A stretch of DNA of 64,000 nucleotides from Nanobdellota archaeon. GTDB taxonomy: Archaea; Nanobdellota; Nanobdellia; SCGC-AAA011-G17; GW2011-AR17. The notes beneath the pieces were generated by a model, which was not told the origin of the DNA, ran no database searches, and saw only the letters and a program-made list of their open reading frames with translations. Each line of letters starts with the position of its first letter. Within the stretch, counting starts at the first letter, position 1. This document shows, one piece after another, positions 1 to 64,000 of the stretch. The stretch spans positions 14,495-78,494 of the forward strand of contig JAHJRD010000093.1 in NCBI GenBank assembly GCA_018830945.1, given 5' to 3'. Made by a program: the position numbers and the translations under genes.

Positions 1-132
1 AAAGCCTTTTTCAAGGATTTCCGCGATATCATCCATGTCAAGCCCGCACTGCATAATCTCCGTTGCCGCTTCTTTTGTCGGGACTATCGGCTTGCCTTTA
101 CATTTCGGATAAACATTATCAATATTCATGTA
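1..132 (-). CDS. hypothetical protein, N-terminal part only (gene continues past window start)
   Basis: Minus-strand ORF beginning with ATG near 132 (MNIDNVYPKCKGKPIVPTKEAATEIMQCGLDMDDIAEILEKGF...) and running off the left edge. Absent from the supplied ORF list only because it is truncated. Confidence 0.25.
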
Positions 133-317
133 TATCCTTAAATATAGATGTGTTTATCTATATAAAGTTAACGGAGATTCACCTGCCAGCCTAAAAGAAG
201 GCGGCTTATAGAGAAGCTTTCTGCTTATTCTTAAGCGCTTTAAGTGATTTAAAGTATGGCGGAGCCCGGCCTTCTTTAGGATAAGCTTTATATTCTCTGC
301 AATATTCCTTTCTATCC

Positions 318-1265
318 ATGAGATACTCAAAGCAAACCCTTGTAAAGCAGATTGGGGCTGAAAACCAGAAAAAGATTGAGGCTGCAAGAGTTGTTATTGT
401 TGGGGTTGGAGCAACTGGCAGCTCTTCTGCTGAGATGCTTGCCCGCGCAGGCGTTGGAAACTTAGTTCTTATTGACAGGGATATTGTTGAATTGACTAAT
501 TTGCAAAGGCAGTCCTTGTTTACAGAAGCGGATATTGGAAAGCCCAAGGCAATAGCTGCAAAAGAGGCATTGCAAAAGATTAACAGCAGTGTAAACATAA
601 CAGCTTTTCCTAATGATTTGGATTATGACAATGTTAACCTGCTTGAAGCTGACTTGATACTTGACTGCACTGATAACTTATTTACAAGGTTTTTGATTAA
701 TGATTATTGCAAGAAGAATAAAAAGCCGTGGATTTATTCAGCTGTTGTCGGGGTTCAAGGCATGACAATGAATTTCCTGCCTTCTTCAAAAGTTTGCTTT
801 AACTGCATGTTCTCCCTTGTTGAAGGCATTGAGACATGCGAGACAGCAGGCATATTAAACACAGTTCCGACTGCTGTTACTGCGCTGCAAGTTACTGAAG
901 CATTCAAGATTCTCACAGCACAGAAAGCTAGGAAAAAGCTTTTGCACATTGACCTGTGGAAAGGCGCATTTGAAGAAATCACAGTAAAAGCAGACAGGAA
1001 GTGCAAAGCATGTAAAGGTGAATATGAGTATCTTGACGGGAAAAAACAGGAGATTATAAAGTTTTGCGGCTCAAGCACATTCCAAATGAAAGGCAAGTTT
1101 GATTATGAAGAATTAAAAAGAAAGCTTAATATGGTTGGCAAGGTTGTTGACATGGGAATCTGCTTCAAGTTCAGCTCAATGATAATATTCCCTGACAGGG
1201 TCCTGATAAAAGCCCAGAATGAGCAGGACGCCAAGGTATTGTATTCGCAGGTTGTTGGGAATTAG
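318..1265 (+). CDS. ThiF/MoeB/UbaA-family E1-like adenylyltransferase
   Basis: Rossmann motif VVIVGVGATGS, the DRD..NLQRQ adenylation region, and two CxxC pairs (CFNC..., CKACKG) typical of the E1-like zinc site. About 100 aa of C-terminal extension with no rhodanese domain. Confidence 0.75.
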   Translation: MRYSKQTLVKQIGAENQKKIEAARVVIVGVGATGSSSAEMLARAGVGNLVLIDRDIVELTNLQRQSLFTEADIGKPKAIAAKEALQKINSSVNITAFPNDLDYDNVNLLEADLILDCTDNLFTRFLINDYCKKNKKPWIYSAVVGVQGMTMNFLPSSKVCFNCMFSLVEGIETCETAGILNTVPTAVTALQVTEAFKILTAQKARKKLLHIDLWKGAFEEITVKADRKCKACKGEYEYLDGKKQEIIKFCGSSTFQMKGKFDYEELKRKLNMVGKVVDMGICFKFSSMIIFPDRVLIKAQNEQDAKVLYSQVVGN

Positions 1266-1309
1266 TTGTCTTCTGATAGTTACCATAAAAAGTATCTTCT
1301 TCCCTGCTT

Positions 1310-1897
1310 TCATTCATCAGGCACTATGAATTGCCCTGTCTTCCCGTCAATCCCGATTACAGGGGCAATATACGGATTTGTTATCTTTCCTGTTTCATCC
1401 TTTCTCAAAGGATTTTCGGCATCAACAAGATAAGGATTGCCATTCCTGTACACTATATTAAAAGCGTGGGCGCCTGCTCCGACAACATCTTCCTCTTCAA
1501 AAACCCCGTTGATAAGGAATGATGCTCCCCCTTTCTGGGCAGACAACTGCACAAGCACTGCTTTCTCAAGGCATTCTCCCAGCTTTGCATTAAATGCCTC
1601 TGAAAAAGGGATTCTTGCCCTTCCATTGAATAAATTAAAGACCTTGCCCATTGAAGATTCAAGAGCCCTGTGCGCAGGGCCGTAAGGCACTGTACCAACT
1701 GGATAATCCCCTAACTGCTTGTAAATATCAGGATCATCAATCTCATAGGAAAGCCCCATGCTTTTTTGTACAACAGAGCCTTTTTGCAATTTGCTTATCA
1801 CAACCCTTGGATGTGACTCGGCAAGCTCTTCAAGGCGCTGCCTGATTTCATTTGGATTTTGGTTATTTGCTTCCATTTTCATTAAACCGCTTTTCAA
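1310..1897 (-). CDS. hypothetical protein (last gene of minus-strand cluster 3516->1310)
   Basis: 195-aa ORF with no motif I recognise and a single Cys. Co-directional with the transglutaminase-like and JAB-like ORFs upstream. Confidence 0.35.
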   Translation of the reverse strand: MKSGLMKMEANNQNPNEIRQRLEELAESHPRVVISKLQKGSVVQKSMGLSYEIDDPDIYKQLGDYPVGTVPYGPAHRALESSMGKVFNLFNGRARIPFSEAFNAKLGECLEKAVLVQLSAQKGGASFLINGVFEEEDVVGAGAHAFNIVYRNGNPYLVDAENPLRKDETGKITNPYIAPVIGIDGKTGQFIVPDE

Positions 1898-1977
1898 GAA
1901 GCTCAGGCAGATTCTCAGCAGATGCTGCCATTCTTAATAAGGTAGCACTTTTTTCCACAAGCAATTTTTTCACGCTT

Positions 1978-2598
1978 TCACTGCTCATCAGGCCTCCTGT
2001 AATCCCAATTAACTGCTTTCTCCATTCTTCCCACGTAATTCTGCGCAACATCAAGAATATACACTTCTCCGCCTGAGTTTGTGTACCTGCACCACGCGTG
2101 CCCGCCTTTGTCAGTATTCCTGTCAATGCTTATATTTCCGCTTACAAAGCCGTCTTTCCTGAATAATTCCAAAAGAGCTCCGCAAGCCAAAGCCATGTGC
2201 CTGCACACGCCAACCTGATTCTCAATAAAAAGGTCCAAAGCAATTTTGCCGTCTTTTCCGCAGCGCGCAAGCCTTACAATCGCATCAACTGCTTTCTCAT
2301 CGCAGGCAGTCATTGTTTCTTTTACTGTTTCATATACAGCCCTAAGCACCATGCATTTTACTATATCCTTTTCAGCAAGCCCCACAAGGGCTTTTTCCTT
2401 TGCCTTTTCATAGAGTTTTCTTATTGCAGGATATTTATCAGAATCAACAACAATCGCTTCTCTTTCTCCTGCGCCAAGATAAACACCTTTATCTATTGGA
2501 GAATCCCTGTGAATTATCTTTCTTCCTAAGTAGGATTCGCCTTCAAGCACGTCTTCAAGGCGCTTTTCTGAAAACATAGTCCTGCTCCAGTCTGCCAT
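1978..2598 (-). CDS. transglutaminase-like (papain-fold) cysteine protease domain protein
   Basis: Cys-His-Asp triad in TGase-core spacing and context: GVCRHMALACG ... GGHAWCRY ... YILDVAQ. Confidence 0.45.
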   Translation of the reverse strand: MADWSRTMFSEKRLEDVLEGESYLGRKIIHRDSPIDKGVYLGAGEREAIVVDSDKYPAIRKLYEKAKEKALVGLAEKDIVKCMVLRAVYETVKETMTACDEKAVDAIVRLARCGKDGKIALDLFIENQVGVCRHMALACGALLELFRKDGFVSGNISIDRNTDKGGHAWCRYTNSGGEVYILDVAQNYVGRMEKAVNWDYRRPDEQ

Positions 2599-2599
2599 A

Positions 2600-3133
2600 T
2601 TATAGCCCTCCGCCAGTAGCTCGGAAATTTTCCAAATTGCATCCCAACTCTCTTGCTATTCTGTGCAATTCTGTGTTTACATTACTGCTCCCCCGCTGGT
2701 ATCCCGAAAGGCTTTCAACAGTAACCAGCGACGGGTTGTCAATGCCATACAAAAGCTTTGTTTCAGGAGTAACCAGCATTCCTATATAATTCGCATCAAA
2801 CCCTATCTGCCGCCTAAACTCATCAATATCCTGCTGAGAGAAATTCCTTGCAAAATAATTGCCATGCTTCCTTATCGTCCCTATAGTATGCGTGTGAAAC
2901 ATTACATAGCGGTAGTCCGGGTTTCTCTCAAAAAATTCATTTGCAACTTCTACCCTGTCTGTTTGAGGCCTGACATGCCCTTCACTTCCTATGCCTAACA
3001 TGAAAAGCGAATCTATCGGGCAGTATTCTCCCCTTTGCCTGTAGAATAAAACGCCGTCAACCTCTTCTGACAGCAATGCAAGGTTATCCAGCCTTTTTTC
3101 AATATCCCTTGGTAATACCACTGTTCTTGCCAT
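2600..3133 (-). CDS. putative metal-dependent hydrolase, possibly JAB/MPN-like
   Basis: An upstream Glu, then HTH (MFHTHT), then a downstream SQQD (SxxD-like). The spacing between HxH and SxxD is longer than canonical JAMM, so the call is tentative. Confidence 0.3.
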   Translation of the reverse strand: MARTVVLPRDIEKRLDNLALLSEEVDGVLFYRQRGEYCPIDSLFMLGIGSEGHVRPQTDRVEVANEFFERNPDYRYVMFHTHTIGTIRKHGNYFARNFSQQDIDEFRRQIGFDANYIGMLVTPETKLLYGIDNPSLVTVESLSGYQRGSSNVNTELHRIARELGCNLENFRATGGGL

Positions 3134-3135
3134 TT

Positions 3136-3516
3136 TTATTCCCTGAATTCCGGTCCTGCATACGACCTTGTCAAATCAAAAGGACGTACAGCAAGCTTAA
3201 GCCTTATACTGCCGTCAGGCCTGTACATTGCTTCATAATGATTTCCCTCTGCATCTTCACAAAGAGTCTCATACATTCCATTGCCGTTAATGTCTTCTGC
3301 CCTTGGGCTGCAGTTTTCTAATAGATGTTCAGCCTGATCCAGAGGCACATACCCTGGCTCTGTTGGCCTTGATTGATTCATATTGCATGTAATTGCTGCA
3401 AGAACAGCAACCACTAAAGCAGGAAGCCCTACAGCAACTCCTTTTGCAATTCTTGCATCTCTCCTTTCCTGCTCTGCTCTTAAATCATGGTTGTATATGT
3501 TTCTTTTTCTGAACAT
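3136..3516 (-). CDS. membrane-anchored hypothetical protein
   Basis: One N-terminal TM helix (VAVGLPALVVAVLAAI) followed by a Cys-containing extracytoplasmic region. Preceded by GGAGG 5 nt upstream of the ATG. Confidence 0.4.
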   Translation of the reverse strand: MFRKRNIYNHDLRAEQERRDARIAKGVAVGLPALVVAVLAAITCNMNQSRPTEPGYVPLDQAEHLLENCSPRAEDINGNGMYETLCEDAEGNHYEAMYRPDGSIRLKLAVRPFDLTRSYAGPEFRE

Positions 3517-3518
3517 TT

Positions 3519-3692
3519 TTATTCCTCCTTCAACTGCGTTGATAGTCCTGAAAAAGAGGCCACAATCCCCCGCTCTTTCAGCTCTTTAAGGAAATGCTCA
3601 ACATTGTTTGCAAGCTGCTCAGGATTTGTCTTGTCTGTAATGTTTACGTCAATGCTGATTCTGCTTGGCTTGAATTGTTTTGTTTGTTCCAT
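3519..3692 (-). CDS. small hypothetical protein (57 aa, not in ORF list)
   Basis: ATG near 3692, protein MEQTKQFKPSRISIDVNITDKTNPEQLANNVEHFLKELKERGIVASFSGLSTQLKEE. The stop lies 2 nt before the start of the next gene, so the two are tightly coupled. Confidence 0.3.
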   Translation of the reverse strand: MEQTKQFKPSRISIDVNITDKTNPEQLANNVEHFLKELKERGIVASFSGLSTQLKEE

Positions 3693-3694
3693 TT

Positions 3695-4030
3695 TTAGTC
3701 CCTTTTAGATCTCCCCATCTCAACTTGGCTTTTATATCCAATGCTTGAAGCGTAATCCCCCACTATCTGCTCTACCACGCTCTGCGGAGCTATGTTTTCC
3801 AAAAATGCATTGCTTGCGCTCGCCCTAATCTGCCTGCAGCCTGGATCTATTTTTATCTGCCCAAAACCAAGAGTTTCATCAAGTATAATTTTGTCAAGCA
3901 TCATTTGTTTCTGTATTCTGGAAAGAGTGTCTCCAGCCCTCAGCTGCAGTCTTCCTGTATTGTCTTTTATAACAACAAATGTATAAAGGCCATCAGGAGG
4001 CATTTCCTGTAGATATGGTTTAGTTTCCAT
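3695..4030 (-). CDS. hypothetical protein
   Basis: Start moved to the internal ATG (METKPYLQ...), which is preceded by AAGAGGA. No recognisable domain. Confidence 0.4.
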   Translation of the reverse strand: METKPYLQEMPPDGLYTFVVIKDNTGRLQLRAGDTLSRIQKQMMLDKIILDETLGFGQIKIDPGCRQIRASASNAFLENIAPQSVVEQIVGDYASSIGYKSQVEMGRSKRD

Positions 4031-4138
4031 TTTATTTTCCTCTTTATTGTTCCCAAAGCACAGGGTATCCCTGCGCATCGTATTTTAGCATGTAAATATG
4101 CCCGTCAAGTCCTTTCTGGTTTTTGTCTTTTGCCATTT

Positions 4139-4594
4139 TTATTTGCCTCCGACTGCATCTTCAACATCATCAACAAGCCTTCCAGCAAGATTATGTGTTT
4201 CTGCAAGCAGAGCCCTTCTTTCCTGGGGTGGATTGCCGCAGCCTCTTGAGCTTGGCTTCGGCGAATGGTTCCCGCCTTCAACAACCCTTCCGCTCGTAGT
4301 AATTCTAATCTGCCTTCCGTAATTCGGCTGCACAACTATGATGTACTGCACGCCCTGCGGACTTGTATAATTCCCGCTCTTCGGCGCAAGAACATGCTCA
4401 GGCTTGACAGAATGTTCCAGCGTTCTGTTTCTTGAACGCCTTCTGCCCGGGTTCCGCTGGCTTCCTGAATGATTCTGCCCTGCAGCATCCATTGGCGCAT
4501 TGTAATTGTTTTCGTCTTTTCCGCAGCCGTACTTGCATCCTGTAGAAAGTGCAAGCGCGACCACAATTGGTGTTATATATCTTTCGTAGCTCAT
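4139..4594 (-). CDS. putative lipoprotein
   Basis: Start at MSYERYITPIVVALALSTGC with a lipobox-like LSTGC. Strong SD (GGAGGGG) upstream. Confidence 0.4.
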   Translation of the reverse strand: MSYERYITPIVVALALSTGCKYGCGKDENNYNAPMDAAGQNHSGSQRNPGRRRSRNRTLEHSVKPEHVLAPKSGNYTSPQGVQYIIVVQPNYGRQIRITTSGRVVEGGNHSPKPSSRGCGNPPQERRALLAETHNLAGRLVDDVEDAVGGK

Positions 4595-4595
4595 T

Positions 4596-4940
4596 TTACA
4601 TCCCCTCCTGCGTTGCAGGAATTCCATATATTCCGTTTTCATCGCATGACAGCTTTTGAAGGCTTCCGTCAGGCAGCCTCACGCTTGGGCCTCTTTCAGC
4701 AAACCCCTCGCATGTCAGCTCAAGCTTGTTCAGCTCAGCAATTTGCCTGGATTGTTCTCTGGATTCTTGCCCAGATAGAAGAAGACCGCCTGCACCAAGC
4801 CCTGCTATGAGTATAGTATAAGCTGCTGCTTTTCTAAATGGCATATACAGTTTGCCGCCAATAGAATACAATCCGTCCCTCTCTGGTGTTGCTACCTCTG
4901 TCTTCACTTCCGGCTTATCGCCCTTCTTGTTGGATTCCAT
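4596..4940 (-). CDS. membrane hypothetical protein
   Basis: Central TM helix (AAAYTILIAGLGAGGLLL). SD AGGAGGGG upstream. Confidence 0.4.
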   Translation of the reverse strand: MESNKKGDKPEVKTEVATPERDGLYSIGGKLYMPFRKAAAYTILIAGLGAGGLLLSGQESREQSRQIAELNKLELTCEGFAERGPSVRLPDGSLQKLSCDENGIYGIPATQEGM

Positions 4941-5009
4941 TTTTTACCCCCTCCTGTGTTTTGAGAGTCAGGAAAACTCTTATTTGTTACTATTTAGTGA
5001 TACTAACTA

Positions 5010-5130
5010 GTATATAAAACTTTCTGTGAAAAGTTGCAAAAGTGCCCTCTAATCGCCGTATAAACCCTGAAAACAAAGTTTTATAGGCTAATAAATCTCC
5101 CCTCGTAAAAGCTCCCTTGAAGAATAGGCC
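5010..5130. promoter_or_regulatory. upstream element family 1, copy A (contains palindrome CTTTCTGTGAAAAG)
   Basis: Similar to sequences at ~5570-5700, ~7571-7700 and ~39275-39400. Lies 5' of minus-strand gene 4596..4940. Confidence 0.3.
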
Positions 5131-5132
5131 AT

Positions 5133-5558
5133 CTAGCTTTCCACAATCTCTTTCAGCTTTTGTATAATCCACTTGAATTCAAGCTCATTCTGCTTAAGGT
5201 AATTGCCGCTTACATTAAATCCCCTGTAGCCTATATCGTGCCTTACCCTTCTTAATTCGTCAATTTTCATTGTTTCATATTCAAAATCCGGCGCGTGTTC
5301 CACAAGGTAAGAAATGAGGCATATATGGTTTGAGCAGTCAAATCCTTTTTTGTAAAGCAGGGCAAACATAATCTCCTTCATTATTTCGTAATACGCTTCA
5401 ACTTTAAGCGCTGAAAATTTAGAATCAATCTGCCTGTCCCAGAATTCAAAGCGCAGCATTGCCATGCTAATAAGATGGCTGGCGCGCTCTGCATCAGGCA
5501 CAATGCGTGCAACAGCACCCTGCTCAATGCATTCTTTCCAATTCATCAGTTTTTCCAT
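5133..5558 (-). CDS. HEPN domain protein (toxin-like partner of upstream MNT)
   Basis: All-helical ~140 aa with an R..H-type motif (ELRRVRHDIGY), immediately downstream of a nucleotidyltransferase gene. Confidence 0.6.
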   Translation of the reverse strand: MEKLMNWKECIEQGAVARIVPDAERASHLISMAMLRFEFWDRQIDSKFSALKVEAYYEIMKEIMFALLYKKGFDCSNHICLISYLVEHAPDFEYETMKIDELRRVRHDIGYRGFNVSGNYLKQNELEFKWIIQKLKEIVES

Positions 5559-5569
5559 CGGGAAATTGC

Positions 5570-5700
5570 TTGTAAAAGCCCTTAATAAAGCTTTTCCATA
5601 AAATTCCGCAAATATTTCAGCAAAGCTGGAAAAGTTTCAGCATTGGCGGAAAATCAGCGCAAATATCTACTGCTTTCTGAAAGATTTACAGCCTGTCTAA
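5570..5700. promoter_or_regulatory. upstream element family 1, copy C
   Basis: TTCCGC...GGCGGAAAAT inverted repeat plus CTGCTTTCTGAAAG palindrome. About 70% identical to copy D. Confidence 0.3.
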
Positions 5701-6222
5701 TTTCACAAAACCATATAAGATTATTCCGTTAAGCACATTGTTTTGCAGCGGCGAGGCGAGATTCCCTATTTCAGGCTCAAAAATAACGTGGATTTCCCTG
5801 CCCAATGATTTTTCAAATTTTGCCAAATCCAGCTTTGCTTCATGCGCTTCAACAAAAAGGTCTATATCGCTCCCTTTCCGGTAATCGCCTTTTGCGCAGC
5901 TTCCGTAAAGGATTATGCAAGAGGGCAGCGCTTTTTCCCATACATATTGTATTAGCCCTGACTGGCTTATCTGAAATACAATCTCATTCTTCTTATAAAA
6001 GAGGTAATGCTTGTTTTCAGTGTTTGCGCGGTACGTAGGATAAAGGGTTGTCTTGTTGATTGTTACAAGTTCAAGTTTAACAAAAGGAGTTATATGGTTA
6101 AGCACAGTCGCATGGTTCTGCTTCAGCCTCCTTGCTATTTCCCTTATGGAAAAGCCTGCATCAGGCTCTTCTATAAACAGCTTCAGCATCCTGTAGTCCG
6201 TATTTTCAAAAATCTTATGCAT
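5686..6222 (-). CDS. wHTH-fused minimal nucleotidyltransferase (MNT, Pol-beta superfamily)
   Basis: GS-x9-13-DxD motif (GSCAKGDYRKGSDIDL) with an N-terminal winged-helix region. Confidence 0.7.
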   Translation of the reverse strand: MHKIFENTDYRMLKLFIEEPDAGFSIREIARRLKQNHATVLNHITPFVKLELVTINKTTLYPTYRANTENKHYLFYKKNEIVFQISQSGLIQYVWEKALPSCIILYGSCAKGDYRKGSDIDLFVEAHEAKLDLAKFEKSLGREIHVIFEPEIGNLASPLQNNVLNGIILYGFVKLDRL

Positions 6223-6319
6223 TTTAATTGGTTAATAAAATAACCACCTGGTTAGAATAATAACCATAAGTTAATAAGCTTTGCGGAAGCTGCTTTCCCT
6301 CGTAAAAGCCGCCTTCCAA

Positions 6320-6859
6320 TTACTGCAACAGCCCCTCAACCTTGGTTATAAACTCATCCGCATCTGCAAACGCAGACAAAGCATTCTGCCTTGCAATAGC
6401 AGGAGTCGCATCATACTGCGCAGATTCCCTGTTTGTTTTTGCCTGCGCGAGCTTTGTTATCATCGCCTCGCTTAATGAATAAGCATTTGAAAGGCTGTGC
6501 AGGTGCTTTGCATCAAGCTTCTTCTTAAGCACATAGGCATGTTCAAGCACTGCAAGCGTTGCTGCATGGCTTCTTGACTTGAATGAGATATTTGCGAGAG
6601 CAGCCAGTGCAGAAACATACATTGAATAATAAGCTATTATGACAACCCAGTCGTATGCCTCAAAATCCGAAGGCATGCTTAACATTTCCTTAAAATCATC
6701 TTTATTGGAAATATCCATAAGAAAGGCAGCAAGCGCAAAATTCTTTCTTGCTTTCTTAAGGAAAGGCTGTTTCAGCCTTATGAATGAAACATCTTTTTCC
6801 AGCTGTTCTTTCTTGAAATATATGCTGATTCTTCTCTTGAGCATATATTCCTTTTTCAT
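6320..6859 (-). CDS. HEPN-like domain protein
   Basis: Helical ~180 aa overlapping the upstream MNT by 4 nt. Conserved YY..Y and R-x-S-A-Q-Y region. Confidence 0.5.
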   Translation of the reverse strand: MKKEYMLKRRISIYFKKEQLEKDVSFIRLKQPFLKKARKNFALAAFLMDISNKDDFKEMLSMPSDFEAYDWVVIIAYYSMYVSALAALANISFKSRSHAATLAVLEHAYVLKKKLDAKHLHSLSNAYSLSEAMITKLAQAKTNRESAQYDATPAIARQNALSAFADADEFITKVEGLLQ

Positions 6860-7488
6860 GCAGCCATCTCCCAGAAAAGCTCAAGCCCGTACAGCGGAAG
6901 CCCATACCCCTTTGCCTCTTTTCCTATGTTAAGCCCTTTTGAAGCAAGCATTTTCCTGAATTCAGCAATATCCGCAATGACAGGGCTTACCTTGATGCTA
7001 TGAGAATAGCGGAAACCAGCGCACTGCCTTTCAATCTCTGCCCTTAATTGCTTGTTTTGAATGCTGTCTATTATGAAAAGCAAATCCACATCTGAATCTT
7101 TTGCCGCACCCCCCCTTGCATAGCTGCCAAAAAGTATTATTGAGCGGATGCCTGTTTGAAGATGGTTTTCCATGTTTAGCATCAAATTTTCAGATATTCC
7201 TTTCAGCTTTACATTGCTTTTGAATAACTCCTCTTTCCTTGCAATATCCGCTTCCTGCAGGAAATGCCTTGCCTTTTCGCTTTTTAAGTTAATGAAGCAC
7301 TGCTTTGCCCTGCCGACTTCATTTATTGTTATTATGCCTTCCTTGTGCATTGCTGTCAAATGGTTGTATGCAGGCCTGTACCCTATTTTCAGTGTTCTTG
7401 CAATTTCCAGCATTGTCATCCCCTTATCCAGATTTTTCCTGAACAGCCTGATTATTTTAATTAATGTCTCCCTTCTCATATTATTCAC
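6856..7488 (-). CDS. wHTH-fused minimal nucleotidyltransferase (MNT)
   Basis: GSYARGGAAKDSDVDL motif with an N-terminal wHTH (LEIARTLKIGYRPAYNHL). Confidence 0.7.
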   Translation of the reverse strand: MNNMRRETLIKIIRLFRKNLDKGMTMLEIARTLKIGYRPAYNHLTAMHKEGIITINEVGRAKQCFINLKSEKARHFLQEADIARKEELFKSNVKLKGISENLMLNMENHLQTGIRSIILFGSYARGGAAKDSDVDLLFIIDSIQNKQLRAEIERQCAGFRYSHSIKVSPVIADIAEFRKMLASKGLNIGKEAKGYGLPLYGLELFWEMAA

Positions 7489-7570
7489 TTAATGAATAAT
7501 GTTATTCACTTTTATAAATGTTTGCTTTTTCAGGCTGACTTTTTTAATAACAGATAGTTATTTCTTAACT

Positions 7571-7700
7571 GCTTAATAAGGGTTTTCCCTGAATTTCCGC
7601 AAAATTTCCACCAAAACCGGAAACTCTTATGGCTAAAGCGGAAAAGCATAAGCAGAAGCCATGTTTCAGGCAGTGATTTCCAAAGTTTCTGAAAGCGAAT
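7571..7700. promoter_or_regulatory. upstream element family 1, copy D
   Basis: TTTCCGC...GCGGAAAA inverted repeat plus GTTTCTGAAAGCG. Lies 5' of the MNT gene that starts at 7488. Confidence 0.3.
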
Positions 7701-7763
7701 TTTGCTTCCCCTCGGAAAAGCCGCCCTCGCTTCAATCAATAAAATGTTTTATTTGCAATAGAA

Positions 7764-9521
7764 TTACTTTCTGCCTTTTTTGGAAGCAATGTGGGCTCTT
7801 GTTTCTGTCCTTCTCACGCTTCTCGCCTCGCGCCTTGCCACTTTTTCTGCCATTTCTCTTTTCTTTTCCGCTTTCCTTGCCAGTTCCTCTGTATGCTGCG
7901 CAGCTTTTTCAGCAACCTCTCTCCTCATCCTCTCGCTCTCTTCTCTCTGTCTCAGTGCTTTTTGCTCAGCCCTTGCCCTTTCAGCTTGAACTCTTGCTTC
8001 CTGCGCAGCTAACTCTGTTCTGCGCTCAACTTCCTGCTCTCCCTTTTTAAGATGCTCTTCCAGTTCTTGCTTCTGCCTTGATTTTTCTTCTGCTGTTAAA
8101 ACTCTCTTTTCGCCAAACAAGCGCTTTACAATCCCTCTTCTTTCCTGGGTGCCCCTCTCCAATCTTGCCTTTGCTTCCTGCTCTTTCCTTAAGTATTCCT
8201 CGTGCGATTCCAATGCAGGCCTCTCCATTCCTTCTTTCCTCTGCCTCTCCAATTCCTGCCTTCTCTCATACTCAAGCTCGCTTCTTCTGAATTTCTCGCC
8301 GCGCAATCTTCCTTCTTCCCTTGCAAGATTATTTAATCTTCTTCTTTCTGCTCTTTCCTGCCTTGCCAGTCTTCGCCTTTCCCAGAAACCAGAAGCTTTT
8401 TCTCCAGGCTTTGGTTTTCCTTTCCCCTTTGCCTCGCGCCTTCTCTGCTTTGCCTCGCGTTTTTCCTGTTGCCTTTGCTGTTTGAGCCTTTCTTTTTGCA
8501 GTTTTGCCTTTTGTTTCTCCACTCTGATTCTTGCTCTTTCCAGCCTTCTTTCAGGGGCTGCCCAGTCTAAAATCCCCCTTCCTGCGCCCTTCACCTTGTC
8601 CTTTCCGGCTTCCCACCAGTTTCTTGTGCCATGCTTAAGCCAGTCTCCTGCCCTGCCAAGCCTGTCATGCCACCTTTGTCTCCTTGCAGCTATCCTCTCA
8701 GCCTTCCTGGCCAGCCTTGCCTGCCTTTTTTGAGCCTTTCTCTCCAGCCTTGCCTGCCTGTTTTCAGCCTTCCTTGCCTGCTTTGCTTCCAGCTTAAGCT
8801 TTACCTTCTCCTGCTTGCCTCCCAGCCTTGCCATCTTCTGCTCATGCCTTCTCTCTCTCCACCTGTCAAACAAGCCAGGCCCTTTCTCTGGCTTTGCGCC
8901 GCCTTCTCCGCCTTCCCCTCTCTTGCTCCCTGAGAGGAGATATATTATAAACAGCACAACAAGTGCAATAAGCAATAAAAGCCACCATCTCTGTGAAACC
9001 CAGTAAGTTGTGTCTTCCCACGCTTCAATATATCCGCCGCTCATTCCCATTGAGCGCAGCCAGTATGGGCTTTTCTTTACCTGCAAGACTGAAAATATAA
9101 GAACAGCATATGCAAGCAATGTGAATATCAGCTTTTTCTTTGACAATTTTCCTTCGGGGGTCACATCATCTTTTATGAATATTGTAACAATCGCATAAGG
9201 CAAAAGAGCCAGGGCAGCAATCCATATTACATTGCCCATGCCTGCAATCCACACCTCTGGCATGAACTTCATTGAAATCAGTGCAAGTATGAACGCGACA
9301 AGCATTGCAGCTGTCTGGTGCTCAGGCGGAAACGCCTTCTTAGCCCCAAGCATTAGGAATGAAAACAGTATTACAAACAATCCGATTTTTATGAAAATGC
9401 CGCTTTCTGTGCCTGCGCCAAAAAGCATCTCAGCGCCATCTTCTATAAATCCCTCACCAAGAACAGCTGGAATTGATGCAAGAACAGCGCTCCCTATTGT
9501 AATTGCTTTAATGGCTTTCAT
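7764..9521 (-). CDS. polytopic membrane protein with very long R/E/K/Q/A-rich charged helical tail
   Basis: The N-terminal ~250 aa hold several TM helices. The C-terminal ~330 aa is low-complexity charged (ERRRLNNLAREEGRLRGEKFRRSELEYERRQELERQRKE...). Start placed at the internal ATG (MKAIKAITIG) to avoid an 86-nt overlap with the 9550..10125 ORF. Confidence 0.5.
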   Translation of the reverse strand: MKAIKAITIGSAVLASIPAVLGEGFIEDGAEMLFGAGTESGIFIKIGLFVILFSFLMLGAKKAFPPEHQTAAMLVAFILALISMKFMPEVWIAGMGNVIWIAALALLPYAIVTIFIKDDVTPEGKLSKKKLIFTLLAYAVLIFSVLQVKKSPYWLRSMGMSGGYIEAWEDTTYWVSQRWWLLLLIALVVLFIIYLLSGSKRGEGGEGGAKPEKGPGLFDRWRERRHEQKMARLGGKQEKVKLKLEAKQARKAENRQARLERKAQKRQARLARKAERIAARRQRWHDRLGRAGDWLKHGTRNWWEAGKDKVKGAGRGILDWAAPERRLERARIRVEKQKAKLQKERLKQQRQQEKREAKQRRREAKGKGKPKPGEKASGFWERRRLARQERAERRRLNNLAREEGRLRGEKFRRSELEYERRQELERQRKEGMERPALESHEEYLRKEQEAKARLERGTQERRGIVKRLFGEKRVLTAEEKSRQKQELEEHLKKGEQEVERRTELAAQEARVQAERARAEQKALRQREESERMRREVAEKAAQHTEELARKAEKKREMAEKVARREARSVRRTETRAHIASKKGRK

Positions 9522-9549
9522 TTTGATGATATTGTTATATTGTTTGGAT

Positions 9550-10125
9550 TTAAAAACCTTCCGAGTAAATTCTCTTAAACCCGTAATCTGCTTTCCATGT
9601 GTCAAGGAAAGAGCGGGCTTTTTCAACAGACTCATTAGGGATAATCATTGCGCCCCTGCCGATTCTTTTTGCATTTATATCCTTAAGGAAACTTTCCCTG
9701 CCCCCTGTGCCGTTTAATGCATGAGAGAATATTTGCTTTTGTGATAAAGAAAGCCCCTTAAGGCTATATTCTGCAAGCACAAATGGCTCTAATCCCATCA
9801 GTTTTGCCACAAACCCCTTGTGCCTTATGCTGTAAGCTTCATGGAATATGCTTTTCCATAATTCCCTGTCTGCCAGCATAAGCGCAAACCGCGTGCGCGT
9901 GAAATGCGCGCTTAGGCCTGCCTCTTTTTTAAGAAAAGCCGCTATCTCTTCAGTAAGCGATCCATTGCTTCCTTCCATTGACAAGCAAATATCAATATCT
10001 CCCGGTGTATCTTTGCCCTTGACAAACGAGCCGAATATGAATATGTCTTCCACCCCAGGCCTTTTGAGGAAATGGCTCATTCCGTCAAAGAGCTTTTGCT
10101 TTTTCTTTAATTGCATTTGCTCCAT
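9550..10125 (-). CDS. nucleotidyltransferase (Pol-beta superfamily)
   Basis: GSFVKGKDTPGDIDI motif. Confidence 0.65.
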   Translation of the reverse strand: MEQMQLKKKQKLFDGMSHFLKRPGVEDIFIFGSFVKGKDTPGDIDICLSMEGSNGSLTEEIAAFLKKEAGLSAHFTRTRFALMLADRELWKSIFHEAYSIRHKGFVAKLMGLEPFVLAEYSLKGLSLSQKQIFSHALNGTGGRESFLKDINAKRIGRGAMIIPNESVEKARSFLDTWKADYGFKRIYSEGF

Positions 10126-10435
10126 CTTTTACCTTTTTCACATCCTCTTTAGTTACAACCTGCGAATAGCTTTTCCTGTAAACTGCAAACAAAGGGCTTG
10201 CAATTTTATATATGTCAGGGAAGAATCTTTGAAGCAGTTCATACCTTTCTGTATGGTTTGACGGCACTTTCAAAATTTTGTCATATAAAAGAAGATCGCA
10301 GCCTTCAACAAGCGCTTTGAAGTAAAGAGTAAGCGCCGCGCGAAGCCTCATCTTATCTTCATTTTCTTTTGCTGAAACAACATACTCCTCCAGCGCGTCT
10401 ATTATAACCTGCCTTCCCATGTCAATATATGACAA
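10085..10435 (-). CDS. HEPN-like helical protein paired with downstream NTase
   Basis: 116-aa helical protein overlapping the NTase start, in HEPN->NTase order. Confidence 0.45.
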   Translation of the reverse strand: MSYIDMGRQVIIDALEEYVVSAKENEDKMRLRAALTLYFKALVEGCDLLLYDKILKVPSNHTERYELLQRFFPDIYKIASPLFAVYRKSYSQVVTKEDVKKVKDGANAIKEKAKAL

Positions 10436-11159
10436 ACTAAGAGTATTTAAGCTTTTCCGTCAATTATTGATAAAACTCCCCTTTTAAGGCGATTTTGTCA
10501 ATAGATGACAAAAGAATAAAAACAAGCAAAAAGTTTGCATCCCATCAGCCATTGGAAGGGAATAAGACCTGAAGGCAAAGTTTTTATTTGTATTCTCGCG
10601 TATTTGCTAAGAAAAGTTATGAAAATCATACCCAATGAGAATCGCATTTAGGATTCAGTTTCTTAGGTTCTTGATGTGCTAAGTGAAGATGAAGAAGTGG
10701 AAATCTCTGCTGAAAACAGAAGTGTGCAAAAGCTTATACGATTTACCGCCGAAAAAGAGAATTTATTCAAAATATTTCAAATCAAGTCTGAAATTTAAGA
10801 TAAAAGAGCTTAAGGTATTCTCAAAAAAACCTTACTTCAGCGTGAGAAAAGAGCGGGAGATAGGCAGGAATTGCTGTCATTTATGGAAAAGTTTAATGTA
10901 AACATTGGCATTGTTGTCACAAAAGACATGCTGAAACAAGAGCGCATAAAAAACAGAAAAATTCTGTTTGTGCCTGCATGGCTGTTTGCCGCGGCAATGT
11001 AGCGGCTTTATGTAATGCCTGTTATCAAAAAACCCCTTGCTCTTCCTGACCTTTGCTGTAAGCCATGAAATGCATGCCGCAGGCTGGCTTTCTTTATTGC
11101 TGTTTTTAAAAATTCCTCGCAGAAAGGTTTATAAACCACCCCATTTTCACAAAGGAGAT

Positions 11160-11771
11160 ATGGGAATCAACAAGTACCTCGCCAAGATATGGGAACAGCC
11201 AAAGGCAACTTTAGGGGATGTATGGAGAGGCAGGCTTATACAATGGAGAAAGCAGCCTGCTGTTGTCAAGGTTGAGCACCCTTTAAGATTGGATAGGGCG
11301 CATGCCTTGGGATACAGGGCTAAGAAAGGATACACTGTATTAAGAGTAAGACTCGGCAGGGGCGGAAGAAAAAGAGAGCAGATAAAGAGCGGCAGAAAAA
11401 GCAAGAACCAGCGCACAATGAAGATTGTTGAAAAGAATTATCGTGTAATTGCAGAAGTAAGGGCGCAAAAACAATTCACAAACCTCGAGGTTTTAAATTC
11501 ATACTATGCAGGAGAAGACGGAAAGTTTTTCTGGTTTGAAGTAATAATGGTTGACCCTGAAATGCCCGAGATAAAGGCTGACAAGAGAATCAGCTGGATT
11601 GGCAGCCAGAAAGGAAGAGTCTATCGCGGATTGACAGGAGCTGGCAGAAAATCAAGAGGGCTTTTGAAGAAAGGCAAGGGCGCTGAGAAAGTCAGGCCAA
11701 GCAAAGCTTCAAACAAGGCAAGGCGCTTTAGAAGGGCTGGCCAAAGAAGGGACTTTATTCAAGGACTTTAA
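11160..11771 (+). CDS. rpl15e: ribosomal protein eL15 (L15e)
   Basis: MGINKYLAKIWEQPKA...RLIQWRKQPAVVKVEHPLRLDRAHALGYRAKKGYTVLRVRLGRGGRKR is a classic L15e sequence. Start moved to the internal ATG, preceded by AGGAG. Confidence 0.85.
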   Translation: MGINKYLAKIWEQPKATLGDVWRGRLIQWRKQPAVVKVEHPLRLDRAHALGYRAKKGYTVLRVRLGRGGRKREQIKSGRKSKNQRTMKIVEKNYRVIAEVRAQKQFTNLEVLNSYYAGEDGKFFWFEVIMVDPEMPEIKADKRISWIGSQKGRVYRGLTGAGRKSRGLLKKGKGAEKVRPSKASNKARRFRRAGQRRDFIQGL

Positions 11772-11789
11772 GAATGGGGTTAGTGCAAA

Positions 11790-12190
11790 TAAAATTTAGG
11801 GCATCGGATGTGTTCAAGGTAGATTTAGAAAGTACCCTGATATTAAATAACCAAAGCAGTAGATACAGCGACGGCATTGTTGCGCAGGATTTAAGGAATT
11901 TTCTTGAGGCTTATTGCATTTCCGTTCGCAATCCAAGTGGCGAGCCTTTACATGGAGCATGCGCTGACTGCCAAGACTGGAGGGGGAATAAGCATGTTCG
12001 GACGAGAAGCACCAGTATACGCCCGCCAACAAACGGACACATCTATCGTGTTGAGGCAAGGCAGGGTGCGGCAAGGGATGTATGCGAAGCTTATCATTTT
12101 AGCTTTGTCAATGATGCTGAAGCAAGGTTTGTATCAGAGAATGGAGAATATTATGTCTACATACGCCCGGACCTCCGGGGTGTAGTTTCT
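11790..12190 (+). ncRNA. candidate structured ncRNA, possibly SRP (7S) RNA; alternatively a 140-aa hypothetical CDS (11774..12196)
   Basis: Locally GC-rich compared with its surroundings. Three long ORFs in different frames and strands overlap here (11774..12196+, 11904..12185+, 11814..12074-). It contains CAAGGCAG ... GGGATGTA, which are the same 8-mers in the same order as SRP RNA domain IV (E. coli 4.5S CCAAGGCAGA...CCGGGAUGUAGC), plus a GAAGCA motif. Confidence 0.3.
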
Positions 12191-12199
12191 CAGTGAGAA

Positions 12200-12556
12200 T
12201 TAATTGATTATTTTAACTTTCGGCTTTTTTTTCGGATTTTTACTCTTCACTATGGACTCTTTTCCTGAAATCCTGTAAAACCTTGCCCTGCCGAAGATCC
12301 AGAGTATTGTAAAGATGATTATTGCAAATAAGATTATCCCCAAAAGCGCAAAGATTAATACAGAGCCTACAATAAATCCAATAATAATGATTCCAACAAA
12401 CAGCGCAATTGAGATTACTGCTGACACAACAGGAATCCTTCTCCATAAGCCTGACTTCAAAAGCAGGTAAAGAAAGAACACTGCAGATATAATCAATGCT
12501 ATTTTCAGCAAATCCATATTAATATAATTGCTTTGGTTGTTTTTAAGGGTTACCAA
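12200..12556 (-). CDS. small polytopic membrane protein
   Basis: Three hydrophobic helices and a K-rich C-terminus. Confidence 0.4.
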   Translation of the reverse strand: MVTLKNNQSNYINMDLLKIALIISAVFFLYLLLKSGLWRRIPVVSAVISIALFVGIIIIGFIVGSVLIFALLGIILFAIIIFTILWIFGRARFYRISGKESIVKSKNPKKKPKVKIIN

Positions 12557-13455
12557 TCAAAGTCAACCATTTTTTTATTGCCCTTATGGTACAATGCCTT
12601 TGCAACGCCTTGCTTTGCAATATAATCGCCAAGCAATAATGAGCGTTCAGCGGCATTTGAAGGATATCTCTTTCCATTTTTGGTTTTAATAACCTGCTTC
12701 CGCATCTTGCTCCAGAACTCAACAGCCTCTTCTGAAAACATTGGGAAAGGCACAGCCCATCTTGGCGTGTCCAATCCCCTCTTAAGTGATTCAGCAGCAA
12801 CTGCGTAATACGCGGCAATTATATGCTGGCAGCAAACCTTTTCCTTAATGTACCTGCTTGTTCTCCACCACCTTCTAAAATCGCAGTCGCATTCAGCGCC
12901 AATATCTGTCCACAGCCGTTTTTTGCTGTAGGCATCATATACAGGAATATTAGAAAAGCTGACCTTATGCCTTTTCAATTTCTCCTTTTCAGAAGGCACT
13001 GACACAACAAAATCAGAGCCATTCTCCGGGGCAGCGCTCTTGAAGCGTGACGGCCATTCAACATCTATCAGCGCATTATTGCATGCATAGGCATAAATCT
13101 TCATCCCTTCAATGCAGGTATCCAGCAAGGTCCTTGTTACAGTAACATTGTCTATTCTTGATGTTACCACAATGCTTCCGAAAGGTGTCTGCGCCTCATG
13201 CAGAGCCCTTGCAATTGCTTCCCTTGGAGATATCTGCAATGCTTTTCCCACTCTTGCCTCATTGCCGTATTTTAAGAAATGCCTTGCATCATTAAAGCGG
13301 TTAGGCAGCAGAGGAAACTCAACATGCACTGCAAAGCTTTGAGTCATGTTATTGATAATCGCAACAAGATCATCGCCCCTGTTTGGCTTAAGCAGGCTCC
13401 TGCCTTGTATTATCTCAGATACTCTTTGCTGCCTGAAAAAACTCTTCTTTGCCAT
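12550..13455 (-). CDS. SWIM zinc-finger domain protein
   Basis: CxCx(n)CxH pattern: AECDCDFRRWW...VCCQHI. Confidence 0.5.
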   Translation of the reverse strand: MAKKSFFRQQRVSEIIQGRSLLKPNRGDDLVAIINNMTQSFAVHVEFPLLPNRFNDARHFLKYGNEARVGKALQISPREAIARALHEAQTPFGSIVVTSRIDNVTVTRTLLDTCIEGMKIYAYACNNALIDVEWPSRFKSAAPENGSDFVVSVPSEKEKLKRHKVSFSNIPVYDAYSKKRLWTDIGAECDCDFRRWWRTSRYIKEKVCCQHIIAAYYAVAAESLKRGLDTPRWAVPFPMFSEEAVEFWSKMRKQVIKTKNGKRYPSNAAERSLLLGDYIAKQGVAKALYHKGNKKMVDFDW

Positions 13456-13488
13456 AGCCCTAAAAGCAAAATACCTTCTTTATATACC

Positions 13489-14391
13489 TTATGATTGCAA
13501 TGCATTAAACGCATTAAGAAAAGAAGCAGCTATTGTCTTATCCCTTATAATTACCATATTCTCGTCATTGTTCTCATTGCCGTTCTGAGTTGGGTTATAG
13601 CTTCCTGTAATGACAGTCTCATTGTCAATAATGAAAACCTTGTGGTGCAGTACGGCCTTTTCATAGACTTTAACATCAAGCCCTGCTTTTTCCAGTTTAT
13701 TATAAACACTCCACTTGCTGTTCTGCGCCTTGTCAAAAAAGCCCCTTACAATAACGCCTTCCTCTTTCTCCAGCAATTTATCAGCTATTTCATTGTCAGT
13801 AAAGCTGTACACCATGAAGTAAATGCTTTTTTCAGCCTTTTCTATTTCTTCAAGCAGATGCTTTTGGCAGTTGTCTTCAGGGCAGAAAAATACTATTTTG
13901 CTTTTCCCTTTTTTTCCAGCGCCAAATTCCCCTTCCCACAATTCCTCAAATTCATCAGCATATTCTTCAGCTAAACCAGTTGAATGCAATACAACAACAT
14001 TATTCAGGTATGATTTGCTCTTTTCATTAGGGTTAAAGCTGCCTGTAACCACAACTGAATCATCCAATACGCAAAACTTGTTGTGCATTAATCCTCTTTG
14101 ATAAGAAGGTTTTGATTGGCAGTTATCAACAGGGCATTTCTCATCAGCAACAACCCTTGCATTCACTGCTGTCAATGCATTTTGAATTTTATCAGAGTTC
14201 AAAGTGTAGAAAGCGCAATCTGCCTTTTGTGATGAAGCAATTAAAGATGCAATAATTGAAAAGCAGTCATCTGCAGGGCAGAAATATGCTTCTGTCTTGA
14301 TTTGCTCTTCATCTGCATTAAAAGAGCCATATGCAAAAAAGGCAGCTGCAATAAAAACCATAGCTGCAATTACAAACCATAAGAGTTTCAT
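13489..14391 (-). CDS. phospholipase D-superfamily protein with two HKD motifs, membrane anchored
   Basis: LMHNKFCVLDDSVVVTGSFN and LHHKVFIIDNETVITGSYN (HxK..D..GSxN, twice), with an N-terminal TM helix. Confidence 0.65.
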   Translation of the reverse strand: MKLLWFVIAAMVFIAAAFFAYGSFNADEEQIKTEAYFCPADDCFSIIASLIASSQKADCAFYTLNSDKIQNALTAVNARVVADEKCPVDNCQSKPSYQRGLMHNKFCVLDDSVVVTGSFNPNEKSKSYLNNVVVLHSTGLAEEYADEFEELWEGEFGAGKKGKSKIVFFCPEDNCQKHLLEEIEKAEKSIYFMVYSFTDNEIADKLLEKEEGVIVRGFFDKAQNSKWSVYNKLEKAGLDVKVYEKAVLHHKVFIIDNETVITGSYNPTQNGNENNDENMVIIRDKTIAASFLNAFNALQS

Positions 14392-14551
14392 GCAAACACA
14401 TACAGAACTGCTCTTTAAATGCATTTCCCAAAAATTCCATGTGTTTTTTCAGGAAACCAGTAAACTTTCCATAAAGATTGAAACATTTCCAACATCCCCG
14501 GAAAAACGCGTGTTTTTTTGCAGCAACCCATATAAAGCCAGGTTTCACATT

Positions 14552-15751
14552 ATGCGCATGCTCACAGAGATACTTATTGCAACAATCGCAGGATTCATAT
14601 TAGGTTTGACAGCAGCATTAATACCAGGCGTGCATTCAAACACAATCTCAGCAATGATGTTTGCAATATCCCCTTTGCTTTTGAATTATTTTCCTCCAAT
14701 AGCAATAGCAGTAATCATAATCTCAATGGGAATTAGCCAGAGCTTTCTTGACTGCATACCCTCTATATTTTTAGGCGCGCCAGAAGCAGACACTGCATTA
14801 TCAGTCCTTCCAGGGCATAAATTATTACTGGAAGGGAACGGCTGCGAAGCAATCCTATTGTCAGCGTCAGGCTGCTTTTTTGCATTAATCTTTTCAATAG
14901 CATTCACAGTCCCAACAATCGGGCTCTTCACATTTGTCTATCCTTTAATCAAGGATTATATCGGCTGGATGATACTTGCTGTTGTTGTTTACCTCATTGC
15001 AAAGGACAATAAGAAACTGCTTTCAATCACAATTTTCATTGCCTCAGGCGTTCTTGGCTGGTTTGTGCTTAACATGCATACATTGAAAGAGCCATTGATG
15101 CCTTTGCTTTCAGGATTGTTTGGAACAAGCATGCTTTTATTGAGCCTTGAGACAAACACAAAGATTCCAAAGCAGAATCCTCCCAAGCTTGAACTGAAAA
15201 AAGATTCAATAATGCACACAATAACAGCTTCAGTCACCGGCTGGCTCTGCGCATTCATGCCAGGGTTAGGGCCTTCGCAGGGAGCTATACTAACATCTCA
15301 GTTCACTAAGACAGACACTAAAAGCTTTCTTTTTCTTATGGGCGGAATCGGAGCTGCAAACTTTGTTGTCAGCCTGGTGACATTGTACGCAATTCAAAAG
15401 GCAAGGAACGGAGCTGTTGTTGTAATGGCAAAGATAATAGAAACAATAACAGCAAAAGAGCTTTTCTTGTTGATGAGTGTCTCTTTACTTGTTGGAGGAA
15501 TTTGCATACTGATTGCATCTCCATTGTCAAAGGCATTCGCAGGGCTTGTTGTCAGGGTTAAATACAGCATACTCTGCATTTCAGTGATAGGGATAATCCT
15601 GGCAGGTGTTTTTGCATTAAGCAGCTGGCTTGGATTATTAGTGCTGTTTGCATCGACATCTCTTGGAATAGTTGCCAACCTGAAAGGCGTGAGAAAGAGC
15701 AACATGATGGGGTGTTTGTTGGTTCCTGTCTTGATTTACTTTTTGCTTTAA
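14552..15751 (+). CDS. TctA/DUF112-family polytopic membrane transporter-like protein
   Basis: About 400 aa with >10 TM helices. Each half carries a PG(V/L)G motif (LIPGVHS ; MPGLGPSQGAIL). Start moved to the internal ATG to remove the overlap with the PLD gene. Confidence 0.5.
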   Translation: MRMLTEILIATIAGFILGLTAALIPGVHSNTISAMMFAISPLLLNYFPPIAIAVIIISMGISQSFLDCIPSIFLGAPEADTALSVLPGHKLLLEGNGCEAILLSASGCFFALIFSIAFTVPTIGLFTFVYPLIKDYIGWMILAVVVYLIAKDNKKLLSITIFIASGVLGWFVLNMHTLKEPLMPLLSGLFGTSMLLLSLETNTKIPKQNPPKLELKKDSIMHTITASVTGWLCAFMPGLGPSQGAILTSQFTKTDTKSFLFLMGGIGAANFVVSLVTLYAIQKARNGAVVVMAKIIETITAKELFLLMSVSLLVGGICILIASPLSKAFAGLVVRVKYSILCISVIGIILAGVFALSSWLGLLVLFASTSLGIVANLKGVRKSNMMGCLLVPVLIYFLL

Positions 15752-15790
15752 AGCACAAGATATTTAAGCAAATAAAGCCAATTTAAATTC

Positions 15791-16936
15791 ATGCACAAAG
15801 TCTCAATTGTCAAATGCAAAACTTATAATGAAAATGAGGTTTTCAAAGCAGTTGAGAAAGCAATAAAAGATATTGGCTTTAATATAAAACCAAACTCTAA
15901 GGTGCTTCTAAAGCCGAATGTTTTAATGGGTGCAAAGCCTGAAAAGGCAATAACAACTAATCCTGCAATTTTAGATGCAGTATGCAAAATCCTCAAGAAA
16001 AAGAAATGCAAAATCTTAATCGGCGAGAGCTGCGGCCTTGTTAAAGAAGGGGGTGTATTGGAAGCGTATGAAGAGGCAGGAATAACTAAAGTAGCAAACA
16101 AATACAATGCAAAGCTCTTAAGCTTCAGCAAGGAGAAATTAAGAAAAGTGCATAATAATGCAGCGGCTTTTGCAAAAGAAATGTATCTGCCTGAGATATT
16201 ATTCAATGTTGACTTGGTGATAAGCCTTCCAAAGATGAAGACACACACATTAATGCTTTACACAGGCGCTGTAAAAGTATTGTTTGGCTGCATACCAGGC
16301 GGGAAAAAGCAGGAATACCACGCGCTTGCAAAAAAGAAAGAGGATTTTGCCAATCTTTTGCTTGACATATGGCAGAATGTAAAGCCTGGATTGACAATAA
16401 TGGATGGAATAAAAGGCATGGATGGCAATGGTCCTTCAAACGGCAATATTGTAAAGCCGGGAATAATAATGGCTTCTGAATATGCAGTTGCAATGGACAT
16501 TGTTGCTGAGCGCATTATTGGATTTGAGGGAGAAGTGCTGACAAATTCAATGGCTTTAAAACGAGAACTGATAGACAAAAAAGACGTGAAAGTGATTGGA
16601 GATGAGCCGCGGTTCAAGTTCAGAAAGCCGTCTTCAGCAGCGTCAGGCCTGCCGCCATGGCTGACTGGATTTTTCCTGAAAAAAGCAATGGCTTACCCTT
16701 ATCCAAATCCGAAAAAATGCAAAAAATGCTGGAACTGCGTTAAGGTGTGCCCTGTAGCAGCAATGAAAAAAACAAGTGAGAAAGATGCGCCTTACTGCGA
16801 CAAAAAGCTGTGCATTGCCTGCTACTGCTGCCACGAAATGTGCCCGTTTGATGCAATTGAATTAAAGAGAAGCTTCTTGTTTGCATTGCCAATAAAAGCA
16901 TACAACAGAATTCTTAACCTGATTGGAAAGAAATAG
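15791..16936 (+). CDS. DUF362 domain protein with C-terminal 2x[4Fe-4S] ferredoxin domain
   Basis: N-terminal KVLLKPNVL motif and C-terminal CKKCWNCVKVCP plus CIACYCCHEMCP. Confidence 0.65.
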   Translation: MHKVSIVKCKTYNENEVFKAVEKAIKDIGFNIKPNSKVLLKPNVLMGAKPEKAITTNPAILDAVCKILKKKKCKILIGESCGLVKEGGVLEAYEEAGITKVANKYNAKLLSFSKEKLRKVHNNAAAFAKEMYLPEILFNVDLVISLPKMKTHTLMLYTGAVKVLFGCIPGGKKQEYHALAKKKEDFANLLLDIWQNVKPGLTIMDGIKGMDGNGPSNGNIVKPGIIMASEYAVAMDIVAERIIGFEGEVLTNSMALKRELIDKKDVKVIGDEPRFKFRKPSSAASGLPPWLTGFFLKKAMAYPYPNPKKCKKCWNCVKVCPVAAMKKTSEKDAPYCDKKLCIACYCCHEMCPFDAIELKRSFLFALPIKAYNRILNLIGKK

Positions 16937-17051
16937 AATCGTCTCTGTGGGCTAAGCGAAGCGCATGCCCGCACTGTTGATCAAACAATCGAAAATCACA
17001 GATTTTCGGTGTGCCGAGAACTGATGTTCTCGAGCACTGACTGCAGTTTGC

Positions 17052-17166
17052 ATCGGAATGTGCCCGTTTGATGCAATTGAGTTGAAGAGAAGCTTGTTGT
17101 TCTCTATTCCAATAAGCATTTATTATAAAGTTCTCAACTTGATTGGAAAAAAGAAGACACCATAAG
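17052..17166 (+). repeat. displaced duplicate of the last ~100 nt of the DUF362 gene
   Basis: About 80% identical to 16836..16936 and still in frame (..MCPFDAIELKRSLLFSIPISIYYKVLNLIGKKKTP*). Separated from the gene end by ~115 bp of unrelated sequence. Confidence 0.6.
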
Positions 17167-17175
17167 CTGCCTTTA

Positions 17176-17958
17176 TTACATCAGCCAAAGCTCATACACA
17201 AACATTGCAATCTCAACAGCAATAAGAATAATAATTATCCACTCAAGCATTGCGTCCCTTCTGCCGCGCAGCACTTCAAGCATTAGCTCTGAATTGTTCT
17301 GGACAAAGCCCAGCTTGTATTGAACGTGCTTGAAGCGTTCCTCAATCTCAAACATGTAATGGAGCCTGTTGAAAAGCCATTCCATCTCCTCGCTCTCCCA
17401 GGCAGAAGCCGGCTCCTCAAGCAGGGAAAGCTTTGATACAATAACCTCTATGATAGCGTTGTTGCTGCCGACTACTTTCAATATCTGCTTGTCCCTTGCA
17501 GAAAGCTTGCCTTTTTCGCTCAGCTGCCTGTTCAGCGGCGAAAACTGGGTAACCATTGAATCAACCTGATTTTCATAAAACTCAAGAGCAACAGACTGCG
17601 CAAGCACAAGCGCTACAAGACTTATGTGCTCAATGTCAGATGATTTCATCCTTATCAGGTTAAACTCAATAGAATTCTTAACATGGTCTATAACTTTATA
17701 CTCATCCCATATCTTTTCCTTTAATATCTCAACCTTTAATCCGCGCAGGTTCTTTATAGTGGCGCTTACCATAAGATCTTCAACATCATAAAACACAAGA
17801 GCGCCGAATGAATAAACAAAAACATATTTCTTGGGCGCAATCTCAAAAACAGCCCTGTCTCTTTTTTCAGAAACAAGCTTGTATTTCAAAACATCTTTTA
17901 TTTTAACTATTGGAAGTTCTTTAGCCAGAAATACTGCTTTAAACAAATGCTCTGCCAT
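17176..17958 (-). CDS. DUF155/RMD1-family protein with C-terminal TM helix
   Basis: YVFVYSFGALVFYDVED resembles the DUF155 core. C-terminal TM helix (IIIILIAVEIAMFVYELWL). Confidence 0.45.
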   Translation of the reverse strand: MAEHLFKAVFLAKELPIVKIKDVLKYKLVSEKRDRAVFEIAPKKYVFVYSFGALVFYDVEDLMVSATIKNLRGLKVEILKEKIWDEYKVIDHVKNSIEFNLIRMKSSDIEHISLVALVLAQSVALEFYENQVDSMVTQFSPLNRQLSEKGKLSARDKQILKVVGSNNAIIEVIVSKLSLLEEPASAWESEEMEWLFNRLHYMFEIEERFKHVQYKLGFVQNNSELMLEVLRGRRDAMLEWIIIILIAVEIAMFVYELWLM

Positions 17959-18100
17959 ATTCTCACTTCGTTCGATATGGCACTTCACTATCCGCTCGTG
18001 CCATATTATTCATATGCTTGGAGGGTATATAAGGGTTTTGAGTGCTTTTTAAATGACTGCTTAATAATCTATTTAAACCTTAATTTAATCACTTTAACGC

Positions 18101-19351
18101 ATGGCATACAAAGTAAAAGACATTTCTTTAAAAGACGCGGGCAAAAAGAAGATTGAATGGGCAGAGGCGCACATGCCTGTGCTTATAGCTTTGAAAGAAG
18201 AATATGAAAAAGAGCAGCCTTTGAAAGGCTTGAAGATAGCAGGCGCAATACATGTTACAAAAGAAGTGGCTGTTCTTTTGAGGACATTAACAGCATTAGG
18301 CGCTTCTGTTGCATGGGCTGGCTGCAATCCATTAAGCACCCAAGATGATGTTGCTGCTGCATTGGCTGACGAAGGCATTGAAGTTTATGCATGGAGAAAC
18401 AATCATGATGAATACTACTGGTGCATTGACCAGATTATTGCAACAAAGCCTAACTTGACAATGGATGACGGCGGAGATGTTGTTTTCAGATTGCACACTG
18501 ATTTTCCCCAGATGATGACAGATGTAATTGGAGGCACTGAAGAGACAACTACAGGCGTGCATAGATTGAAAGCAATGGCAAAAGACGGAAAATTAAAATA
18601 TCCAATAATTGCAGTTAACAATGCAGAGACAAAGTGGGACTTTGACAATATTTATGGAACAGGCCAGGGAACAATTGACGGCATTTTAAGAAGCACTTCT
18701 GTGTTATTGGCTGGAAAAAATTTTGTTATTGCCGGCTATGGCCACTGCGGCAAGGGGCTTGCAATGCGGGCAAAAGGAATGGGCTCGCATGTAATCGTGA
18801 CCGAGGTTGACCCTATACAGGCATTGAAGGCAAGGATGGAAGGATTTGATGTGATGCAGATGGATGAGGCAGTCAAGATTGGCGATATTTTTGTGACTGC
18901 AACAGGCTGCAAGGATGTTATTGTTGAAAAGCATTTCAAGCATTTAAAAGAAGGGGCTGTATTATCAAACACAGGGCACTTCAATGTTGAGGTTGATGTG
19001 AAAGCGCTTGAAAAGCATGCAAAGTCAAAAGAGGAAATAAGGGATAACTGCATGAAATATGTTTTGCCAAATGGCAAGAATGTTTACCTGCTTGCAGAGG
19101 GAAGGCTGGTTAATTTGTCAGCTGCAGAAGGCCACCCCAGCGAGGTTATGGACTTGAGCTTTGCAAACCAGGTATTGGCTTTATTGCAGATAGTGAAATT
19201 CCATAAGGACATGAAGCCTGAAGTGTATGAGATTCCTGCTGAGCAGGACCAGAGGATTGCAATGCTGAAATTAAAGTCAATGGATGTTAATCTTGATTCT
19301 TTGACAGAAGAGCAGAAAAAGTACCTTGGCTCTTATGCAGAAGGGACTTAA
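18101..19351 (+). CDS. ahcY: S-adenosyl-L-homocysteine hydrolase
   Basis: Full-length match to AdoHcyase hallmarks: HMPVL, GxGxxG NAD site (IAGYGHCGKG), and the C-terminal ...YLGSYAEGT. Confidence 0.9.
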   Translation: MAYKVKDISLKDAGKKKIEWAEAHMPVLIALKEEYEKEQPLKGLKIAGAIHVTKEVAVLLRTLTALGASVAWAGCNPLSTQDDVAAALADEGIEVYAWRNNHDEYYWCIDQIIATKPNLTMDDGGDVVFRLHTDFPQMMTDVIGGTEETTTGVHRLKAMAKDGKLKYPIIAVNNAETKWDFDNIYGTGQGTIDGILRSTSVLLAGKNFVIAGYGHCGKGLAMRAKGMGSHVIVTEVDPIQALKARMEGFDVMQMDEAVKIGDIFVTATGCKDVIVEKHFKHLKEGAVLSNTGHFNVEVDVKALEKHAKSKEEIRDNCMKYVLPNGKNVYLLAEGRLVNLSAAEGHPSEVMDLSFANQVLALLQIVKFHKDMKPEVYEIPAEQDQRIAMLKLKSMDVNLDSLTEEQKKYLGSYAEGT

Positions 19352-19359
19352 GAAGAGCA

Positions 19360-19881
19360 TTAACTTTCTGTGTATATCTCTTCTTTTGTAATATCTATTG
19401 CCTCTTTGCATATTTCCAGCAATTTCTTAATCTTATCTTTTTCTTCTATCTCTTTTTTAACGCCATACTGGTAATCTTCCCTTAAGTCTATGACATTATG
19501 CTCATGAATTTCCTTAAATTCCTCCTGATGCTGCAATGCCATAATGAACTTATTGCCCATTTTAACTTTCCCCTGCGCTTTCAGGTAAAGAATAGCAGAA
19601 ATAGTGCATTCCTGGTTCCTGCTTTCATAGCCTTGCTTGGCTAAAATAGCAAGGAAGCAATGGTAGATTGTATAAAATGCCGCGCTTGCAGACCAGTCGC
19701 TGAAGCCGCCTTTATGAAAATAAGAAATTGCCTTAAAATTATGCTCTGCTTTTCCCAAATGTGAAACTGCCAGTTCCAAATCAGGCTTAATCTCCACAAG
19801 ACCGCGGTGCTTTTTGCCTTCTGCTATTTCTTTCTTTGCCTTGTTTAAGCACCATCTTACATGATTATACGCCTGCGGCAT
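19360..19881 (-). CDS. HEPN domain protein
   Basis: Shares the YHCFLAILAKQGYESRNQ block with HEPN 41352..41831. Overlaps the upstream NTase by 17 nt. Confidence 0.6.
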   Translation of the reverse strand: MPQAYNHVRWCLNKAKKEIAEGKKHRGLVEIKPDLELAVSHLGKAEHNFKAISYFHKGGFSDWSASAAFYTIYHCFLAILAKQGYESRNQECTISAILYLKAQGKVKMGNKFIMALQHQEEFKEIHEHNVIDLREDYQYGVKKEIEEKDKIKKLLEICKEAIDITKEEIYTES

Positions 19882-20524
19882 CTGCTATTGCCTCCACTGC
19901 CTTATTTTGCCCTTTTAATACAATGCCTGTTTTAAGCGCATCAAATACAATCTTGTCCCTGGAAGCAAGATTTTCCTTTAAATCTTTCAAAGTCTGGAAT
20001 ACAGGGTGTACCATCTTAGGCAGTATTTCATTCTTTTGTTCTATCTTCTTCTTCAAAGAGCCATATTGCTCCTTGCTGACAACTATAAGCAAATCAATGT
20101 CATTATAAGGCTTATCTTTTTTAAGAGCTGAGCCGAACAGGATTATTATGTCTGCTTCATTGAACCCTTTAAATTCTTCAACCCACCGCTTATGCTTCAT
20201 TTCCGCCTCTTCCAGCAAAAGAAGCTCTATATTCTTTCGGGTTAGCGTATTGAAGTCGACCCTGAACAGTATAGCCCTGCCAAAAGCAGTTGCAGTTACA
20301 AAATGCTGCTTCTCAAGATTCTTCAATGATTTTAATGCTCCCCTTGGAGTCATGCCTACAAGCTTGCTTATCATCCTCGCATTATACCTGCTGCTGAAAT
20401 CCTTGAAAAGCAGTAGCAGTATGTTCTTTTCTTTTTCTGTTAATGCCATGGGAACCACTAGTTCATATATAGGAACTAATAGTTCTATATAAGCTTTGTG
20501 GTAGAGCAAAGGTCCATTTTGCAT
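19865..20524 (-). CDS. wHTH-fused nucleotidyltransferase (MNT)
   Basis: GSALKKDKPYNDIDL motif. Confidence 0.65.
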   Translation of the reverse strand: MQNGPLLYHKAYIELLVPIYELVVPMALTEKEKNILLLLFKDFSSRYNARMISKLVGMTPRGALKSLKNLEKQHFVTATAFGRAILFRVDFNTLTRKNIELLLLEEAEMKHKRWVEEFKGFNEADIIILFGSALKKDKPYNDIDLLIVVSKEQYGSLKKKIEQKNEILPKMVHPVFQTLKDLKENLASRDKIVFDALKTGIVLKGQNKAVEAIADAAGV

Positions 20525-20554
20525 TCCTTCTTGTCCTTAAGCCAAAGCCGCCAG

Positions 20555-21145
20555 TCAGGCTTCCTCATGCTCCATCTGCCTCCACCATTCTATCCCTGTT
20601 AGAATTATCTTTCCCTTCTTAAGGTTTTTGTAAAACTCTTTGGTAGAGTTGTGAAATGATTCCTTAAATGAAGCATAATCAAGGTAAACAGGGCTTATTT
20701 TTGTGATTGTTCTCATGCTAATCCTATTGGCTGTGTTTTCTATGCCCTTTGCATTTTCTATTTTTTGAAATACAAGCAGTATGTCAATATCCGAATCTTT
20801 TGTATAATCTCCCCTTGCATACGAGCCAAAAATCACTGCTATAACTGGCTTTTCCTCCAATTCCCGCAAAAAATCAATTATCGCTATCCTTGCTTTTGCA
20901 GGAAGCCCCTCAAGCCTTGAATATTCCACTGCATAAAGCATAGGCGTAAGGGCTTCTTTTGAATAATCTATAAAATATCTTATCTGATTGCCTGCTTTCT
21001 GCATTTTTAGCAGCTTGCTTATTTTTTTCAGGGCATAATCAACAGAGGGCATGCTTATCTTAAGCTGCTTGGACAGTTCCCTCTTGTGAATGCCTGGGTT
21101 CCTGTAAACCTGCTTCAATATCCTTATTTCTGTATTGTCATACAT
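20555..21145 (-). CDS. wHTH-fused nucleotidyltransferase (MNT), no HEPN partner
   Basis: GSYARGDYTKDSDIDI motif. Confidence 0.65.
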   Translation of the reverse strand: MYDNTEIRILKQVYRNPGIHKRELSKQLKISMPSVDYALKKISKLLKMQKAGNQIRYFIDYSKEALTPMLYAVEYSRLEGLPAKARIAIIDFLRELEEKPVIAVIFGSYARGDYTKDSDIDILLVFQKIENAKGIENTANRISMRTITKISPVYLDYASFKESFHNSTKEFYKNLKKGKIILTGIEWWRQMEHEEA

Positions 21146-21210
21146 TATATTTCAATTGGTATATAGTCTATTACAATTAGTATTTAAGCTTTTCTGTTGT
21201 TCAGGATAAT

Positions 21211-21250
21211 GCAGATGAAGTGCCTTGGCTCATATGCAGAAGGCACTTAA
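21211..21250 (+). repeat. displaced duplicate of ahcY 3' end
   Basis: CAGATGAAGTGCCTTGGCTCATATGCAGAAGGCACTTAA compared with CAGAAAAAGTACCTTGGCTCTTATGCAGAAGGGACTTAA at the ahcY terminus. It encodes ..LGSYAEGT* identically. Confidence 0.6.
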
Positions 21251-21322
21251 TCTGTAACCACCATTTAATAGAAACATTTATATAGGCAGGCATTACTGGA
21301 AAAGTAAGTATAGGGGGAAATT

Positions 21323-22339
21323 ATGTTAGATAAAGCAATTGAGATGGAAGAAGATTTTGAAGGTTTCTTTAAAGAGATAAAACCAAGAAAAAAGCCATGG
21401 TTTGGAAAAGGGCTTGCTGCGCTCGCTGCAGCTGCTTCATTGACAATGGCAGTGCCTGAAGAAGCCCGGGCTTACCATGATGACAGGATAGGCACATTGG
21501 TTGAAGTCGAAGAAGGAGAATATACCCAGATAAGAGATCCAAACCCTAATATTTTTCCTGACGAATACATGTTTATAACACTTGCAGGCACATTGATTCT
21601 TGACGGCCCTGTAAAATGCGGATTAGGCGCATTAATACTTGACACTGACTTTGAGGAATGCATAGGCCCTGCGTTATTGGGCGGGCTTTTGGATTTTACA
21701 GGCATGGCAATCGCAAGATATGATTATCCTTTTATGGGCGGCTTGGGAAAATTAACACATGACTGGGGTGTTTCAATATCAAACAATGTAATGATTGGAA
21801 TTCCAATGTTTGACAGGTTCCAGACAGATTTTGGCCCAGTGCTTTTCAGCATTGAGCACATGACAACAGACCCTGAACTGAATGTCTATGTCCAGCCAGG
21901 GGGCATTGCAGGAATTCTTGCAAATTTTGCATTAGGCAATAGGTTTGAGGTGCTTGAAACACTTTACAATCTTACTCCAACATTTACATTTCCAAACCAG
22001 AATGCATTCTTGTTTGGTTCTCGTGTAAGAGGCTTTACTCTTGGCAGCGTTATTGCATATGGAAGAGGAGAAGATACAGACGGGCTTTATTATGTGCCGC
22101 AAACAAGAGCACATGAATTAAACCATGCATTAATGTACCAGAGCATTGGAAGAATGGTTGATGACTTATTGTACCCTGAGGTTCTTATGGAAGCAGGGTT
22201 CAGCCTTGGGCCTGACCTTGCAATGATTTTGCTGCAGGCAGCTCCAACCTTAATGTATGCAATAGACAGCAGCACAACAGACATCCACAGGTATTTCCCA
22301 TTGGAGTTTGCAGCATACTCAATGGAGCAAGACCCTTAG
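21323..22339 (+). CDS. secreted/anchored HExxH (HELNH) putative zinc metallopeptidase, paralog 1
   Basis: N-terminal hydrophobic segment, HELNHAL motif, and long blocks shared with the next gene (LDRFQTDFGPVLFSIEHMTT). Confidence 0.5.
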   Translation: MLDKAIEMEEDFEGFFKEIKPRKKPWFGKGLAALAAAASLTMAVPEEARAYHDDRIGTLVEVEEGEYTQIRDPNPNIFPDEYMFITLAGTLILDGPVKCGLGALILDTDFEECIGPALLGGLLDFTGMAIARYDYPFMGGLGKLTHDWGVSISNNVMIGIPMFDRFQTDFGPVLFSIEHMTTDPELNVYVQPGGIAGILANFALGNRFEVLETLYNLTPTFTFPNQNAFLFGSRVRGFTLGSVIAYGRGEDTDGLYYVPQTRAHELNHALMYQSIGRMVDDLLYPEVLMEAGFSLGPDLAMILLQAAPTLMYAIDSSTTDIHRYFPLEFAAYSMEQDP

Positions 22340-22374
22340 GGAAAGCTATATTAATGTGTAGATAAAAAAGGCGA

Positions 22375-23274
22375 TTGATGAAATCAATAGCAGCGCTTGC
22401 AGCAGCAGCTTCTTTAGGCATTGCTTCTTATGCAGATGAAGCAAAAGCAGACTGGTATGACGAGCAGGTTGCTGAGCAGATGTCTGAAAATGTATACCCT
22501 GATGAATACCGCTTAATAACATTGGCAAGCACACTTGTAATGGACGGGTCTTTGAAATGCGGATTAGGCGCATGGATTAACGGCACTGATTTTGAAGAAT
22601 GCATAGGGCCTGCTCTTTTCGGCGGGCTTGTTGATTACATGGGCATGGAAATAGCGCGATATAATGATACTCCTTTTGTAGGAGCCGCTGGCAAGCTTGT
22701 TCATGACTTGGGTGTTTCAATGTCAGACAACGCAGCCCTCGGCATTCCTGCCTTAGACAGGTTTCAGACTGATTTCGGGCCAGTGCTTTTCAGCATTGAG
22801 CATATGACAACTAATCCAACATTTAACATGTATTTCCAGATAATGCCTGCTGTAGGCATAATAACAAACTTTGCAGAAGGAAACCGCTTTGAGTTTTTAG
22901 AAAGCATTTCAAACCTTACTCCTGTATTTTCATTTGAAAATGCAACAAGGGAGCATTTTGGAACAAGGTATGTAGGCTATACAATGGGAAATGTGATGGC
23001 TTATGGAAGAGGGGAAAATGTTGAGGGGTATGAACCAGGAGTTGTACGCTCGCATGAATTCAACCATACTTTAGCCTATGGCAATTTCAGGTTTATCAAT
23101 GACTTATTGCCTTCCTATCCAATGGAAAGATTGCATTTAAGCTTTGGGCCTGACTTGGCAACGCTGGTTCTTGCGCTGCCTTCAAATATCTGCTTCTGGG
23201 CAGAAGGCGACTGCTATGGCTTGTACATGTCAAACCCTCTTGAGTTCTTTGCATATAGTATGCAGAATGACTGA
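22375..23274 (+). CDS. secreted HExxH (HEFNH) putative zinc metallopeptidase, paralog 2
   Basis: Signal peptide AALAAAASLGIASYA, HEFNHTL motif, tandem paralog of 21323..22339. Confidence 0.5.
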   Translation: MMKSIAALAAAASLGIASYADEAKADWYDEQVAEQMSENVYPDEYRLITLASTLVMDGSLKCGLGAWINGTDFEECIGPALFGGLVDYMGMEIARYNDTPFVGAAGKLVHDLGVSMSDNAALGIPALDRFQTDFGPVLFSIEHMTTNPTFNMYFQIMPAVGIITNFAEGNRFEFLESISNLTPVFSFENATREHFGTRYVGYTMGNVMAYGRGENVEGYEPGVVRSHEFNHTLAYGNFRFINDLLPSYPMERLHLSFGPDLATLVLALPSNICFWAEGDCYGLYMSNPLEFFAYSMQND

Positions 23275-23286
23275 AAAAAGGCCCCT

Positions 23287-23916
23287 TTATATTCTTACCC
23301 CTAAGGTTTCTTTTCTGAGCTCTTCAATCTCCTTCTTCAAGCTTTCTTCATTCATTTGCTTCTTTCTTTGTCTCTTTTCCTTGGTGCAAGCATAATTGAT
23401 AAAGGGCAATATTCTGCTATACAAGGGATTGCTTGCAATAATACATAGCCCCCCAATCTGCAAAACCCCGTCTGCTTCTACAACAAGATTTAACCCCCCT
23501 ACCTGGAGCCCTGTTGCAGGTCCAGCAACATTAACAGCTCCTACCTGGAGTCCTTTAAAGTTCGTTGCGCCATTTATGAATCCTGCAATCTGCGCGCCGC
23601 ACATGCCATTTCCTGTAAAAGCTATATTCATAAAACCACTTAATTGCAAACCATATGCCTTATCATCCTCTGATATAGTGTCTAATCCATTACAAAATCC
23701 TGCAATCTGCGCTCCGTAAAGAGTCCTCTCAGCCATATTGATAAAACCAGACTGCAGATTTACATTCGGAAGTTCATACCTATCAGAGTGAGGATCAGGA
23801 GATCTCGGCCGAGCATAAGTTACAGGAAACATCTTGACACGGCAGACCAGCTCTCTCCCGCATCTTCCAACTTTATTAAAGCAATCTTCAAGTGTTAATT
23901 TTTCTTCTTTCTGCAT
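23287..23916 (-). CDS. Gly-rich repeat protein (GAQIAGFxNG / GLQVGG repeats)
   Basis: Internal repeats GAQIAGFCNG...GAQIAGFING, GLQVGAVNVAG, GLQVGGLNL. Shared leader motif upstream. Confidence 0.4.
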   Translation of the reverse strand: MQKEEKLTLEDCFNKVGRCGRELVCRVKMFPVTYARPRSPDPHSDRYELPNVNLQSGFINMAERTLYGAQIAGFCNGLDTISEDDKAYGLQLSGFMNIAFTGNGMCGAQIAGFINGATNFKGLQVGAVNVAGPATGLQVGGLNLVVEADGVLQIGGLCIIASNPLYSRILPFINYACTKEKRQRKKQMNEESLKKEIEELRKETLGVRI

Positions 23917-24049
23917 TTTTACCCCCTGCGCTTTAAGCCCGCTCGGCTTGTTACTATGATATAGAAGATACCAGCTATATTAAACTAATCTTTATATTTT
24001 TAATGAAAACCGATATATTTATATATAAAGTAAGGTATATATTAAAAAC

Positions 24050-25021
24050 ATGGAAAAGCTGGACAAAAAAGACAAACTAATCCTCTATGAGCTTGACAGG
24101 AACGCAAGGCAGCCGCTGTCAGCAATAGCAAAGAAAGCAAATCTCTCAAGGGAAAGCATCCTTTACAGGCTGAAAAGATATCTCTCAGCAGGCATCATAA
24201 GGAATTACCTCACTGTTGTTGACATGCCAAAACTAGGCTACAGCTATTATAAAGTATATGTCAAGCTGCATAACATAACTGAGAAAGAGGAAAAATCTTT
24301 TATCCAGTCGCTCTGCAAAAACTACTATATCTCATGGGTTGCAAGCTGCGACGGCGAGTATTCTTTGATTTTCGGAGCAAAGGCAAAAGACCTATTAGAG
24401 CTTAATTCAGTGCTTAAGGAAATAAGCGGCAAATACTGGAAGTTCATATTAAGGCAGGAAGTCTGCCCCATAATCTCAGCAAGGCACTTCTACAGGGATT
24501 ATCTCATAGGGGCAAAGGCGACAACAGAAAGAAAGATAATATGGGGTGGGAAACAGGAAACAGTGAAGCTTGACGAGAAGAACCTGTTGATACTTGATGC
24601 GCTGTGCGAGAATGCAAGGGCAAGCGCTGTTGAAATAAGCAGGAAAGTAAAGCTGTCTCCGGATTCTGTCCTGCAGCGGATAAAGCAGCTTGAGAAGTCA
24701 GGAATAATAGGGCATTACATGCTTTGGCCTGACGTTGCAAAGCTGAAAGGCATCTACTACAAGGTGCTTGTTTCATTGCATTCAGTTACAGAGGAGAAAG
24801 AAAAGGAGCTTGCCGCATACTGCCATGCAATCCCCAATATTGTTTACATGGTAAATACTTTAGAGCCCTGGCAGCTTGAGATGGACATTGAGGTTGAAAG
24901 CGTGGAAGAGTTCAGGAAGCTGATAAGGGAGTTCATGGCAAGGTTTGCGGATATTGTTTCTGATTACAAGCCCTTGAGCATCTACCGGGAATATAAGTTC
25001 AGGTTCTTTGAAAGGGTCTAA
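24050..25021 (+). CDS. tandem-duplicated Lrp/AsnC-family transcriptional regulator
   Basis: Two consecutive HTH+RAM-like modules (LDKKDKLILYELDRNARQPLSAIAKKANLSRESILYRLKRY... and LDEKNLLILDALCENARASAVEISRKVKLSPDSVLQRIKQLEKSG...). Confidence 0.7.
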   Translation: MEKLDKKDKLILYELDRNARQPLSAIAKKANLSRESILYRLKRYLSAGIIRNYLTVVDMPKLGYSYYKVYVKLHNITEKEEKSFIQSLCKNYYISWVASCDGEYSLIFGAKAKDLLELNSVLKEISGKYWKFILRQEVCPIISARHFYRDYLIGAKATTERKIIWGGKQETVKLDEKNLLILDALCENARASAVEISRKVKLSPDSVLQRIKQLEKSGIIGHYMLWPDVAKLKGIYYKVLVSLHSVTEEKEKELAAYCHAIPNIVYMVNTLEPWQLEMDIEVESVEEFRKLIREFMARFADIVSDYKPLSIYREYKFRFFERV

Positions 25022-25037
25022 AAAAGAAAAAAACCCT

Positions 25038-25421
25038 TTACTGCTCATACAGCACAAGATTCCGGTCCTTGTCGCACTGCAGCGTGTACTGTTTCCCGAG
25101 ATATCTTATTGTTAGCTTTTCCCTGTTCAGGTCATTGCACTTGTCTTCGAGAGCTTCTGCGCACTCCGCTTTTGCATCACTCTCTTTTGTCGTATTTTTA
25201 GGGGACATTTTCATTAAATTGTAGTCGAATAATGTATAGCTTACAACATGTGCACCGAGATAGCCCGGTGCGAGGGCGCCCCCTAACATCATAGAACCAC
25301 CCACTATAAGACCAATTATTTCTCCAACGCGTGTTTCCAGCAATGGATCGAACGGCCCTCCTGTCATAAAGCTTCCGCTCATTTTATTTACCCTCCTGTG
25401 GCTTAAAGCCCCACATCTCAT
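25038..25421 (-). CDS. hypothetical small protein (shared leader motif)
   Basis: ORF preceded by GGGGCTTTAAGCCACAGGAGGG. Gly-rich hydrophobic N-terminus. Confidence 0.35.
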   Translation of the reverse strand: MRCGALSHRRVNKMSGSFMTGGPFDPLLETRVGEIIGLIVGGSMMLGGALAPGYLGAHVVSYTLFDYNLMKMSPKNTTKESDAKAECAEALEDKCNDLNREKLTIRYLGKQYTLQCDKDRNLVLYEQ

Positions 25422-25674
25422 CAGCTCTTAAAGCCTCATTTACACTGCGTATTCCCTTCCGATACAGCCTTGCAGTAAGTTCGTCTGTTATGCTATACAG
25501 GTTTAATGCGTCACACCTGTCTCTTAGCTCCTCTGCCCTTGCACACTGTGGTTTATACGTACAATCCGGGCAATACCAAAGATATCCCGGAAGACCGGGC
25601 CCGCCGTTATTCATTCCAACTCCGGCAATTTCACATCTTTTTACCAATTTCTTTTCCAATGTTTTTGTTTCCAT
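25384..25674 (-). CDS. hypothetical Cys-containing small protein (shared leader motif)
   Basis: Start at METKTLEKK, preceded by GGGCTTTAAGCGCAGGGG. Contains CPDC...C...C. Confidence 0.35.
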   Translation of the reverse strand: METKTLEKKLVKRCEIAGVGMNNGGPGLPGYLWYCPDCTYKPQCARAEELRDRCDALNLYSITDELTARLYRKGIRSVNEALRADEMWGFKPQEGK

Positions 25675-25813
25675 TTTCAATACCCCTGCGCTTAAAGCCC
25701 GCACGGCTGTTTTGATATACTAGTAGTAACATAAAACCATTATATTAACATATATCCTCCCAAAAAGGACTATAAATAGAAACACTTAAATACCTGCTTT
25801 AACACTGCCTTTT

Positions 25814-26545
25814 ATGAACACTTCAATCCTTGAGGACCTGGGGCTTACGCAGGCTGAGATAAAGGTGTATATGTCGCTCCTTGAGCTTGGCGCAAGCACC
25901 GCAGGAAAAGTGCTGGAAAAGTCAGGCTTGCAGAACTCGGTTGTGCATCGCGCCTTGAACAGCCTCATAGAAAAAGGCTTGATTAGCTTTGTGCTTGAAG
26001 GCAAAAGAAAAGCTTACCATGCAGCAAACCCCGAAAACTTCCATGATTTCATTGAAAGCAAGAAAAAGCGGTTTGATGAAATATTGCCTGAGCTGAAAAA
26101 AAAGCAGATGCTTGCTAAAAAAGCAAATTTTGCAGAGGCTTTCAAGGGGAAAAGAGGCATAAGCCAAATGTACATGACATTGTTGAACTCAAAAGGAAAG
26201 GAGTACAACACCTTTGGCGGCGGCTCTGAAGTTACCTATGATGTTATGGGCGAAACATGGTGGAAAAACCTGCATGCAAAAAGGATTGCAATGAAAATCC
26301 CGTGCAGGCAGATATTTGACGAGACAATAAGGGGCTTTGGCAATGAGCTTAACAAGAAGCCGAAAACAAGCATCCGCTTCCTGCCAAAAGAATATGCCCA
26401 GCTGCAGGAAACAGTAATCACAGGCGATTATGTGGGCATAGCAATCTTCACCGGGAATCCCTACGGTGTATTAATAAAAGATAAGATTGTTGCTGACGGC
26501 TACAGAAAGCAGTTTGAAATTCTCTGGAAAAGGGCAAGGAAGTAG
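25814..26545 (+). CDS. TrmB-family transcriptional regulator
   Basis: N-terminal TrmB-type HTH (LGLTQAEIKVYMSLLELGASTAGKVLEKSGLQNSVVHRALNSLIEKGLIS). Confidence 0.65.
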   Translation: MNTSILEDLGLTQAEIKVYMSLLELGASTAGKVLEKSGLQNSVVHRALNSLIEKGLISFVLEGKRKAYHAANPENFHDFIESKKKRFDEILPELKKKQMLAKKANFAEAFKGKRGISQMYMTLLNSKGKEYNTFGGGSEVTYDVMGETWWKNLHAKRIAMKIPCRQIFDETIRGFGNELNKKPKTSIRFLPKEYAQLQETVITGDYVGIAIFTGNPYGVLIKDKIVADGYRKQFEILWKRARK

Positions 26546-26565
26546 CCGCTGAATCCGCTCTTTTA

Positions 26566-28323
26566 CTAATCCTTAAGCAATTTCTCAGCAATAGCCGCAA
26601 ACGCAGGCCTTGTTATGAAAACGCCTATTGTAATGCCTAATATTGTTGTAACTGCAAAGCCCCTTACCAATCCTGCGCCTGCATTCCACAACGGCACCAT
26701 TGCAGCAACATTTGTAGCGTAAGCTGCAAATATTATGAAGAAAGCCCGTTTCATCCTCAGCTTCCAGTTTGAGTACATCTCTTTCTTGCCCTTCATGACT
26801 TCATCAATAATAACTATCTGGTCATCCACTCCAGTGCCTACAGCAGCTATGATGCCTGCAATTGCAGCCATGTCAAGGTTCCACTGTATCAACGCTGCAA
26901 ATCCCAATAATATGATAATCTCGCTTGCGCTTGTAATCATCATAGGCACAAGAATCTTCAATGACCTATACCTTACCAAGATAACAGCAGCAACGCCAAG
27001 CAAGGCAACAAGCACAACACTAAATGAATTTCTTACGAATTGTTTCCCAAGCACAGGGGATATTGTGTCAAGCTTCATTATCTCCAAATCAAAAGGCAAA
27101 GAGCCTGTAATCAATACTGTCTGCAGCTTGTTCATGTTATTAACAGCAGCTTCAATCGCGGCATTCCTGTTCGCGCCTGTTCCAGGCCCTGATATTGCAA
27201 TTGCAGTTGTCTCGCTTCCCTTTAAGTCAGTGCCAATCTGCAGGCTGTCAACCATCTTGTCATCAAGATAAAAGTCAATATGCTCGCTAAGTATTTCCTT
27301 GCCTTCCTCTGATGCAATCACATCAAGCTTATTTGTTATCTCAGCGTGCCTTTTTGCAGCCTCAGGAGTGATATGTATTACAAACTCAAACCTGCAGTAC
27401 TCTCCGCCTGATATTGTGCTGCAGCTTCTTATGCCTGAGCAGCTGCCGTCATCCCTGCATACAAATGTAATATCCCTCTCTCCTCCGATAAACACAGTCT
27501 CGTTTCCAATCCTTGCCTCAAACCTTCCCTGCTTTGCAATCAGGTCCTTTACTTCTTCCTTTGAAACGCCTGCAATCTCAATAAGTATGAATGTCTCGCC
27601 CATCCAGTCAGCAGCAGACCTTATCCTCATGTCACTAAGCCCGTACACATTCAGCCTGTTGCTCAACACGCTTATCAAATCAGAAATATCCTTGTCAGAC
27701 ACAGTGCCGTTCTCTGCTATTGGCTTAAGCAAAACCCTTGTTCCGCCTTCCAAATCAAGCCCTTTCTTAAGATTGCTTTTTGCAGCAACCCCCACTGTAA
27801 TCTTTGGCGCGCCCCTTGCTAAAAAAGCCGCCTGCGCCTTGTCTGTTGTGATTTTTATTATTTTCTTTGGGAGTATCCTGTTAAGCTCATCATCAAGCCC
27901 TGTCTTGTTTGAAACATTCAGATTATTCACAGAAAGCACAATATCATCATTCTGCAGCATTGAAACCATTTCAGATGAAATTACAGTAAGATTCTCATCA
28001 ACTGCAAACCCAAAGCTGTCAGTGATATTATATTCAAGCAAGATAGTTTCATTGCGCCTGCTTACTTCTGCTGAAAAAACCTGCTGCTCATTTTCAAACT
28101 GCAGCATGGCATTCTTGAAATCCATTACAGATGTTATAGGCTGCTCATTCACGCTTTGCACAATCTGCCCCACTGCAATTCCTGCAAGCGCAGCATCAGA
28201 GCCCGGCTCAACAGTTTTTACCTGCACGCCCACTGCATAAGGTGAAGGCTTTATTGCCATTACTGCAAATAAAAGAAAAGCTATTAATATCCACACTCTG
28301 ATGGGCATCTTCCATTTTCCCAC
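26566..28323 (-). CDS. secD: protein-export membrane protein SecD (with N-terminal PDZ-like extension)
   Basis: C-terminal 6-TM SecD/SecF core (GVDDQIVIIDEV..., AAYATNVAAMVPLW). Start overlaps the secF stop. Confidence 0.8.
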   Translation of the reverse strand: MGKWKMPIRVWILIAFLLFAVMAIKPSPYAVGVQVKTVEPGSDAALAGIAVGQIVQSVNEQPITSVMDFKNAMLQFENEQQVFSAEVSRRNETILLEYNITDSFGFAVDENLTVISSEMVSMLQNDDIVLSVNNLNVSNKTGLDDELNRILPKKIIKITTDKAQAAFLARGAPKITVGVAAKSNLKKGLDLEGGTRVLLKPIAENGTVSDKDISDLISVLSNRLNVYGLSDMRIRSAADWMGETFILIEIAGVSKEEVKDLIAKQGRFEARIGNETVFIGGERDITFVCRDDGSCSGIRSCSTISGGEYCRFEFVIHITPEAAKRHAEITNKLDVIASEEGKEILSEHIDFYLDDKMVDSLQIGTDLKGSETTAIAISGPGTGANRNAAIEAAVNNMNKLQTVLITGSLPFDLEIMKLDTISPVLGKQFVRNSFSVVLVALLGVAAVILVRYRSLKILVPMMITSASEIIILLGFAALIQWNLDMAAIAGIIAAVGTGVDDQIVIIDEVMKGKKEMYSNWKLRMKRAFFIIFAAYATNVAAMVPLWNAGAGLVRGFAVTTILGITIGVFITRPAFAAIAEKLLKD

Positions 28324-29222
28324 TAATTCTCACCTGCCTTTCGCTTTACCCACCAGACAAGAACCCCTGTGTTAAACAGGTAAGTCACAACCATGTCATA
28401 CAAAAGCCCCAATATTAATATAAGGAATATTTCCTTGATAACATAGCTCTGGGATATGAAATATCCTGCAGTAAGCGCAACAATGGTTGTCGTTGTCATT
28501 GTCAGCCCTGTTTTCATGCCGTCAAACATCCTTTCAAAGATATTTCCCTCTTCCCTTCTTTTCAGCGCCTTTGTTGTTATGAGAATGTCAGTGTCAATTG
28601 AATAGCCAATAAGCATTAGCAAGGCAGCTATGCCTGCTGTTGAAAGCCTCAGCCCCAATATGTTCAGCATTGCCACTGCAAATGCCATGTCGCAGAATGC
28701 GCAGAACACTACAGTAAGCGAAGGGATTAATGAGCGAAATGTAATCAGGACAACAATGCCCATGAAGACAAAGGCAAGCATTATCGCAGTAAGCATCTGC
28801 CTGTAAAACGATTCTCCAAGGCTGCTTCCAACCTGCTCTGATGAATAATTGTCAGAGGTAAGCAAAAACCCGCTTTGTTTTTCCTGCATGTTTTCCTCAA
28901 CAGCTTTTTTCAAAACTTCTTCTTCCAAATCAGAAGCTTCCACTAATATTCCTGTCTGCTCTTCAGTGCCGAACTCAGTAAGCGTCCTTACAAGAATATC
29001 AGAGGCAGGGAATTGCTGCGCAAGCGAGTCCTGCATACTGGGAACCTTAATATTAGTGGAAATTGTTATTGTGATGCCGCCTTTCAGCGTAACATCCCTG
29101 TCAACAAAATCCCCTGTCCTCGCGTAATGCATGCCGATTATTGCCAATGAGAACACTAGCACGATAAGCGGAACAAAAAACAGTTTTTTGTAATGATTTG
29201 CATACCACTCTTTAACATCCAT
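28323..29222 (-). CDS. secF: protein-export membrane protein SecF
   Basis: SecF topology and motifs (LIGYSIDTDILITTKAL). Translationally coupled to secD. Confidence 0.8.
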   Translation of the reverse strand: MDVKEWYANHYKKLFFVPLIVLVFSLAIIGMHYARTGDFVDRDVTLKGGITITISTNIKVPSMQDSLAQQFPASDILVRTLTEFGTEEQTGILVEASDLEEEVLKKAVEENMQEKQSGFLLTSDNYSSEQVGSSLGESFYRQMLTAIMLAFVFMGIVVLITFRSLIPSLTVVFCAFCDMAFAVAMLNILGLRLSTAGIAALLMLIGYSIDTDILITTKALKRREEGNIFERMFDGMKTGLTMTTTTIVALTAGYFISQSYVIKEIFLILILGLLYDMVVTYLFNTGVLVWWVKRKAGEN

Positions 29223-29402
29223 CTGGAAAAGAAATAAGGTTAAGATTTATATATGTTTGCATAAAAGCCGAAATCTGTATTACCCAAAATAAGAGCTGCC
29301 TTTCTCTGCTAATTCCCTGCATCCAGTTTGTTCAGCGCTTTCGGAAAGCACCTTCACTTCGTTCGGAAAGCTTTATTAATCCAATTGCCATTAGTTTTGT
29401 TG

Positions 29403-30335
29403 ATGGAAGAAGAGGCGATTATCAAATTTGAAAATATATCCAAATCTTTTGGCAGGAAAAAAGTGCTTAACAATGTCAGCATTTCAATTCCAAGAGGAAG
29501 CTATTTCGGAATTATAGGACTGAGCGGCTCTGGAAAGACAACCCTGCTTAACATTCTTTTAGGATACTGGAAGCAGAGCAGCGGAAAGGTTTTTTTCAAT
29601 GGCAAGCAGATAAAGCACAACAAGTCAGCAATACACACAAACATCGGCTTTGCAACGCAGGGCATTTCAGTCTACCCATTGCTGACAGTAAAAGAGAACC
29701 TTGCGTATTTTGGAAGGCTGTACGGAATGAAGGAAGAGAGCATAAATAAAAGGTCAAAGGCGCTTCTTGATCTCATAGACCTTACAGATGATGAGGATCT
29801 TCTTGCAAAAGAGCTTTCAACAGGGATGTTAAGGCGGCTTGACATTGCATGCTCTTTAATACACAACCCTATGGTTCTTGTGCTTGACGAGCCGACAGAG
29901 GACCTTGACCCTGTATTAAGAAAAGAAATGCTTGCATTAATCAAGAAAATAAATGACTCTGGAAAGACAATCATGATGACATCGCACATGCTAGATGAAG
30001 TTGAGGTTGTGTGCTCTAAGATAGCGATAATCCATAACGGCGAAATAATAGAAACAGGCAGCCCTGAAGAGCTGAAAAACAGGTATTCAAAGAATGATGA
30101 GATACACCTTTCAACAAAGCCGGGCAATTACGAGGAAATGCTGAAAAAGCTCGGCAAGCTCAACCTTTCCAATATTGTCCTGAAAAGGAATAAGATTGTG
30201 CTTTACACGCCGTCTGCGGAAAAAGTTCTCAAGCACCTGCTCGCCATTATTAATACCGGCAGGGAAAAGATTATCAGCCTGAAAGTGCACAGGCCAACAA
30301 TGGAGGAAGTGTTTGAATACATAACAAAAAGATGA
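29403..30335 (+). CDS. ABC transporter ATP-binding protein
   Basis: Walker A GLSGSGKTT, signature LSTGMLRRL, Walker B LVLDEPT. ATGA overlap with the permease gene. Confidence 0.8.
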   Translation: MEEEAIIKFENISKSFGRKKVLNNVSISIPRGSYFGIIGLSGSGKTTLLNILLGYWKQSSGKVFFNGKQIKHNKSAIHTNIGFATQGISVYPLLTVKENLAYFGRLYGMKEESINKRSKALLDLIDLTDDEDLLAKELSTGMLRRLDIACSLIHNPMVLVLDEPTEDLDPVLRKEMLALIKKINDSGKTIMMTSHMLDEVEVVCSKIAIIHNGEIIETGSPEELKNRYSKNDEIHLSTKPGNYEEMLKKLGKLNLSNIVLKRNKIVLYTPSAEKVLKHLLAIINTGREKIISLKVHRPTMEEVFEYITKR

Positions 30336-32017
30336 AAGCAAGCGAACTCTACAGCAAAAGTGAAGATGATGAAGGAAGGAATGTCAAGAAATTGATGGAC
30401 GCCAAACGGCAGGGCGGCAGAAGGGATTATTCAGCGCTTATGGACAATGTGCAGATGCGCGGCAGGCTCAACCCATTATCAAAGCTGTTTCGCATCATTA
30501 TAAAAAATTACAAGATTCTTATAAGGACCAGAACCTCTGCTCTTATCTTCCTGCTTGGGCCGCTTCTCATCATGGCGCTTGTGAGCATAGGATTTAACAC
30601 ATCCACATTGTATGGGGTTAACATAGCATCATACTCAGAATCATACTCGCCGCTTGCAGAGGCGCTTATCTCAAATTTGAGCAGCGGAGAATACATAATA
30701 CAGAAGGTTGAAACCCAGGATAAATGTATGAATGCTGTCAAGCTTGGAGAATACCCTGTATGCATCCTGTTTCCAAATGACATGGCTGTTGACAACAGCG
30801 CAAGGAATGTCATCACGCTTTACATTGATGAATCAAGGCTGAACATTGCAAATGCAATAACTGAGAAATTAAGCAGCAAGGTTGCTGTGCAGGCTGATGC
30901 GCTAAGCATGGGCGCAGTAAGCCAGATACTTAACGCGCTTGACAATATTAACAGGGAAGCAGAAGCTGCAAAAAGCGGAAGCGCAATACTTTCATCAAAC
31001 AATGCTGAAGAAGCAAGCACGCTGGCAACCGCGCTTTCAAGCATTGAGGATTTTGACTTGACAGCCAGCGCTATTGACACATCAGGGCCTGCAAGTGAAA
31101 TCAGCAGCATCCAGAGCAGGCTGAACCTAAGCTCAAGCGAATTCACTGCGCTGACTGCCAGCGTTAACACAGTCATCAATGAGTATAACAGCATCCGCGG
31201 AAAGCTTGACACTGCAAAAACAAACGCAGGCGCTGTGCAGGAGAACACAGTATCTGCAAAAAACAAGGTTAATGCTGACACAGCAATAATCAGGGATGTG
31301 AATGCAAAAATTGATACCATCAAGACAAATGTAGGCTCAGTCAAGATTACCAATGTTGAATCAATTGTAAGCCCGATAAAGATTTCAGTTCAGCCGCTTA
31401 CAAAAACAAAGAATTATTTCATATACATACTTCCTGCGCTCCTCATACTGCTTATAATGCTTGTCAGCCTGCTTATCAGCTCAACAGGCGTTATCCGCGA
31501 GAAAGAATCATCTGCATCATTAAGGAACTTTATCACCCCGACAAGCCCGGGCACATTCCTGCTCGCGCATTACCTTACTTACATAAGCATAATAGGGCTG
31601 CAGTCAGCAATAATGCTCGGAGTGACAAGGATTTTCATTAAAGATGTTCCTTTCACGACTTACCTGCTTGCCTTGGCTTTGTTAGTTATATTCGCAACAC
31701 TCTTTATATTCATAGGAATGTTCATAGGCACAATCTTCAATACAGGCGAAAGCGCAACAGTTGCTTCTGTGTCAATAGCAATAATCACCCTTGTGTTCTC
31801 AAACAGCATACTGCCTCTTGAGACACTTTCAGGGTTCCTCAGGCTTGTGGTTGAGTATAATCCGTTTGTGATGATGGAGAAGATGCTGAAAGGGCTGTTC
31901 CTGTTTGAAGCATCTATTGCAAGCATGACAAACCTTTATCTTATTCTCGGGTTCATAGGCGGAGCTGCGCTGATTACAATAGTTCTGCAGATAATGAGAG
32001 AAAAATTGATGAGGTAA
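30332..32017 (+). CDS. ABC-2-type permease with large extracytoplasmic loop
   Basis: N-terminal TM helix, ~300-aa loop, then five C-terminal TM helices. Coupled to the ATPase gene. Confidence 0.55.
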   Translation: MKASELYSKSEDDEGRNVKKLMDAKRQGGRRDYSALMDNVQMRGRLNPLSKLFRIIIKNYKILIRTRTSALIFLLGPLLIMALVSIGFNTSTLYGVNIASYSESYSPLAEALISNLSSGEYIIQKVETQDKCMNAVKLGEYPVCILFPNDMAVDNSARNVITLYIDESRLNIANAITEKLSSKVAVQADALSMGAVSQILNALDNINREAEAAKSGSAILSSNNAEEASTLATALSSIEDFDLTASAIDTSGPASEISSIQSRLNLSSSEFTALTASVNTVINEYNSIRGKLDTAKTNAGAVQENTVSAKNKVNADTAIIRDVNAKIDTIKTNVGSVKITNVESIVSPIKISVQPLTKTKNYFIYILPALLILLIMLVSLLISSTGVIREKESSASLRNFITPTSPGTFLLAHYLTYISIIGLQSAIMLGVTRIFIKDVPFTTYLLALALLVIFATLFIFIGMFIGTIFNTGESATVASVSIAIITLVFSNSILPLETLSGFLRLVVEYNPFVMMEKMLKGLFLFEASIASMTNLYLILGFIGGAALITIVLQIMREKLMR

Positions 32018-32100
32018 AGGCCTGCCTCTGGCGCACATTGATTAATTTTATTTTTTCAAAACATTAAAAGCAGTTGAATTCCAGCGAAGCTCAGCTTTTC
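32018..32100. repeat. intergenic repeat family 2, copy R1
   Basis: AGGCCTGCCTCTGGCGCACATTGATTAATTTTATT...CCAGCGAAGCTCAGC is ~80% identical to 35738..35825. Confidence 0.45.
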
Positions 32101-32864
32101 TACTTAGTCAATGTCCGCCACAAATACACAAGGAAGAAAACGCCGGACATGGCAAGAGCCATTATCAATGCAGGCAGCGCGCCAAGGAAATACAAAAGTA
32201 TTGCTGTTCCCAAGATAAAAACAAAACTGAACGCGTAAAGAGGAGTTGAGCCAATCATTACCTTCAACCCGTCAAGCCCCAACAAAGGAAGCATGTCAAA
32301 CACAGGCATTATTGAATTTATCAATACAAGCTCTGCAAACATTCCGGAGGGGCTTATCAATTTGAAGAATATTGCAAGCAGGATGTTTGCCATTGGCCCT
32401 GCCAAAGCAATCTTTGCCTCTTCAAAATCAGTAACCTCTATTATCTTGTGCCCGAACCTGTGCTCTTTTTTTATGACAAGCCCGTATGAACTCACTGCTG
32501 TAAAAAACAGTCTTCCGTTTGACAAAAGCATTACAAGCAGGCACAATACTATTCCAATTGGAAATGAATGAATTGTAATGTCCCTGCCGAATATATGAAC
32601 TTTTTTTGGGAATCTCTCTCTCAAGAAAAATCTCTTTATGCCCCATATCCTGTATTCGCTTATGAAGCCGTACTTCTTTGCCATTAAGTCATGCGCAAAG
32701 TCATGCACAAAAACACTTATTGTGACAAACACCAGCATTTTAACGAAATTCAAAAGCCAGTTTGCCAGGACAAACTCCTGGCTCTTGTCATTGAATGCAA
32801 ATGCAAGCCCAAGCGTAAGTATGATTACTGCAAAATACTTTAATTCGTTTTTTGTGTATTCCAT
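32100..32864 (-). CDS. site-2-protease (M50)-like membrane protein with HDxxH variant motif
   Basis: VHDFAHDL where S2P has HExxH. FDMLPLLGLDG matches the S2P NxxPxxxLDG motif. Polytopic. Confidence 0.5.
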   Translation of the reverse strand: MEYTKNELKYFAVIILTLGLAFAFNDKSQEFVLANWLLNFVKMLVFVTISVFVHDFAHDLMAKKYGFISEYRIWGIKRFFLRERFPKKVHIFGRDITIHSFPIGIVLCLLVMLLSNGRLFFTAVSSYGLVIKKEHRFGHKIIEVTDFEEAKIALAGPMANILLAIFFKLISPSGMFAELVLINSIMPVFDMLPLLGLDGLKVMIGSTPLYAFSFVFILGTAILLYFLGALPALIMALAMSGVFFLVYLWRTLTK

Positions 32865-33577
32865 GTTTTTTCCATAGATTTTATCTCTTTTATTATCCCT
32901 GCTTCGTGACCCGCGCCAACAACAGCAACAATACAATCATATTTCACCATAAGGTTATATAAATGTTTTGCCATGACAGTGTTCCGCTCTGCAATCAATG
33001 CATTGTACACAGAAGGGTACCTTTTTCTTACATGGCTTATCATTTTGGTTATAATCCCTGCATCAGGCACTTTCCTTAAATCAAACGCCATCCTGTTGCT
33101 GTTTGAAAAAACTCCGAATAGCAAATCCCACAGGAACCTGAATTTCTCTTTCCATGTAATCTGCCTGAAAAGGCTTTTCAGTGTATCCCTTATATCACGG
33201 TCAATCAAGGCAATCTCTGCATTGCACTCTTTTGCCACTTTAGCAGCTGCTTTCATCTCATCTCCAGGAGAAGTGCCAACCACCTTTCCCAGCTTGTTCT
33301 CAACCCATGCCCCTATTAAAGTGAATATGAATGCTTTAACCCCCAATGCATAAATATCCTTTAATGAAGGCTTTTTCCGCTTTTTGTGCATCAGACCATA
33401 AAACCTACCCTCATCAAGCTCCAGGGCAACTATTTGCGGCTTGTGCACTGTAATGGCCTTTACAACCTCCTTTATGCTTTCAACAGCAATGTGCGAAGTG
33501 CCGATGAGATAAAGCCCTTTATATTTAAGCATAGTATCCGGAATGGCGGAAACTATATAAATATGTTTTAACTTCAC
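32840..33577 (-). CDS. TraB/PrgY-family protein
   Basis: LIGTSHIAVESI ... ALELD ... AVVGAGH blocks typical of the TraB family. Confidence 0.5.
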   Translation of the reverse strand: MKLKHIYIVSAIPDTMLKYKGLYLIGTSHIAVESIKEVVKAITVHKPQIVALELDEGRFYGLMHKKRKKPSLKDIYALGVKAFIFTLIGAWVENKLGKVVGTSPGDEMKAAAKVAKECNAEIALIDRDIRDTLKSLFRQITWKEKFRFLWDLLFGVFSNSNRMAFDLRKVPDAGIITKMISHVRKRYPSVYNALIAERNTVMAKHLYNLMVKYDCIVAVVGAGHEAGIIKEIKSMEKTWNTQKTN

Positions 33578-33621
33578 CAGTAATATATAGTATTCATGTT
33601 ACATGAAAAGGAGGAATTGAT

Positions 33622-33906
33622 ATGTTAAAGATAAAGCAGATAACAGACGTTTTCGACATGCAAGTCTTCACAGACACCGGGGACTATTTCGGCGATGTGG
33701 AAGAGGCGATACTCCAGGCAAACAAGATTTACGGCTGGAGAATAAGGGCTACAAGGAACTCTTTCCTTACAAAGCTGCTCGGCGGGGCAAAGGGCGTTGT
33801 CGTGCCCCACAACCTTGTCAAGGCAATCGGCGATGTAATGGTGGTTTCAAAATCAGCTGTACCCTCATATGAAGAGGAAGAAACAGCGCAGGGTTCTGAG
33901 TATTAA
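33622..33906 (+). CDS. PRC-barrel domain protein
   Basis: About 90 aa with a PRC-barrel-like pattern (VFTDTGDYFGDVEEAIL...GWRI). SD GGAGG upstream. Confidence 0.5.
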   Translation: MLKIKQITDVFDMQVFTDTGDYFGDVEEAILQANKIYGWRIRATRNSFLTKLLGGAKGVVVPHNLVKAIGDVMVVSKSAVPSYEEEETAQGSEY

Positions 33907-33989
33907 GCATTTTTCTATTTTTATTTTCTTCTCGAAAAGTTTATATATTGAAGTGTTCTCTTCATTAGTAGTCTTAACAAGGTAGAACA

Positions 33990-34541
33990 ATGGCAGACAC
34001 AGCATTTGGAGTTGTAATTGAATTTCTTGAGAAACTTGGATTTTTTGATGTAATCCTTCCGTTCCTGCTTGTATTCACAATTGTATTCGGCATACTTGAA
34101 AAAACAAGGATATTCGGCGTTGAAAAGATTGGGGACAAGGATTACCCAAAGAAAAGCATAAACTCAATGGTTGCATTTGCAATAGCCTTTTTCACAGTGG
34201 CTGCAAAGCAGGTGGTAACATCACTGCAAGTCTCTTTGCCTAATGTAGCATTAGTGCTTATCATAGTTGTCTGCTTTTTAATGCTGGCAGGCTCATTCAT
34301 GGGAGACAAGGAGTTCAGCCTTGAGGGAAGGAAAGGATGGGTTGCATTCCTCACAATTGTGATGTTCATAGCAGTCATCTTGATTTTCCTTAATTCATTC
34401 GGCTGGCTTGAGCCGATTACAGGCTATATAATGCAGCATACAGATACAGTCCTTATTCCGTTTGTATTAATCGCAGTAATTGTGGGGGCAATGTTCTATG
34501 TTATAGGAAGAGGCCCGAAGGAGAAGAAGGAGGAGAAGTAA
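33990..34541 (+). CDS. 4-TM membrane protein, tandem paralog 1 of 3
   Basis: Shares the ILPFLLVFTIVFGILEK block with the next two genes. Confidence 0.45.
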   Translation: MADTAFGVVIEFLEKLGFFDVILPFLLVFTIVFGILEKTRIFGVEKIGDKDYPKKSINSMVAFAIAFFTVAAKQVVTSLQVSLPNVALVLIIVVCFLMLAGSFMGDKEFSLEGRKGWVAFLTIVMFIAVILIFLNSFGWLEPITGYIMQHTDTVLIPFVLIAVIVGAMFYVIGRGPKEKKEEK

Positions 34542-35138
34542 ATGGTATTTGAAAATGTTGATTTCACTGACATGATAACTACATTGGAGGACATGGGGTT
34601 TTACCAGGTAATACTTCCTTTCATGCTTGTCTTCACAATAATGTTTGCAATTCTTCAAAAGGTAAAGCTGTTTGGCGCAGAAACTAAAAATATTAATGTG
34701 GTTGTTGCTGTAATCATAGCATTCTTTTTCGTCAGGGTTACGTCAATTGTTGCAATCATCAACCAGTTTCTGCCTAAAGTTTCAATGATAGTGCTTGTAT
34801 TATTGATGTTCATGCTGGTATTGGGCATATTCGGCTCAGGCGAGTCAACAGGATGGAGTGGATGGCCTTTCTTTGTAGGCATGGTTGGAGCTGTGTTAGG
34901 AATTGTATGGGCTCTTGTCTCATCATTCCCAGGAATGGGCGGCTCTGGCGGAAGCCTTCTTCCAAGCTGGCTGGTTATCAGCTCGCAGGACAAGGCAATA
35001 CTTTTGGCAGTCGGCATTTTCGTGCTGCTTCTGTGGGTATTCAAGGACAAGAAAGATAACGAGCCTTCATTTATGGGAAAGTTTAAAGAAGGCACAAAAC
35101 CTGAATTCTTTGGGTTTGGCGGGGGAGGCAAGAAGTAG
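34542..35138 (+). CDS. 4-TM membrane protein, tandem paralog 2 of 3
   Basis: VILPFMLVFTIMFAILQKVKLFG, with a Gly-rich C-terminus. Confidence 0.45.
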   Translation: MVFENVDFTDMITTLEDMGFYQVILPFMLVFTIMFAILQKVKLFGAETKNINVVVAVIIAFFFVRVTSIVAIINQFLPKVSMIVLVLLMFMLVLGIFGSGESTGWSGWPFFVGMVGAVLGIVWALVSSFPGMGGSGGSLLPSWLVISSQDKAILLAVGIFVLLLWVFKDKKDNEPSFMGKFKEGTKPEFFGFGGGGKK

Positions 35139-35193
35139 AAATGGTCTGCAAGCGAAGTGAGTGGACCCTCGAACGAAGGGGGACTGAGTAAGA

Positions 35194-35739
35194 ATGGCTT
35201 CAATCATGGATATTGGGCTTTTGGATTATTTTGTGCCTGTGTTCATATTCATCTTCATATTTGCAATACTTTTTGCCCTGCTTGAGAAAGTCAAGGTATT
35301 TGGGGAGAACAAGGGGCTTAATGCACTGATTTCATTTGCAATAGCCTTTCTTTTTGTATTGACTCCTGACTTGCTGGGCGTTGTCAAGATAATGACTCCC
35401 TGGTTTACAATACTGTTTGTGTTTGTCATAATGATTGTTCTATTATTCATGTTTGTCGGCGTTAAAGAAGGTGATATCACAGAGGCATTTACTGAAAAAG
35501 GCATGGTATGGATTATTGTAATCGTATGCCTGATAATCATGATTTATGCCCTGACACAGGTTTACGGCGCGCAGATACAGAACATAACTGTTGACGGGAA
35601 TACGACTGCTGATGCTTCTTCTCCGACAATGACATCGCAGGTTGGAAAGATTCTGTTCCATCCAAGGGTTTTGGGCATGTTGCTACTGCTTCTGATTGCA
35701 GCCCAGGCAGTCAGGTTTCTTGCAGGGCATGCGAAATAG
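35194..35739 (+). CDS. 4-TM membrane protein, tandem paralog 3 of 3
   Basis: FIFIFAILFALLEKVKVFGENKG. Preceded by a family-2 spacer element. Confidence 0.45.
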   Translation: MASIMDIGLLDYFVPVFIFIFIFAILFALLEKVKVFGENKGLNALISFAIAFLFVLTPDLLGVVKIMTPWFTILFVFVIMIVLLFMFVGVKEGDITEAFTEKGMVWIIVIVCLIIMIYALTQVYGAQIQNITVDGNTTADASSPTMTSQVGKILFHPRVLGMLLLLLIAAQAVRFLAGHAK

Positions 35740-35825
35740 GCAGACCTCCGGCGCACGTTAATTAATTTTATTCTTTCAAAATATTAAAAACAATAGAATT
35801 CACAGCGAAGCTCGGCTTATTTCAT
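35738..35825. repeat. intergenic repeat family 2, copy R2
   Basis: AGGCAGACCTCCGGCGCACGTTAATTAATTTTATT...CACAGCGAAGCTCGGC, lying between convergent genes. Confidence 0.45.
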
Positions 35826-38108
35826 CGCCTGCTTTCTAACTTCTTTCTTCAGCCAGTCTTCCCACTCAAACAGAATCCTTTTTGTATCAATATGCCCTTC
35901 ATCCTCCAAAACACTTTCAGAAATCCTGTGGAACATGTCATTTGCCTGTATTACAAATGCTGCCTCAAGCATCCTCGGATTTTTTGATCTTGCAGCATAC
36001 TCAACAACCAGCTTTTTGGTGTCAGCCCTGAGCATTATGTTGTCCCAGATGCCGTCCCAGTTTCCTGTCCACTCCTTTACATTCGCGCCAACTGCTTTCA
36101 AAATCTCTGACTCGCCGTTAATCAATTCAGGAGTCGGCTCAAGCTGGTCTGTCTGCGAATTATATCTCATTAAGTCAACAAAACCGCCTTCTGTCAATGG
36201 ATCATTCTCCCACTCTTTCCTTACTTCAGTAATCTGCGTAACCCTTCTCCATGTATGCAAGCCGTCAGGGCTTTTCAATGGGTTTGCCACAATTATCACG
36301 TCAGTTGCCTTGAATGATGTCTTTGGAACGCCCAAGTCATTCACAACCCTGTCGTATACGCCGTAAGGGGAATCGCCGTGTATTGTTCCTGCAACAGTAT
36401 TTGCCATTGCGCCTATTCTCATTGCCTCATACAATGCAAGCGCTTCCTTGCTTCTTACTTCTCCAATAATCAATGCGCTGTTCCCCAATCTTAATGATGT
36501 CCTTATGCCTTCTGTGGCTGACATCTCAGTGCCGCCTTCCATCAATGCAGACCTTACTTTCAAGGGCTGGATGTCATAGTTAAGTTTTCTTAGAGCATTA
36601 GTGGGTAATTCTAACGTGTCCTCTACCGTTATAATGCGGGAATTTCTCATTATGTCAATCATGCATGCGCCCAATAATGATGTCTTACCGCTTGACCTTG
36701 TTCCTGCAACAAGCATTGTCCTTGTGCCGTCAATCAGGAAGCTTATCAATCCCGCTGCCAATGGATTAATCATCCTGTTCTTAACAAACAATGGAAGTGT
36801 CCACGGCTCATCCCTGTGCCTTCTGAAAGAGAACGCAAGCCCGAATGGGTTTAACGGCCTTGAGACTATTGAAACCCTTGATGTTGAATCAGGGAGGTGC
36901 AGTTCAGTGTCAAGTATCGGGTTTGCCTCATCCAGCGGCCTTCCGCTTAATAATCTGAACTTTGTTGCCCAGCTGTCAGTGTCAGTTCTTGCAGGTATTA
37001 AGTTTGATGTGCAGTTGCCGTAGTTTGCATGCAAGACAAATATTGGCACTTCTCCGTTTGGCGAGTTAATCTGCGCATCCTGCACTTTGGTATCCTTAAG
37101 CACAAGCTCCATGAACCCAAACCCTATTGTGTGCCTTATGAGGATTTCAGTCAGAAGCTTTATGTCTTTCATATTGATTTCAATGCCCTGCTCCTCCGCA
37201 AGCTCCCTTAAAAGATCCTTTCCAATGTTTGAGAATGTGTTTCTTAATTTATGCGGGTCAAGAAAATGCTCTTCCTTTGGCTGGTGCTCAGCCAGCACTG
37301 TCTTTGCTAAATCAACAAGCGTATACTTGTCCTCGCTTATCTTGAACTCAGGAGGAGTCATGTGGTACATGAATTTAATGTCATCTGTCACCCTGAATAT
37401 TGTCACTTCAGTGTCCTTGTCAACTGTGTAAACCTCCATCTCTTCGCCTTCAAGAGGCGGGCTTGCCATCACTCTTGTGAACATGAAGTCAGGCGCAATC
37501 ACAGGCCTGAAGAATAACCTGTAAACACCCCTGTCGCCAAGAGTGTATCCTGCAAGGTATTCTTTTGCAGCCTTTATCAGCTTAAGCTCTGCAAGCATGT
37601 TAAAGATTGCAGTTAAAAGCGAGATGAATATCCTTCTTGAATCAGCCATTCTCGGGTCTGCTGTTGATTCCAGCTTTGCCTCTTCAGCCCTTAACATTCT
37701 TTTTAGCTCAACATATGCTCCCAAAGGGTCTGAGCGCAATAAGTTAAATACAATTGAATGCACAATAGCATATCTCTCTGCCAAAATCCCCTGCGCCTCG
37801 TAAGAAGCGCCCAAAGAGTCAGGGCTTAATACCTTCTTTGACTTGATTAAATAGCTGTAAAGATTTGCAACCTCAACAAGCATCTGCGTCTGGTCATAGG
37901 GGTACTCGTAAAACCTTCTTTGTATGAAAATGATTCTTGCAACAGAAGGGTTCTCAGCAAGCTTGTCAATGGCATCCATCATCACAATGGCTTCTCCCTC
38001 CACTGAAGGCGAGTAAGGGGCCTGCTCATAGTTTACTCTTATTACTTCTTCATTGCCCTCTTTTATAATTTCATATCCCCCTGGCGGGACTTTGTGTGAT
38101 TCTGCCAT
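35817..38108 (-). CDS. FlaI/VirB11/GspE-family secretion/pilus-assembly ATPase with long N-terminal extension
   Basis: Walker A GTRSSGKTS, RIITVEDTLEL, and the His-box region of type II/IV secretion ATPases. About 350 aa of extra N-terminal sequence. Confidence 0.75.
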   Translation of the reverse strand: MAESHKVPPGGYEIIKEGNEEVIRVNYEQAPYSPSVEGEAIVMMDAIDKLAENPSVARIIFIQRRFYEYPYDQTQMLVEVANLYSYLIKSKKVLSPDSLGASYEAQGILAERYAIVHSIVFNLLRSDPLGAYVELKRMLRAEEAKLESTADPRMADSRRIFISLLTAIFNMLAELKLIKAAKEYLAGYTLGDRGVYRLFFRPVIAPDFMFTRVMASPPLEGEEMEVYTVDKDTEVTIFRVTDDIKFMYHMTPPEFKISEDKYTLVDLAKTVLAEHQPKEEHFLDPHKLRNTFSNIGKDLLRELAEEQGIEINMKDIKLLTEILIRHTIGFGFMELVLKDTKVQDAQINSPNGEVPIFVLHANYGNCTSNLIPARTDTDSWATKFRLLSGRPLDEANPILDTELHLPDSTSRVSIVSRPLNPFGLAFSFRRHRDEPWTLPLFVKNRMINPLAAGLISFLIDGTRTMLVAGTRSSGKTSLLGACMIDIMRNSRIITVEDTLELPTNALRKLNYDIQPLKVRSALMEGGTEMSATEGIRTSLRLGNSALIIGEVRSKEALALYEAMRIGAMANTVAGTIHGDSPYGVYDRVVNDLGVPKTSFKATDVIIVANPLKSPDGLHTWRRVTQITEVRKEWENDPLTEGGFVDLMRYNSQTDQLEPTPELINGESEILKAVGANVKEWTGNWDGIWDNIMLRADTKKLVVEYAARSKNPRMLEAAFVIQANDMFHRISESVLEDEGHIDTKRILFEWEDWLKKEVRKQAMK

Positions 38109-38231
38109 ACACCCTCTTTTGTTAATCATAGAAAAGGGATTAAGGTATATAAAGATTGTTAGTGGAAAGTTGCTTATTGCTTATTAGTTGGAAAGCAAAG
38201 AAAGGCAGGCCTCCGGCATTATTATTTTGTT

Positions 38232-39248
38232 TTATTTAGGTTTATATGATATTCCTTTTTTCGTTTCTTCAACCACTTTTTTCAGGTCTTCCTTGGAAGG
38301 CAGATTAAGCTGGTATTTTGAAGCAAAAATCCTGCTGCTCATACCGCCAAGCGCGTATTTTACAAATGTATTGTCCTTTTCAGTGCAAAGCACAATGCCT
38401 ATCGGATCATTTTCCCCTTTCAGTGTTTCATTCTCCCTGAAATAGTTAACGTAAAAGTTCATCTGCCCTGCATCAGCATGCGTAAATTTCCCGCTTTTGA
38501 CATCAATCAGGACAAGGCAATTCAAAAACCTGTTGTAAAAGACAAGGTCAACATGATAATGCTCATTATTTATTGAGATTCTTTTCTGCCTTGCAACAAA
38601 TGCATATCCTTTCCCAAGCTCCAATAAAAACTCCTGCAAATGGTCAATCAATGCCTGCTCTATCTGGCTTTCTGTGTATTGGCTTTCTTGCTTGAGATTA
38701 AGGAATTCAAGCACATAAGGGTCTTTTATTTGCTCATCGGGACTTGTTTGGCTGACTTTTGTTTTTGCAAGCAAGGGCTTTTTATTTTTGCTTAAAGCAA
38801 GCCGTTCATATAGCAATGAATGAATCTGCCTTTCGAGTTCCCTGGAATTCCATCCTTGTTTTTCTGCTTCGTTTAGGTAAAATCCTATTGCTTCTTTATT
38901 TTTAATGTAGAGAACGCTGCGATAATGCGTCCATGACAATTTCCTCCGCACTGCGGAGGAATTCCGGAACAGGCAATAAAAGCGCCTCATTCTTTCAAGG
39001 TTTTCCACGCCAAATCCCCTCCCATATTTCAAAGTTAAATCTACTGATAGCTTTTCCAGCAACCTGCTTCCATAGTCAGCCTTTATCTTTCCTTTCTGCT
39101 CAAACTCTATGATTCTTCTCCCTATTTGCCAGTAAGTGCGGGTTATGGCTGTGTTAACAGCAGATGCAGCCTGCCTTCTTCCTTGTTCAAGCAGTTTTCC
39201 TATGTCTGATATGAGCCTGTTATATCCTGCTTTTTGCATTATTTTCAT
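38232..39248 (-). CDS. DUF1016/YhcG-family PD-(D/E)xK nuclease
   Basis: C-terminal HVDLVFYNRFLNCLVLIDVK(SGKF) PD-ExK core, and an N-terminal DUF1016-like helical region. Confidence 0.6.
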   Translation of the reverse strand: MKIMQKAGYNRLISDIGKLLEQGRRQAASAVNTAITRTYWQIGRRIIEFEQKGKIKADYGSRLLEKLSVDLTLKYGRGFGVENLERMRRFYCLFRNSSAVRRKLSWTHYRSVLYIKNKEAIGFYLNEAEKQGWNSRELERQIHSLLYERLALSKNKKPLLAKTKVSQTSPDEQIKDPYVLEFLNLKQESQYTESQIEQALIDHLQEFLLELGKGYAFVARQKRISINNEHYHVDLVFYNRFLNCLVLIDVKSGKFTHADAGQMNFYVNYFRENETLKGENDPIGIVLCTEKDNTFVKYALGGMSSRIFASKYQLNLPSKEDLKKVVEETKKGISYKPK

Positions 39249-39274
39249 TGCTGAAACTGGCTATCAGCTGCTAT

Positions 39275-39400
39275 TCATAAAGCTTTCTGTGAAAAAACGT
39301 GCCTTTTTTCCTAAAAGTTGTAAAAGTGAATGTGTTTGGCGGAAAATCAATAGGAAAAGTGATGAAAAGCAATGAAATTTTCCGCCTTGCCGAAATAGGT
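39275..39400. promoter_or_regulatory. upstream element family 1, copy B
   Basis: GCTTTCTGTGAAAAAAC plus GGCGGAAAAT...ATTTTCCGCC inverted repeat. Lies 5' of the YhcG gene. Confidence 0.3.
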
Positions 39401-39496
39401 TTTTGGCTTTCCGTCGTCAAAGCTGGCATATATACATTAAATGCCACCAACAAAACAGTGAATAGATTTATATCATATTACTTCCTTATTTAGAAT

Positions 39497-40093
39497 ATGA
39501 TTAAGGCAATACTTTTTGATGCAGGCGGAGTAATAATAAAATCAGGGAACCAAATAAATATATTTGCCAAAATTTTCAGGGCAAAAAACAAGCATAAGCT
39601 ATGGGAGAAGATTAACCATTACGTCGGCCCGCTATGCGCCGGGAAAATGTCTGAGAAAGAATACTGGAAAATTATAGCCAAATCAGAAGGAATTGATCCT
39701 AAAAACATACCTGATAATCTTTGGGCCAAAAACTATGGAAAAACAACCAAGATAGACCATAAGATGATGGCATTGATAAAAAGCCTAAGAAAGCAATACA
39801 AAACCATCCTCATCTCCAACACAATCAGGCCCCATGTAATTATCAATAAAAAGAGAGGGCTGTTTGATAATTTTGATGATGTCATAAACTCAAATGAAGT
39901 GCATCTTTCAAAGGATACAAAATCAATTTTTCAGCTTGCCCTGAAAAGAAACCATCTTAAAGCCGAAGAATGCATTTTTATTGATGATATCCAAAAATTT
40001 GTGGATATCGCAAAGTCTGCCGGAATACCTGGAATTTGTTTTAGGAATGTAAGTCAATTAAAAAAAGAGCTTTCCCGTTTGGGAATGTTATAA
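39497..40093 (+). CDS. HAD-superfamily hydrolase
   Basis: Motif I ILFDAGGVI, with a downstream S/T and K, D..D motifs in HAD order. Confidence 0.6.
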   Translation: MIKAILFDAGGVIIKSGNQINIFAKIFRAKNKHKLWEKINHYVGPLCAGKMSEKEYWKIIAKSEGIDPKNIPDNLWAKNYGKTTKIDHKMMALIKSLRKQYKTILISNTIRPHVIINKKRGLFDNFDDVINSNEVHLSKDTKSIFQLALKRNHLKAEECIFIDDIQKFVDIAKSAGIPGICFRNVSQLKKELSRLGML

Positions 40094-40233
40094 ACCTTAA
40101 TGCAGCTTGCTAAAATGGCATTAAATAATGCCGGAGGCCGCTCCTTTCCCTATACCATTAACCAACAACTCACTACAATAAACACCAACCATTAACCATT
40201 AGATATATAAAGATATTTGCCATAAGATAACAT

Positions 40234-40755
40234 ATGCCAGAGGAACAAGAACAGCAGGGGCAGGACATTGTTGTTGAGCTTGTCAACAGGGTGAGGATTC
40301 TTGAGAGCAAGTACAGCCTGATGAGCGAGAGGCTTCTTATAGTAAACCAGAACATGATTGAGCATCATAAAAAGCTGATGAAGGATTTCAGGGCAGGCGA
40401 GATGGAGATAAAAGACATCAAGAATGACCTTGAGAAGGTGAAGAATATCCTAAAGCATTTGTCAGAGGAAGCTGCTAATTTCGCAAGAAAAGACGAGATA
40501 AAGCTATTGGAAAAGTATATTAAGATGTGGAACCCTATTAATTTTATTACTGAAACTGATGTTAAAAACCTGCTTCAGAGGGAGCTGCGCAGGATTGAAG
40601 AGGGGAAACCCGAGCCTGTTGAAGTTAAAAAAGAGGCAGCAGTTCCTAAGCAGTTAAAAAAGGAGAAGAGCAAGAATGGTTTCCGAGCTAAAGGCGAAGG
40701 TGCTCGAAACTATGTTTCGGCACACCGGGATGAGAATCCCGATTGGAACCCTTGA
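40234..40755 (+). CDS. coiled-coil protein, paralog 1
   Basis: Heptad-rich. The N-terminal MPEEQEQQ resembles the start of the next gene. The 3' end runs into a family-2 spacer element. Confidence 0.4.
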   Translation: MPEEQEQQGQDIVVELVNRVRILESKYSLMSERLLIVNQNMIEHHKKLMKDFRAGEMEIKDIKNDLEKVKNILKHLSEEAANFARKDEIKLLEKYIKMWNPINFITETDVKNLLQRELRRIEEGKPEPVEVKKEAAVPKQLKKEKSKNGFRAKGEGARNYVSAHRDENPDWNP

Positions 40756-40770
40756 ACGAAACGGAGTGAA

Positions 40771-41262
40771 GTGAAAATGCCTGAAGAAGAAACACCGCAG
40801 GAGGATATGCAAGTTTCTGCCCTTAGCAGGGCTGAAGAAGAGATACCAGTGCCGTCTCCTGTTTCAGCGCCACAAATGTCAATGACGCCTTCTGCTGAGA
40901 TGCCTTCAATGCCAACTCCTCCTTCAATGGGATATGATGAGATGCAGTCAATTGTTGAGGAAATCATTGAGGAGAAATGGAAAGAGATGCTTACAAGCAT
41001 GGGTGACTTGACAACATGGAAAGTGCAGGTTGAGGATGACATGGAAGCTTCAAAGCAGGAGATTCTGAGATTGCAGTCAAGGTTTGACACAATGCAGGCA
41101 GCTATTGTCGGCAAGGTTGGGGAATATGAAGGCTCAATGAGGGACTTGTCAACTGAGATGAAGGCTTTGGAGCAGGTAATGCAGAAGATACTGGAGCCGC
41201 TGACTTCTAATATTAAGGAATTGGGAAGGATAACAGAAGATTTAAGAGGCAGGAAGAAGTAA
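40771..41262 (+). CDS. coiled-coil protein, paralog 2
   Basis: MKMPEEETPQ..., a Pro/Ser/Met-rich linker, then coiled coil. Confidence 0.4.
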   Translation: MKMPEEETPQEDMQVSALSRAEEEIPVPSPVSAPQMSMTPSAEMPSMPTPPSMGYDEMQSIVEEIIEEKWKEMLTSMGDLTTWKVQVEDDMEASKQEILRLQSRFDTMQAAIVGKVGEYEGSMRDLSTEMKALEQVMQKILEPLTSNIKELGRITEDLRGRKK

Positions 41263-41345
41263 AAGCCGGCCTCTGTCACTCCGCAAGCTGCGTTCCGAGG
41301 TCCACTTCATTGCATTCGCAGACCTCCGGCATAATTCTATTGAGA
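41263..41345. repeat. intergenic repeat family 2, copy R5 (inverse orientation)
   Basis: The reverse complement (GGTCTGCGAATGCAATGAAGTGGACCTCGGAACGCAG) matches the 35140..35193 spacer. Shares the GCAGACCTCCGGC core. Confidence 0.45.
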
Positions 41346-41351
41346 TACGGA

Positions 41352-41831
41352 CTATCCTAACACCCTTATCGTTTCCCTCTGAACCTTGAGTATCAGTTCT
41401 TTTACCCTCTTCAGCTGCTGCAAATCAATGCTTGTTTCCACGCCGTATGTGGAAATCTCCCTGGTTTCCCTTATAGTCAGGCTGGTAAGGCTGTTCTCAA
41501 CATCAAGAGTGTCAAATTGGGCAATCAAGTCCTTATCCAAATCCAGCTTATGTTCTTTTATCAAAGCAAGCATGGCGGTGATTGTGCAGGACTGATTTCT
41601 GGATTCATAGCCGTATTTGGCAAGTATTGCCAGAAAGCAGTGATAAATGGCATAAAACCCCACATTTAAAGCCCAGTCATATATCTTCAGCCTTTCAAGG
41701 GTTAATACAACACCATAATTATATTCAGACTTTTTAAGGTGCTTTTGCGCTAAATCCATGTCAGCTTTTGCCTTTACCAGCCTTTTTGCATCTTTCAGGT
41801 GCCATTTCAAATGATTGTCTATTTGCGGCAT
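41352..41831 (-). CDS. HEPN domain protein
   Basis: YAIYHCFLAILAKYGYESRNQSCT block shared with 19360..19881. Confidence 0.6.
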   Translation of the reverse strand: MPQIDNHLKWHLKDAKRLVKAKADMDLAQKHLKKSEYNYGVVLTLERLKIYDWALNVGFYAIYHCFLAILAKYGYESRNQSCTITAMLALIKEHKLDLDKDLIAQFDTLDVENSLTSLTIRETREISTYGVETSIDLQQLKRVKELILKVQRETIRVLG

Positions 41832-42421
41832 TTTTTTATTACCTCCACATATTTCTCAGGGTTATGAAATACAAGATTATCTGACATAATGCTATAAAAT
41901 GCCTTATCTTCCTTGTTTTTTAAAATATCTTTTTCAGTTATATCAACATACCTTATTGGCTGTTCAACCAGCCCTGATTTTCTTATTTCATCTTTTATGC
42001 TTTTAACCCCTGCGGATTTCCCAGCAGGGTACATAAGTAAAATGTCTATGTCATTAAAATGCCTGCTTTTTATGGACGAGCCGAATACCAACCCAAGCTC
42101 TATGCTCTCTTTAAATTTTTTCAAGCTGTGCATCAGGACAGACAGCCATTTGGGAAACTCTTCCTGGCTCAGCATGTATTCCATAAACTTTATTGCCAGC
42201 TTGCTATTGTAAGCATAAGAAAAGAAAGCGGAATTTCCTATTTCCTCTTTTACGAGCAGATTTTTGCCTGCCAAAAGGTTGCAGAGCTTATTGGCGTGGG
42301 CATGGTTGATGCCTAATATTCTTGCTAATTGCCGCGGGTTATGCCTCTCTTTGTAGCGCTTAAAAAGAAATTTGGCTATCTGGATTTCGGTCTTTGTGAA
42401 TTGTATGTTATTAACATCCAT
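41819..42421 (-). CDS. wHTH-fused nucleotidyltransferase (MNT)
   Basis: GSSIKSRHFNDIDIL motif. Start moved to MDVNNIQF because the upstream part of the listed ORF is the R6 repeat. Confidence 0.65.
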   Translation of the reverse strand: MDVNNIQFTKTEIQIAKFLFKRYKERHNPRQLARILGINHAHANKLCNLLAGKNLLVKEEIGNSAFFSYAYNSKLAIKFMEYMLSQEEFPKWLSVLMHSLKKFKESIELGLVFGSSIKSRHFNDIDILLMYPAGKSAGVKSIKDEIRKSGLVEQPIRYVDITEKDILKNKEDKAFYSIMSDNLVFHNPEKYVEVIKKCRK

Positions 42422-42467
42422 GTGTATTCTGATAGCATACAGCATATATAAGCTTTGCGTTTTGGAA

Positions 42468-42552
42468 AAGCCAGCCTCTGTCACTCCGCAAGCTGCGTTC
42501 CGAGCCCCACTTCTCTCCGCTCGCAGGACTCCGGCGCACTTCACTCAATTCC
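42468..42552. repeat. intergenic repeat family 2, copy R6
   Basis: AAGCCAGCCTCTGTCACTCCGCAAGCTGCGTTCCGAG...GCAGGACTCCGGCGCAC is ~80% identical to R5. Confidence 0.45.
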
Positions 42553-42580
42553 ATGCATTAATTACCTTTTGCATGCGTTG

Positions 42581-42790
42581 CTAGAATTTAGGGTTCAGCT
42601 TTTTGAACCAGGGGCAATCACTGCAGCTTTCAAATTCGTTTTTAACCTTAGGGCAGCCCGGCTCCCTGAAAGAGCTCGCAGCCAGCCAGCAGTCCCTGCC
42701 TGAATTATAGTTGTATGCCGGGCATTTTTTCTTTATATCTTCGGCGCAATTCCAGAATTCCCAGCAATTCTTCGGCTCTACTTTAGGCAT
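42581..42790 (-). CDS. small Cys-rich protein (69 aa, 7 Cys), probably leaderless
   Basis: MPKVEPKNCWEFWNCAEDIKKKCPAYNYNSGRDCWLAASSFREPGCPKVKNEFESCSDCPWF. TATATA lies ~25-30 nt upstream of the ATG with no SD. Confidence 0.4.
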   Translation of the reverse strand: MPKVEPKNCWEFWNCAEDIKKKCPAYNYNSGRDCWLAASSFREPGCPKVKNEFESCSDCPWFKKLNPKF

Positions 42791-42887
42791 TATAAAAGAG
42801 ACGCATAAACAGCATATATAGCTTATTTGCAATTTGGGATAAACCTGTGCCTGAAACCTTTAAAAGGCTGAATGAATTCCCCTGATT

Positions 42888-43373
42888 ATGGAGCAGTACT
42901 GGATGCCAAGAAGGCTTGACTTCAAAAATTTAAGAATGTGCCTTGACAATTACACTGCAGAAAGATTGTTAATAAGGGATGCCGGCTCAAGAGGCGGCAA
43001 AATCCATGTTGATGAAAATCTTGAAGGAAGAACTTTAGATTTCAGGAAAGATAAGTCAGGATTGTATTTTCTTATTGATTCAAATGAAGCATTTCATTTC
43101 CCGCTGAAACAGCGCGGCACAAGAAAAGGAGACGGCTTTTCACTTGCATACGAAAGAATAGGAATTATTAACGGCGTCGAAAGGCAGGTAATGCTCGGCA
43201 CAGGCATTGACCCTTATGATGAAAAGCTTCCAGAGCCGAGAAGGTCAATATTAGTTCATGACATTGATAATTATTTTGTCCAGATATTTTTCAAAGGAAG
43301 AATCCACCTGAAGTTCCATTCATGGTACCAGAAGCCGCACTGGAAATACTGGACAATCGCAAAAGAGCGTTAG
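42888..43373 (+). CDS. hypothetical protein
   Basis: 161-aa ORF with no recognisable motif. Confidence 0.4.
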   Translation: MEQYWMPRRLDFKNLRMCLDNYTAERLLIRDAGSRGGKIHVDENLEGRTLDFRKDKSGLYFLIDSNEAFHFPLKQRGTRKGDGFSLAYERIGIINGVERQVMLGTGIDPYDEKLPEPRRSILVHDIDNYFVQIFFKGRIHLKFHSWYQKPHWKYWTIAKER

Positions 43374-43496
43374 AATTCCAGCGGCCTTTTTAGTTCATAT
43401 CACACAGCACTACCCATAATCCAACACCACTAACTAACTTTATAAATCATAAAACCCTATAAAATCATATATTTAGAACTATAAAAGAGGGAATAA

Positions 43497-45728
43497 ATGG
43501 TTATAGGCTTCGGCCCTACAAAGGGCGCAAAAAACATCATGGGCAAGTATGGCCTTAAGATGGGAGAAAGGTTCAAGCCAAGCATGATGGACCTTCCAGG
43601 CCCTGAAAAGGTTTTCTCAAAGGATTACAGCATATTCAGGGAAGAAACATTAAGGGCAAGCACCGGATTCTATGAAGAAGCCTGCAGGTTTGCTGAAAAA
43701 ATAATCAAAGTAGACCCTAAAGAGGAAGACAGGAAAAAGCTGGAGGTTGCAATAGAAAGAGCCCACATCAGCGTTACGCCGACAGGAGCATATTCATTAG
43801 GCGTTATTGCAATGATTTTATTCATCGCATTAGGAGGGCTGATACTTCTTATCTCATATTTCCTTTCAGAGGCAGGGCTTATAGCAGGCACGCAGTTCAT
43901 GCTTCCCATAATCCTTATTCTTGGAGGAATAATTGTGTTAAAGCCAATCAGCAAATACCCTGTCCATCTTGCAATGAAATGGAGGCTGCAGGCATCAAAC
44001 CAGATGGTTTTGTGCATTCTCTACATTGTGATGTACATGAGGCATACATCAAACCTTGAGCATGCAATAAAGTTCGCAGGCGAACACATTGGCAACCCAT
44101 TGGCTCTTGACTTAAGAAAAATCATGTGGGATGTTGAAACAAGAAAATACTCAACAATAAAGGAAGCAATAGACATCTATCTTGAGCAGTGGAAGGATTA
44201 CAACCTTGAGTTTGTCGAATCATTCCACCTTATTGAATCATCATTGTTTGAAAGCAGCGAGCAAAGAAGGGTTGAGCTTTTGGAAAAAGCTTTGGAAGTA
44301 ATGCTTGAAGGCACTTACAACAACATGATGCACTATGCGCAGGAAACAAAAAGCCCAATCACAACGCTTCACATGCTTGGAGTCATACTTCCTGTATTGG
44401 GCTTAATCATACTTCCATTAATGGGAGCTTTTCTCGGGGTAAAATGGTACCAGCTTGCCATAATCTATAACATAGCTTTGCCAATAGGAGTGTATTTCAT
44501 GGGATACAGGATAATGGCAAAAAGGCCTGTTGGATATGCGCAGTCAAACATCTATGAGACAAGCGCAAAATATAGGAGCATGCGAATGTTCTCTTTTGGA
44601 GGAAAAGATATTGAGCCAAAGAATGCAGCTTTAATGATTGGCACGGCAATAGTTCTTATCGGGCTTCTTCCTCTTCTGCTGCACCTTATAGTCCCGGGCC
44701 AGGACATACCGATTGGAAGCGCTGCCCAGCCGCTTGGCATGCTGCTTGACTACAAGCTTGCTGACTTTGAAGTTGGAGGTAAAATAGTGGAGAAATCCAT
44801 AGGCCCCTTTGGAATCGGCGCTTCATTGTTAAGCTTGTTCATAACATTGGGAATCGCAATAGGGATTGGATTTTATTTCAAGACAAGGTCAACCAAGCTC
44901 ATGAAAGTAAGGGATGAAACAAAAAAGCTTGAGGCAGAGTTTCAGGGCGCATTGTTCCAGCTTGGCAACAGGCTTGGTTCTGGAATACCAACTGAAATGG
45001 CTTTCAGCTCTGTTGCTGAAACACTGCATGGCACGCCAACAGGAAACTTCTTCACATTGGTTGACAGCAACATAAGAAGAGGGGGAATGAGCTTAAGGGA
45101 TGCAATATTTGATGAAAAGCACGGCGCAATAAACTCATACCCAAGCTCATTGATTGACAGCTCAATGAGGGTTCTTGTTGAGACATCAGAGAAAGGGCCG
45201 TCTGTTGTGTCAAAAGCAATGATTAACATCTCAACATACCTTGACAGGATAAACAAGGTAAATGAAAGGTTAAAGGATTTGCTTTCTGAAACAGTCAGCT
45301 CAATGAAAGCGCAGGTTTCATTTTTATCGCCTGTTATTTCAGGCATTGTTGTCGGCATTGGCACGATGATAACAACAATCATAGGCGGGCTGACAACTGC
45401 GTTTGCCCTTGCAGGAGACGAAGGAGGCGGGGAAGCAATGGGGATTGCAGGCGGGCCTGCTTCAATGCTTGAATTTTTTGACATAAAAACACTTATGCCA
45501 CCTTATTTTTTCCAGATAGTTGTCGGGATATACCTTATAGAGGTTGTTTACATACTTACTGTGCTGGGAAACGGCATTGAAAACGGGGTTGACACGCTTA
45601 ATGAGGAAGACAAGCTTGGCAAAAACTTATATAAAAGCGCTGTCTTTTACATAATAGTCGCGGCAATAACAATGATAGTGTTTAACATGCTTGCTACAAT
45701 GATTTCATCAAGAGTGGCAGGCGTTTAA
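43497..45728 (+). CDS. FlaJ/TadC/GspF-like polytopic platform protein (two T2SS-F-like repeats)
   Basis: Twofold architecture of a TM pair followed by a cytoplasmic helical domain (…HAIKFAGEHIGNPLALDLRKIMWDVE… and …LGNRLGSGIPTEMAFSSVAETLHGTPTGNFFTLVDSNIRRG…). SD AAGAGGGA upstream. Confidence 0.55.
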   Translation: MVIGFGPTKGAKNIMGKYGLKMGERFKPSMMDLPGPEKVFSKDYSIFREETLRASTGFYEEACRFAEKIIKVDPKEEDRKKLEVAIERAHISVTPTGAYSLGVIAMILFIALGGLILLISYFLSEAGLIAGTQFMLPIILILGGIIVLKPISKYPVHLAMKWRLQASNQMVLCILYIVMYMRHTSNLEHAIKFAGEHIGNPLALDLRKIMWDVETRKYSTIKEAIDIYLEQWKDYNLEFVESFHLIESSLFESSEQRRVELLEKALEVMLEGTYNNMMHYAQETKSPITTLHMLGVILPVLGLIILPLMGAFLGVKWYQLAIIYNIALPIGVYFMGYRIMAKRPVGYAQSNIYETSAKYRSMRMFSFGGKDIEPKNAALMIGTAIVLIGLLPLLLHLIVPGQDIPIGSAAQPLGMLLDYKLADFEVGGKIVEKSIGPFGIGASLLSLFITLGIAIGIGFYFKTRSTKLMKVRDETKKLEAEFQGALFQLGNRLGSGIPTEMAFSSVAETLHGTPTGNFFTLVDSNIRRGGMSLRDAIFDEKHGAINSYPSSLIDSSMRVLVETSEKGPSVVSKAMINISTYLDRINKVNERLKDLLSETVSSMKAQVSFLSPVISGIVVGIGTMITTIIGGLTTAFALAGDEGGGEAMGIAGGPASMLEFFDIKTLMPPYFFQIVVGIYLIEVVYILTVLGNGIENGVDTLNEEDKLGKNLYKSAVFYIIVAAITMIVFNMLATMISSRVAGV

Positions 45729-45744
45729 AAAAAGAGGAAAACAT

Positions 45745-45843
45745 ATGGCAATGAAAAGTCTTGTGCTGGTTATCCTGGCATTAATGCTTGGAGTAATTAT
45801 TATAATCGCAATAATGGGAATGAAAAAAGGTATAGGAATATGA
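45745..45843 (+). CDS. 32-aa single-TM peptide (not in ORF list)
   Basis: MAMKSLVLVILALMLGVIIIIAIMGMKKGIGI. AAGAGGAAA SD, and ATGA overlap with the next gene. Confidence 0.3.
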   Translation: MAMKSLVLVILALMLGVIIIIAIMGMKKGIGI

Positions 45844-46568
45844 TTTCAAAAAAAGGCTCAATTGACATACAGGTTGTTGTCGGAGTGATACTGCTGCTTG
45901 CAGCGCTTATAGTAATAGGCATTATCATAGCAAGCGCTGTGTTTGGTGTATCATCCACAGACATGAAAAAATTCTCCTGCTGGGCTTCAAACGGAATGAA
46001 GTCAAGCAATTTTGTGTTCAAGAGCCAGCTGCCTTCAACCTGTGAAATCAATAATATTGAAGAGCCTGCTGATGTTGAAGCCATTGCAAAGATGATGACA
46101 GAAACCTGGTGGATGTACGGCAAGGGAACATGGGACTTTGGAAAAGAGGACCATGAAATTGCCGTGTTTTATTTTGAAGCTGCCAAAGACATAAAGTTTG
46201 ATGAAGTTCTTAACTTTCTTACAGCGACAAAAGACGGCAAGCGCGTCAGCGATATAGCTGACTCTGATTATAATTATCTTGCAAAAGGCTCAAATGATCC
46301 AACAATATGCACTGGCAAAACACTTGGGGACCAAGGCATGACTCCGACAATGAAAAAAGGAGAAAGGTATTTCATAATGTTCTGGGATGATGCAAGCATT
46401 TTGGGCCAGGGCAGGGAATATGGGGACAAGGTGGCTATTGCAGGAAAGCCGCAGCTTGGGCAGGAAGGAGCGTATTACTGCTTTTCAAAGCCAAGAGGGG
46501 AATGGCTCAGCATCTCAAATGACAACAGGCGGATATGGATGCCTGTTATAGGAGATGTGTCATTATGA
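45840..46568 (+). CDS. pilin-like protein with putative class-III (prepilin-type) signal peptide
   Basis: MISKKG|SIDIQVVVGVILLLAALIVIGIII: a KG-type cleavage context followed by a hydrophobic helix. Confidence 0.45.
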   Translation: MISKKGSIDIQVVVGVILLLAALIVIGIIIASAVFGVSSTDMKKFSCWASNGMKSSNFVFKSQLPSTCEINNIEEPADVEAIAKMMTETWWMYGKGTWDFGKEDHEIAVFYFEAAKDIKFDEVLNFLTATKDGKRVSDIADSDYNYLAKGSNDPTICTGKTLGDQGMTPTMKKGERYFIMFWDDASILGQGREYGDKVAIAGKPQLGQEGAYYCFSKPRGEWLSISNDNRRIWMPVIGDVSL

Positions 46569-46810
46569 TGAAAAACTTAAACAAAGGTATAATGACAGGT
46601 GTTAAGTTTCTCAAATATGCCTGCTGTAAAGATGAAAAGACTTATGCCCGCAGGCATATGAGCCGGAAAGGAAAGCTTGCTCTTGAGTATCTTGCAGTAA
46701 TAGCTCTTGCGCTGATTGTGCTTATTGTGGTGCTCATATTCAGCAGCAAGATAAGGGAAAAGGCGTTTGACGCAGGAAGAAGTTTCCTGGGGATAATAGG
46801 GAGAAGATAA
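46565..46810 (+). CDS. small protein with class-III signal-peptide-like motif
   Basis: Internal RKGKLALEYLAVIALALIVLIVVLI resembles PF04021-like KGxxxLEYLL. The preferred start is 46565 (AGGAG upstream), with 46658 as an alternative. Confidence 0.4.
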   Translation: MMKNLNKGIMTGVKFLKYACCKDEKTYARRHMSRKGKLALEYLAVIALALIVLIVVLIFSSKIREKAFDAGRSFLGIIGRR

Positions 46811-46960
46811 ATGACAGGCGATATAGCAAAAGAGATACTGCTGAAAGCAGCTTGTGAAGAAGTGCAAGTCCCGGAAAAGTGTCTAGAAGGATGCGGGCTG
46901 AAACAGAGTGAAATGCCCGCACGGGTTGATAAGGGCGAAGCCCTTATAGGTAGAAGGTAA
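46811..46960 (+). CDS. small hypothetical protein (49 aa, not in ORF list)
   Basis: GGGAG SD. It sits tightly between flanking genes (MTGDIAKEILLKAACEEVQVPEKCLEGCGLKQSEMPARVDKGEALIGRR). Confidence 0.25.
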   Translation: MTGDIAKEILLKAACEEVQVPEKCLEGCGLKQSEMPARVDKGEALIGRR

Positions 46961-46961
46961 A

Positions 46962-48734
46962 ATGGAAGTACCAGAGTGGCTGACAAATGCAATCATCGTG
47001 CTTGTTGTGATATTCATCATAGGCGCCATTATATACCTCATTGCTCCTGAAACCTATAAGGACATATTCAGCATTGCAGAGGAAACATTTGAGATAGGAG
47101 AAGAGCAAAAAAAAGCAGAGGCTGCGCAGGAAATAATAGGCACAACAGTAGAGGCATTTAACCTGTGCATTGAAAATGCTGTTGAGGGATGCAGCTGCGC
47201 GCTTGATGAAAGCAGCCTGCCAAACGGCTATATAATCTGGCTCAAAAATACTAAAGATGATGAAGGCAAAAAAATACTCAAGATGCAGGCATTTACCCCT
47301 CAAGGCGCTGCAATAAGCAATGCAAGAGACTTCTCAAACATTAATGTGAGGCTTGCGGTTGCAGGCACTGCAAAAACAAAAAATGATATTGAAAAAGAAG
47401 GGGTAATCTGCGCAGAAAGCGACATGCGCATATGGAACAATAACGGCAAAATCAGGATTGGCGCAGAAACAGGCGGCGCAGGTGAAGTGCAGTGGTTTGA
47501 CTTTTACCATGAAACACATTCTAACCAGATACTGAAGCAGGGAAGCAATGTATGCTTCCTTACAAATACTGTTGAATCAGGCATAGTGGGAATGGCAGGA
47601 ACAATAGAAGACACAGAGAGATTTAACTTTATTGCAGAGGTTGACTTACCAAGCAATCCTACTGAAGCAGGAAGAATCGCTGCAGAAGCATTGAGAAGCC
47701 TGCCTGCCTGCACAGGCACTGACAGGTCAAACTATCTGGTTTTATGGCCTGTTTTGCCGCAAAACATAATCTCAGTCGACTCATGCAAGGACAGGCCGCG
47801 CGAGCTGGCTTCAAGCATGGGCACAAACATCCCGCTTACTGCAACTGAAGACAGCGATGTTATAGTGCCTGTCAATAAAGGGGCTGTAACTGATTATTGC
47901 CTGGAAAACTGCGGTGATGAAGGCAAGAGCGTGACAATGTATGAAGTATATGATACAGGAATAAACTGGCCCACAAGCAGGCGCATAAAGATTGCAGGAT
48001 TAAAGGAGATTGATGAAAAATACCAGGTTAAGGGCGTTATAGAATCAACAAAAATAACAAAAGGCGCTAATGTATCTGCAGGCGATATTCTCGGGAAGGC
48101 AACAGCAAAGATCAGCTATATCCAGGACTTCCCAATGCAGGTAAGCAGGCCTGCAAATCCCGGGGCATTATTGCCGTTTGGAATTATTGAGGAAGAAGGC
48201 ATATTAGATACCTTGTCAAGAAATGCATTGGAAGAAAGGTTCTGCTCACTTCCAAGATTATCAGCTGAAAAATACAAAGGAGAAGGATGCGAAAGAATCA
48301 CATCAATCAACGGATGCAGCAGGGCCTTAACAAGAGGCTCGCTGCAGGAGATAGCAGACAAGATATCCCAGCTTAAGAACGGAGAAAGCGATAAAACAGT
48401 TCTTTCATTTATCCAGGGCGGAAGGCATTATGGATATCTTTTTGTGTTCGCAAGAGGGGCTAATGCTTATACAGACGAATGGATTGGAATAGATGTACTT
48501 GCAGAAGACACTCCAAGGCCTGCAATATGCAACATGGACAAGCACTGCATCTGCCTTTGTATGAATGAAAATTCCTGCAGCAGCGGGCTGTGCCAAGAAC
48601 TGCCTGAATACGGATTTAACCCGACAACAGTTAATACTGCAATGATTGGAAGCGATAACGCAAGAGAAAAGACAATACATTTCCAGAGGCTTGGGGAAAG
48701 GCTGGGCATATGCACAAGCACGCCCTGCATATAA
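46962..48734 (+). CDS. N-terminally anchored, Cys-rich extracytoplasmic protein
   Basis: N-terminal hydrophobic helix (EWLTNAIIVLVVIFIIGAIIYLIA) followed by a 560-aa Cys-rich domain. Confidence 0.45.
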   Translation: MEVPEWLTNAIIVLVVIFIIGAIIYLIAPETYKDIFSIAEETFEIGEEQKKAEAAQEIIGTTVEAFNLCIENAVEGCSCALDESSLPNGYIIWLKNTKDDEGKKILKMQAFTPQGAAISNARDFSNINVRLAVAGTAKTKNDIEKEGVICAESDMRIWNNNGKIRIGAETGGAGEVQWFDFYHETHSNQILKQGSNVCFLTNTVESGIVGMAGTIEDTERFNFIAEVDLPSNPTEAGRIAAEALRSLPACTGTDRSNYLVLWPVLPQNIISVDSCKDRPRELASSMGTNIPLTATEDSDVIVPVNKGAVTDYCLENCGDEGKSVTMYEVYDTGINWPTSRRIKIAGLKEIDEKYQVKGVIESTKITKGANVSAGDILGKATAKISYIQDFPMQVSRPANPGALLPFGIIEEEGILDTLSRNALEERFCSLPRLSAEKYKGEGCERITSINGCSRALTRGSLQEIADKISQLKNGESDKTVLSFIQGGRHYGYLFVFARGANAYTDEWIGIDVLAEDTPRPAICNMDKHCICLCMNENSCSSGLCQELPEYGFNPTTVNTAMIGSDNAREKTIHFQRLGERLGICTSTPCI

Positions 48735-48735
48735 A

Positions 48736-51099
48736 ATGGACGAATATCCCACTGCTTCAATTGTTTTTGTTGTTCTGACAATATTAGGGCTGGGACTTGC
48801 CATGTTTCTTGCAATAGAACTCATGTACAACACTGAAAAGCCCGCGCCTGAGAAAAGCGCAGATTTCTACAAGGGAAAGCAGGATGTTGCAAACGCGTTC
48901 CACAACCTTGCAAAGGCATACCAGGACTGTGTTGCTGAAACCAACTGCATGTGCGACATCTACAGTGTTTATTTTCCTGCGAAGTATTCAATCAGGATGG
49001 AAAATGCAGGAAGAAGCCTCAAGCTGACGCTTATGGAGCGCGGAAACCCCCTACTTTCTGAAACAATAAATAATATCAATACAGGGATTATGAAAAGCAG
49101 GAATGACAGGGCCTGCGGCATGGATGAGCCCATTGAAATCAATGCAGAAAAAAAAGGATGGTATGCTTCTCAGGGGGAAAGCATAGACAGGCACTACTTC
49201 TTAGATTCAATTGAAGAAATCTACAAGCCATCGCAGGGAGTTTCCTGCATTATCACTGAATCAATGATTATTGACAGCAATGAAACATTAAGAAGCATTG
49301 AAGACTATTTTGGCAACCTGCCAAGATGCACATTCAAGCGCAAGAAAAAAGAAGAGCTTGCCTTAACAGCATTCCGCACTTTTGTTGAAGAGTTCAACAA
49401 GTGCGGTGAAAAGGAAGAAACATGCATGTGCGAGTTCAGCAGGCTTTCAATGCCTGATGAATACTTCATAAAAGCTGAAACAGGGGATGAAAATACAATC
49501 TTTACTCTTGCAAAATCAAAGCAGGGGTTTGAGGCTGAGAAAGAAATCCTGAAGCTGGAAGGAGAGGCAGGGCTTATGGTTGAAGACAAAAGCATACCAG
49601 AGTTCAGGCAAGAGCCAGGATGCATCTACACAAAAGATAATGAAGCAGGATTTTATGCAGGATGCGATATTGCAAAAAAGCCTGCCAAGATACAGGCTGT
49701 TTTTTATGATGCAAAAGCAGGGTTTGTCATAAGCAACGGCGGAATACTCAGGCTTGGCGCTGAAAGAGTGAACAGGGCAAACATTGAACTCTGCAGCATA
49801 TCAAGGAAAAAGGCCTATGAATACATCTGGCCTGCTGATAAAATGAACAATGTGTATTATGCAGGTGAATGCTTTGGATCTGGGGAAGAGCAGTGCAGCA
49901 AGGGCATATTTATCCCGCAGAACCCGGGCTCAGGCGTGTATGCTGCAGAAGAAGGCATTGTTGAATATGTCGGCTCTGGAATAATCAGGCTCAGGCACAA
50001 GAATGGCGTAAGAACGCAGTATGAAAATGTTGAAGCAGATGAATCACTAAAAGCAAGAAACGCAGTCACAAGAGGGCAGAAGATTGGCAAGGCAAGCGGA
50101 AAGAAAGGATTGTTATTTTCTCTTTCTGATAATACAGCGCACGCAGAGCTGTTTGAAGACAAGGAGATATGCAGGGAACGCGAGAACAAGGCAGAAGCAA
50201 TCAGCGTGCTTAAGTATGGAATGCATTACCTTAATCCTGCCTGCTATTTCAGCGAGAATATACGCAATTCAATTGTTTATCCAAAGAAATGCGAAACAAT
50301 TTTCAAGGGCTGTGATGTTTACGGCAATGAAGAGCAGCCAAGGTATGATATACGGCTTAAGGTGCTTGTAATGCCAGTGAATTGGGAAAGGCAGCTGTCG
50401 TATCTTTTATATGCCAATAATGCGCTTGACAAATTCCTAAAGGCAACGCCTCTTGCTGACTGCCCGCAAAGGTTTGAAAAAGCTTTTGTTGACGGTGTTA
50501 CTGATTTCGGGGATAAATGGAAAGGCGGAAGCTGCATGATAGAAGGCAACAAGAACTGCCTTGCTGATGCACTGCAGGGTGTAAAGCAGTGCGCAGAACA
50601 GTACAAGGAAAGAACAGGCGAGAGCTTTGACTTTGTTGTGGGTGTTGAGGACTCTGACATTGCCAATTACCCTGAATGCAACTTTGCTGACAGGGGCTGG
50701 ACATCTGAGAATTCCGACTCAGCCATAGTGGAAGCGCAGTATGCAGCCGATGTACTGCACGAGCTCGGGCACAAGTTCGGGCTGAAGGACCAGTACTGCG
50801 ACTGCTCAGGAACTGATGCAGAAGATGTATGCGGGTTTAATGCAAATCCAAACCCTTTGAGAAAAGAGCTGGGGTGCGGAGACAAGTGCTGTGTCTTGTC
50901 AGAAGGATATTCGCCTTACACAGAAGGGTGCATGTGGTGCTCAGGAAATTTAGACATAAAGGCAAAGGATACAAATGATGATAAGATGCTTGACTCTGGA
51001 AAAAGGACAGTAATGTCAAACCTTATAGACTCTGAAAGCTACAGCATAGATGAATACCTGTTATTAAAAGCAAGCACAAAATTGCAGTGCACACGATGA
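48736..51099 (+). CDS. anchored HExxH..D-x-Y zincin-like metallopeptidase (M64-like motif)
   Basis: HELGHKFGLKDQYCDC followed by several Cys pairs, with an N-terminal TM anchor. taaaATG coupling to the upstream gene. Confidence 0.5.
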   Translation: MDEYPTASIVFVVLTILGLGLAMFLAIELMYNTEKPAPEKSADFYKGKQDVANAFHNLAKAYQDCVAETNCMCDIYSVYFPAKYSIRMENAGRSLKLTLMERGNPLLSETINNINTGIMKSRNDRACGMDEPIEINAEKKGWYASQGESIDRHYFLDSIEEIYKPSQGVSCIITESMIIDSNETLRSIEDYFGNLPRCTFKRKKKEELALTAFRTFVEEFNKCGEKEETCMCEFSRLSMPDEYFIKAETGDENTIFTLAKSKQGFEAEKEILKLEGEAGLMVEDKSIPEFRQEPGCIYTKDNEAGFYAGCDIAKKPAKIQAVFYDAKAGFVISNGGILRLGAERVNRANIELCSISRKKAYEYIWPADKMNNVYYAGECFGSGEEQCSKGIFIPQNPGSGVYAAEEGIVEYVGSGIIRLRHKNGVRTQYENVEADESLKARNAVTRGQKIGKASGKKGLLFSLSDNTAHAELFEDKEICRERENKAEAISVLKYGMHYLNPACYFSENIRNSIVYPKKCETIFKGCDVYGNEEQPRYDIRLKVLVMPVNWERQLSYLLYANNALDKFLKATPLADCPQRFEKAFVDGVTDFGDKWKGGSCMIEGNKNCLADALQGVKQCAEQYKERTGESFDFVVGVEDSDIANYPECNFADRGWTSENSDSAIVEAQYAADVLHELGHKFGLKDQYCDCSGTDAEDVCGFNANPNPLRKELGCGDKCCVLSEGYSPYTEGCMWCSGNLDIKAKDTNDDKMLDSGKRTVMSNLIDSESYSIDEYLLLKASTKLQCTR

Positions 51100-51779
51100 A
51101 ATCAATAAAAATCACAATGTTGGTTATCCTGCTAGTTATGATGCTGCAGTTTGTTTCAGCTGCAGTGCTTGAGGCTGACATTATTATTGGAAGGGAAAAG
51201 ACAGCTGCTTCTTTGAAAGTTGATGAAGGCAGGGCTTCTGATTACTCAAATGAAAGCGGGAACTACAGGCTTGAGATAAAGGATGCCGCAGGCGCTGCAT
51301 TATGGGCAAGAAACTATGATGTTAAGTTTGTTATACTGACAAACCCGCCGCAAATTACTGATTATGAGATTATCACTGAGAAAATAGAATATGATTCTAA
51401 GATGTATGAAATGTACTTCTACAGGGATTCAGATGTTTTGCTGCACAGGTATCTTGATTTCTGTGATGCAAATGGCTTCTGTGACAGGAAAGAGAATGCA
51501 GTATCATGCCCTGCTGACTGTTCTGTCGCTGACTATGATGGTATATGTATTGCAAAAGATGATGGAATCTGCGACCCTGACTGCATTGCTGATAATGATT
51601 GTATGCGGCTTGAGCAGAAAAGAAAAAAGCTTTGGGTATCTGCCCTTATTGCATTTGCTGTTTCTGTGATTGGAGGCATATGCTTTGTGCATTTTGAAAA
51701 GAAGAAGGTAAAGACAGCAATAGGGAAGGTCTTGTCTGCATGGAAGCGCTTTCAAAAGCAATGGAAAGGAAAGCAATAA
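51096..51779 (+). CDS. secreted Cys-rich protein with C-terminal TM anchor
   Basis: Sec-type signal peptide, CDANGFCD...CPADC...CDPDC, and a C-terminal helix WVSALIAFAVSVIGGICFV. Confidence 0.45.
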   Translation: MKSIKITMLVILLVMMLQFVSAAVLEADIIIGREKTAASLKVDEGRASDYSNESGNYRLEIKDAAGAALWARNYDVKFVILTNPPQITDYEIITEKIEYDSKMYEMYFYRDSDVLLHRYLDFCDANGFCDRKENAVSCPADCSVADYDGICIAKDDGICDPDCIADNDCMRLEQKRKKLWVSALIAFAVSVIGGICFVHFEKKKVKTAIGKVLSAWKRFQKQWKGKQ

Positions 51780-51811
51780 GCTTTTAATACCTCTTATACA
51801 ATATATAGCAT

Positions 51812-54079
51812 ATGAAGAAAAAAGCCCCTATGGCGCTGCTCTTTATTTTATCTATTCTGCTGTTTGCATTAAGCAGCCTTGCCATAACTGAAGAAGCGGG
51901 GCCTGCAGGATTCACTATGTATTACAATGATGCAGGAAACCTGCTTTTGGGGATCAACCCTGATGATTTAAATGCAGTGTTTGGAGCTGATTATTGGGAG
52001 GCTGCAAACGGGTTTCTTAATGTTTATTATGATGAACTGGGCGCAAGAAGAAATTTTGGGCAGCTTTCAGGGCTTGTTGTTGTTGACAGAGACAGGAAAG
52101 CCATCGAAGTCAGCAACGGGGCCTATAATGCACCAACAAGCCAATCCAACCCAATAAGAATTGAAGGTAAAGAGTTTGCATTTCAATTCCTTGCTCCTGA
52201 TCGCGGGACAATATTCAGCATAACCGGCGGGATTTACGTGCAGGGAAAATATTTTATTGGATGCATGCCAACAACCAGCAATGACCCTGAATGCGCAATG
52301 AAGGTTTTTGTTGTATCATATGATTCGCTTATGTCTATTGAAGGCAATGGGTTTATAACGCATTCTGACAACCGGGGCTTGTTCCTTAATGAGGGATATG
52401 AAGCATTAAAAGCATCCATTGAAGAAAAGAAAGCAGAGGGGGAGGATGTAAGCGAAGAGGATGTTTATCCCATAAGCAATATGCAAAGCGTGCAGATTCT
52501 TGATTCGGAAATATTTTCAATGATTGCAACGCCGAAAGAAAATGCGGTTTTGGGGGAATGGGCTATTGCGTCAGAAGAGGTTGTGCATATTTTTGCAGTA
52601 AAAATGGGGGAATTTGCATTTACCAGCGATGATTTATATGCTTCTGCAAATTCTGCACAGCCAGTGCCATCTATTTTAGCTAAAACAAAAACAAGGAACG
52701 CTAATGTGCTCATCGAAACCCCTGGCTATGACGCAACAATTGAGCTTGAAAGCGGCTTTATAATGGTTACAGGGGAAGAAGAAAAATATAACAGGTGCGA
52801 GCAGGGCATTGCGTGCTTTTTGTTTAAAGGAGATACATTAAGGATAAAGCCGCAGGCTTTCAGAGGCGAGGAATATGAGCCTTTATGGGTTACTGTGACA
52901 ATACCAGAAAGGATTACAAATGTTGAGCTAGATGCATTTGACACAGCCGGCTCTGAATCATGGATTAACCATGTCAAAATAAGGAGAGCAGGTGTGTCAG
53001 AGCTATTGGCTTTTTATAATGGTGAGATTATTGTCAGCCCAGGCGGCAACTGGTTCAACTTAAGAACTGATTTCAAGGCCCACATTGAGGGGCAAAGAGA
53101 GCTTTATGAAGGAGAATTATCATTCACTGAAACAGTTCGCTCAGGCTTTTATGATGTTTTTGAATGCACTTACCGCGACCAGAAATGCTATTTGAATGGC
53201 GTGCAGGTGCAGGGATTTACTGAGCAGCATGCTATTCATTTCTGCAAAAGAGATTCTGAGTGCGATGCAGAAAGGAGATGCATTAAGGAAGAGGGAAATA
53301 CAATCGGATTCTGCGTCAGAAGAGCAATATGCACTGACACAGCATATGCTTTCCCTTTAATGGAGATTCCAGGATTACCAGAAGCTGTAAAAAGGAACAT
53401 ACGTTCTGCTTCAAAGCTGGATATTGTTTTTATTGCTGATGAATATGGTTCAGAAACTGAATTTGACAGAGACTTAAAAAAGGCAGTAGACAGCGGCCTG
53501 TTTGCTGTTTCGCCTTTTAAGGAGAATGTTCAGAAGTTTCTGATATACAAGATGAACGGCGGGTCAATGCCATTTCTCATTACCAATATAGGATTGTCTT
53601 TTTTATATGAAGCAAGAGAAATGAAAAAGCAGTGTGCAGGCGCAGAATATGCAATTGTAATTTCAAAGAAAAATTTTGGTTCATTTGAAACGGACGGATT
53701 TGTATCAATATCACAAAGAGATTTATATAATGAAAAAGAAGGCGGGGCGTTGGTTGTTCCGCACGAGTTCGGGCACGCCTTTGGAAATCTGTATGATGAG
53801 TATTATCTCTATGACAGCACTGATCCTTCCTGCCTGACAGGCTTCCCTAACTGCCTTGAATATGATGATGCAAAAACCTCGTGGGGGGAGGATTTGGCTA
53901 ACCAGGCAAGAAGAAACGTATGGAAAGGATGCGGTGGATACTGCAATGACCGCAGCTATGCAGAATACCTGAAGCCTGCCGCAAACTCAATAATGGGTAT
54001 CTTAAGCAAGCCAGGTCATACTGAATTCAGCCCGCCTGGAAAGCAGTGGCTGGCAAACTTGCTTTTGCGATATACATGA
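51812..54079 (+). CDS. secreted HExxHxFGxLxDEY zincin (peptidase M64-like motif)
   Basis: Signal peptide MKKKAPMALLFILSILLFALSSLA, and HEFGHAFGNLYDEYY near the C-terminus. Confidence 0.55.
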   Translation: MKKKAPMALLFILSILLFALSSLAITEEAGPAGFTMYYNDAGNLLLGINPDDLNAVFGADYWEAANGFLNVYYDELGARRNFGQLSGLVVVDRDRKAIEVSNGAYNAPTSQSNPIRIEGKEFAFQFLAPDRGTIFSITGGIYVQGKYFIGCMPTTSNDPECAMKVFVVSYDSLMSIEGNGFITHSDNRGLFLNEGYEALKASIEEKKAEGEDVSEEDVYPISNMQSVQILDSEIFSMIATPKENAVLGEWAIASEEVVHIFAVKMGEFAFTSDDLYASANSAQPVPSILAKTKTRNANVLIETPGYDATIELESGFIMVTGEEEKYNRCEQGIACFLFKGDTLRIKPQAFRGEEYEPLWVTVTIPERITNVELDAFDTAGSESWINHVKIRRAGVSELLAFYNGEIIVSPGGNWFNLRTDFKAHIEGQRELYEGELSFTETVRSGFYDVFECTYRDQKCYLNGVQVQGFTEQHAIHFCKRDSECDAERRCIKEEGNTIGFCVRRAICTDTAYAFPLMEIPGLPEAVKRNIRSASKLDIVFIADEYGSETEFDRDLKKAVDSGLFAVSPFKENVQKFLIYKMNGGSMPFLITNIGLSFLYEAREMKKQCAGAEYAIVISKKNFGSFETDGFVSISQRDLYNEKEGGALVVPHEFGHAFGNLYDEYYLYDSTDPSCLTGFPNCLEYDDAKTSWGEDLANQARRNVWKGCGGYCNDRSYAEYLKPAANSIMGILSKPGHTEFSPPGKQWLANLLLRYT

Positions 54080-54209
54080 ACAGCCCGAAACCTTTAGCCA
54101 CTCTTGTTCCTGACCTCACGCAAAGCGTAAGGTTTATAAATAACCCCAGTCTACCATTATCCAATCGAAAACCCGTCAGACTCCACCATTGGGTGCAGAA
54201 GGGGATATT

Positions 54210-54872
54210 ATGGACAAGAAAACAATATTATCCGCAATAGAAGCATTACGCAAAGAAAGCCCTAAGCGCGGCTTTAACCAAAGCGTTGACATGATTCTTA
54301 ACTTAAAAGGGCTTAACCTTAAAGATCCTACACACAAGGTAGAGGTTTTTCTGCCACTGCCCCACCCGCGAAGCAGGAAAGTGGAGGTATGCGCAATTGT
54401 TGATGATTCTTTAGTGCTTGAGGCAAAAAAGGCCTGCGATGTTGTAATAGCATTGGACAGGCTGCAGGAAGAGGCAAAGAAAAAGAGAGAAATGAAAAAG
54501 CTTGCAAGAAGGATGGAGTTTTTCATTACCCAGCCCCACCTTATGAAAGAGGTTGCAGGAGCATTAGGTAAGATTCTCGGAGTAAAAGGCAAGATGCCAA
54601 ACCCAAAGTCAGGCTGCATCATACCGCCAAAAGCTCCTTTAGCGCCGATTGTTGAGAGACTAAGAAAAACAGTAAGGCTGATAACAAAGAATGACGCAAT
54701 CATAAAATGCTCTGTCGGCGATGAAAACATGAAAGATGATGCGCTGGCAGACAACATAAGCGCTGTTTACAATGCAGTTCTTAATGCGCTTCCGCAAAAG
54801 GAGAACAACCTTAAGTCAGTGCTGCTCAAGCTTACAATGAGCGCTCCTGTCAAAGTGAGGGATAAGCAATGA
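54210..54872 (+). CDS. rpl1: ribosomal protein uL1
   Basis: Typical archaeal L1 length and sequence (NQSVDMILNLKG..., KVEVCAIVDD). Start at the internal ATG (MDKKTIL). Confidence 0.85.
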   Translation: MDKKTILSAIEALRKESPKRGFNQSVDMILNLKGLNLKDPTHKVEVFLPLPHPRSRKVEVCAIVDDSLVLEAKKACDVVIALDRLQEEAKKKREMKKLARRMEFFITQPHLMKEVAGALGKILGVKGKMPNPKSGCIIPPKAPLAPIVERLRKTVRLITKNDAIIKCSVGDENMKDDALADNISAVYNAVLNALPQKENNLKSVLLKLTMSAPVKVRDKQ

Positions 54873-55738
54873 CAGCTGAAAAAAAGCACAAGGCTCATAT
54901 TGCTGATGACAAGAAAACAGAAGTCAAGGAGCTTGTAAAGCTTTTGAAAGAATATCCAATCATAGGCATTGTTGACCTTGAGAACCTGCCTTCTGCGCAG
55001 TTCCAGAAAATTAAGAAACAGTTAAGCAGCATGATGCTCGTAAGGATGAGCAAGCTAAGGCTTATCAAAATCGCATTTGAGCAGGTCAAGGATAACTTTC
55101 CAGGCATAGAAGAATTGTCTGCCAAGATAAAAGGCATGCCTGCAGTCATATTCACAAAGGAAAATCCGTTCAGGCTTGCAAAAGCAATGAACAAGAGCAA
55201 GTCAACAGTGCCAATCAAGGCAGGCCAGAAAGCCCCTTATGATTTAATCATACCAGCAGGCCCTACTCCTTTTGCGCCAGGCCCTATCTTAAGCGAGCTT
55301 GGGGCAGCAGGAATCAAGGCAGGCATTGAAGGCGGCAAGGTTGCTGTCAAGGCAGAAAAGGTTGTTGCAAAGGAAGGAGTCCTTGTTGACAATAAAACAG
55401 CAGGCCTGCTTGCAAAATTCGGCATTGAGCCCATGGAAATAGGGCTGAACCTTGTTGCAGTGCTTGAAAACGGAATTGTGCTGACAAATAAAGTGCTGTT
55501 CATTGATGAAGCAAAGACAAAGGCAGACATTGCGCAGCTTGCTGCAGAAGCAATGAACCTTGCTGTCTACATCGCATATCCCTCAGAAGGGACAATTAAG
55601 CTGCTTGTTGCAAAAGCCCACAGGGAAGCAAGGGCAATTGCATCTTCACAGGACATACTCACAGATGACAACTTAAAGGAGATTCTTGCCAAGGCAGAGT
55701 CCCAGGCATCGTCTGTGAAAAGCAAAGCAGGATTATAA
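54869..55738 (+). CDS. rplP0: ribosomal protein uL10 (acidic P0)
   Basis: ATGA-coupled to L1. [23 protein letters not shown] is characteristic of archaeal P0. Confidence 0.85.
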
Positions 55739-55799
55739 AGTATTGGAGGTATCGGAACTGATGTTCCGGACCTCCCGGAAAACTAGGGAGGAGCTAAAA

Positions 55800-56096
55800 A
55801 TGGAGTACATATACGCAGGAATGTTGCTGCACAGGGCAGGCAAGCCAGTCACTGAAGAAGCAGTGAAAAAGGTTTTGGAAGCTGCAGGAGTCAAAGTTGA
55901 CGATGGCAGGGTAAAGGCGCTTGTCGCAGCTCTTGAGGGAGTTGACATTGACGCAGCCATAAAGGAAGCAGCTGTGTCAGCAGCGCCAGTAGCAGCAGCG
56001 CCGGCAGCAGAAGCAAAGAAGGAAGAAAAGAAGCCAGAAGAGAAAAAGGTTTCAGAAGAGCAGGCTGCGGCAGGGCTCGGAGCATTATTCGGATAA
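55800..56096 (+). CDS. rpl12: ribosomal stalk protein P1 (L12)
   Basis: [30 protein letters not shown]..., an Ala/Pro hinge, and C-terminal GLGALFG. Confidence 0.8.
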
Positions 56097-56183
56097 AATA
56101 GCTTATGATTAGCAAGCGGTTTGCGGCTTTACGCCGCGAACTTGCTTTCTATCAAGGCTATTAAAAACGAGGTACGCTGCTTA

Positions 56184-57068
56184 ATGGCAGAAAAAACGCT
56201 AAACAAGGAAGAGCTTAAATCCAGCATAAGAGAGCTAAGGGAAAAGCTTAATGACTTAAACCAGAAGAAAGAAGAATGGTTTAAGAAGAAGGAAGAGCTG
56301 AAAGCCCAGATTGGGCAGACTATTTCTAAGATTAAGGAAGCAAAAGGACAGAACGACACCCTTAACAAGGACATTTCCGGGTTTAAGAAAAACAGGGATG
56401 AATTTAATACAAAAGTAAAAGAGCTTATTGCAAGGATTAAAGAGCTTAACAAGCAGAAGGAAGACATGCTTGCCAAGGCAAAGTTCCAGGGAAACCCTGC
56501 TGAACTCAAGTTAAGGATGGACAGGCTTGAGGAATCGCTTGAAACACAGGCATATTCTTTTGACAAAGAGAAAAAAATCATGAAGGAGATTAATGGCTTG
56601 AAAAAGCAGTATGATTCAGTTAAGGGTGTTGATGGAATCTTTAAGGAAATAAATGATGTGTCAAGGCAGATAACAGATGCTAAAAAGAAAGGTGATGAGT
56701 TTCATAAAAAATTGCGTGATAATACATCCTCAAACAGGGAAAGCTATGAGCAGTTCATGAAGCTTTCAAAGGACATTGCCAAGTTAAAGAAAACCCAGGA
56801 AGAGGCTTTTAACACATTTATTAAATTTAAACAGGAATACGCAGATGTCAGCAGGGAGCTAAAGGAAAAGCTTGAGGCAATGAGCGGCGTGCATGAGACA
56901 GAGGGCAATGAGCGAAAGGAGCATAGGCGCGATAAAAAAGCAGAGATGTCAAGGCAGCTCAAGAAGAAAGCGCAGGAAGTTGAGGAAAAGTTCAAGAAGA
57001 GCAGGGTTCTTACAACAGAAGACTTGATTACACTGCAGGGCGAGATAGAGGATACTGAGGAGTTCTAA
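56184..57068 (+). CDS. archaeal coiled-coil protein
   Basis: Almost entirely K/E heptad sequence. Start at MAEKTL with GAGGT upstream. Confidence 0.4.
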   Translation: MAEKTLNKEELKSSIRELREKLNDLNQKKEEWFKKKEELKAQIGQTISKIKEAKGQNDTLNKDISGFKKNRDEFNTKVKELIARIKELNKQKEDMLAKAKFQGNPAELKLRMDRLEESLETQAYSFDKEKKIMKEINGLKKQYDSVKGVDGIFKEINDVSRQITDAKKKGDEFHKKLRDNTSSNRESYEQFMKLSKDIAKLKKTQEEAFNTFIKFKQEYADVSRELKEKLEAMSGVHETEGNERKEHRRDKKAEMSRQLKKKAQEVEEKFKKSRVLTTEDLITLQGEIEDTEEF

Positions 57069-57094
57069 GATTGTCTAGCATAAAAAAAGGCGGC

Positions 57095-57109
57095 AAGGGG
57101 ACACCCCTT
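57095..57109. terminator. palindrome AAGGGGACACCCCTT
   Basis: Perfect 6-bp stem just after a plus-strand stop codon. The same GGGG-ACA-CCCC core recurs at ~58969. Confidence 0.35.
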
Positions 57110-57175
57110 GAAACCCCACGTTGATGCATATCTTTAACAGCAACATTTAAGAATACATTATTCATTACAAGCATC

Positions 57176-58072
57176 ATGGATAAATTGGATAATTTTTTGC
57201 AGACATTAAAGCAATTGCCTGAGGATGAACAAAAAATCATTCAATCCAAAAATATTGAAGAATTGGATGCTGCAGAAAGGGAACACCAAGAATTTCAAAA
57301 CTCATTTGTTCGGGGTAATTGTTATCTATGCCATTTGCCTCTTACAGCTTTTGACATTTCTAAATCTTGTTTACATTGGCTACTTAACCCAGAAGGATTT
57401 AAAAAGAGATATTTTGAGTTTATTTATGCGCATTATAGCTATTTTCAGATAGAATCATATCTTCGATGGGTTGCCAATCAAGAAATACCACTCCAAAATA
57501 TAAATGCTTTATCACAAGAAGACACTAAAAACAAGCCCATTGAATTAACAATATGCTATAAGTCTCTTGAATGGTCATTCTCTTGTTCAGAGTCTGATTT
57601 GCAAGGTCATAAGGCATCTAGATATGGGCAGTTTTCGCACTATCATTTTCAAATGAGAATAGCAGAAAAACCATTTATTAATTATACTGATTTTCATATA
57701 CCTTTCACAGAGGGGGATCTTTTCAAACTAGGAATTATCCGCAAGAATTACCCTGCACTGCGGCATGTATTCCCTTTTGGTGATGGTATGAAAGAAGCTC
57801 TTAATGCGGAACCGGATAAATTATTAGAAAATATGCAGCTTACAACAGATGAGAATAAATCCTCTTTTCATCTTCAAACTGTAGTTACTACAGAACCGGG
57901 TAAACCTATATCTATTGATAAAATTGAAGCAATGATAAAAGAAAGTCAAAAGACGAGAAAGCCTCTTGCTGCATTAGCACATAAGTACATTAATGACGCT
58001 TCCGTTAAGGTAATGATTTCTCCAGGAGAAAGTGTACCTGAAATTGCAAAAAGAACCATTAGGCATCGTTAA
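57176..58072 (+). CDS. hypothetical protein in low-GC islet
   Basis: Noticeably more AT-rich than its flanks. Contains a CYLCH..C..H motif. Confidence 0.45.
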   Translation: MDKLDNFLQTLKQLPEDEQKIIQSKNIEELDAAEREHQEFQNSFVRGNCYLCHLPLTAFDISKSCLHWLLNPEGFKKRYFEFIYAHYSYFQIESYLRWVANQEIPLQNINALSQEDTKNKPIELTICYKSLEWSFSCSESDLQGHKASRYGQFSHYHFQMRIAEKPFINYTDFHIPFTEGDLFKLGIIRKNYPALRHVFPFGDGMKEALNAEPDKLLENMQLTTDENKSSFHLQTVVTTEPGKPISIDKIEAMIKESQKTRKPLAALAHKYINDASVKVMISPGESVPEIAKRTIRHR

Positions 58073-58091
58073 TACTTATTCTTATCTTATT

Positions 58092-58925
58092 TTAGGGACA
58101 CTCGGGTCCGACACATATCTTACAATGTGCACAATTAGCAGTATGTGAATTAAACCAATCATTTGTGCTAGAATCTCCGTCATCACACTTAGGAATATGT
58201 TCACAAGTTTGATTCTCTGCATCATATCTATCATAGGTTGTAATATCGCCATCGTCACATGTTGAAGGACAATCTGTATTTATTTCTCCAGGATTCTTAT
58301 TTGGGAAATTACATTCCCCTACACCAGCGCTACCCGCACTTACTGAAGAACCTCCACAGATTAATTCTCCGGTTGAAGGAATTTCTATAGAACTATATTC
58401 TGTTGGCATGCCCTGATTTAAATCCAAACAGTCTGCTTCGTTGTCATCACAATATCCATCATTTTGACAGGGTTTTATTGGGCGATTAGAACATGAAAAT
58501 TCTAAGCCCTCTATCATTTCCTGTCCGCCCCATCCTTCACAGTTATCAGAAGTACAAATGTTATTATCATTACATGAGATAAAGGTGCCATCTTTACATG
58601 TAGATGTTTTATTTAAACAATTATTTTGTACTGGCTCATGAGTACATTTATAGTCTGTTTTTTTTGAGCATATATCTTGTGTGCAAGGATCACCATCATC
58701 TTCACATGTTTGATTGCAAGTGCCACACTTAATCGGACAACAATAGGATTCTATCACATCTAAGTAAGGAACCGCACAATCGTCGGGAGCTGAACACAAA
58801 TATCCGTTAAATGCTGAGCACCTATTTTCTTTTACCATCTCTCTTGCTCGTGCTTCCTGTTCAGGTGTGCAGCCGACTACTGCAAGAAGTAAAATACCTA
58901 AGATTATTGCGATATATGCTTTCAT
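58092..58925 (-). CDS. Cys-rich repeat lipoprotein (bacterial-type lipobox LLAVVGC)
   Basis: Start at MKAYIAIILGILLLAVVGC. Repeated D-x-C-T-x-D-x-C ... C-x-H units (DGDPCTQDICS, DNNICTSDNCEG, etc.). Confidence 0.5.
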   Translation of the reverse strand: MKAYIAIILGILLLAVVGCTPEQEARAREMVKENRCSAFNGYLCSAPDDCAVPYLDVIESYCCPIKCGTCNQTCEDDGDPCTQDICSKKTDYKCTHEPVQNNCLNKTSTCKDGTFISCNDNNICTSDNCEGWGGQEMIEGLEFSCSNRPIKPCQNDGYCDDNEADCLDLNQGMPTEYSSIEIPSTGELICGGSSVSAGSAGVGECNFPNKNPGEINTDCPSTCDDGDITTYDRYDAENQTCEHIPKCDDGDSSTNDWFNSHTANCAHCKICVGPECP

Positions 58926-58968
58926 ATAGCTTCTAAGAGGGTATTGGATTATAAGCTTTTCGTGGGGT

Positions 58969-58984
58969 TTGGGGTACACCCCAA
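58969..58984. terminator. palindrome TTGGGGTACACCCCAA
   Basis: Lies ~18 nt downstream of the lspA stop on the minus strand. Same core as ~57095. Confidence 0.35.
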
Positions 58985-59000
58985 CTGCCTTCTTTGCTGC

Positions 59001-59417
59001 TTACTTTCCCTTAACAAGCGCATACACAATCAAAGCAGCGCCAACCACATTAAAAGAATCAGCGAGATTAAAGTTAGGCCATATCCATACTGCAATAAAA
59101 TCCCTTACATAGCCGTAGAATATCCTGTCTATTAAGTTTCCAAAAGTGCCTGCAAGGATTAAAGTGAAAGCCGCCTTTATTAATTTGTTTTTTTCTCTTG
59201 CATAGAAATAAGCCACCCCTATCAAAACAATTACGCTTAAAGCTATGAAAAGCCAGCCAAAGCCCTGCATTATCCCGAATGCAGCTCCCCTGTTTTCAGC
59301 GTATTGAACGCCTATAGAACCTAACATGTATATTTTCCCTGTAAATAAAAGCTTTGAAACCTGGTCAAGAATGATTAATGCAATAACCACAAATACAGCT
59401 TTAATGGCTTTTTTCAT
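59001..59417 (-). CDS. lspA: lipoprotein signal peptidase (signal peptidase II)
   Basis: Four TM helices with the LspA boxes ENRGAAFG, GNLIDR and FNLADS. Confidence 0.75.
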   Translation of the reverse strand: MKKAIKAVFVVIALIILDQVSKLLFTGKIYMLGSIGVQYAENRGAAFGIMQGFGWLFIALSVIVLIGVAYFYAREKNKLIKAAFTLILAGTFGNLIDRIFYGYVRDFIAVWIWPNFNLADSFNVVGAALIVYALVKGK

Positions 59418-59510
59418 GATAAAATAAAGCATAAAGATACTTAAATAACTTATCAGGCAAAAGCCATAGTTGCCAATACATTTTTATATCCAGAAATCCC
59501 TTTTAAACAT

Positions 59511-62165
59511 ATGAAAAAAAGAGTGATTTGGCTATTTGGATTAATGCTAATTCTCTTTGCAGCTAATGCTTTTGCGCTTGAAATTAATTTTAGAGATAAA
59601 AGCTACCCAGGATACTTGTTTATCCCTCTTTTGCTTATTGCAGTAATCTGGGTTGTAATAGTTACAATGTGGCTGTTCAGGCATTTCAAGGGATTGTCGC
59701 TTTTCTTTTTTAATGTAGGCAAGTTTGTCTCGCAATTTGGGATAGGAGCAGGATTAAAAAAGCTAAAGGAAAAAATAAAGGAAAGCGGCAAAAAAGATGG
59801 AGAGGAAACTGTTGTCAAGAAGGCTGAAATAAAGGAGGAAGAGGCAAAGCGCGATTTGACAGGATTTGTTGCAAAAGTTGATGCACTTGAAAAAAAGCTT
59901 GAGAAAACAAAAGATACCAATGAAGTTCTTAAGGAATTTGGCCCCATGGTCAAGGATTTCCTTACCGCATTATTAAATATCCACTATGAGTTCACTGACG
60001 CTGAGATTGCCGAGGTGCTTGAGAAAAAGAAAAAGCATCTTGTTGATTTTGCGCAGAAGATTTCTGACATGAAGTTCAGCGGCAAAAAAGTGTCCAGGAA
60101 GGAAATTGAAACAAGTGTAAAGGAGTTCAAGAGCATTGTCCACAAATATGTTGAAACAGGATGGAAGCCAAAAAAGGTTGCAAGGGGCATTATTGAACGC
60201 CTGGCTGAGCAGGACAAGAGAATACTCACGAATGTAAAACAGTATGTTGATTTCCTCAAGCACGAAAACAGGAAAAAGCAGATTGAATCCCTGCTTGCTG
60301 ATGAAGAGGAGATACTTAAGAGAAACGTCCGCTCAATGAAGCATACATACAACAGGATACTGAAGATGTATGTCCAGCTTACGCCTAATGACAAGGCTGT
60401 TGTCTATCCGCAGCTTGTTGAGTTTTACAACAATGCAAACAAGGCAATATTCTCAAGCGTTTACGGCAAGAAAAGCAAGAAAGAGCTTGAATATTTTGTA
60501 AGGGAATTGAAAAGGCTTAAAGAGATGCCGAAAAGAGAGCCGTGGCTGCTGAGGATGAAGCACAGGATTTCAATGCCTTCAAAAGAGCTCAAGATCAAGG
60601 CGCCAAAAGCGCCTGCTGTGAAAGCTAATAAGAAAGTAAGGGAAAAAGTAAAGCTTCCATCAATAAAGCCGCTGTTTGTAAAGCTTGTCAAGGTGTTCAG
60701 GCCGTCGGAAATAAGCGAAAAAAGAGCAAAGAGAATGTTCAAGCCAAAGAAGGCTGAGAAAATAAAGCTTAAAGAGCCTACATTAAAGCCATTGCTTGAA
60801 AAGATAAGCAGTGTCAAGGAGATTGGAGAATCATTCAAGGCATCGTTCAGGGAAAGGTTTGGCAAGAAAATACCAACAATCACAGAAAAGCTCATCGCGC
60901 CAAAGCCGCCAGAGAGCAGCGAAAAAGTATTTGAAAAGCAAGTTCCAAAGCCAGGCAAAACAATGCCTGAAGCAGGGGCAATAGCAGAAATAGGCAGGCT
61001 GCTTGAGCAGACTCAGACAATAGAAAAAGTGAATTATGCAGAAAAGCTCAGGCAGAAGATGTCAGAGGGATGGAACCTGATTGCTGTTTCCAACTTCAAG
61101 GCATTTGACGAGCTGTATGAAAAAATAAAGATTGATTATGTAAACCTTAGCAAGGAAGAGCAAACAGTGCTTGGACCGAAGATAATAACATTGCATGACG
61201 CTTCAATCAATGCAAGGACGCAGAATACAAGGAATGCGCTTTTGGAAAAAGAAAAGGCAGTGGAGGGCGCTTTAATAAAGCGCGCAGAAGCAAAGGAAAA
61301 AAGAAAAACACAGACAGAAGCCCATAAAATCCTTTCTGCCATAGAAGCAGAGTTTGACGAGGAAGCGGAGCTGAGAAAGGAGGAAGATGAGCTGCTAAGG
61401 CTTAAGGAGGAGAGAAATAGAAGGCATGAGTATGATTTAAGGAAAAAAGAGCAGCATAAGGTGCAGGCAGGGCTTAAGAAAATTGACTGGCTCTTCAGGG
61501 AAAGGGCAAGGCTTGACAGGCAGCAGGAGAAAAAGAGAAAAGAGGAAGAGGAAGTAAGATTCCAGGAAGAGCGCAGAAGAATCCGGCTTGAGGCTGAAAA
61601 AAAGAAAAAAGAGCAGGCTGCTGCAAAGCAGGAGATTGCATATATTGACAGGATGTTCATGGAGAAGGCTGAGGCTGAAAGAAAAGCAGAAAGGCAAAGG
61701 AGAGATGAGGAAAAGCTGAGGCTTGAGGCGCTGCAGCAGGTTAAGCAAGAGAACACTGCAAGGCAGCGCAGCGAATGGCTTATCAAGAGGGAAGAGGAAA
61801 GAAAAAGAAAAGATATTGAAAGCAGAAAGAAAGAGACTGAAAAGTTCAGGCTTCAAAAGGAAAGAGAGATAAAGGCTGCAATGCGCGAGACGAGCCTTCC
61901 GGCGCTTGAATCCCTTGAGGATGAATTGCGCAGGCGGATAAGTGAAATAAGCAAATCTTCTGCGCCTGGCGAGAACATGAAAGAAAGGGTTATGAAGGAA
62001 GCTGAGATTGTCAGGAGAGAGGCTGAGATTAAAAGGAGCATTGAGGAAAGGAAGAGAAAGCTGCTTGCGCAGAAAAAGAGAAAGAAAGAGGATGTTGTTT
62101 CTCCATTAGAGCAGGAGCAGCTGAAATTATTATTGGAATTGGAAAGGATAAAAGAAGGATTATAA
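59511..62165 (+). CDS. signal-peptide/TM-anchored protein with ~750-aa K/E/R-rich charged helical region
   Basis: Signal peptide plus one TM helix, then extreme charged low-complexity sequence (…RKKEQHKVQAGLKK…EKKRKEEEEVRFQEERRRIRLEAEKKKKEQ…). Confidence 0.5.
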   Translation: MKKRVIWLFGLMLILFAANAFALEINFRDKSYPGYLFIPLLLIAVIWVVIVTMWLFRHFKGLSLFFFNVGKFVSQFGIGAGLKKLKEKIKESGKKDGEETVVKKAEIKEEEAKRDLTGFVAKVDALEKKLEKTKDTNEVLKEFGPMVKDFLTALLNIHYEFTDAEIAEVLEKKKKHLVDFAQKISDMKFSGKKVSRKEIETSVKEFKSIVHKYVETGWKPKKVARGIIERLAEQDKRILTNVKQYVDFLKHENRKKQIESLLADEEEILKRNVRSMKHTYNRILKMYVQLTPNDKAVVYPQLVEFYNNANKAIFSSVYGKKSKKELEYFVRELKRLKEMPKREPWLLRMKHRISMPSKELKIKAPKAPAVKANKKVREKVKLPSIKPLFVKLVKVFRPSEISEKRAKRMFKPKKAEKIKLKEPTLKPLLEKISSVKEIGESFKASFRERFGKKIPTITEKLIAPKPPESSEKVFEKQVPKPGKTMPEAGAIAEIGRLLEQTQTIEKVNYAEKLRQKMSEGWNLIAVSNFKAFDELYEKIKIDYVNLSKEEQTVLGPKIITLHDASINARTQNTRNALLEKEKAVEGALIKRAEAKEKRKTQTEAHKILSAIEAEFDEEAELRKEEDELLRLKEERNRRHEYDLRKKEQHKVQAGLKKIDWLFRERARLDRQQEKKRKEEEEVRFQEERRRIRLEAEKKKKEQAAAKQEIAYIDRMFMEKAEAERKAERQRRDEEKLRLEALQQVKQENTARQRSEWLIKREEERKRKDIESRKKETEKFRLQKEREIKAAMRETSLPALESLEDELRRRISEISKSSAPGENMKERVMKEAEIVRREAEIKRSIEERKRKLLAQKKRKKEDVVSPLEQEQLKLLLELERIKEGL

Positions 62166-62188
62166 TCAACCTGCAGATTGGTTGGTAA

Positions 62189-63208
62189 TTATTCTGATTT
62201 CTTAGGGCTTCTTGGCGCCCTTTTTGCTCTTTTGGCGCGGCGTTCGTCTTTTTCCTTTTCGCGCTGCTGGTTTGCCTCTATTGAAGCCCAGCGTTTTGCA
62301 TTAATCTTTGCAAAGTTCACAGGATTTCTTATCTTTGAGCATAAAGGCAATGGGCTGCAGAATTGTAATTCTTTATAATATTCAACCTTGTCGCAGTTTG
62401 GCGGCAAAACAATTATTTTCTGCTTCTTGTGCCAGTTTATCTGCTCCAGCACATAGTTTTCCCTCAACGGCTCAGAATGGTTATTGTTCCACTCATAAAG
62501 CTTTTTCTCAATATCTTCCCAGCTCCATCCGCAGTGTATGAGGAATTTCAACAAAAGGAACAACGCCCTCTTTTTGCCGTCATCAAGCTTTGAGCTTAGA
62601 ATCTTTTTCATGCACGGCGGGAAGCACTCTTCTTTTACAACAATCTTTTCATCCTCAATGCCTGATGATTTCTTTCTCTCAGCAGCTAAGTTTAATTTAT
62701 CCTCTGCCCTGCCGTCCCTTTTTGCTTTTTTATCCCAGTCAAATGCCTGTATTATTAATGAAGATGCCTCATTCTGCTTTGCAGCTTCCCTGTCAATGAA
62801 TTTTAATACTGGCTTTACTGCAAACGGCTTTGCCTTTTCTTTTTCAAATGTTAAAATCTCATCCTGCTTTATGGGCAAAGAAACCAGTCCTGCCTTTTCA
62901 TGCAATGAGTATGGCGCCCTGAACATGTGCCTGCTTGAAATCAAGACAGTGTCAATGTCAACTATCTTGAAAGGGTCAAAGGAACCGTCCAATATAAGTT
63001 CATCAATTCTTTTCCCTGCTTTTTCCGCTATCTGCGATATATGCTCCTTGCTTAATATTGCTTCTGACAAGTGCCCTTTTATCATGTTTTGGAGGTAAGC
63101 AGCAATCACTCTCAGGCTTTCAGGGAACAGGTCTTTTGTTTTTATGCCGTTGACTTCGTCAGGGAATGCCTCAAAAGGCACTGCAATATGAAACCCCTTG
63201 TTTCCTGA
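62189..63208 (-). CDS. C-extein downstream of an intein junction; provisionally archaeo-eukaryotic primase small subunit (two short PriS-like motifs only) with a Cys-rich C-terminal domain
   Basis: The intein ends at ...LLLHN and the host sequence resumes at S230 (SGNKGFHI). SGNKGFHI resembles PriS motif II and VDIDTVLISSRHMFRAPYSLHEKAGL resembles motif III; these two short stretches are the whole basis for the primase call. The C-terminal Cys-rich stretch (CFPPC...HCGWSWED...NCD...C..C) is unassigned, a PriL-like Fe-S domain being one guess. The protein N-terminus lies beyond the window. Confidence 0.35.
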   Translation of the reverse strand, partial: SGNKGFHIAVPFEAFPDEVNGIKTKDLFPESLRVIAAYLQNMIKGHLSEAILSKEHISQIAEKAGKRIDELILDGSFDPFKIVDIDTVLISSRHMFRAPYSLHEKAGLVSLPIKQDEILTFEKEKAKPFAVKPVLKFIDREAAKQNEASSLIIQAFDWDKKAKRDGRAEDKLNLAAERKKSSGIEDEKIVVKEECFPPCMKKILSSKLDDGKKRALFLLLKFLIHCGWSWEDIEKKLYEWNNNHSEPLRENYVLEQINWHKKQKIIVLPPNCDKVEYYKELQFCSPLPLCSKIRNPVNFAKINAKRWASIEANQQREKEKDERRAKRAKRAPRSPKKSE

Positions 63209-64000
63209 ATTATGCAGGAGAAGAGGATAATAATTCCCAAAAAAAGCCTCTGTTCCTTTAACAGAAATGTCATAAACTTTAGCAGAACTTTTTTTGGTTA
63301 TGGATTTTACTTGTAAAATACCCACATCAGAATCTAATAATAACTCATAATTTGCAATAATCTCCTTTGAATGAGCATCAAATTCATTAGAATTAAATCT
63401 CTTGAACCATTTTATTACATTCCATATTCTTTCTGCATTGGCTCTTTTCTTGCGTAATGTCACCTGTTCAAGGCGATGATAATTAAAAAATTTAGGTTTA
63501 ATTTGCAAATAGACTCTTTTAAGCCCGTCAACTGGAAAGGTCCTATCTCTTGGGAATGGAGAAAATTTATTCCTACCCCTGAAAAATTCCTGTAAATTAA
63601 GCTCAGATTTCGGTATATTGAGTATATAAACAAAACTTCCTTTGAATATATTACCCTGCGGCAGTTTATGGGGCTTATTTTGTTCACAAGAAAGGGAGCA
63701 AGAAATCCCGTTTAATTTACAAAGCCAGAGCAGTTCAGTAATGAGCTTATGCGCAACAGATTTAATAGCGATATGGTATTTGCCCAGCTTATAACCATCG
63801 CCCCTTATATAGCCCTTTAAAAGTTCCATAAAAAGGGGTTTAGGAAGATTCCAAGCAAATTCAGGTATATGCTTATTCTTTTTTTTACCGCACAAATTCT
63901 CAAAAAAAGAAGCCCATTCTTTGGAATGGATTAATATTTGTGTAGAACCAGCATTAGGGTGCCTTATTGAGATATGCCTTTTCGTTACGCTTAAAAGAAG
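63209..64000 (-). mobile_element. intein (LAGLIDADG homing-endonuclease type), C-terminal part; continues past window end
   Basis: Block F/G VYDISV...FGNYYPLLLHN|S, LAGLIDADG-like LLKGYIRGDGY. The reading frame stays open through 64000. Confidence 0.6.

Follow-up and report, generated by a model that had tools for sequence, protein, structure and literature searches.

The 64 kb window analysed here (the whole stretch of DNA, from a Nanoarchaeota/Woesearchaeales-like MAG of a DPANN archaeon, a group with tiny genomes) carries a cluster of related intergenic sequences, and the question is whether these are terminator or attenuator RNAs, regulatory sites, or MITE-like elements. An earlier note on this DNA offered these three options and claimed at least eight sites, and the family itself was confirmed. 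Its core, a 13-nt near-palindrome GCCGG-CCT-CCGGC, occurs eight times between 32 and 42.5 kb, with an A-run at one flank and an AT- or T-rich run at the other. A loose core pattern matches the + strand at 32020, 35740, 38205, 41265, 41318, 42470 and 42523, and the − strand at 40130, while the remainder of the window contains just two matches, both weak and intragenic. Copies are modest in number and clustered, with about 10 palindromes in 10.5 kb and 2–4, all weak, over the remaining 53 kb. The core proposed previously, GCAGR..., has to be replaced: that pattern gave four matches with up to two mismatches (0.72 expected), and the alignment of 21 copies across relatives yielded the consensus GCCGGCCTCCGGC, with 80% of the stem cells paired.

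Three forms of the core were distinguished, namely A-type (A1, A2), C-type (C1, C2) and B-type (B1, B2). The similarity within each pair lies far above that of dinucleotide shuffles (0/1000 in all three cases). As such shuffles preserve A/T composition, the identity does not fall to background once A- and T-runs are discounted. Each element of the 32–42.5 kb region is next to the 3′ end of one or more genes; the suggested position after the stops of convergent genes applies to only three sites, whereas the others are found between tandem genes. Profile searches revealed additional weaker members beyond this region, at 192–277, 11065–11091 and possibly 7714–7755. The first (+ strand) is a degenerate A-type-like element with a right palindrome GGCGGAGCCCGGCC at ~258–271 (E-values, 0.0045 with the core profile and 6e-4 with the A-type profile); it is probably located in a divergent promoter region, and would thus be an exception to the 3′-end rule. 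The second is a solo core variant, AAAGCCAGCCTGCGGCATGCATTTCAT, on the − strand upstream of the ribosomal L15e promoter (E-value, 0.013).

In the A-type element (~85 nt), an AT-rich spacer centred on T4/A4 joins the core to a second palindrome, GCGRAGCTCSGC; thus, the whole element is a long imperfect palindrome. A1 (32016–32101, + strand; A-type profile E-value, 4e-21) separates the stop codons of the ABC-2 permease gene (+) and an M50-like gene (−). Its left palindrome P1 (32020–32032, GCCTGCCTCTGGC) and right palindrome P2 (32084–32095, GCGAAGCTCAGC) are separated by an AT-rich spacer with a T-run/A-run, and the reverse strand also matches the A-type profile (E-value, 9e-4). A2 (35737–35821, + strand; E-value, 4e-20), with P1 at 35740–35752 (GCAGACCTCCGGC) and P2 at 35805–35816 (GCGAAGCTCGGC), is bounded by the stop codons of membrane-paralog gene 47 (+) and the gene for the FlaI-like ATPase (−). 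Ungapped alignment of A1 and A2 (32009–32081 vs. 35729–35801) gives 79% identity, in line with the ~80% claimed before, and their local alignment score is 92 versus 16.3 ± 2.8 in shuffles.

In total, nine full A-type copies, most of which give a reverse-strand profile match too, were found in 202 kb from six genomes; all of the related loci were obtained through the same pilus locus, and copy counts describe this locus. At least five related genomes contain the A-type, including at non-orthologous places (L002, 4201–4286; L005, 29–114). At the ABC2/M50 junction, L004 carries a copy (3487–3573) in the orientation opposite to A1, and the more distant relative L021 has no element, the stops being 5 nt apart. 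An A2-like architecture is also present at the gene 47/FlaI junction of L020 (12363–12448), and partly in L025. Within genomes, A-type copies are 80% (A1–A2) or 93% identical (L022 a–b; 78/80 in the core 80 nt), compared with 49–67% for copies from different genomes, even where these occupy the same junction. The two copies of L020 are 57% alike, indicating that homogenisation is not universal. In L022, the two near-identical copies are inverted and flank a 6-kb segment (53, 52, MFS, Fic, FlaI), which is inverted relative to the gene order of the window and L020. A target duplication could not be shown for the A-type.

The C-type is a solo core. C1 (38201–38234, + strand; core 38205–38217, GCAGGCCTCCGGC; core profile E-value, 6e-7), preceded by an A-run and followed by a T-rich run, lies downstream of the YhcG/DUF1016 gene and upstream of the FlaI promoter, a position also filled in L003 (6827) and L019 (9903). 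C2 (40119–40146, − strand; core 40130–40142) is located downstream of the HAD gene, at a position also filled in L019 (7534) and L022 (7542). It is inverted relative to C1, and the pair brackets the YhcG+HAD block. The short copies in inverse orientation noticed previously at ~38204–38228 and ~40124–40145 correspond to a perfect 16-nt inverted repeat, GGCCTCCGGCATTATT (38208–38223 and 40124–40139). A C-poor tract outside C1 (38157–38204, no strand assigned; 3 C in 48 nt) is mirrored by a G-poor tract outside C2 (40143–40203; 1 G in 61 nt), and strand-asymmetric tracts of this kind precede cores in L003, L004, L019, L020 and L022. An 11-nt direct repeat, TATATAAAGAT (38146–38156 and 40204–40214), bounds the block as a whole (38157–40203); the minimal locus L020 has one copy of this repeat and lacks the block. 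The strain-variable defence/TA cassettes bordered by cores comprise YhcG+HAD, AbiE+HAD, HEPN-MNT, Fic+MFS, Schlafen and DUF3800, and L020 has none of them.

In the B-type, a 48-nt insert flanked by a 4–5-nt target duplication breaks the core within its loop. B1 (41261–41337, + strand), situated where the stops of gene 53 (+) and a HEPN gene (−) face each other, consists of the left half with the duplicated target (41265–41274, GCCGG CCTCT), the insert (41275–41322), and the duplicated target with the right half (41323–41330, CCTCC GGC). For both B1 and B2, one insertion-split core fits better than two cores ~80 bp apart. Removal of the B1 insert and one duplicate gives AAAAGCCGGCCTCCGGCATAATTC and restores the consensus core; at the same site, L020 (8984), L002 (3324) and L005 (~33) carry uninterrupted cores. 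On the − strand, the insert reads TCTGCGAATGC...GGAGTGAC (profile E-value, 2e-10), and its alignment with the L020 copy, which begins at base 1 of both, was equalled in 1 of 2000 shuffles. B2 (42466–42542, + strand; GCCAG CCTCT, insert 42480–42527, ACTCC GGCGCAC) has a small Cys-rich gene (−) on one side and the MNT/HEPN module promoter (−) on the other. B1 and B2 (41261–41337 vs. 42466–42542) are 83% identical, where ~80% had been claimed (score 86 versus 15.3 ± 2.6 in shuffles), and differ in their outer flanks, which are A-type-like in B2 (GCAC...) versus C-type-like in B1 (ATAATTC). Both have an identical C-to-T change at the left junction; thus, B2 could have arisen as a duplicate of B1 in its entirety rather than by an insertion of its own.

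The same micro-element (n = 5, 47–48 nt each) is also found at start codons. B3 (35145–35192, + strand) separates the gene 46 stop from the gene 47 ATG, in sense orientation to both genes, and is flanked by AATGG on either side (35140–35144 and 35193–35197). The site is empty in five relatives (L003, L004, L019, L020 and L021), in which the stop codon is 0–1 nt from the ATG. A copy ~85% identical is present at the gene 45/46 junction of L020, and the corresponding junction of the window is empty (34541/34542). In two related genomes, the micro-element occupies two other start codons, both times after AATGG; the L022 copy is also present in an independent assembly. Clean empty sites were found in other genomes for every start-codon insertion, and the target duplications read AATGG/AATGG in three cases and CCTCT/CCTCC within B1. 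Clear terminal inverted repeats were not found in the 5–6 copies known. The earlier note had also assigned two spacers to the family. That at 35139–35193 is indeed related to the B1/B2 interior (p ~0.001–0.005), being the same 48-nt insert, but contains no core. The other, at 40749–40779, shows only weak similarity (p 0.004–0.05) and is just the 3′ end of a 95-nt lineage-specific insertion (40680–40774, + strand), which lengthens gene 52 by 25 codons. This insertion directly follows an AATGG (40675–40679) that originally formed the start-codon context of gene 53, based on protein and DNA alignment with L002, L019, L020 and L022; given those p-values for its 3′ part, it is only probably a member of the micro-element family.

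Based on these results, the sequences probably constitute a dispersed, non-coding, DNA-level family of REP/REPIN/MITE-like elements, possibly doubling as bidirectional terminators and targeted by a micro-transposon. Among the three options, the MITE-like one fits best, as the elements are imperfect palindromes with non-orthologous dispersal, greater likeness within than between genomes, one flipped copy, and filled and empty sites with target duplications. An attenuator or other structured RNA is unsupported: the elements have no match in Rfam, not one compensatory change was found in the 5-bp core stem among 21 copies, and the copies in the window do not exceed shuffles in folding stability (z > 0). 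Only the L004 copy folds well (z = −3.45), a pattern expected of decaying copies from a palindromic master.

Like bacterial REP, BIME and REPIN sequences, the elements are short, GC-rich, imperfect extragenic palindromes, often right after stops (PMC1525189, PMC3733652, PMC3116915), and REP ends may abut or even provide stop codons (PMC3733652). They are likewise found alone or as two inverted units separated by a short spacer, a REPIN-like pair forming a long hairpin. Bacterial REPs are IS targets, recombine mutually and adjoin strain-specific loops (PMC1525189); the present elements similarly resemble recombination substrates that adjoin strain-specific segments and are hit by insertion elements (PMC1525189, PMC3733652, PMC3116915). 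In contrast, the host is archaeal (DPANN), the elements lack a GTAG or CGTC head, no RAYT was seen, the paired palindromes differ in sequence, and the known copies are tens at most versus hundreds. With bacterial and archaeal MITEs they share small size, lack of coding capacity, inverted ends, an AT-rich interior, intergenic location, presence/absence between close strains and closer copies within genomes. Unlike in MITEs, the 85-nt A-type has no demonstrable target-site duplication, no parent IS sharing its ends is known, and its inverted ends are self-complementary hairpins. The situation of B1/B2, a mobile element specifically inside an extragenic palindrome, recalls IS1397, ISKpn1, IS621 and ISPpu9 (PMC1525189), although the insert here is 48 nt and non-coding, and has a second target class, (A)ATGG at start codons. 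The start-codon insertions resemble Rickettsia palindromic elements and Neisseria Correia elements, small palindromic mobile repeats in or near genes that alter expression signals. However, these are 100–150 nt long with clear inverted repeats; the former insert in-frame inside genes, and the latter duplicate TA.

It is less likely that the elements are immobile, selected terminators or 3′-end stabilising hairpins of the locus operons, alike because of common function and occasional gene conversion. At each of the nine transcription-unit ends of the 32–42.5 kb region, the stop has a core or P2 no more than ~45 nt away. As in intrinsic/bidirectional and archaeal oligo-T terminators, convergent genes are separated by a GC hairpin with an A-run and a T-run at its sides, and the conserved central TTTYAAAA of the A-type provides oligo-T on both strands. 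The gene 47/FlaI junction keeps its architecture, not its sequence, between the window and L020, and unrelated GC hairpins follow genes elsewhere in the window (e.g., GGGGACACCCC at 57097). In archaea, however, oligo-T is known to suffice for termination, and hairpins are not known to be required. Moreover, the same 85-nt sequence recurs at 80–93% identity and changes orientation. There is no covariation: core variants disrupt pairing in 20% of stem cells, and none re-establishes it. Termination needs neither a flipped copy at the same junction nor 93% identical copies 6 kb apart. In addition, the motif is missing at most other gene ends of the window, one copy lies in the probable divergent promoter region, and a terminator scan did not flag the elements. 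A terminator role alongside mobility is plausible from the sequence features.

It is improbable that the cores are att- or attC-like sites of a site-specific recombinase exchanging cassettes on an integron- or shufflon-like platform. Integrons are reportedly present in archaea, and attC sites are also imperfect palindromes of 60–140 nt at gene-cassette borders. Here, cores border strain-variable cassettes (C1/C2 inverted around YhcG+HAD, B1/B2 direct around HEPN-MNT), with different cargo at the same borders in L019, L022, L002 and L005; further points are the L022 inversion between inverted copies, and the 2-kb block whose flanking 11-nt repeat is single in the minimal locus. On the other hand, no tyrosine/serine recombinase (IntI included), transposase, integrase or Y1/RAYT-like gene was detected by Pfam among 68 window ORFs (of ~75 called), and no recombinase was found in precomputed Pfam annotations of genes called in the relatives' fetched loci. 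The cores as read lack the integron R''/R' consensus (RYYYAAC...GTTRRRY), cassette orientations are mixed, A-type elements also lie between conserved housekeeping-type genes and in the cassette-free minimal locus, and an 80-nt repeat with 78/80 identity suffices for homologous recombination. Finally, it is very improbable that the cores are operators through which a DNA-binding protein regulates the type IV pilus-like locus: they cluster around FlaI/FlaJ-like genes and their sequence is better conserved than their pairing, but they lie at 3′ ends and not promoters, the divergent promoter of the minimal locus has none, they adjoin unrelated genes (ABC-2 permease, ribosomal L15e, ThiF), and the sampling of relatives is biased to the pilus locus.

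For the favoured REP/MITE-like family, copies would arise or be homogenised within a genome by a trans-supplied transposase or by gene conversion, and decay would follow; with no transposase among the window ORFs, mobilisation in trans is assumed. Being repeated and palindromic, the elements may serve as recombination substrates, allowing inversion between inverted copies and swapping of adjacent strain-specific cassettes. At operon ends, they probably halt transcription both ways, as each strand has a GC hairpin followed by oligo-T. The B-type would represent a nested event, in which the separate 48-nt micro-element entered the core loop with a 4–5-nt target duplication. When inserted after (A)ATGG at start codons in sense orientation, the micro-element creates a short upstream ORF ending just before the gene's own ATG, and brings its own purine-rich, Shine-Dalgarno-like stretch. 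Thus, palindromes at operon ends, some of them split by a mini-element of 48 bases that also lands at start codons, point to REP/MITE-type DNA rather than structured regulatory RNA in this archaeon.

The proteins encoded in the window are identical to those of the MBU26388xx series (locus tags KJ955_) of 'Nanoarchaeota archaeon', and the nearest relatives of its FlaI-like ATPase are annotated as Nanoarchaeota or Woesearchaeota. The G+C content of the window is 42%. The type IV pilus-like locus and its surroundings (30–46 kb) contain an ABC-2 exporter, an M50-like and a TraB-like gene (− strand), a PRC-barrel gene with three tandem membrane paralogs (genes 45–47, + strand), the FlaI-like ATPase (763 aa, − strand), a YhcG/DUF1016 nuclease (− strand), a HAD phosphatase (+ strand), two coiled-coil paralogs (genes 52 and 53, + strand), a HEPN/nucleotidyltransferase pair (− strand), two small genes, and a FlaJ-like membrane protein (+ strand). 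Many FlaI-like ATPase orthologs in the relatives (P0027, P0028, P0030 and others) carry an intein with a LAGLIDADG domain, and the copy in the window has none. A primase-like ORF at the right end of the window (62192–64000) gives a weak intein-splicing match. At 1310–4940, seven or eight consecutive ORFs on the − strand have no Pfam match at E ≤ 0.001; the block could represent either an integrated element or an island specific to this lineage.

Since the DNA collections do not hold this lineage, relatives were reached via exact and homologous proteins. The syntenic loci were obtained from GCA_053533675.1 (L002, L003), two Logan assemblies (L004, L005), GCA_028706745.1 (L019), SRR16606022 (L020), a JGI contig with a 73% identical FlaI (L021), two groundwater assemblies (L022, L023), a Logan assembly (L024), and GCA_030018575.1 (L025). 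In total, 202 kb were surveyed, 64 kb from the source genome and about 140 kb from relatives. All of the relatives were fetched through this one locus, so sampling may account for the enrichment of elements at the pilus cluster.

A family of related intergenic elements, as proposed in the earlier note, does exist: a repeat search recovered both long pairs, one with 79% identity across 73 nt and the other with 83% across 77 nt. Their local alignment scores were 92 and 86, compared with 16 ± 3 and 15 ± 3 for dinucleotide-preserving shuffles, and, because such shuffles retain A/T richness, the identity is not lost once poly-A/T is discounted. The two short copies, C1 (38201–38234) and C2 (40119–40146), consist of the core alone and lie in inverse orientation, forming a perfect 16-nt inverted repeat. 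A loose core pattern gave eight matches between 32,020 and 42,535, and only two in the rest of the window, both of them weak and within genes. The GCAGR proposed in the earlier note is a variant of the left half-stem of the core, for which the consensus is GCCGG. Alignment of the window copies with those of the relatives yielded the consensus (A)AAA-GCCGG-CCT-CCGGC-AT(T/G)AATT..., in which a GC stem of 5 bp and its 3-nt loop have an A-run on one side and an AT/T-rich run on the other. Bacterial REP sequences are extragenic imperfect palindromes of 20–40 nt, and the core is of this kind: all copies are intergenic, and in the 21 aligned ones 80% of the stem cells are paired.

The long, A-type elements A1 (32016–32101) and A2 (35737–35821) consist of the core (P1), an AT-rich spacer of about 50 nt, a second palindrome (P2, GCGRAGCTCSGC), and then T's. 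In the center of the spacer, TTTYAAAA is conserved, which offers oligo-T on both strands; of a terminator, the sequence features of hairpin and oligo-T on both strands are present. The whole A-type element is a long imperfect palindrome, and the A-type profile detects most of the full copies in reverse complement as well. Like MITEs, it has terminal inverted repeats, AAAGCCnGCCTCCGGC and GCGAAGCTCGGCTTT, which match at about 12 of 16 positions after one of them is reverse-complemented. REPINs are inverted doublets that form a long hairpin; in the A-type, the palindromes at the two ends differ from each other, and a single copy, that of L004, folds better than shuffles. No target duplication is demonstrable for the A-type.

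The intact cores at 35740–35752 (A2) and 38205–38217 (C1) start with GCAGA/GCAGG, just as do the junctions that the 3' end of a 48-nt insert forms in two other cores, B1 (41318–41330) and B2 (42523–42535). Such starts might be left over from old insertions, stem from gene conversion by the interrupted cores, or be due to chance. A P2-like palindrome in inverted orientation (GGCGGAGCTGCGCTG, 31958–31975) forms part of the final ~20 codons of the ABC-2 permease gene, some 45 nt before the A1 core; the 3' end of this gene may derive from an older element. Another repeat, CCCTCGTAAAAGCCGCCTTC, is found at 5094–5119, 6291–6316 and 7703–7728, with two copies 88% identical and one after each tandem HEPN/nucleotidyltransferase module. 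Its longest copy (7714–7755) runs on as ...TTCAATCAATAAAATGTTTTATTT, which resembles the 5' half of an A-type element of L002. This repeat could be remotely related to the core, but its profile matches are weak (E-values, 0.9–2.3). Similar stretches at 23917–23950 and 25675–25710 (ACCCCTGCGCTT(T)AAAGCCCGC(T/A)CGGCT), each directly upstream of a gene start on the − strand, represent a separate small repeat or leader family.

The suggestion that the copies might fold into a conserved hairpin was not borne out. Whether treated as RNA or as DNA, the window copies folded no better than shuffles (z from −1.3 to +1.4), RNAalifold gave −5.3 kcal/mol, and among the 21 cores no pair showed a compensatory change, with column shuffles scoring equally well. 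The sole copy that folds better than shuffles is that of L004 (z = −3.45), with P1, an 11-bp AT hairpin, and P2. Poor folds, the lack of compensatory changes, and a single exception are what would be expected of decaying copies of a palindromic master, and not of a selected structure. Searches of Rfam produced no match at the gathering threshold and only two chance matches (E > 3). With folds equal to those of shuffles, no compensatory pairs and no Rfam family, a structured RNA was rejected. An origin as tRNA fragments or att sites was also dismissed, since there is no tRNA anywhere in the window.

Within 32–42.5 kb, each element lies next to the 3' end of one gene or more, and the divergent promoter regions of this stretch contain none; the sole exception to the gene-end position is an element at 192–277, outside this stretch. 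Judging from these positions and from the oligo-T on both strands, the elements may act as bidirectional terminators. A consensus terminator scan did not pick up the cores. That they are terminators maintained by selection appears unlikely in view of the absence of covariation and the turnover pattern of the copies. In two other intergenic regions after genes, GC palindromes unrelated to the core were observed (57097–57107, GGGGACACCCC; 58971–58982, GGGGTACACCCC), which suggests that this genome commonly has GC hairpins where genes end.

Comparison with the relatives revealed a palindromic repeat family whose copies are dispersed, flipped, alike within a genome, and subject to decay. The A-type profile detected nine full copies in the 202 kb; bacterial REPs number more than 100 per genome. 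Copies occur at sites non-orthologous to those of A1 and A2, for example at L002 4201–4286, adjoining a strain-specific cassette, and at L005 29–114, after the ortholog of gene 53, which is the site of B1 in the window. At the ABC-2/M50 junction, the element of L004 is opposite in orientation to A1, L003 has a different sequence, and the more distant L021 has no element, the stop codons being 5 nt apart. Paralogous copies are 80% (A1 and A2) or 93% identical (the L022 pair, 78/80 in the core region), whereas identity between genomes is lower, 49–67%; the L020 pair, at 57%, is an exception to this within-genome likeness.

The family is also associated with an inversion and with variable cassettes. 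In L022, two near-identical inverted copies exactly bracket a segment (a gene for a 121-aa protein, 53, 52, MFS, Fic, and FlaI) that runs opposite to the gene order of the window, L019 and L020. L020 represents a minimal locus, FlaJ-53-52 <-> FlaI-47-46-45, without accessory genes. At the same junctions in other genomes, the cargo beside the cores differs, being YhcG+HAD, AbiE+HAD, Fic+MFS, HEPN-MNT, a Schlafen/AlbA gene, DUF3800, or restriction-modification genes. The 2 kb YhcG+HAD block of the window is bounded by C1, C2 and strand-asymmetric tracts; the whole block, with both cores, is flanked by an 11-nt direct repeat, TATATAAAGAT, from a TATA-box region (38146–38156 and 40204–40214). A single TATATAAAGAT serves both divergent promoters in L020, and the pair might have arisen as the target duplication of an element that carries cargo, or by duplication of a promoter.

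Cores placed beside cargo could be read as integron-like recombination sites. This is quite improbable, as no integrase was found in the 64 kb and no recombinase among the 68 window ORFs scanned, no attC consensus is present, and elements also lie between conserved genes. The A-type ends (GCCGGCC... and ...GCTCGGC) have no GTTRRRY, so they do not have the R''-L''...L'-R' layout (RYYYAAC/GTTRRRY) of attC, and, unlike in an integron cassette array, the cassette genes here are on both strands. A role of the cores as operators of the pilus locus is hardly credible, because their positions at gene 3' ends do not fit and copies adjoin unrelated genes.

Many cores are accompanied on their A-run side by strongly strand-asymmetric tracts of 25–90 nt, both in the window (38157–38204, 40143–40203, 43395–43445) and in relatives (L003 3985–4040; L004 3455–3480 and 3585–3670; L022 7460–7545; L020 8840–8900). 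One of them contains a single G in 61 nt, its mirror contains three C's in 48 nt, and the tracts are rich in TAG/TTGG or CTA/CCAA. The 64 kb contain four HEPN/nucleotidyltransferase (toxin-antitoxin-like) modules, two of them in tandem (5133–7479, 19360–21145, 41352–42445). Inverted TTTCCGC/GCGGAAA motifs are found upstream of several of these modules and of the YhcG gene (5646, 7594/7638, 39339/39379).

A 48-nt element, with target duplications and empty sites, is nested in the core. B1 (+ strand, 41265–41337) reads AAAAGCCGG-CCTCT, 48 nt, CCTCC-GGCATAATTC; after removal of the 48 nt and one pentamer, AAAAGCCGGCCTCCGGCATAATTC remains, which is a perfect consensus core. L020, L002 and L005 have uninterrupted cores at the B1 site, just after the stop of gene 53. 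B2 has a B1-like structure within a core with A-type-like flanks, and may be a copy of B1 with no independent insertion. In reverse complement, the insert begins with TCTGCGAA and ends with GGAGTGAC. The earlier note had assigned two intergenic spacers to the core family as its reverse complement. For that at 35139–35193, a relationship was upheld, namely to the B1 insert: both this insert and the sequence at 35145–35192 are 48 nt long (shuffle tests, 2/1000 and 9/2000). The B1 insert is likewise related to a copy in L020 (1/2000 shuffles), the alignment beginning at base 1 of both. As in MITEs, filled sites have a target duplication (AATGG three times, CCTCY in the core) and are empty in relatives; terminal inverted repeats are absent from the insert. 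Only five or six copies are known, and the target duplication could be 4 or 5 nt.

The other copies are located at start codons. At the junction of genes 46 and 47, the window reads ...TAGA-AATGG-[48 nt]-AATGG-CTTC, and in five relatives the stop is 0–1 nt from the ATG. At the 45/46 junction, L020 carries a copy of ~85% identity (...TAA-ATGG-[48 nt + A]-ATGG-TATT), and the site is empty in the window (34541/34542). A third copy is found at the start codon of the FlaJ-like gene in L022 and the independent assembly L023 (AGAATGG-[47 nt]-AGAATGG-TTTTG), with the site empty in six other genomes, the window included. All three start-codon insertions have the sense orientation, and at every one of them the upstream copy of ATG opens an ORF of 14–16 codons that stops (GAG-TGA / GAG-TAA) 2–9 bases before the ATG of the gene. 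A purine-rich GGAGG or GGGGG precedes the latter ATG by 11–13 nt. The idea that the upstream ORF encodes a conserved peptide was rejected, because the nucleotide conservation falls in different frames in the two subtypes. A C/D-box sRNA was also discarded: CUGA is present near the 3' end of the insert, no C box was seen by eye, and the Rfam snoRNA matches were at chance level.

For the second spacer (40749–40779), the claimed kinship was retained only as a weak likeness to the 48-nt insert (p = 0.004–0.05), confined to the 3' 35 nt of a 95-nt insertion (40680–40774), of which the spacer itself is the 3' end. This insertion follows AATGG, the start-codon context of gene 53 in relatives, adds 25 codons to gene 52, and is probably a diverged or compound relative of the 48-nt insert. 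The motif CGAACGAAGTGA(G), which occurs twice in the 48-nt insert, was also noticed in the SecF/ABC intergenic region of the window (29338–29365), its L025 ortholog (14486–14513), and a GC hairpin of L019 (about 6400–6440); it may be a shared binding motif or represent insert remnants.

Insertion of the 48-nt element in the manner of IS200/IS605, without duplication and with a fixed right end, is less likely, since the right pentamer changes along with the target, being AATGG at start codons and AGAGG/GGAGG in the core. The insert could, though this is less likely than not, be a hitherto undescribed kind of DPANN micro-transposon, with a 4–5-nt target duplication and no obvious inverted ends, which would be among the smallest mobile DNA elements known. 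Its precise targets would be the loop (GGAGG) of a REP-like palindrome and, in sense orientation, (A)ATGG start codons, where it would install a 14–16-codon upstream ORF and a new ribosome-binding stretch. If this is true, the element rewires the translation initiation of the genes it hits, and the Shine-Dalgarno/start region may itself be what determines the target.

Either a transposase supplied in trans or gene conversion would have produced the A-type and core copies. No transposase or recombinase, including a RAYT (the Y1 transposase that goes with bacterial REPs), was detected among the 68 window ORFs scanned with Pfam. The window contains no IS, such as the autonomous parent that shares its ends with a MITE. 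In a genome contig collection that does not hold this lineage, the 31-mer common to B1 and B2 and a gapped A-type pattern had no matches. A degenerate pattern of the A-type 5' end matched one metagenome contig, inside an ORF of an unrelated contig, and a perfect core with A-run had 12 single matches among viral contigs; both were taken as chance. Two patterns of the 48-nt insert had no matches among viral contigs, and blastn against phages and plasmids gave none.

According to the literature, bacterial REP/BIME/REPIN sequences are extragenic palindromes abutting stop codons, recombine with one another, adjoin strain-specific loops, and serve as specific targets of IS elements (PMC1525189, PMC3733652, PMC3116915). 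REPs are defined by a GTAG or CGTC tetranucleotide at one end (PMC3733652), whereas in the 21-copy alignment no such tag accompanies the stem of the archaeal core. By analogy, these bacterial sequences appear to be the closest counterparts of the elements; membership in that family is not claimed, because the GTAG/CGTC head is absent and no RAYT was seen among the window ORFs scanned. On balance, the feature is rather likely to be REP/MITE-type repeated DNA in a DPANN archaeon.

The genomes of DPANN archaea are tiny and streamlined, and are usually thought to be repeat-poor. In the searchable literature, no description of REP/REPIN-like palindromes in DPANN archaea was found. The locus shows that a REP-like palindrome family exists in one Woesearchaeales-like clade, marking the borders of strain-variable defence/toxin-antitoxin cassettes and of an inversion in the type IV pilus-like cluster. 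The family is in turn targeted by a still smaller mobile element that lands on start codons as well; this 48-nt insert, with its start-codon and hairpin-loop targets, is the most novel part of the locus. If confirmed genome-wide, the insert would be a natural case in which overlapping or abutting cistrons are separated by a mobile element that supplies new translation signals, and the palindromes would offer a handle on how reduced genomes rearrange and exchange accessory genes.

Follow-up and report, generated by a model that had tools for sequence, protein, structure and literature searches.

The described systems closest to this locus are the Epd/Tad-type archaeal TFF systems (System 1 of Sivabalasarma & Albers 2026; Methanococcus Epd; bacterial Tad/Flp). 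They share with it an ATPase of the FlaI/TadA/CpaF family, a polytopic partner gene (here often directly downstream of the ATPase gene), and a tiny, head-less G/xxxxEY pilin candidate accompanied by larger pilin-like genes; the major Epd pilin is also described as having no globular domain. In archaeal systems the ATPase and tadC genes normally form one operon, and ATPases of subclade 4F, which is said to occur in nanoarchaea too and includes the coiled-coil protein arCOG07564, are variable at the N-terminus, where they carry extra domains, and have a coiled-coil partner inside the cell (Makarova 2016, PMC4858521). The N-terminal domains of archaeal TFF ATPases that are specific to a subsystem probably contact accessory proteins specific to the same subsystem (bioRxiv 10.64898/2026.04.22.720090). 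In other machines, genes next to those for the ATPase and the platform encode lineage-specific membrane and coiled-coil proteins, which are thought to keep the ATPase at the membrane: ArlX/ArlCDE with ArlF/G in the archaellum, PilM/N/O in the type IVa pilus, and GspL/M in type II secretion.

A stretch of 64,000 nucleotides from a Nanobdellota archaeon (hereafter, the window) contains three consecutive membrane-protein genes, P1, P2, and P3 (the triplet), two genes for soluble coiled-coil proteins, ccA and ccB, and a gene for a long secretion ATPase. Unlike Epd/Tad-type systems, this locus has one large platform gene rather than two, its ATPase is about 240 aa longer, and no dedicated peptidase was seen in the window; three membrane paralogs, each with five predicted helices, and two coiled-coil proteins, as found in Woesearchaeota, are not described for Epd/Tad systems. 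The gene arrangement points to an undescribed, probably structural part of a Woesearchaeota surface-filament machine. The Woesearchaeota, like other DPANN archaea, have very small genomes and are believed to rely on contact with other cells; to our knowledge, almost nothing has been learned of their surface machines.

The P1-P2-P3 triplet

The triplet lies on the + strand as three tandem open reading frames, as the first-pass annotation had placed them: P1 (33990..34541; 183 aa, the most conserved paralog), P2 (34542..35138; 198 aa, with a Lys-rich C-terminal tail), and P3 (35194..35739; 181 aa, the most divergent). The P2 start codon is immediately 3' of the P1 stop, and intergenic gaps within the triplet are -4 to +3 nt in roughly 40-50% of 69 triplet loci. 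Upstream, a T-rich, terminator-like run follows the stop of a PRC-barrel gene, and after it the sequence reads as a BRE/TATA-like element, gaaaagTTTATATAtt (33934..33949, + strand), about 45 nt before the P1 start, which is likely the triplet's own promoter. This element and the operon-like packing of the genes suggest that P1-P2-P3 are transcribed as one tightly packed unit. Neither tRNA nor Rfam elements were found in the 64-kb window.

The three proteins are paralogs, as had been proposed from their common block (V)ILPF(L/M)LVFTI..., which is indeed present. P1 and P2 are 39% identical over 122 aa (BLASTP E 3e-18), and P3 matches P1 and P2 at E 1e-5 each; the hallmark motif of P1 is G-x2-D-x2-LPFLLVFT-x2-F-x-ILEKTKIFG...K-x2-N. 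Exactly three tandem members are found in 69 of 80 species-level loci. For each of P1, P2, and P3, the best match in other genomes belongs to the same positional class (70/70 each), so the triplication predates the divergence of all sampled Woesearchaeota; the earlier view of an old triplication is thus strongly supported. The family comprises about 2500 clusters at 50% identity.

The first-pass annotation had described these as four-helix proteins, a topology that gives way to five helices in both the AlphaFold2 model (pLDDT 86) and the hydropathy profile. The predicted long hydrophobic helices span residues 18-39, 55-71, 73-103, 115-137, and 151-172, and the model also has a short beta-hairpin and, at the N-terminus, an amphipathic helix. 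An N-out/C-in arrangement fits the Lys/Arg counts, and five helices in this orientation are more likely than four. The proteins would then be almost wholly embedded in the membrane, with the N-terminus outside and the Lys-rich C-terminus inside. Their sole strongly conserved surface is the first transmembrane helix and the short cytoplasmic loop after it; an invariant Gly stands just before the first hydrophobic helix. In P3, loop 4, predicted to face outward, is longer and acidic and carries NxT sequons.

Searches of Pfam, NCBIfam, and PDB found no relative of the triplet, and no description of it was found in the literature searched, in agreement with the original remark that such proteins have no described role. 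A minority of P2 and P3 proteins weakly resemble two families of polytopic membrane proteins, YibE/F-like (YibE_F, PF07907) and DUF2070 (PF09843), the matches being local and confined to the first three to four helices. Counted by E-value (E <= 0.01), YibE_F is matched by 7 of 84 P2 and P3 members (best E 2.9e-6) and DUF2070 by 9 of 84; the P3 of the window scores 19.9 bits against YibE_F, below the gathering threshold of 27.2. Both families consist of larger proteins than P1-P3, and even true kinship would give no function, since the function of neither family is known.

The long ATPase and its probable filament-gene context

The ATPase gene lies on the - strand at 35817..38108 and encodes 763 aa from an ATG at 38108, the length first reported and also that of public gene calls and database proteins. 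The open reading frame spans 35817-38129; the start at 38108 is favored over an ATG at 38129 because a TATA-like box, read as TTTATATA in - strand letters (38146..38153), would lie about 38 nt upstream of it. The protein belongs to the T2SSE superfamily (PF00437 over residues 457-608; 55.7 bits, cutoff 24.9), and its relatives in PDB are afGspE (E 4e-28), CpaF (E 3.8e-22), FlaI, and VirB11. The four catalytic motifs, Walker A (GTRSSGKTS), Asp box (EDTLEL), Walker B (IIGEVR), and His box (TIHGD), are present and nearly invariant in 60 homologs. Scores against the FlaI/ArlI equivalog model (NCBIfam NF058587, 118.7 bits, cutoff 550) and the TadA-family model (TIGR03819, 117.1, cutoff 373) fall well below both cutoffs, and no archaellins, FlaH, FlaF, or FlaG were seen near the gene.

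The N-terminal extension, initially put at 350 aa, is shorter by alignment. FlaI model position 33 aligns with ATPase residue 226, and ATPase residues 302 and 322 correspond to afGspE 104 and FlaI 119, respectively. Only some 190-205 aa at the N-terminus are therefore additional, and the C-terminus contributes about 35 aa more; in total the protein exceeds FlaI by about 240 aa, in line with the figure of about 250 aa originally given. Residues ~1-200 form a lineage-specific extension with a predicted alpha/beta domain (12-89) and helical bundle (106-184), and the FlaI-like N-domain starts at about residue 203. The extension is predicted to be well folded (pLDDT 86) and is conserved, many invariant residues falling within positions 1-260. 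Across the family the ATPase is 58-84% identical and often invaded by inteins, which are typical of highly conserved proteins.

Two genes for soluble coiled-coil proteins follow on the + strand in the window. The ccA protein (40234..40755, 173 aa) carries the conserved motif KY-x2-LWNP-x-NFVT; its orthologs elsewhere have 119-164 aa, and their genes lie divergently upstream of the ATPase gene. The ccB protein (40771..41262, 163 aa) does not have the UBA-like N-terminus present in many of its orthologs, which have 196-254 aa and are encoded next to P3. Both match assorted coiled-coil families only, all below threshold. A relationship to archaellar FlaC/D/E was set aside, as neither FlaC_arch nor Arch_fla_DE is among the matches listed (for ccA, the best 25 of 58 families).

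A filament-machine context for these genes is suggested by a platform homolog, a pilin-like gene, and G/xxxxEY mini-pilins. The probable platform protein (PilC/TadC/FlaJ-like; 43497..45728, + strand) is a 743-aa polytopic protein whose match to Pfam T2SSF is below threshold (E 7e-4; 19.9 bits against 25.2); in 20 of 21 platform orthologs no T2SSF match was found. It aligns over 491 columns (hhalign probability 99.7%, E 4e-27) with the "secretion system protein" beside a T2SSE ATPase on plasmid pHTUR04 of Haloterrigena turkmenica. The ATPase of this haloarchaeal clade-4-type pair is 40% identical in its core (hhalign E 8e-50), and the platform proteins of the two lineages are homologous, whereas the N-terminus of this closest haloarchaeal ATPase is unalignable with the first 327 columns of the Woesearchaeal ATPase profile. 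The haloarchaeal pair has pilin-like neighbors and no triplet; a search of the plasmid collection gave no triplet homolog, and none was seen beside the pHTUR04 genes.

Downstream of the platform gene, on the + strand, a candidate pilin-like protein of 242 aa (45840..46568) is recognized by motif from its class-III-type N-terminus, MISKKG|SIDIQVVVGVILLLAALIV..., and hydrophobic helix; its Pilin_N match is weak (E 0.05), and its orthologs come after the platform gene in other loci. It is followed by a Flp/Epd-like mini-pilin candidate of 50 aa (46658..46810, + strand; MSRKG|KLALEYLAVIALALIVLIVVLIF...) that fits the G/xxxxEY processing motif. Similar KG|xLA(W/L)EY candidates of 49-57 aa come after the pilin-like gene in three other loci (L002, L005, and L087), and the mini-pilin candidates match neither Flp nor any other family model. 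No prepilin peptidase (class III signal peptidase) was found among the ~35 window ORFs scanned; nanoarchaea without a recognizable prepilin peptidase have been noted before (Makarova 2016, PMC4858521).

Gene order across Woesearchaeota

Linkage was counted in the 54 species-level loci whose sequence extends 7 kb or more beyond the P1 start. The ATPase gene lies 2-6.4 kb downstream in 47 of them, and ccA or ccB is present in 51; the usual order is triplet(+), ccB(-), ccA(-), ATPase(+). A reverse search from three ATPase homologs, including one in a closed 736-kb genome, found the triplet and both coiled-coil genes directly upstream each time. The proposed link between triplet and ATPase in a conserved neighborhood is therefore supported by synteny. 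The convergent adjacency of the two seen at first does exist in the window, but it is not the ancestral order: the window layout is a derived local inversion with inserted genes, and the inversion is common to the closest relative (L007).

The block survives this inversion, an insertion of cargo between the ATPase and platform genes in another locus (L088), and the separation of the platform gene from the ATPase gene. Only 15 of 41 loci have the platform gene immediately after the ATPase gene, and 21 of 41 have it anywhere within the flanks (+/-10 kb); the triplet-ccB-ccA-ATPase linkage is tighter than the ATPase-platform linkage. In 7 of the 54 loci the triplet is away from the ATPase gene yet intact as a triplet. 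A promoter-like element of its own precedes the triplet, and opposite-strand genes separate it from the ATPase gene, which excludes co-transcription with the ATPase. All sampled genomes represent one lineage at the order or class level, so the conserved order could in part be inherited and not maintained by selection.

PRC-barrel proteins have a part in archaeal division, and a functional link between the triplet and the upstream PRC-barrel, TraB, and M50 genes was considered. It was set aside: the PRC-barrel gene is kept upstream of the triplet in only 30 of 70 loci, and the terminator-like T-run and the TATA-like element lie between.

Proposed role of the triplet

We favor, at a probability of about one half, a reading of the triplet as the hetero-oligomeric membrane scaffold or stator module of a Woesearchaeota-specific, Tad/Epd-like type IV filament machine. 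P1, P2, and P3 would most likely assemble into a hetero-oligomeric membrane module belonging to this version of the pilus machine. The module would anchor or organize the soluble ccA and ccB proteins and may hold the hexameric ATPase, directly or through ccA/ccB, by its extra 200-aa N-terminal domain. By analogy, its role would be of the kind played by ArlX/ArlCDE, PilMNO, and GspL/M. The analogy is one of gene context, as P1-P3 are similar to these proteins in neither sequence nor fold. Known scaffold proteins are bitopic and carry soluble domains of some size, whereas P1-P3 are predicted to be polytopic with almost no soluble part, and in Woesearchaeota the coiled-coil proteins are separate soluble polypeptides. 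Several observations count against this reading: the triplet proteins appear to leave hardly anything exposed beyond the membrane, an unusual trait among known filament-machine scaffolds; seven loci have the triplet at a distance from the ATPase gene; the triplet is not co-transcribed with the ATPase; the shared gene order could in part be inherited; and no prepilin peptidase was found among the window ORFs scanned.

The same seven loci, where the triplet is detached yet intact, would also suit an unrelated housekeeping membrane complex, such as a small transporter or membrane-biogenesis factor, that is near pilus genes only through conserved gene order. The separate promoter-like element, the terminator-like run before it, the opposite orientation of the adjoining coiled-coil genes, and the sub-threshold YibE_F and DUF2070 matches are in keeping with such a complex. 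A match to a known transporter family had been named as the finding that would speak for a role apart from the ATPase, and the Pfam, NCBIfam, and PDB searches gave no such relative. We consider the housekeeping explanation unlikely. The contrast between a six-gene block kept in 47 of 54 loci and a platform gene so often missing from beside the ATPase suggests a bolder reading, in which triplet, ccA, ccB, and long ATPase form a self-contained machine, the triplet rather than the T2SSF-like platform is the primary membrane partner, and the platform/pilin operon is separable or separate. The unique, conserved 200-aa N-domain and the departure from the usual ATPase-tadC operon of archaea speak for it. 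However, the platform gene, where present, often adjoins the ATPase gene or overlaps with it (gaps from -10 to +64 nt), platform genes may lie elsewhere in other genomes, the count covering +/-10 kb flanks, and there is clear homology between the ATPase core/platform pair and the haloarchaeal one, which has pilin-like neighbors and no triplet. Such independence from the platform seems rather unlikely, and we hold with similar reserve that the block could be a distinct, order-wide Woesearchaeota machine, in which the unique N-domain and the coiled-coil pair would couple the ATPase to a heterotrimer made up of the tiny polytopic proteins and not only to a PilC-type platform.

The triplet might instead be a divergent form of a known pilus component. 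Proteins of about 180 aa with five predicted helices resemble the small A24 prepilin peptidases (FlaK, PibD, TadV); the missing peptidase in the window, which has a precedent in nanoarchaea, and the invariant Gly before the first hydrophobic helix fit such a component. The tests on P1-P3 largely refute this. They have neither the catalytic Asp pair and GxGD motif nor a Peptidase_A24 profile match, and their predicted topology argues against a peptidase. Type IV pilins and archaellins have a short basic leader that is cleaved after (K/R)G, a single hydrophobic helix at the N-terminus, and the remainder outside the cell; P1-P3 have an acidic (net negative), helical leader, five predicted hydrophobic helices that fill the protein, and a predicted N-out, C-in orientation. 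As fragments of a split platform they give an hhalign probability of 0.2% (E 0.32) against the Woesearchaeal platform profile and no T2SSF match. A known component in disguise is thus very improbable.

Provided that the triplet and both coiled-coil proteins truly belong to the proposed filament machine, they define a large uncharacterized protein family and a new way for a type IV filament system to build its membrane base; with six proteins in known gene order, they would also be a concrete target for structural biologists and cryo-ET groups. Should the triplet prove to be the primary membrane partner, this would be the first PilB/FlaI-type ATPase working mainly with a non-PilC membrane partner, and the heterotrimer of the six-gene machine would be a type of partner new among secretion ATPases. 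Even a genome of only 736 kb retains the six-gene block, and such a machine, if real, might have a central part in cell-cell contact or in the exchange of material by these archaea, which depend on hosts and have reduced genomes.

A triplet of membrane protein paralogs with five predicted helices

Three tandem forward-strand genes, listed as ORFs P1 (33990-34541, 183 aa), P2 (34542-35138, 198 aa), and P3 (35194-35739, 181 aa), encode small membrane proteins. The first-pass annotation described them as products of an old triplication that share one sequence block; the block is found in the window proteins, and BLASTP links every pair (P1 vs P2, 39% identity over 122 aa, E 3e-18; P1 vs P3 and P2 vs P3, E 1e-5 each). 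Eighty loci were fetched, all from the same lineage (some mislabelled 'Methanosarcinales'); exactly three tandem members occur in 69 of these, and most of the remaining 11 are apparently broken by contig ends. The best cross-genome match falls in the same positional class for P1, P2, and P3 alike (70/70 each); therefore the triplication is older than the radiation of the sampled species, as had been proposed. P1 is the best conserved of the three paralogs, with a between-species median of 148 bits (96 for P3 and 81 for P2). Only residues L23, K38, G43, N58, and A62 are conserved in all three classes, and thus the shared hallmark is helix 1 and the cytoplasmic loop that follows it. The spacing between the genes is often -4 to +3 nt, which suggests that their translation is coupled and that their products form a stoichiometric complex.

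The AlphaFold2 model of P1 (68 homologs used, pLDDT 86) includes helices at residues 18-39, 55-71, 73-103, 115-137, and 151-172, an amphipathic helix at the N-terminus, and a beta-hairpin at 44-53; hydropathy is consistent with these helices. Across 70 orthologs per paralog, loops 1 and 3 and the C-terminal tail are rich in lysine and arginine; the N-terminus and loops 2 and 4 have an acidic or neutral character. Given the helices and this charge distribution, the most likely topology of P1-P3 is five helices with the N-terminus out and the C-terminus in, rather than the four transmembrane helices assigned earlier.

In a 90%-clustered collection, 658 proteins are homologous to P1 (E up to 1e-3). 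Among the 120 listed, none carries a family annotation, the named ones are 'hypothetical' proteins from Woesearchaeota, Nanoarchaeota, or unclassified-archaeon MAGs, and one contains a Pfam domain (P0075, 315 aa, PF01869; likely a gene fusion). A profile search among 1.84 billion representatives gives 2507 clusters (E up to 1e-3), of which 1301 remain at the stricter limit of 1e-10; the best 150 of the 2507 are mostly single-domain proteins of about 170-200 aa, with about 20 shorter (probably fragments) and some ten longer. In a species-level genome collection, relatives are coded in at least 533 pattern matches. Relatives of P1-P3 were found in none of Pfam, NCBIfam, PDB sequences, or PDB folds, and the literature searched holds no description of triplet-like proteins, in agreement with the earlier statement that no role is on record. 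P1-P3 were also tested as a peptidase, a pilin, and a split platform, and each of these identities was rejected.

The long ATPase and its gene neighbourhood

The ATPase gene lies on the reverse strand as a 2.3-kb ORF (35817-38129) that encodes 763 aa from the ATG at 38108. This start, and with it the length first reported, agrees with public gene calls and with an NCBI protein of 100% identity that comes from a 'Nanoarchaeota archaeon' MAG; it is also consistent with a TATA-like box that precedes it by about 38 nt. The window accordingly belongs to a DPANN (Woesearchaeota/Nanoarchaeia) contig. The protein passes the Pfam T2SSE threshold; its best NCBIfam matches are FlaI and a TadA-family model, both far under their equivalog cutoffs. 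In alignments, FlaI model position 33, afGspE 104, and FlaI 119 correspond to ATPase residues 226, 302, and 322, respectively. By these three concordant alignments, the excess is an N-terminal piece of about 200 aa plus about 35 aa at the C-terminus; the 350-aa N-terminal extension of the first-pass annotation is too large because it counts in the ordinary FlaI-like N-domain. A survey in which Woesearchaeota are not covered (Makarova et al. 2016, PMC4858521) describes subclade 4F ATPases, a clade present in nanoarchaea, as carrying additional N-terminal domains and having a coiled-coil partner. Sivabalasarma and Albers (2026, bioRxiv) conclude that the N-terminal domains in these ATPases are particular to each subsystem and probably touch subsystem-specific accessory proteins. 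Length alone therefore does not make the ATPase new. Many orthologs are about 1262-1282 aa long and carry intein/homing-endonuclease domains (PF14528 and PF14890; e.g., P0125, P0126, P0128, and P0131), and a 1783-aa ORF at L033:12805-18156 possibly holds two inteins; the window ATPase has none.

In other genomes the usual order is P1, P2, and P3 on the forward strand, the genes for two soluble coiled-coil proteins (ccB and ccA) on the opposite strand, and a forward-strand ATPase of roughly 760 aa, often followed by a polytopic protein of roughly 730 aa and pilin-like genes. Linkage was counted in 54 loci whose sequence extends 7 kb or more past the P1 start: the ATPase lies 2-6.4 kb downstream in 47, and a coiled-coil gene is present in 51. 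Reverse searches from three ATPase homologs, one of them in a closed 736-kb genome, recovered the triplet and both coiled-coil genes directly upstream in all three cases. The linkage of triplet, coiled-coil genes, and ATPase is shown from both ends, and the neighbourhood is conserved. Upstream of the triplet, by comparison, a PRC-barrel gene is retained in just 30 of 70 loci, and there are two distinct upstream contexts. In the window this gene (33622-33906, forward strand, 94 aa) lies directly upstream of P1, from which it is separated by a T-run and a TATA-like box; its product is about 72% identical to the L002 and L005 orthologs (61-90% across retaining loci). Many ccB orthologs (e.g., L030:11773-12414 and L038:11730-12335) begin with a UBA-like helical motif, such as LPVDQVMQLRQQGYSNNQIVDQLQRQGY, and a Pro/Gln-rich linker; this N-terminal part is absent from ccB of the window and of the closest species-level relative, L007.

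The rearranged stretch of the window (35817-42544) was compared with L007, L002, and L005. The ccB-ccA-ATPase segment (ccA, 40234-40755; ccB, 40771-41262) is inverted relative to most relatives, a state common to the window and L007. Inserted in the window are a YhcG/DUF1016 PD-(D/E)XK nuclease (38232-39248, reverse), a HAD hydrolase (39497-40093, forward), and a sub-threshold HEPN-like gene with a 241-aa partner (41352-42544, reverse). The convergence of triplet and ATPase first noted is true of the window, but it results from this local inversion and insertion, and the usual order differs. Elsewhere, the window includes a 568-aa ORF (62189-63895, reverse) that joins DNA primase small- and large-subunit domains, possibly as a PriS-PriL fusion, and shows a weak match to an intein-splicing domain, as well as a SecD-like protein (26566-28323, reverse) with an N-terminal PDZ domain (PDZ_6, E 1.3e-7) before the SecD/SecF C-terminal domain. 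No tRNA or Rfam elements were found in the window.

A divergent filament machine and the place of the triplet

The platform-like gene (43497-45728) encodes a 743-aa protein with a sub-threshold T2SSF score. This protein is clearly homologous to a Haloterrigena pHTUR04 'secretion system protein' (hhalign probability 99.7%, E 4e-27, 491 columns), whose gene follows that of a T2SSE ATPase with a core 40% identical to that of the window ATPase. The haloarchaeal genes also have pilin-like neighbours; unlike the window, they have no triplet beside them, and the N-terminal regions of the two ATPases are unalignable. Downstream of the platform gene, a pilin-like gene has a class-III-type start (KKG|S) and is followed by a 50-aa ORF (46658-46810, forward) that begins MSRKG|KLALEYLAV, with KG|xLAWEY in orthologs. 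The motif G/xxxxEY characterizes Flp-type pilins. The ORF is a mini-pilin candidate, consistent with the Epd pilin of archaeal System 1, which is described as lacking a head. Seemingly unannotated ORFs of 49-57 aa that start with KG|xLA(W/L)EY and look like head-less Flp/Epd pilins also occur at L002:16163-16312, L005:16101-16262, and L087:13201-13374, immediately behind the larger pilin-like gene as in the window; family models gave no match to these mini-pilin-like ORFs. Given the platform homology, the pilin-like gene, and the mini-pilin motif, the best description of the locus is a divergent type IV filament system of the Tad/Epd kind.

Encoded 3' of the pilus genes are large proteins, secreted or anchored in the membrane (window 48646-51099 and 51812-54079, forward; L002 from about 16316 onward; L087:13371-15692), with peptidoglycan-type M23 peptidase domains, HExxH zinc-protease motifs, and, in L002, an SLT lytic transglycosylase domain. 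The presence of bacterial cell-wall hydrolases beside archaeal pilus genes is a hint that the archaeon interacts with bacteria, as partners or as prey. At L088:10309-15825 and L041:15275-20192, the pilus ATPase is separated from the presumed platform gene by an inserted heavy-metal cassette (MarR-like regulator, HMA protein, and P-type ATPase); the triplet-cc-ATPase block is undisturbed.

Of the 41 loci long enough to judge by platform-family HMM, just 15 have the platform gene directly downstream of the ATPase and just 21 have it anywhere in the flanks; in the other 20 there is none within 10 kb of the ATPase. Within the flanks searched, the ATPase is thus more steadily linked to the triplet and the coiled-coil genes than to its presumed platform, and one of the two main rival readings is the possibility that the triplet, not the PilC-like protein, is the principal membrane partner of the ATPase. 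The other is that the triplet forms an unrelated membrane complex whose proximity reflects inherited gene order.

The best-supported reading is that P1-P3 would form a hetero-oligomeric, nearly fully embedded membrane module of a filament machine specific to this lineage. Together with both soluble coiled-coil proteins, this module would probably hold or organise the ATPase by way of the extra N-domain that the ATPase carries. The triplet is real, conserved, and apparently undescribed, and is probably an accessory module in a system of a known kind.

Follow-up and report, generated by a model that had tools for sequence, protein, structure and literature searches.

A candidate Tad/Epd-like type IV filament locus with a variable block of Cys-rich surface proteins in an uncultured Nanobdellota archaeon

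The run of genes considered here occupies positions 43497–54079 on the plus strand of the window, by which we mean the whole 64-kb stretch of DNA analyzed (64,000 nucleotides from a MAG of an uncultured organism; Table 1). ORF and spacing analysis revealed a co-directional and tightly packed run in which overlaps or gaps of 0–16 nt prevail, with a gap of 32 nt ahead of 51812 and one of about 110–130 nt ahead of rpl1. A preliminary description of this DNA had reported the same arrangement of mostly overlapping or close genes with two gaps of ~30–130 nt, but had counted eleven genes where our recount gives nine ORFs, eight of them credible. The doubtful ORF, of 49 aa, resembles nothing in the close relatives that were examined. 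An ORF of equal length is open at the matching place in L005 (related loci carry L numbers throughout). The pilin run in relatives contains 6–8 further pilin-like genes that are absent from the window.

Table 1 Features of the filament locus and its neighbors in the window
Feature	Position	Strand	Remarks
Three tandem 4-TM paralogs, ~180 aa each	33990–35739	+	conserved upstream neighbors
Secretion ATPase, 770 aa (CpaF/GspE/FlaI family)	35817–38129	-	displaced
Two coiled-coil proteins, 173 and 163 aa	40234–41262	+	
Platform, 743 aa (GspF/PilC/TadBC/FlaJ-like)	43497–45728	+	polytopic
32-aa single-TM micro-protein	45745–45843	+	hydrophobic throughout
Pilin-like protein, 242 aa	45840–46568	+	class-III-type N-terminus MISKKG↓SIDIQVVVGVILLL...
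Flp-like mini-pilin, ~50 aa	46658–46810	+	MSRKG↓KLALEYLAVIAL..., mature ~45 aa
49-aa ORF	46811–46960	+	doubtful gene
Cys-rich protein, 590 aa	46962–48734	+	N-terminal anchor helix, conserved N-module, divergent body
Cys-rich protein, 787 aa, 32 Cys	48736–51099	+	anchor helix, N-modules, LytM/M23, zincin
 degenerate LytM/M23 domain (about residues 385–470)	49888–50145	+	
 C-terminal Cys-rich zincin (residues 530–787)	50323–51096	+	HELGHKFGLKDQYCDC
227-aa protein	51096–51779	+	Sec-type signal peptide, Cys-rich region, C-terminal TM anchor
Secreted protein, 755 aa	51812–54079	+	C-terminal M64-like zincin, HEFGHAFGNLYDEY at residue 651

The platform has about nine hydrophobic/TM segments, two helical cytoplasmic domains, and a beta-rich loop near residues 365–435, and its predicted model has structural matches in SpoIIIAB and in the cytoplasmic domains of both EpsF and PilC. 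It had initially been described as a two-repeat GspF/FlaJ/TadC-type protein; the polytopic topology and the EpsF/PilC-like model agree with this, but the match to Pfam T2SSF is sub-threshold (19.9 bits against a cutoff of 25.2; 2 of 38 homologs) and no internal repeat is detectable at the sequence level. In about 55 of ~80 related loci the platform gene directly follows a CpaF/GspE-type (T2SSE) ATPase gene, and the platform/core is encoded in at least 559 Woesearchaeota/Nanoarchaeota species genomes. The 32-aa TM peptide, also recognized previously, is conserved in sequence and position, tblastn placing it directly 3′ of the platform in six related loci (L005, L008, L009, L010, L012, and L014; 34–48% identity).

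Two genes for pilin-like proteins follow. Orthologs of the 242-aa protein take the first slot past the platform in most loci, and in 41 of 57 a hydrophobic helix comes after [KR][GA]; the match to Pfam Pilin_N reaches only E=0.05. The mini-pilin ORF is open from 46535/46565, which would give 81/91 aa; the 31-aa N-terminal extension is not conserved in relatives, and the gene is really one of ~50 aa that starts at 46658 and is 63–71% identical to 51–53-aa genes in L008 and L005. Its family (43 members) has the consensus [KR]G-x-L-x-[WL]-[ED]-Y, i.e. G↓xxxx[ED]Y. The mini-pilin has no match in Pfam; we regard it as the candidate major subunit. Both class-III-like signals noted earlier between 45840 and 46810 (KKG↓S and KGKLALEYL) are present, and near the locus such N-termini occur only in these two proteins, with a few weaker regex matches elsewhere in the window. 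By the same kind of regex search in related loci, class-III-like N-termini are concentrated past the platform (193/426 versus 79/1041; OR 10, p 2e-58). The window encodes no prepilin peptidase; one of the A24 type does exist in the lineage, at 58 bits in L072, and L048, L068, and L071 have homologs of it.

The ATPase gene lies apart from the platform gene and, as a correction, is encoded on the minus strand. The protein matches Pfam T2SSE (55.7 bits) and, in the PDB, 2oap (4e-28), CpaF (4e-22), and FlaI (2e-14), and it is nearest to archaeal GspE2 and the Tad pilus ATPase CpaF. Its counterpart in L005 is 84% identical and is encoded upstream of the platform, with a single gene, a 211-aa ORF, between the two. 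The block of the two coiled-coil genes and the ATPase gene (35817–41262) is inverted here and split from the platform by inserted defence-type genes. The coiled-coil proteins, for which Pfam returned coiled-coil noise only, are 80% and 77% identical to the products of L005 3678–4127(-) and 3185–3685(-); the pair adjoins the ATPase gene in most loci, and relatives transcribe it divergently from that gene. As judged from these comparisons, the ATPase is the cognate ATPase of the platform system, separated by inversion, in agreement with the original suggestion that it belongs to the system despite lying 5 kb off. The further suggestion that the 4-TM paralogs supply the motor is not supported: they are conserved neighbors, matching no Pfam family, with orthologs (43–83% identity) whose order is kept in L002, L003, and L005 and a similar trio in L039.

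Sequence comparison delimits a conserved core of ATPase, GspF/PilC-like platform, 32-aa TM peptide, ~240-aa class-III protein, and ~45-aa mini-pilin, and predicts a filament system shared by nearly all DPANN archaea of the Woesearchaeota type. The view of the interval as a type-IV-filament-like surface system is borne out and strengthened by these comparative data. Bacterial type IV filament machines serve secretion and DNA uptake, and the machine might likewise be a secretion pseudopilus (T2SS-like, exporting the 755-aa peptidase and others) or a Com-like DNA-uptake apparatus instead of an adhesive pilus. The combination of many minor-pilin-like genes with one very short major subunit in the locus is consistent with such a function, as is the reliance of DPANN archaea on scavenged nucleotides (PMC8204110). 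However, the envelope lacks an outer membrane that would have to be crossed, a secretin is absent, the signal peptide of the 755-aa protein is an ordinary Sec-type one, the loci examined have no DNA-binding or ComEC-like gene, and the affinities of the ATPase point to archaeal GspE2 and the Tad pilus; we consider a secretion or DNA-uptake machine very unlikely.

Past the core lies a variable slot whose proteins, as seen in sequence comparisons, share an N-terminal anchor module (N-module) and carry differing extracytoplasmic domains. In the window it holds the 590-, 787-, and 227-aa proteins (the last given earlier as 228 aa), with 1-nt gaps and one 4-nt overlap at their gene junctions. Together with the 755-aa protein they had been called Cys-rich, which is correct: the median for the window is 1.1%, whereas Cys makes up 3.4% of the 590-aa, 4.1% of the 787-aa, 4.0% of the 227-aa, and 2.1% of the 755-aa protein. 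Genes like these three come after the pilins in L005/L007, L008, and L014. The N-module is common to the 590- and 787-aa proteins, and HMM searches found it in at least 25 of the 55 slot proteins examined, regardless of the C-terminal domain; carriers in slot 3 of other loci include the SLT proteins of L002, L028, and L037. The 787-aa protein contains two N-modules (about residues 40–175 and 200–345). Because its AF2 model is poor (pLDDT 53), a "pilin-like" fold of the N-module is only putative. The N-termini of the 590- and 787-aa proteins (MEVPEW... and MDEYPTAS...) lack a [KR]G cleavage motif; therefore, entry of these proteins into the filament is speculative and they may simply be membrane-anchored.

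The domain following the N-modules of the 787-aa protein had been overlooked: it matches Pfam Peptidase_M23 (33.5 bits; cutoff 28.7), its LytM fold is recovered by Foldseek with probability 1.0, and DipM is the top PDB match. The HxxxD and HxH positions are replaced, and the domain is predicted to be catalytically degenerate, leaving no catalytically competent peptidoglycan hydrolase (PGH) in the window. The 590-aa protein matches nothing in Pfam or the PDB; its ortholog L014:9583 matches Pfam M23 (32.9 bits), and its body possibly includes a very degenerate LytM-like region. The 227-aa protein has hydrophobic segments at residues 1–32 and 177–202 and 9 Cys; its ortholog in L005 (61% identity) follows a 787-like gene, and homologous genes hold the same position in L007, L008, and L014.

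HExxH motifs occur in the 787- and 755-aa proteins, and six-frame translation of the whole window yields only six. Both proteins had been described as M64-like zincins with the signature HExxHxFGxLxD(E/Q)Y; this stands for the 755-aa protein (HEFGHAFGNLYDEY), but the 787-aa motif (HELGHKFGLKDQY) is one residue shorter, and its zincin belongs to an unnamed, DPANN-centered Cys-rich family (68 clusters). M64 is absent from the 25 commonest Pfam families matched by 64 relatives of this zincin, and the two zincins are linked by hhalign alone (67% probability). The 755-aa protein is just below the Pfam M64 cutoff (24.4 bits; cutoff 26), and its family profile matches the M64 structures 3p1v (1.3e-6) and 4df9 (5e-6) in two colinear stretches; it has only three homologs, a 31%-identical relative is named "M64 family" by NCBI, and the N-terminal ~500 aa have no known relatives. 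With a TATA-like box ~26 nt upstream, the gene may have its own promoter.

That the filament core is real while the Cys-rich proteins are unrelated neighbors, i.e. commonplace enzymes, anchored or secreted, that scavenge nutrients or maintain the surface and are encoded in a fast-evolving variable region, is a reading that we consider rather unlikely, though several observations fit it. The 755-aa gene is no stable member of the locus: its ortholog adjoins the locus in L008 and lies on another contig, beside rpl15e, in L006, the closest relative examined. It is a loosely attached neighbor. The 590, 787, and 755 families are limited to a narrow clade (12 homologs for the 787 family, all full-length and on contigs of the platform's own narrow subclade), the locus is rearranged here, relatives of the 787-aa zincin are spread over numerous unrelated architectures (partners NosD, CARDB, and VWA), and slot content and size vary greatly across loci. 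Against this, about two dozen loci retain the 590/787 N-module in the slot, irrespective of which C-terminal domain is present, and the genes overlap or abut. Moreover, other lineages fuse hydrolase domains to class-III N-termini inside the pilin run: L059 combines such an N-terminus with SLT (71 bits) and M23 (91 bits, HDGID and HLH intact), and L034 with SLT (91 bits) and Amidase_2 (105 bits). Among 55 large proteins of the runs, M23 is found in six, SLT in six, Amidase_2 in two, and weak M15 in two. SLT proteins are present in L002, L028, L037, L034, L059, and L071; the window has no SLT domain. PGH ORFs are concentrated in the runs (11/459 versus 2/1088 elsewhere in the same loci, both exceptions close downstream of the platform), as counted with HMMs built from matches inside the runs themselves. 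In this lineage, modules of the wall-hydrolase type turn up in the locus repeatedly, and the initial remark that such enzymes do not normally share an operon with pilus machinery is wrong for it.

Bacterial machines that span the envelope are routinely equipped with SLT or LytM proteins of their own, and the modules could accordingly serve the archaeon's own wall or S-layer for filament passage, like VirB1, PrgK, FlgJ, and BfpH. One of the Foldseek matches is the LytM domain of PrgK, which acts as wall hydrolase in a Gram-positive type IV secretion system. Yet, to our knowledge, archaea do not synthesize murein, and no murein-synthesis Pfam family was found among ~30 window ORFs scanned. Close lineages do not have the same set of hydrolases, a pattern more in keeping with an arms race than with housekeeping, and the SLT proteins of Woese/Pacearchaeota have already been taken as signs of bacterial hosts (PMC8204110, PMC9723730). 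A role in the archaeon's own envelope is the least probable reading that we considered.

The reading that we favor, with modest confidence, is that the interval encodes platform and subunits, one half of a type IV filament system of Tad/Epd-like kind, together with a lineage-specific "cargo" block that aids envelope attachment or digestion. The ATPase and platform would polymerize the mini-pilin into a filament once an A24 peptidase, encoded at another place in the genome, has cleaved it, and the 590- and 787-aa anchor-module proteins would be located at or in the filament machine. The non-catalytic LytM domain, thus presented, would bind wall peptide and the Cys-rich zincin, presented by the anchor-module protein, would cleave peptide or protein. 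The 227-aa protein, which is anchored, and the 755-aa M64-like peptidase, which is secreted, would work alongside; jointly, these proteins would fasten the cell to the envelope of a partner and digest that envelope locally. Because sister lineages carry SLT, intact M23, and Amidase_2 in the slot or on class-III N-termini, this partner is most plausibly a bacterium. Bacteria are killed by archaeal PGHs (PMC12352652), and the presence of PGHs on pilin-like proteins at the matching place in related genomes points to a tool by which the cell would attack bacteria or attach to them.

The closest known systems are the Tad/Flp pilus and archaeal Epd-like pili ("system 1/4" of Makarova 2016; Sivabalasarma & Albers 2026); the parts of these two censuses considered here do not treat this lineage. 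Shared features are the CpaF/GspE2-like ATPase, a polytopic platform with GspF-type cytoplasmic domains, a major subunit that is very short and, like Flp, has G↓xxxxEY, several minor pilin-like genes in the loci, and an A24 peptidase in the lineage. Unlike in Tad/Flp, the platform is a single ~730-aa protein below the Pfam T2SSF cutoff, the ATPase (~760 aa) has a long N-terminal region, the core comes with two divergent coiled-coil genes and the conserved TM peptide of 32 aa, and the variable slot has an anchor module bearing wall-hydrolase or peptidase domains. Bacterial-wall-directed domains in DPANN surface proteins recall the fam00969 SLT proteins of Woese/Pacearchaeota (Castelle 2021; Vigneron 2022; PMC8204110, PMC9723730). 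The portions of these two papers covered here do not mention pilus, pili, or secretion or place the SLT proteins in a pilus locus, and, as far as they extend, do not describe SLT proteins on pilin-like N-termini. Like the Bacteroides structures 3p1v and 4df9 of peptidase family M64, to which the Thomasclavelia ramosa IgA protease also belongs, the 755 family has HEFGHsFGgLaDEYY and an upstream strand-helix segment. Class-III signal peptides functionalize archaeal filaments with substrate-binding proteins (bioRxiv 10.64898/2026.04.22.720090), and the loci resemble this bindosome in that non-pilin domains on prepilin-type N-termini are encoded with or used by a filament; they differ in that the domains are PGHs in relatives and LytM plus zincin in the window instead of solute-binding proteins, and in that the two large proteins of the window lack a canonical [KR]G cleavage site. 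Finally, the LytM domain of the 787-aa protein resembles its Foldseek matches, the degenerate LytM factors DipM, EnvC, NlpD, Csd2, SpoIIQ, and PrgK, in keeping the M23 fold without the zinc-binding HxxxD/HxH residues; while those factors control or scaffold the wall enzymes of the bacterium itself, the domain here is part of a predicted archaeal surface protein with the order anchor modules-LytM-zincin.

The interval from 43497 to 54079 holds a Tad/Epd-like filament locus that is conserved and lineage-wide. On its plus strand we counted nine ORFs and not the eleven genes of the preliminary description, whose account of a tightly packed run with few short gaps otherwise matches the gene spacing. 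The window is archaeal in origin; close homologs of its proteins all come from Nanoarchaeota/Woesearchaeota MAGs, an identical Logan contig gave the same gene calls, and the base composition at 46-54 kb bears no sign of recent foreign origin. Overall, the earlier observations were mostly right, and their interpretation as a type-IV-filament-like system is right in its core while several details are imprecise.

Positions of the locus components and of the other genes discussed (window coordinates)
Feature	Position	Strand	Remarks
Upstream block	32100-35739		M50-like membrane protein (-), TraB/PrgY family protein (-), 94-aa PRC-barrel protein (+), three tandem 4-TM paralogs (+)
Secretion ATPase	35817-38129	-	Pfam T2SSE 55.7 bits (cutoff 24.9)
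Gene between ATPase and platform	38232-39248	-	
Gene between ATPase and platform	39497-40093	+	
Two coiled-coil genes	40234-41262		
Gene between ATPase and platform	41352-42544	-	
Platform, 743 aa	43497-45728	+	ORF
32-aa TM peptide	45745-45843	+	ORF
242-aa protein	45840-46568	+	ORF
Mini-pilin, ~50 aa	46658-46810	+	small ORF, conserved start 46658
49 aa	46811-46960	+	ORF
590-aa protein	46962-48734	+	ORF
787-aa protein	48736-51099	+	ORF
787-aa protein, C-terminal zincin domain	50323-51096		invariant HELGHKFGLKDQYCDC
227-aa protein	51096-51779	+	ORF
755-aa protein	51812-54079	+	ORF
rpl1, rpl10, rpl12	54189-56096		downstream of the interval
TctA/DUF362	14297-16936		~36 kb upstream of the 755-aa gene
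623-aa ORF	7764-9635	-	
277-aa ORF	58092-58925	-	
884-aa ORF	59511-62165	+	

The first gene had been described as a two-repeat GspF/FlaJ/TadC-type platform. Small helical domains within the AlphaFold model (pLDDT 78) match the cytoplasmic domains of known platform proteins, including EpsF (Foldseek probability 0.99, TMt 0.70), and the EpsF-type matches exceed the background of non-specific helical matches. In contrast, the Pfam T2SSF score of 19.9 bits stays below the cutoff of 25.2, with only 2 of 38 homologs matching, and hhalign of the two halves detected no internal repeat (E 0.4); therefore, the two-repeat description derives from predicted structure only. Neither a single-sequence search nor a 38-sequence profile gave a useful sequence relative in the PDB. 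Because Pfam does not recognize the platform at its cutoff, it represents a family without a curated model. The platform shows 50-78% identity across hundreds of species, and the columns of the 38-sequence alignment average 62% identity; conservation of this degree is unusual for a membrane protein in DPANN archaea. The stronger argument for membership in the type IV filament superfamily, compared with the platform's sequence or model, is synteny with the ATPase: a ~760-aa T2SSE ATPase lies directly upstream of the platform in L002, L003, and L005, and likewise in ~55 of 80 loci of a species-genome scan.

In the window, this GspE/PilB/CpaF/FlaI-family ATPase lies 5 kb off and on the opposite strand, and its proposed membership in the system is borne out by the ATPase of L005, which is 84% identical and separated from the platform gene downstream of it by a single 211-aa ORF. 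Its nearest relatives are A. fulgidus GspE2, CpaF, and FlaI, and the PDB matches include 2oap (4e-28) and CpaF (4e-22). In relatives, the ATPase and two coiled-coil genes are divergently oriented; nearly all of these genomes encode the coiled-coil pair on the minus strand, with the ATPase on the plus strand and shortly before the platform. Because both orientations are reversed here, the block 35817-41262 is inverted in the window. Genes for a YhcG/PDC-S02 nuclease, a HEPN/nucleotidyltransferase pair, and a HAD hydrolase have been inserted into the stretch that now separates the ATPase from the platform, and it looks as if a defence or mobile insertion split the pilus locus. The nuclease, of the YhcG-type PD-(D/E)XK kind, matches the PADLOC candidate defence family PDC-S02 (E 1.5e-138), and the HEPN/nucleotidyltransferase pair gives a weak PDC-M05A match. 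The coiled-coil and 4-TM neighbours returned only noise from Pfam. Synteny of the upstream block with the pilus locus extends throughout Woesearchaeota, with identities of 37-83% in L002, L003, and L005. Separately, the ATPases of L012, L014, L063, and L083 are 1277-1979 aa long and carry, near residue ~500 of a highly conserved host protein, one or two insertions of ~500-700 aa ending in ...NFI.NNI.AHNT, an intein signature.

Downstream of the platform, the 32-aa TM peptide is kept immediately after it in six relatives, and orthologs of the 242-aa protein fill the first slot. The class-III-like N-termini reported for two proteins of the interval are retained in orthologs and enriched in runs, that is, in the genes that follow the platform (193/426 vs 79/1041; 10-fold, p 2e-58). 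The 242-aa protein begins MISKKG/SIDIQVVVGV..., and in 41 of 57 orthologs a hydrophobic helix comes after [KR][GA]. The mini-pilin, a Flp-like protein, begins MSRKG/KLALEYLAVIAL... (KG/KLALEY), and its 50-aa part shares 63-71% identity with the counterparts in L005 and L008. The upstream extension of this ORF is not conserved and we rejected the long form accordingly; the 49-aa ORF, likewise not conserved, was rejected as a gene. Many of the 43 members of the mini-pilin family (~50 aa, mature length ~45 aa) show [KR]G-x-L-x-[WL]-[ED]-Y, and many have [ED] at +5 with Y or another residue at +6. At the level of motifs, the window mini-pilin thus shows the Flp/Tad arrangement of cleavage at G followed by E5-Y6, and the G/XXXXEY pattern of Flp pilins is common to its family. 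In the absence of a Pfam match to the mini-pilin, this likeness to Flp is a resemblance and not proven homology. Because the pilin models of Pfam and NCBIfam match neither the 242-aa protein nor the mini-pilin nor the pilins of relatives, the pilin assignment draws on motif, position, and conservation, and the class-III (prepilin) signal peptides of both proteins are to be read as motifs only. Pfam and NCBIfam searches of the 32-, 50-, 49-, 227-, 242-, and 590-aa products were all empty, and no pilin genes beyond these two were found in the window. L072 has a gene for an A24 prepilin peptidase close to the locus (Pfam A24, 58.3 bits), and blastp shows homologs in L048, L068, and L071; tblastn with the lineage's own enzyme found none in the 64-kb window.

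The accessory slot of the locus holds bacterial-wall hydrolase domains that differ by lineage, and in the window it holds a degenerate LytM domain and zincins. Among 55 proteins of at least 360 aa from the runs, M23 was found in six, SLT in six, Amidase_2 in two, a weak M15 in two, and M64 in one. Two of these proteins join a class-III N-terminus to the hydrolase domains: that of L059 (MFKRG/ALSTIQDLFIGL...) carries SLT (71 bits) and M23 (91 bits) with HDGID and HLH intact, and that of L034 carries SLT (91 bits) and Amidase_2 (105 bits). Amidase_2 is also present in L051 and SLT in L071. With home-made HMMs, which were seeded from hits inside runs, ORFs of the peptidoglycan hydrolase type numbered 11/459 in runs vs 2/1088 in the remainder of these loci, where the two are found a short way downstream of the platform. 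The 590- and 787-aa proteins have in common an N-terminal anchor helix and an alpha/beta module (N-module), which is duplicated in the 787-aa family. An HMM of this module matches the proteins in the variable slot 3 of some two dozen further loci, the SLT carriers L002, L028, and L037 among them. Slot 3 is therefore a conserved carrier whose C-terminal domains can be exchanged.

The 590-, 787-, and 227-aa proteins are Cys-rich (3.4-4.1% vs a window median of 1.1%). As a separate observation, the most Cys-rich product of the window is the 277-aa ORF (11.2% cysteine), which has a lipobox-like N-terminus, LLLAVVGC. A profile of the 590-aa family had no match in the PDB; a LytM-like region might be present in this protein, an idea taken solely from the M23 match of its L014 ortholog (32.9 bits). 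The 787-aa protein, whose 12 full-length homologs are confined to contigs from the subclade of the platform, has an M23 fold (Pfam M23 33.5 bits, cutoff 28.7; Foldseek probability 1.0 to many M23/LytM structures). The HxxxD and HxH of active M23 enzymes are replaced: in the profile alignment to Gp16 (9m7n), hkGMD corresponds to nkGie and HLHF to sllf. Because these residues are lost and the best PDB match is DipM, an inactive LytM factor, we conclude that it is a degenerate LytM-domain protein. AF2 with 12 sequences gave a poor model (pLDDT 53), and a fold search with it recovered the LytM domain only and nothing for the zincin or N-modules; because of this poor model, a pilin fold of the N-module is without structural support.

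Two M64-like zincins had been proposed in the interval. The 755-aa protein resembles M64: its family profile matches two M64 structures (E 1.3e-6 and 5.3e-6) over two colinear segments, and its Pfam M64 score falls just under the cutoff (24.4 vs 26 bits). For the 787-aa protein, neither Pfam nor the PDB gave an M64 match. An M64 assignment of the latter is not supported: M64 is outside the 25 commonest Pfam families of 64 domain relatives, 6 of which show weak matches to Reprolysin_4/5. The zincin consensus of the 787-aa protein reads AHELGHxFGLxDEYCDC...NPL..GCD..CC...GGRSIMS. This Cys-rich, unnamed family comprises only 68 clusters at 50% identity among 1.84 billion representatives; its named members are DPANN archaea, and its partner domains include NosD/beta-helix, CARDB, VWA, PKD, and dockerin. 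By hhalign, the zincins of the 787- and 755-aa families align with a probability of 67% (E 5e-5).

The 755-aa protein has a Sec-type signal peptide and only three homologs, and its gene is only loosely linked to the locus. In L008 a 755-like gene follows a 227-like gene as in the window, and in the HA362 relative the ortholog adjoins rpl15e on another contig. A TATA-like element, TTTTAATA, lies in 51780-51811, ~26 nt upstream of the 755-aa ATG; judging from this box, the gene may have its own transcription start and may be transcribed separately from the operon, as a leaderless mRNA. In L006, the contig of the closest relative examined, the M64-like gene is near rpl15e, a PLD-domain gene, TctA, and DUF362. 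In the window, TctA and DUF362 are ~36 kb upstream of the 755-aa gene, which points to considerable rearrangement of gene order between two genomes with 78% platform identity. Elsewhere in the window, the 884- and 623-aa ORFs encode N-terminal TM segments followed by very long K/E/R-rich coiled coils and have no Pfam family; the former lies where GC and AT skew are strong, at 60-62 kb.

A role of the system in cross-domain interaction is plausible. The modules would act at the filament or contact site, where they would bind and digest the envelope of a partner, probably a bacterium. We tentatively suggest, with low confidence, an 'armed' type IV filament: a Tad-like machine with interchangeable SLT, M23, amidase, LytM, or zincin modules on pilin-like or machine-anchored subunits, which would be a Woesearchaeota-type DPANN apparatus for attaching to and breaching bacterial hosts or prey. 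The window variant would have exchanged the glycosidase/amidase for a wall-binding LytM domain and Cys-rich metalloproteases. Weak points of the reading that the modules act on a partner's envelope are that the window has no active peptidoglycan hydrolase, that neither the 590- nor the 787-aa protein carries a cleavage motif, that the 755-aa gene is only loosely linked, and that the window contains neither the additional run of pilin genes nor the A24 peptidase.

Of the uncultured archaea in groundwater and sediments, Woesearchaeota and Pacearchaeota belong to the most abundant. From scattered murein-hydrolase genes, earlier genome surveys guessed that the hosts are bacteria; the guess now becomes a testable machine on two grounds, namely that the wall domains lie in a near-universal, highly conserved pilus locus and that some are fused to prepilin-type N-termini. 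Specific proteins are thus available for localisation, sacculus assays, and host-range markers. Our reading agrees with the suggestion of bacterial hosts from isolated SLT genes (PMC8204110, PMC9723730) and with the killing of bacteria by archaeal peptidoglycan hydrolases (PMC12352652). We found no paper tying Woesearchaeal wall hydrolases to a pilus locus, which, given incomplete literature coverage, is absence of evidence only. Neither this locus nor wall hydrolases are treated in the available portions of a recent census (bioRxiv 10.64898/2026.04.22.720090) or of Makarova 2016 (PMC4858521). In that census, class-III signal peptides functionalise archaeal filament systems with solute-binding proteins; the locus described here would carry this concept beyond nutrient binding to attack across domains.
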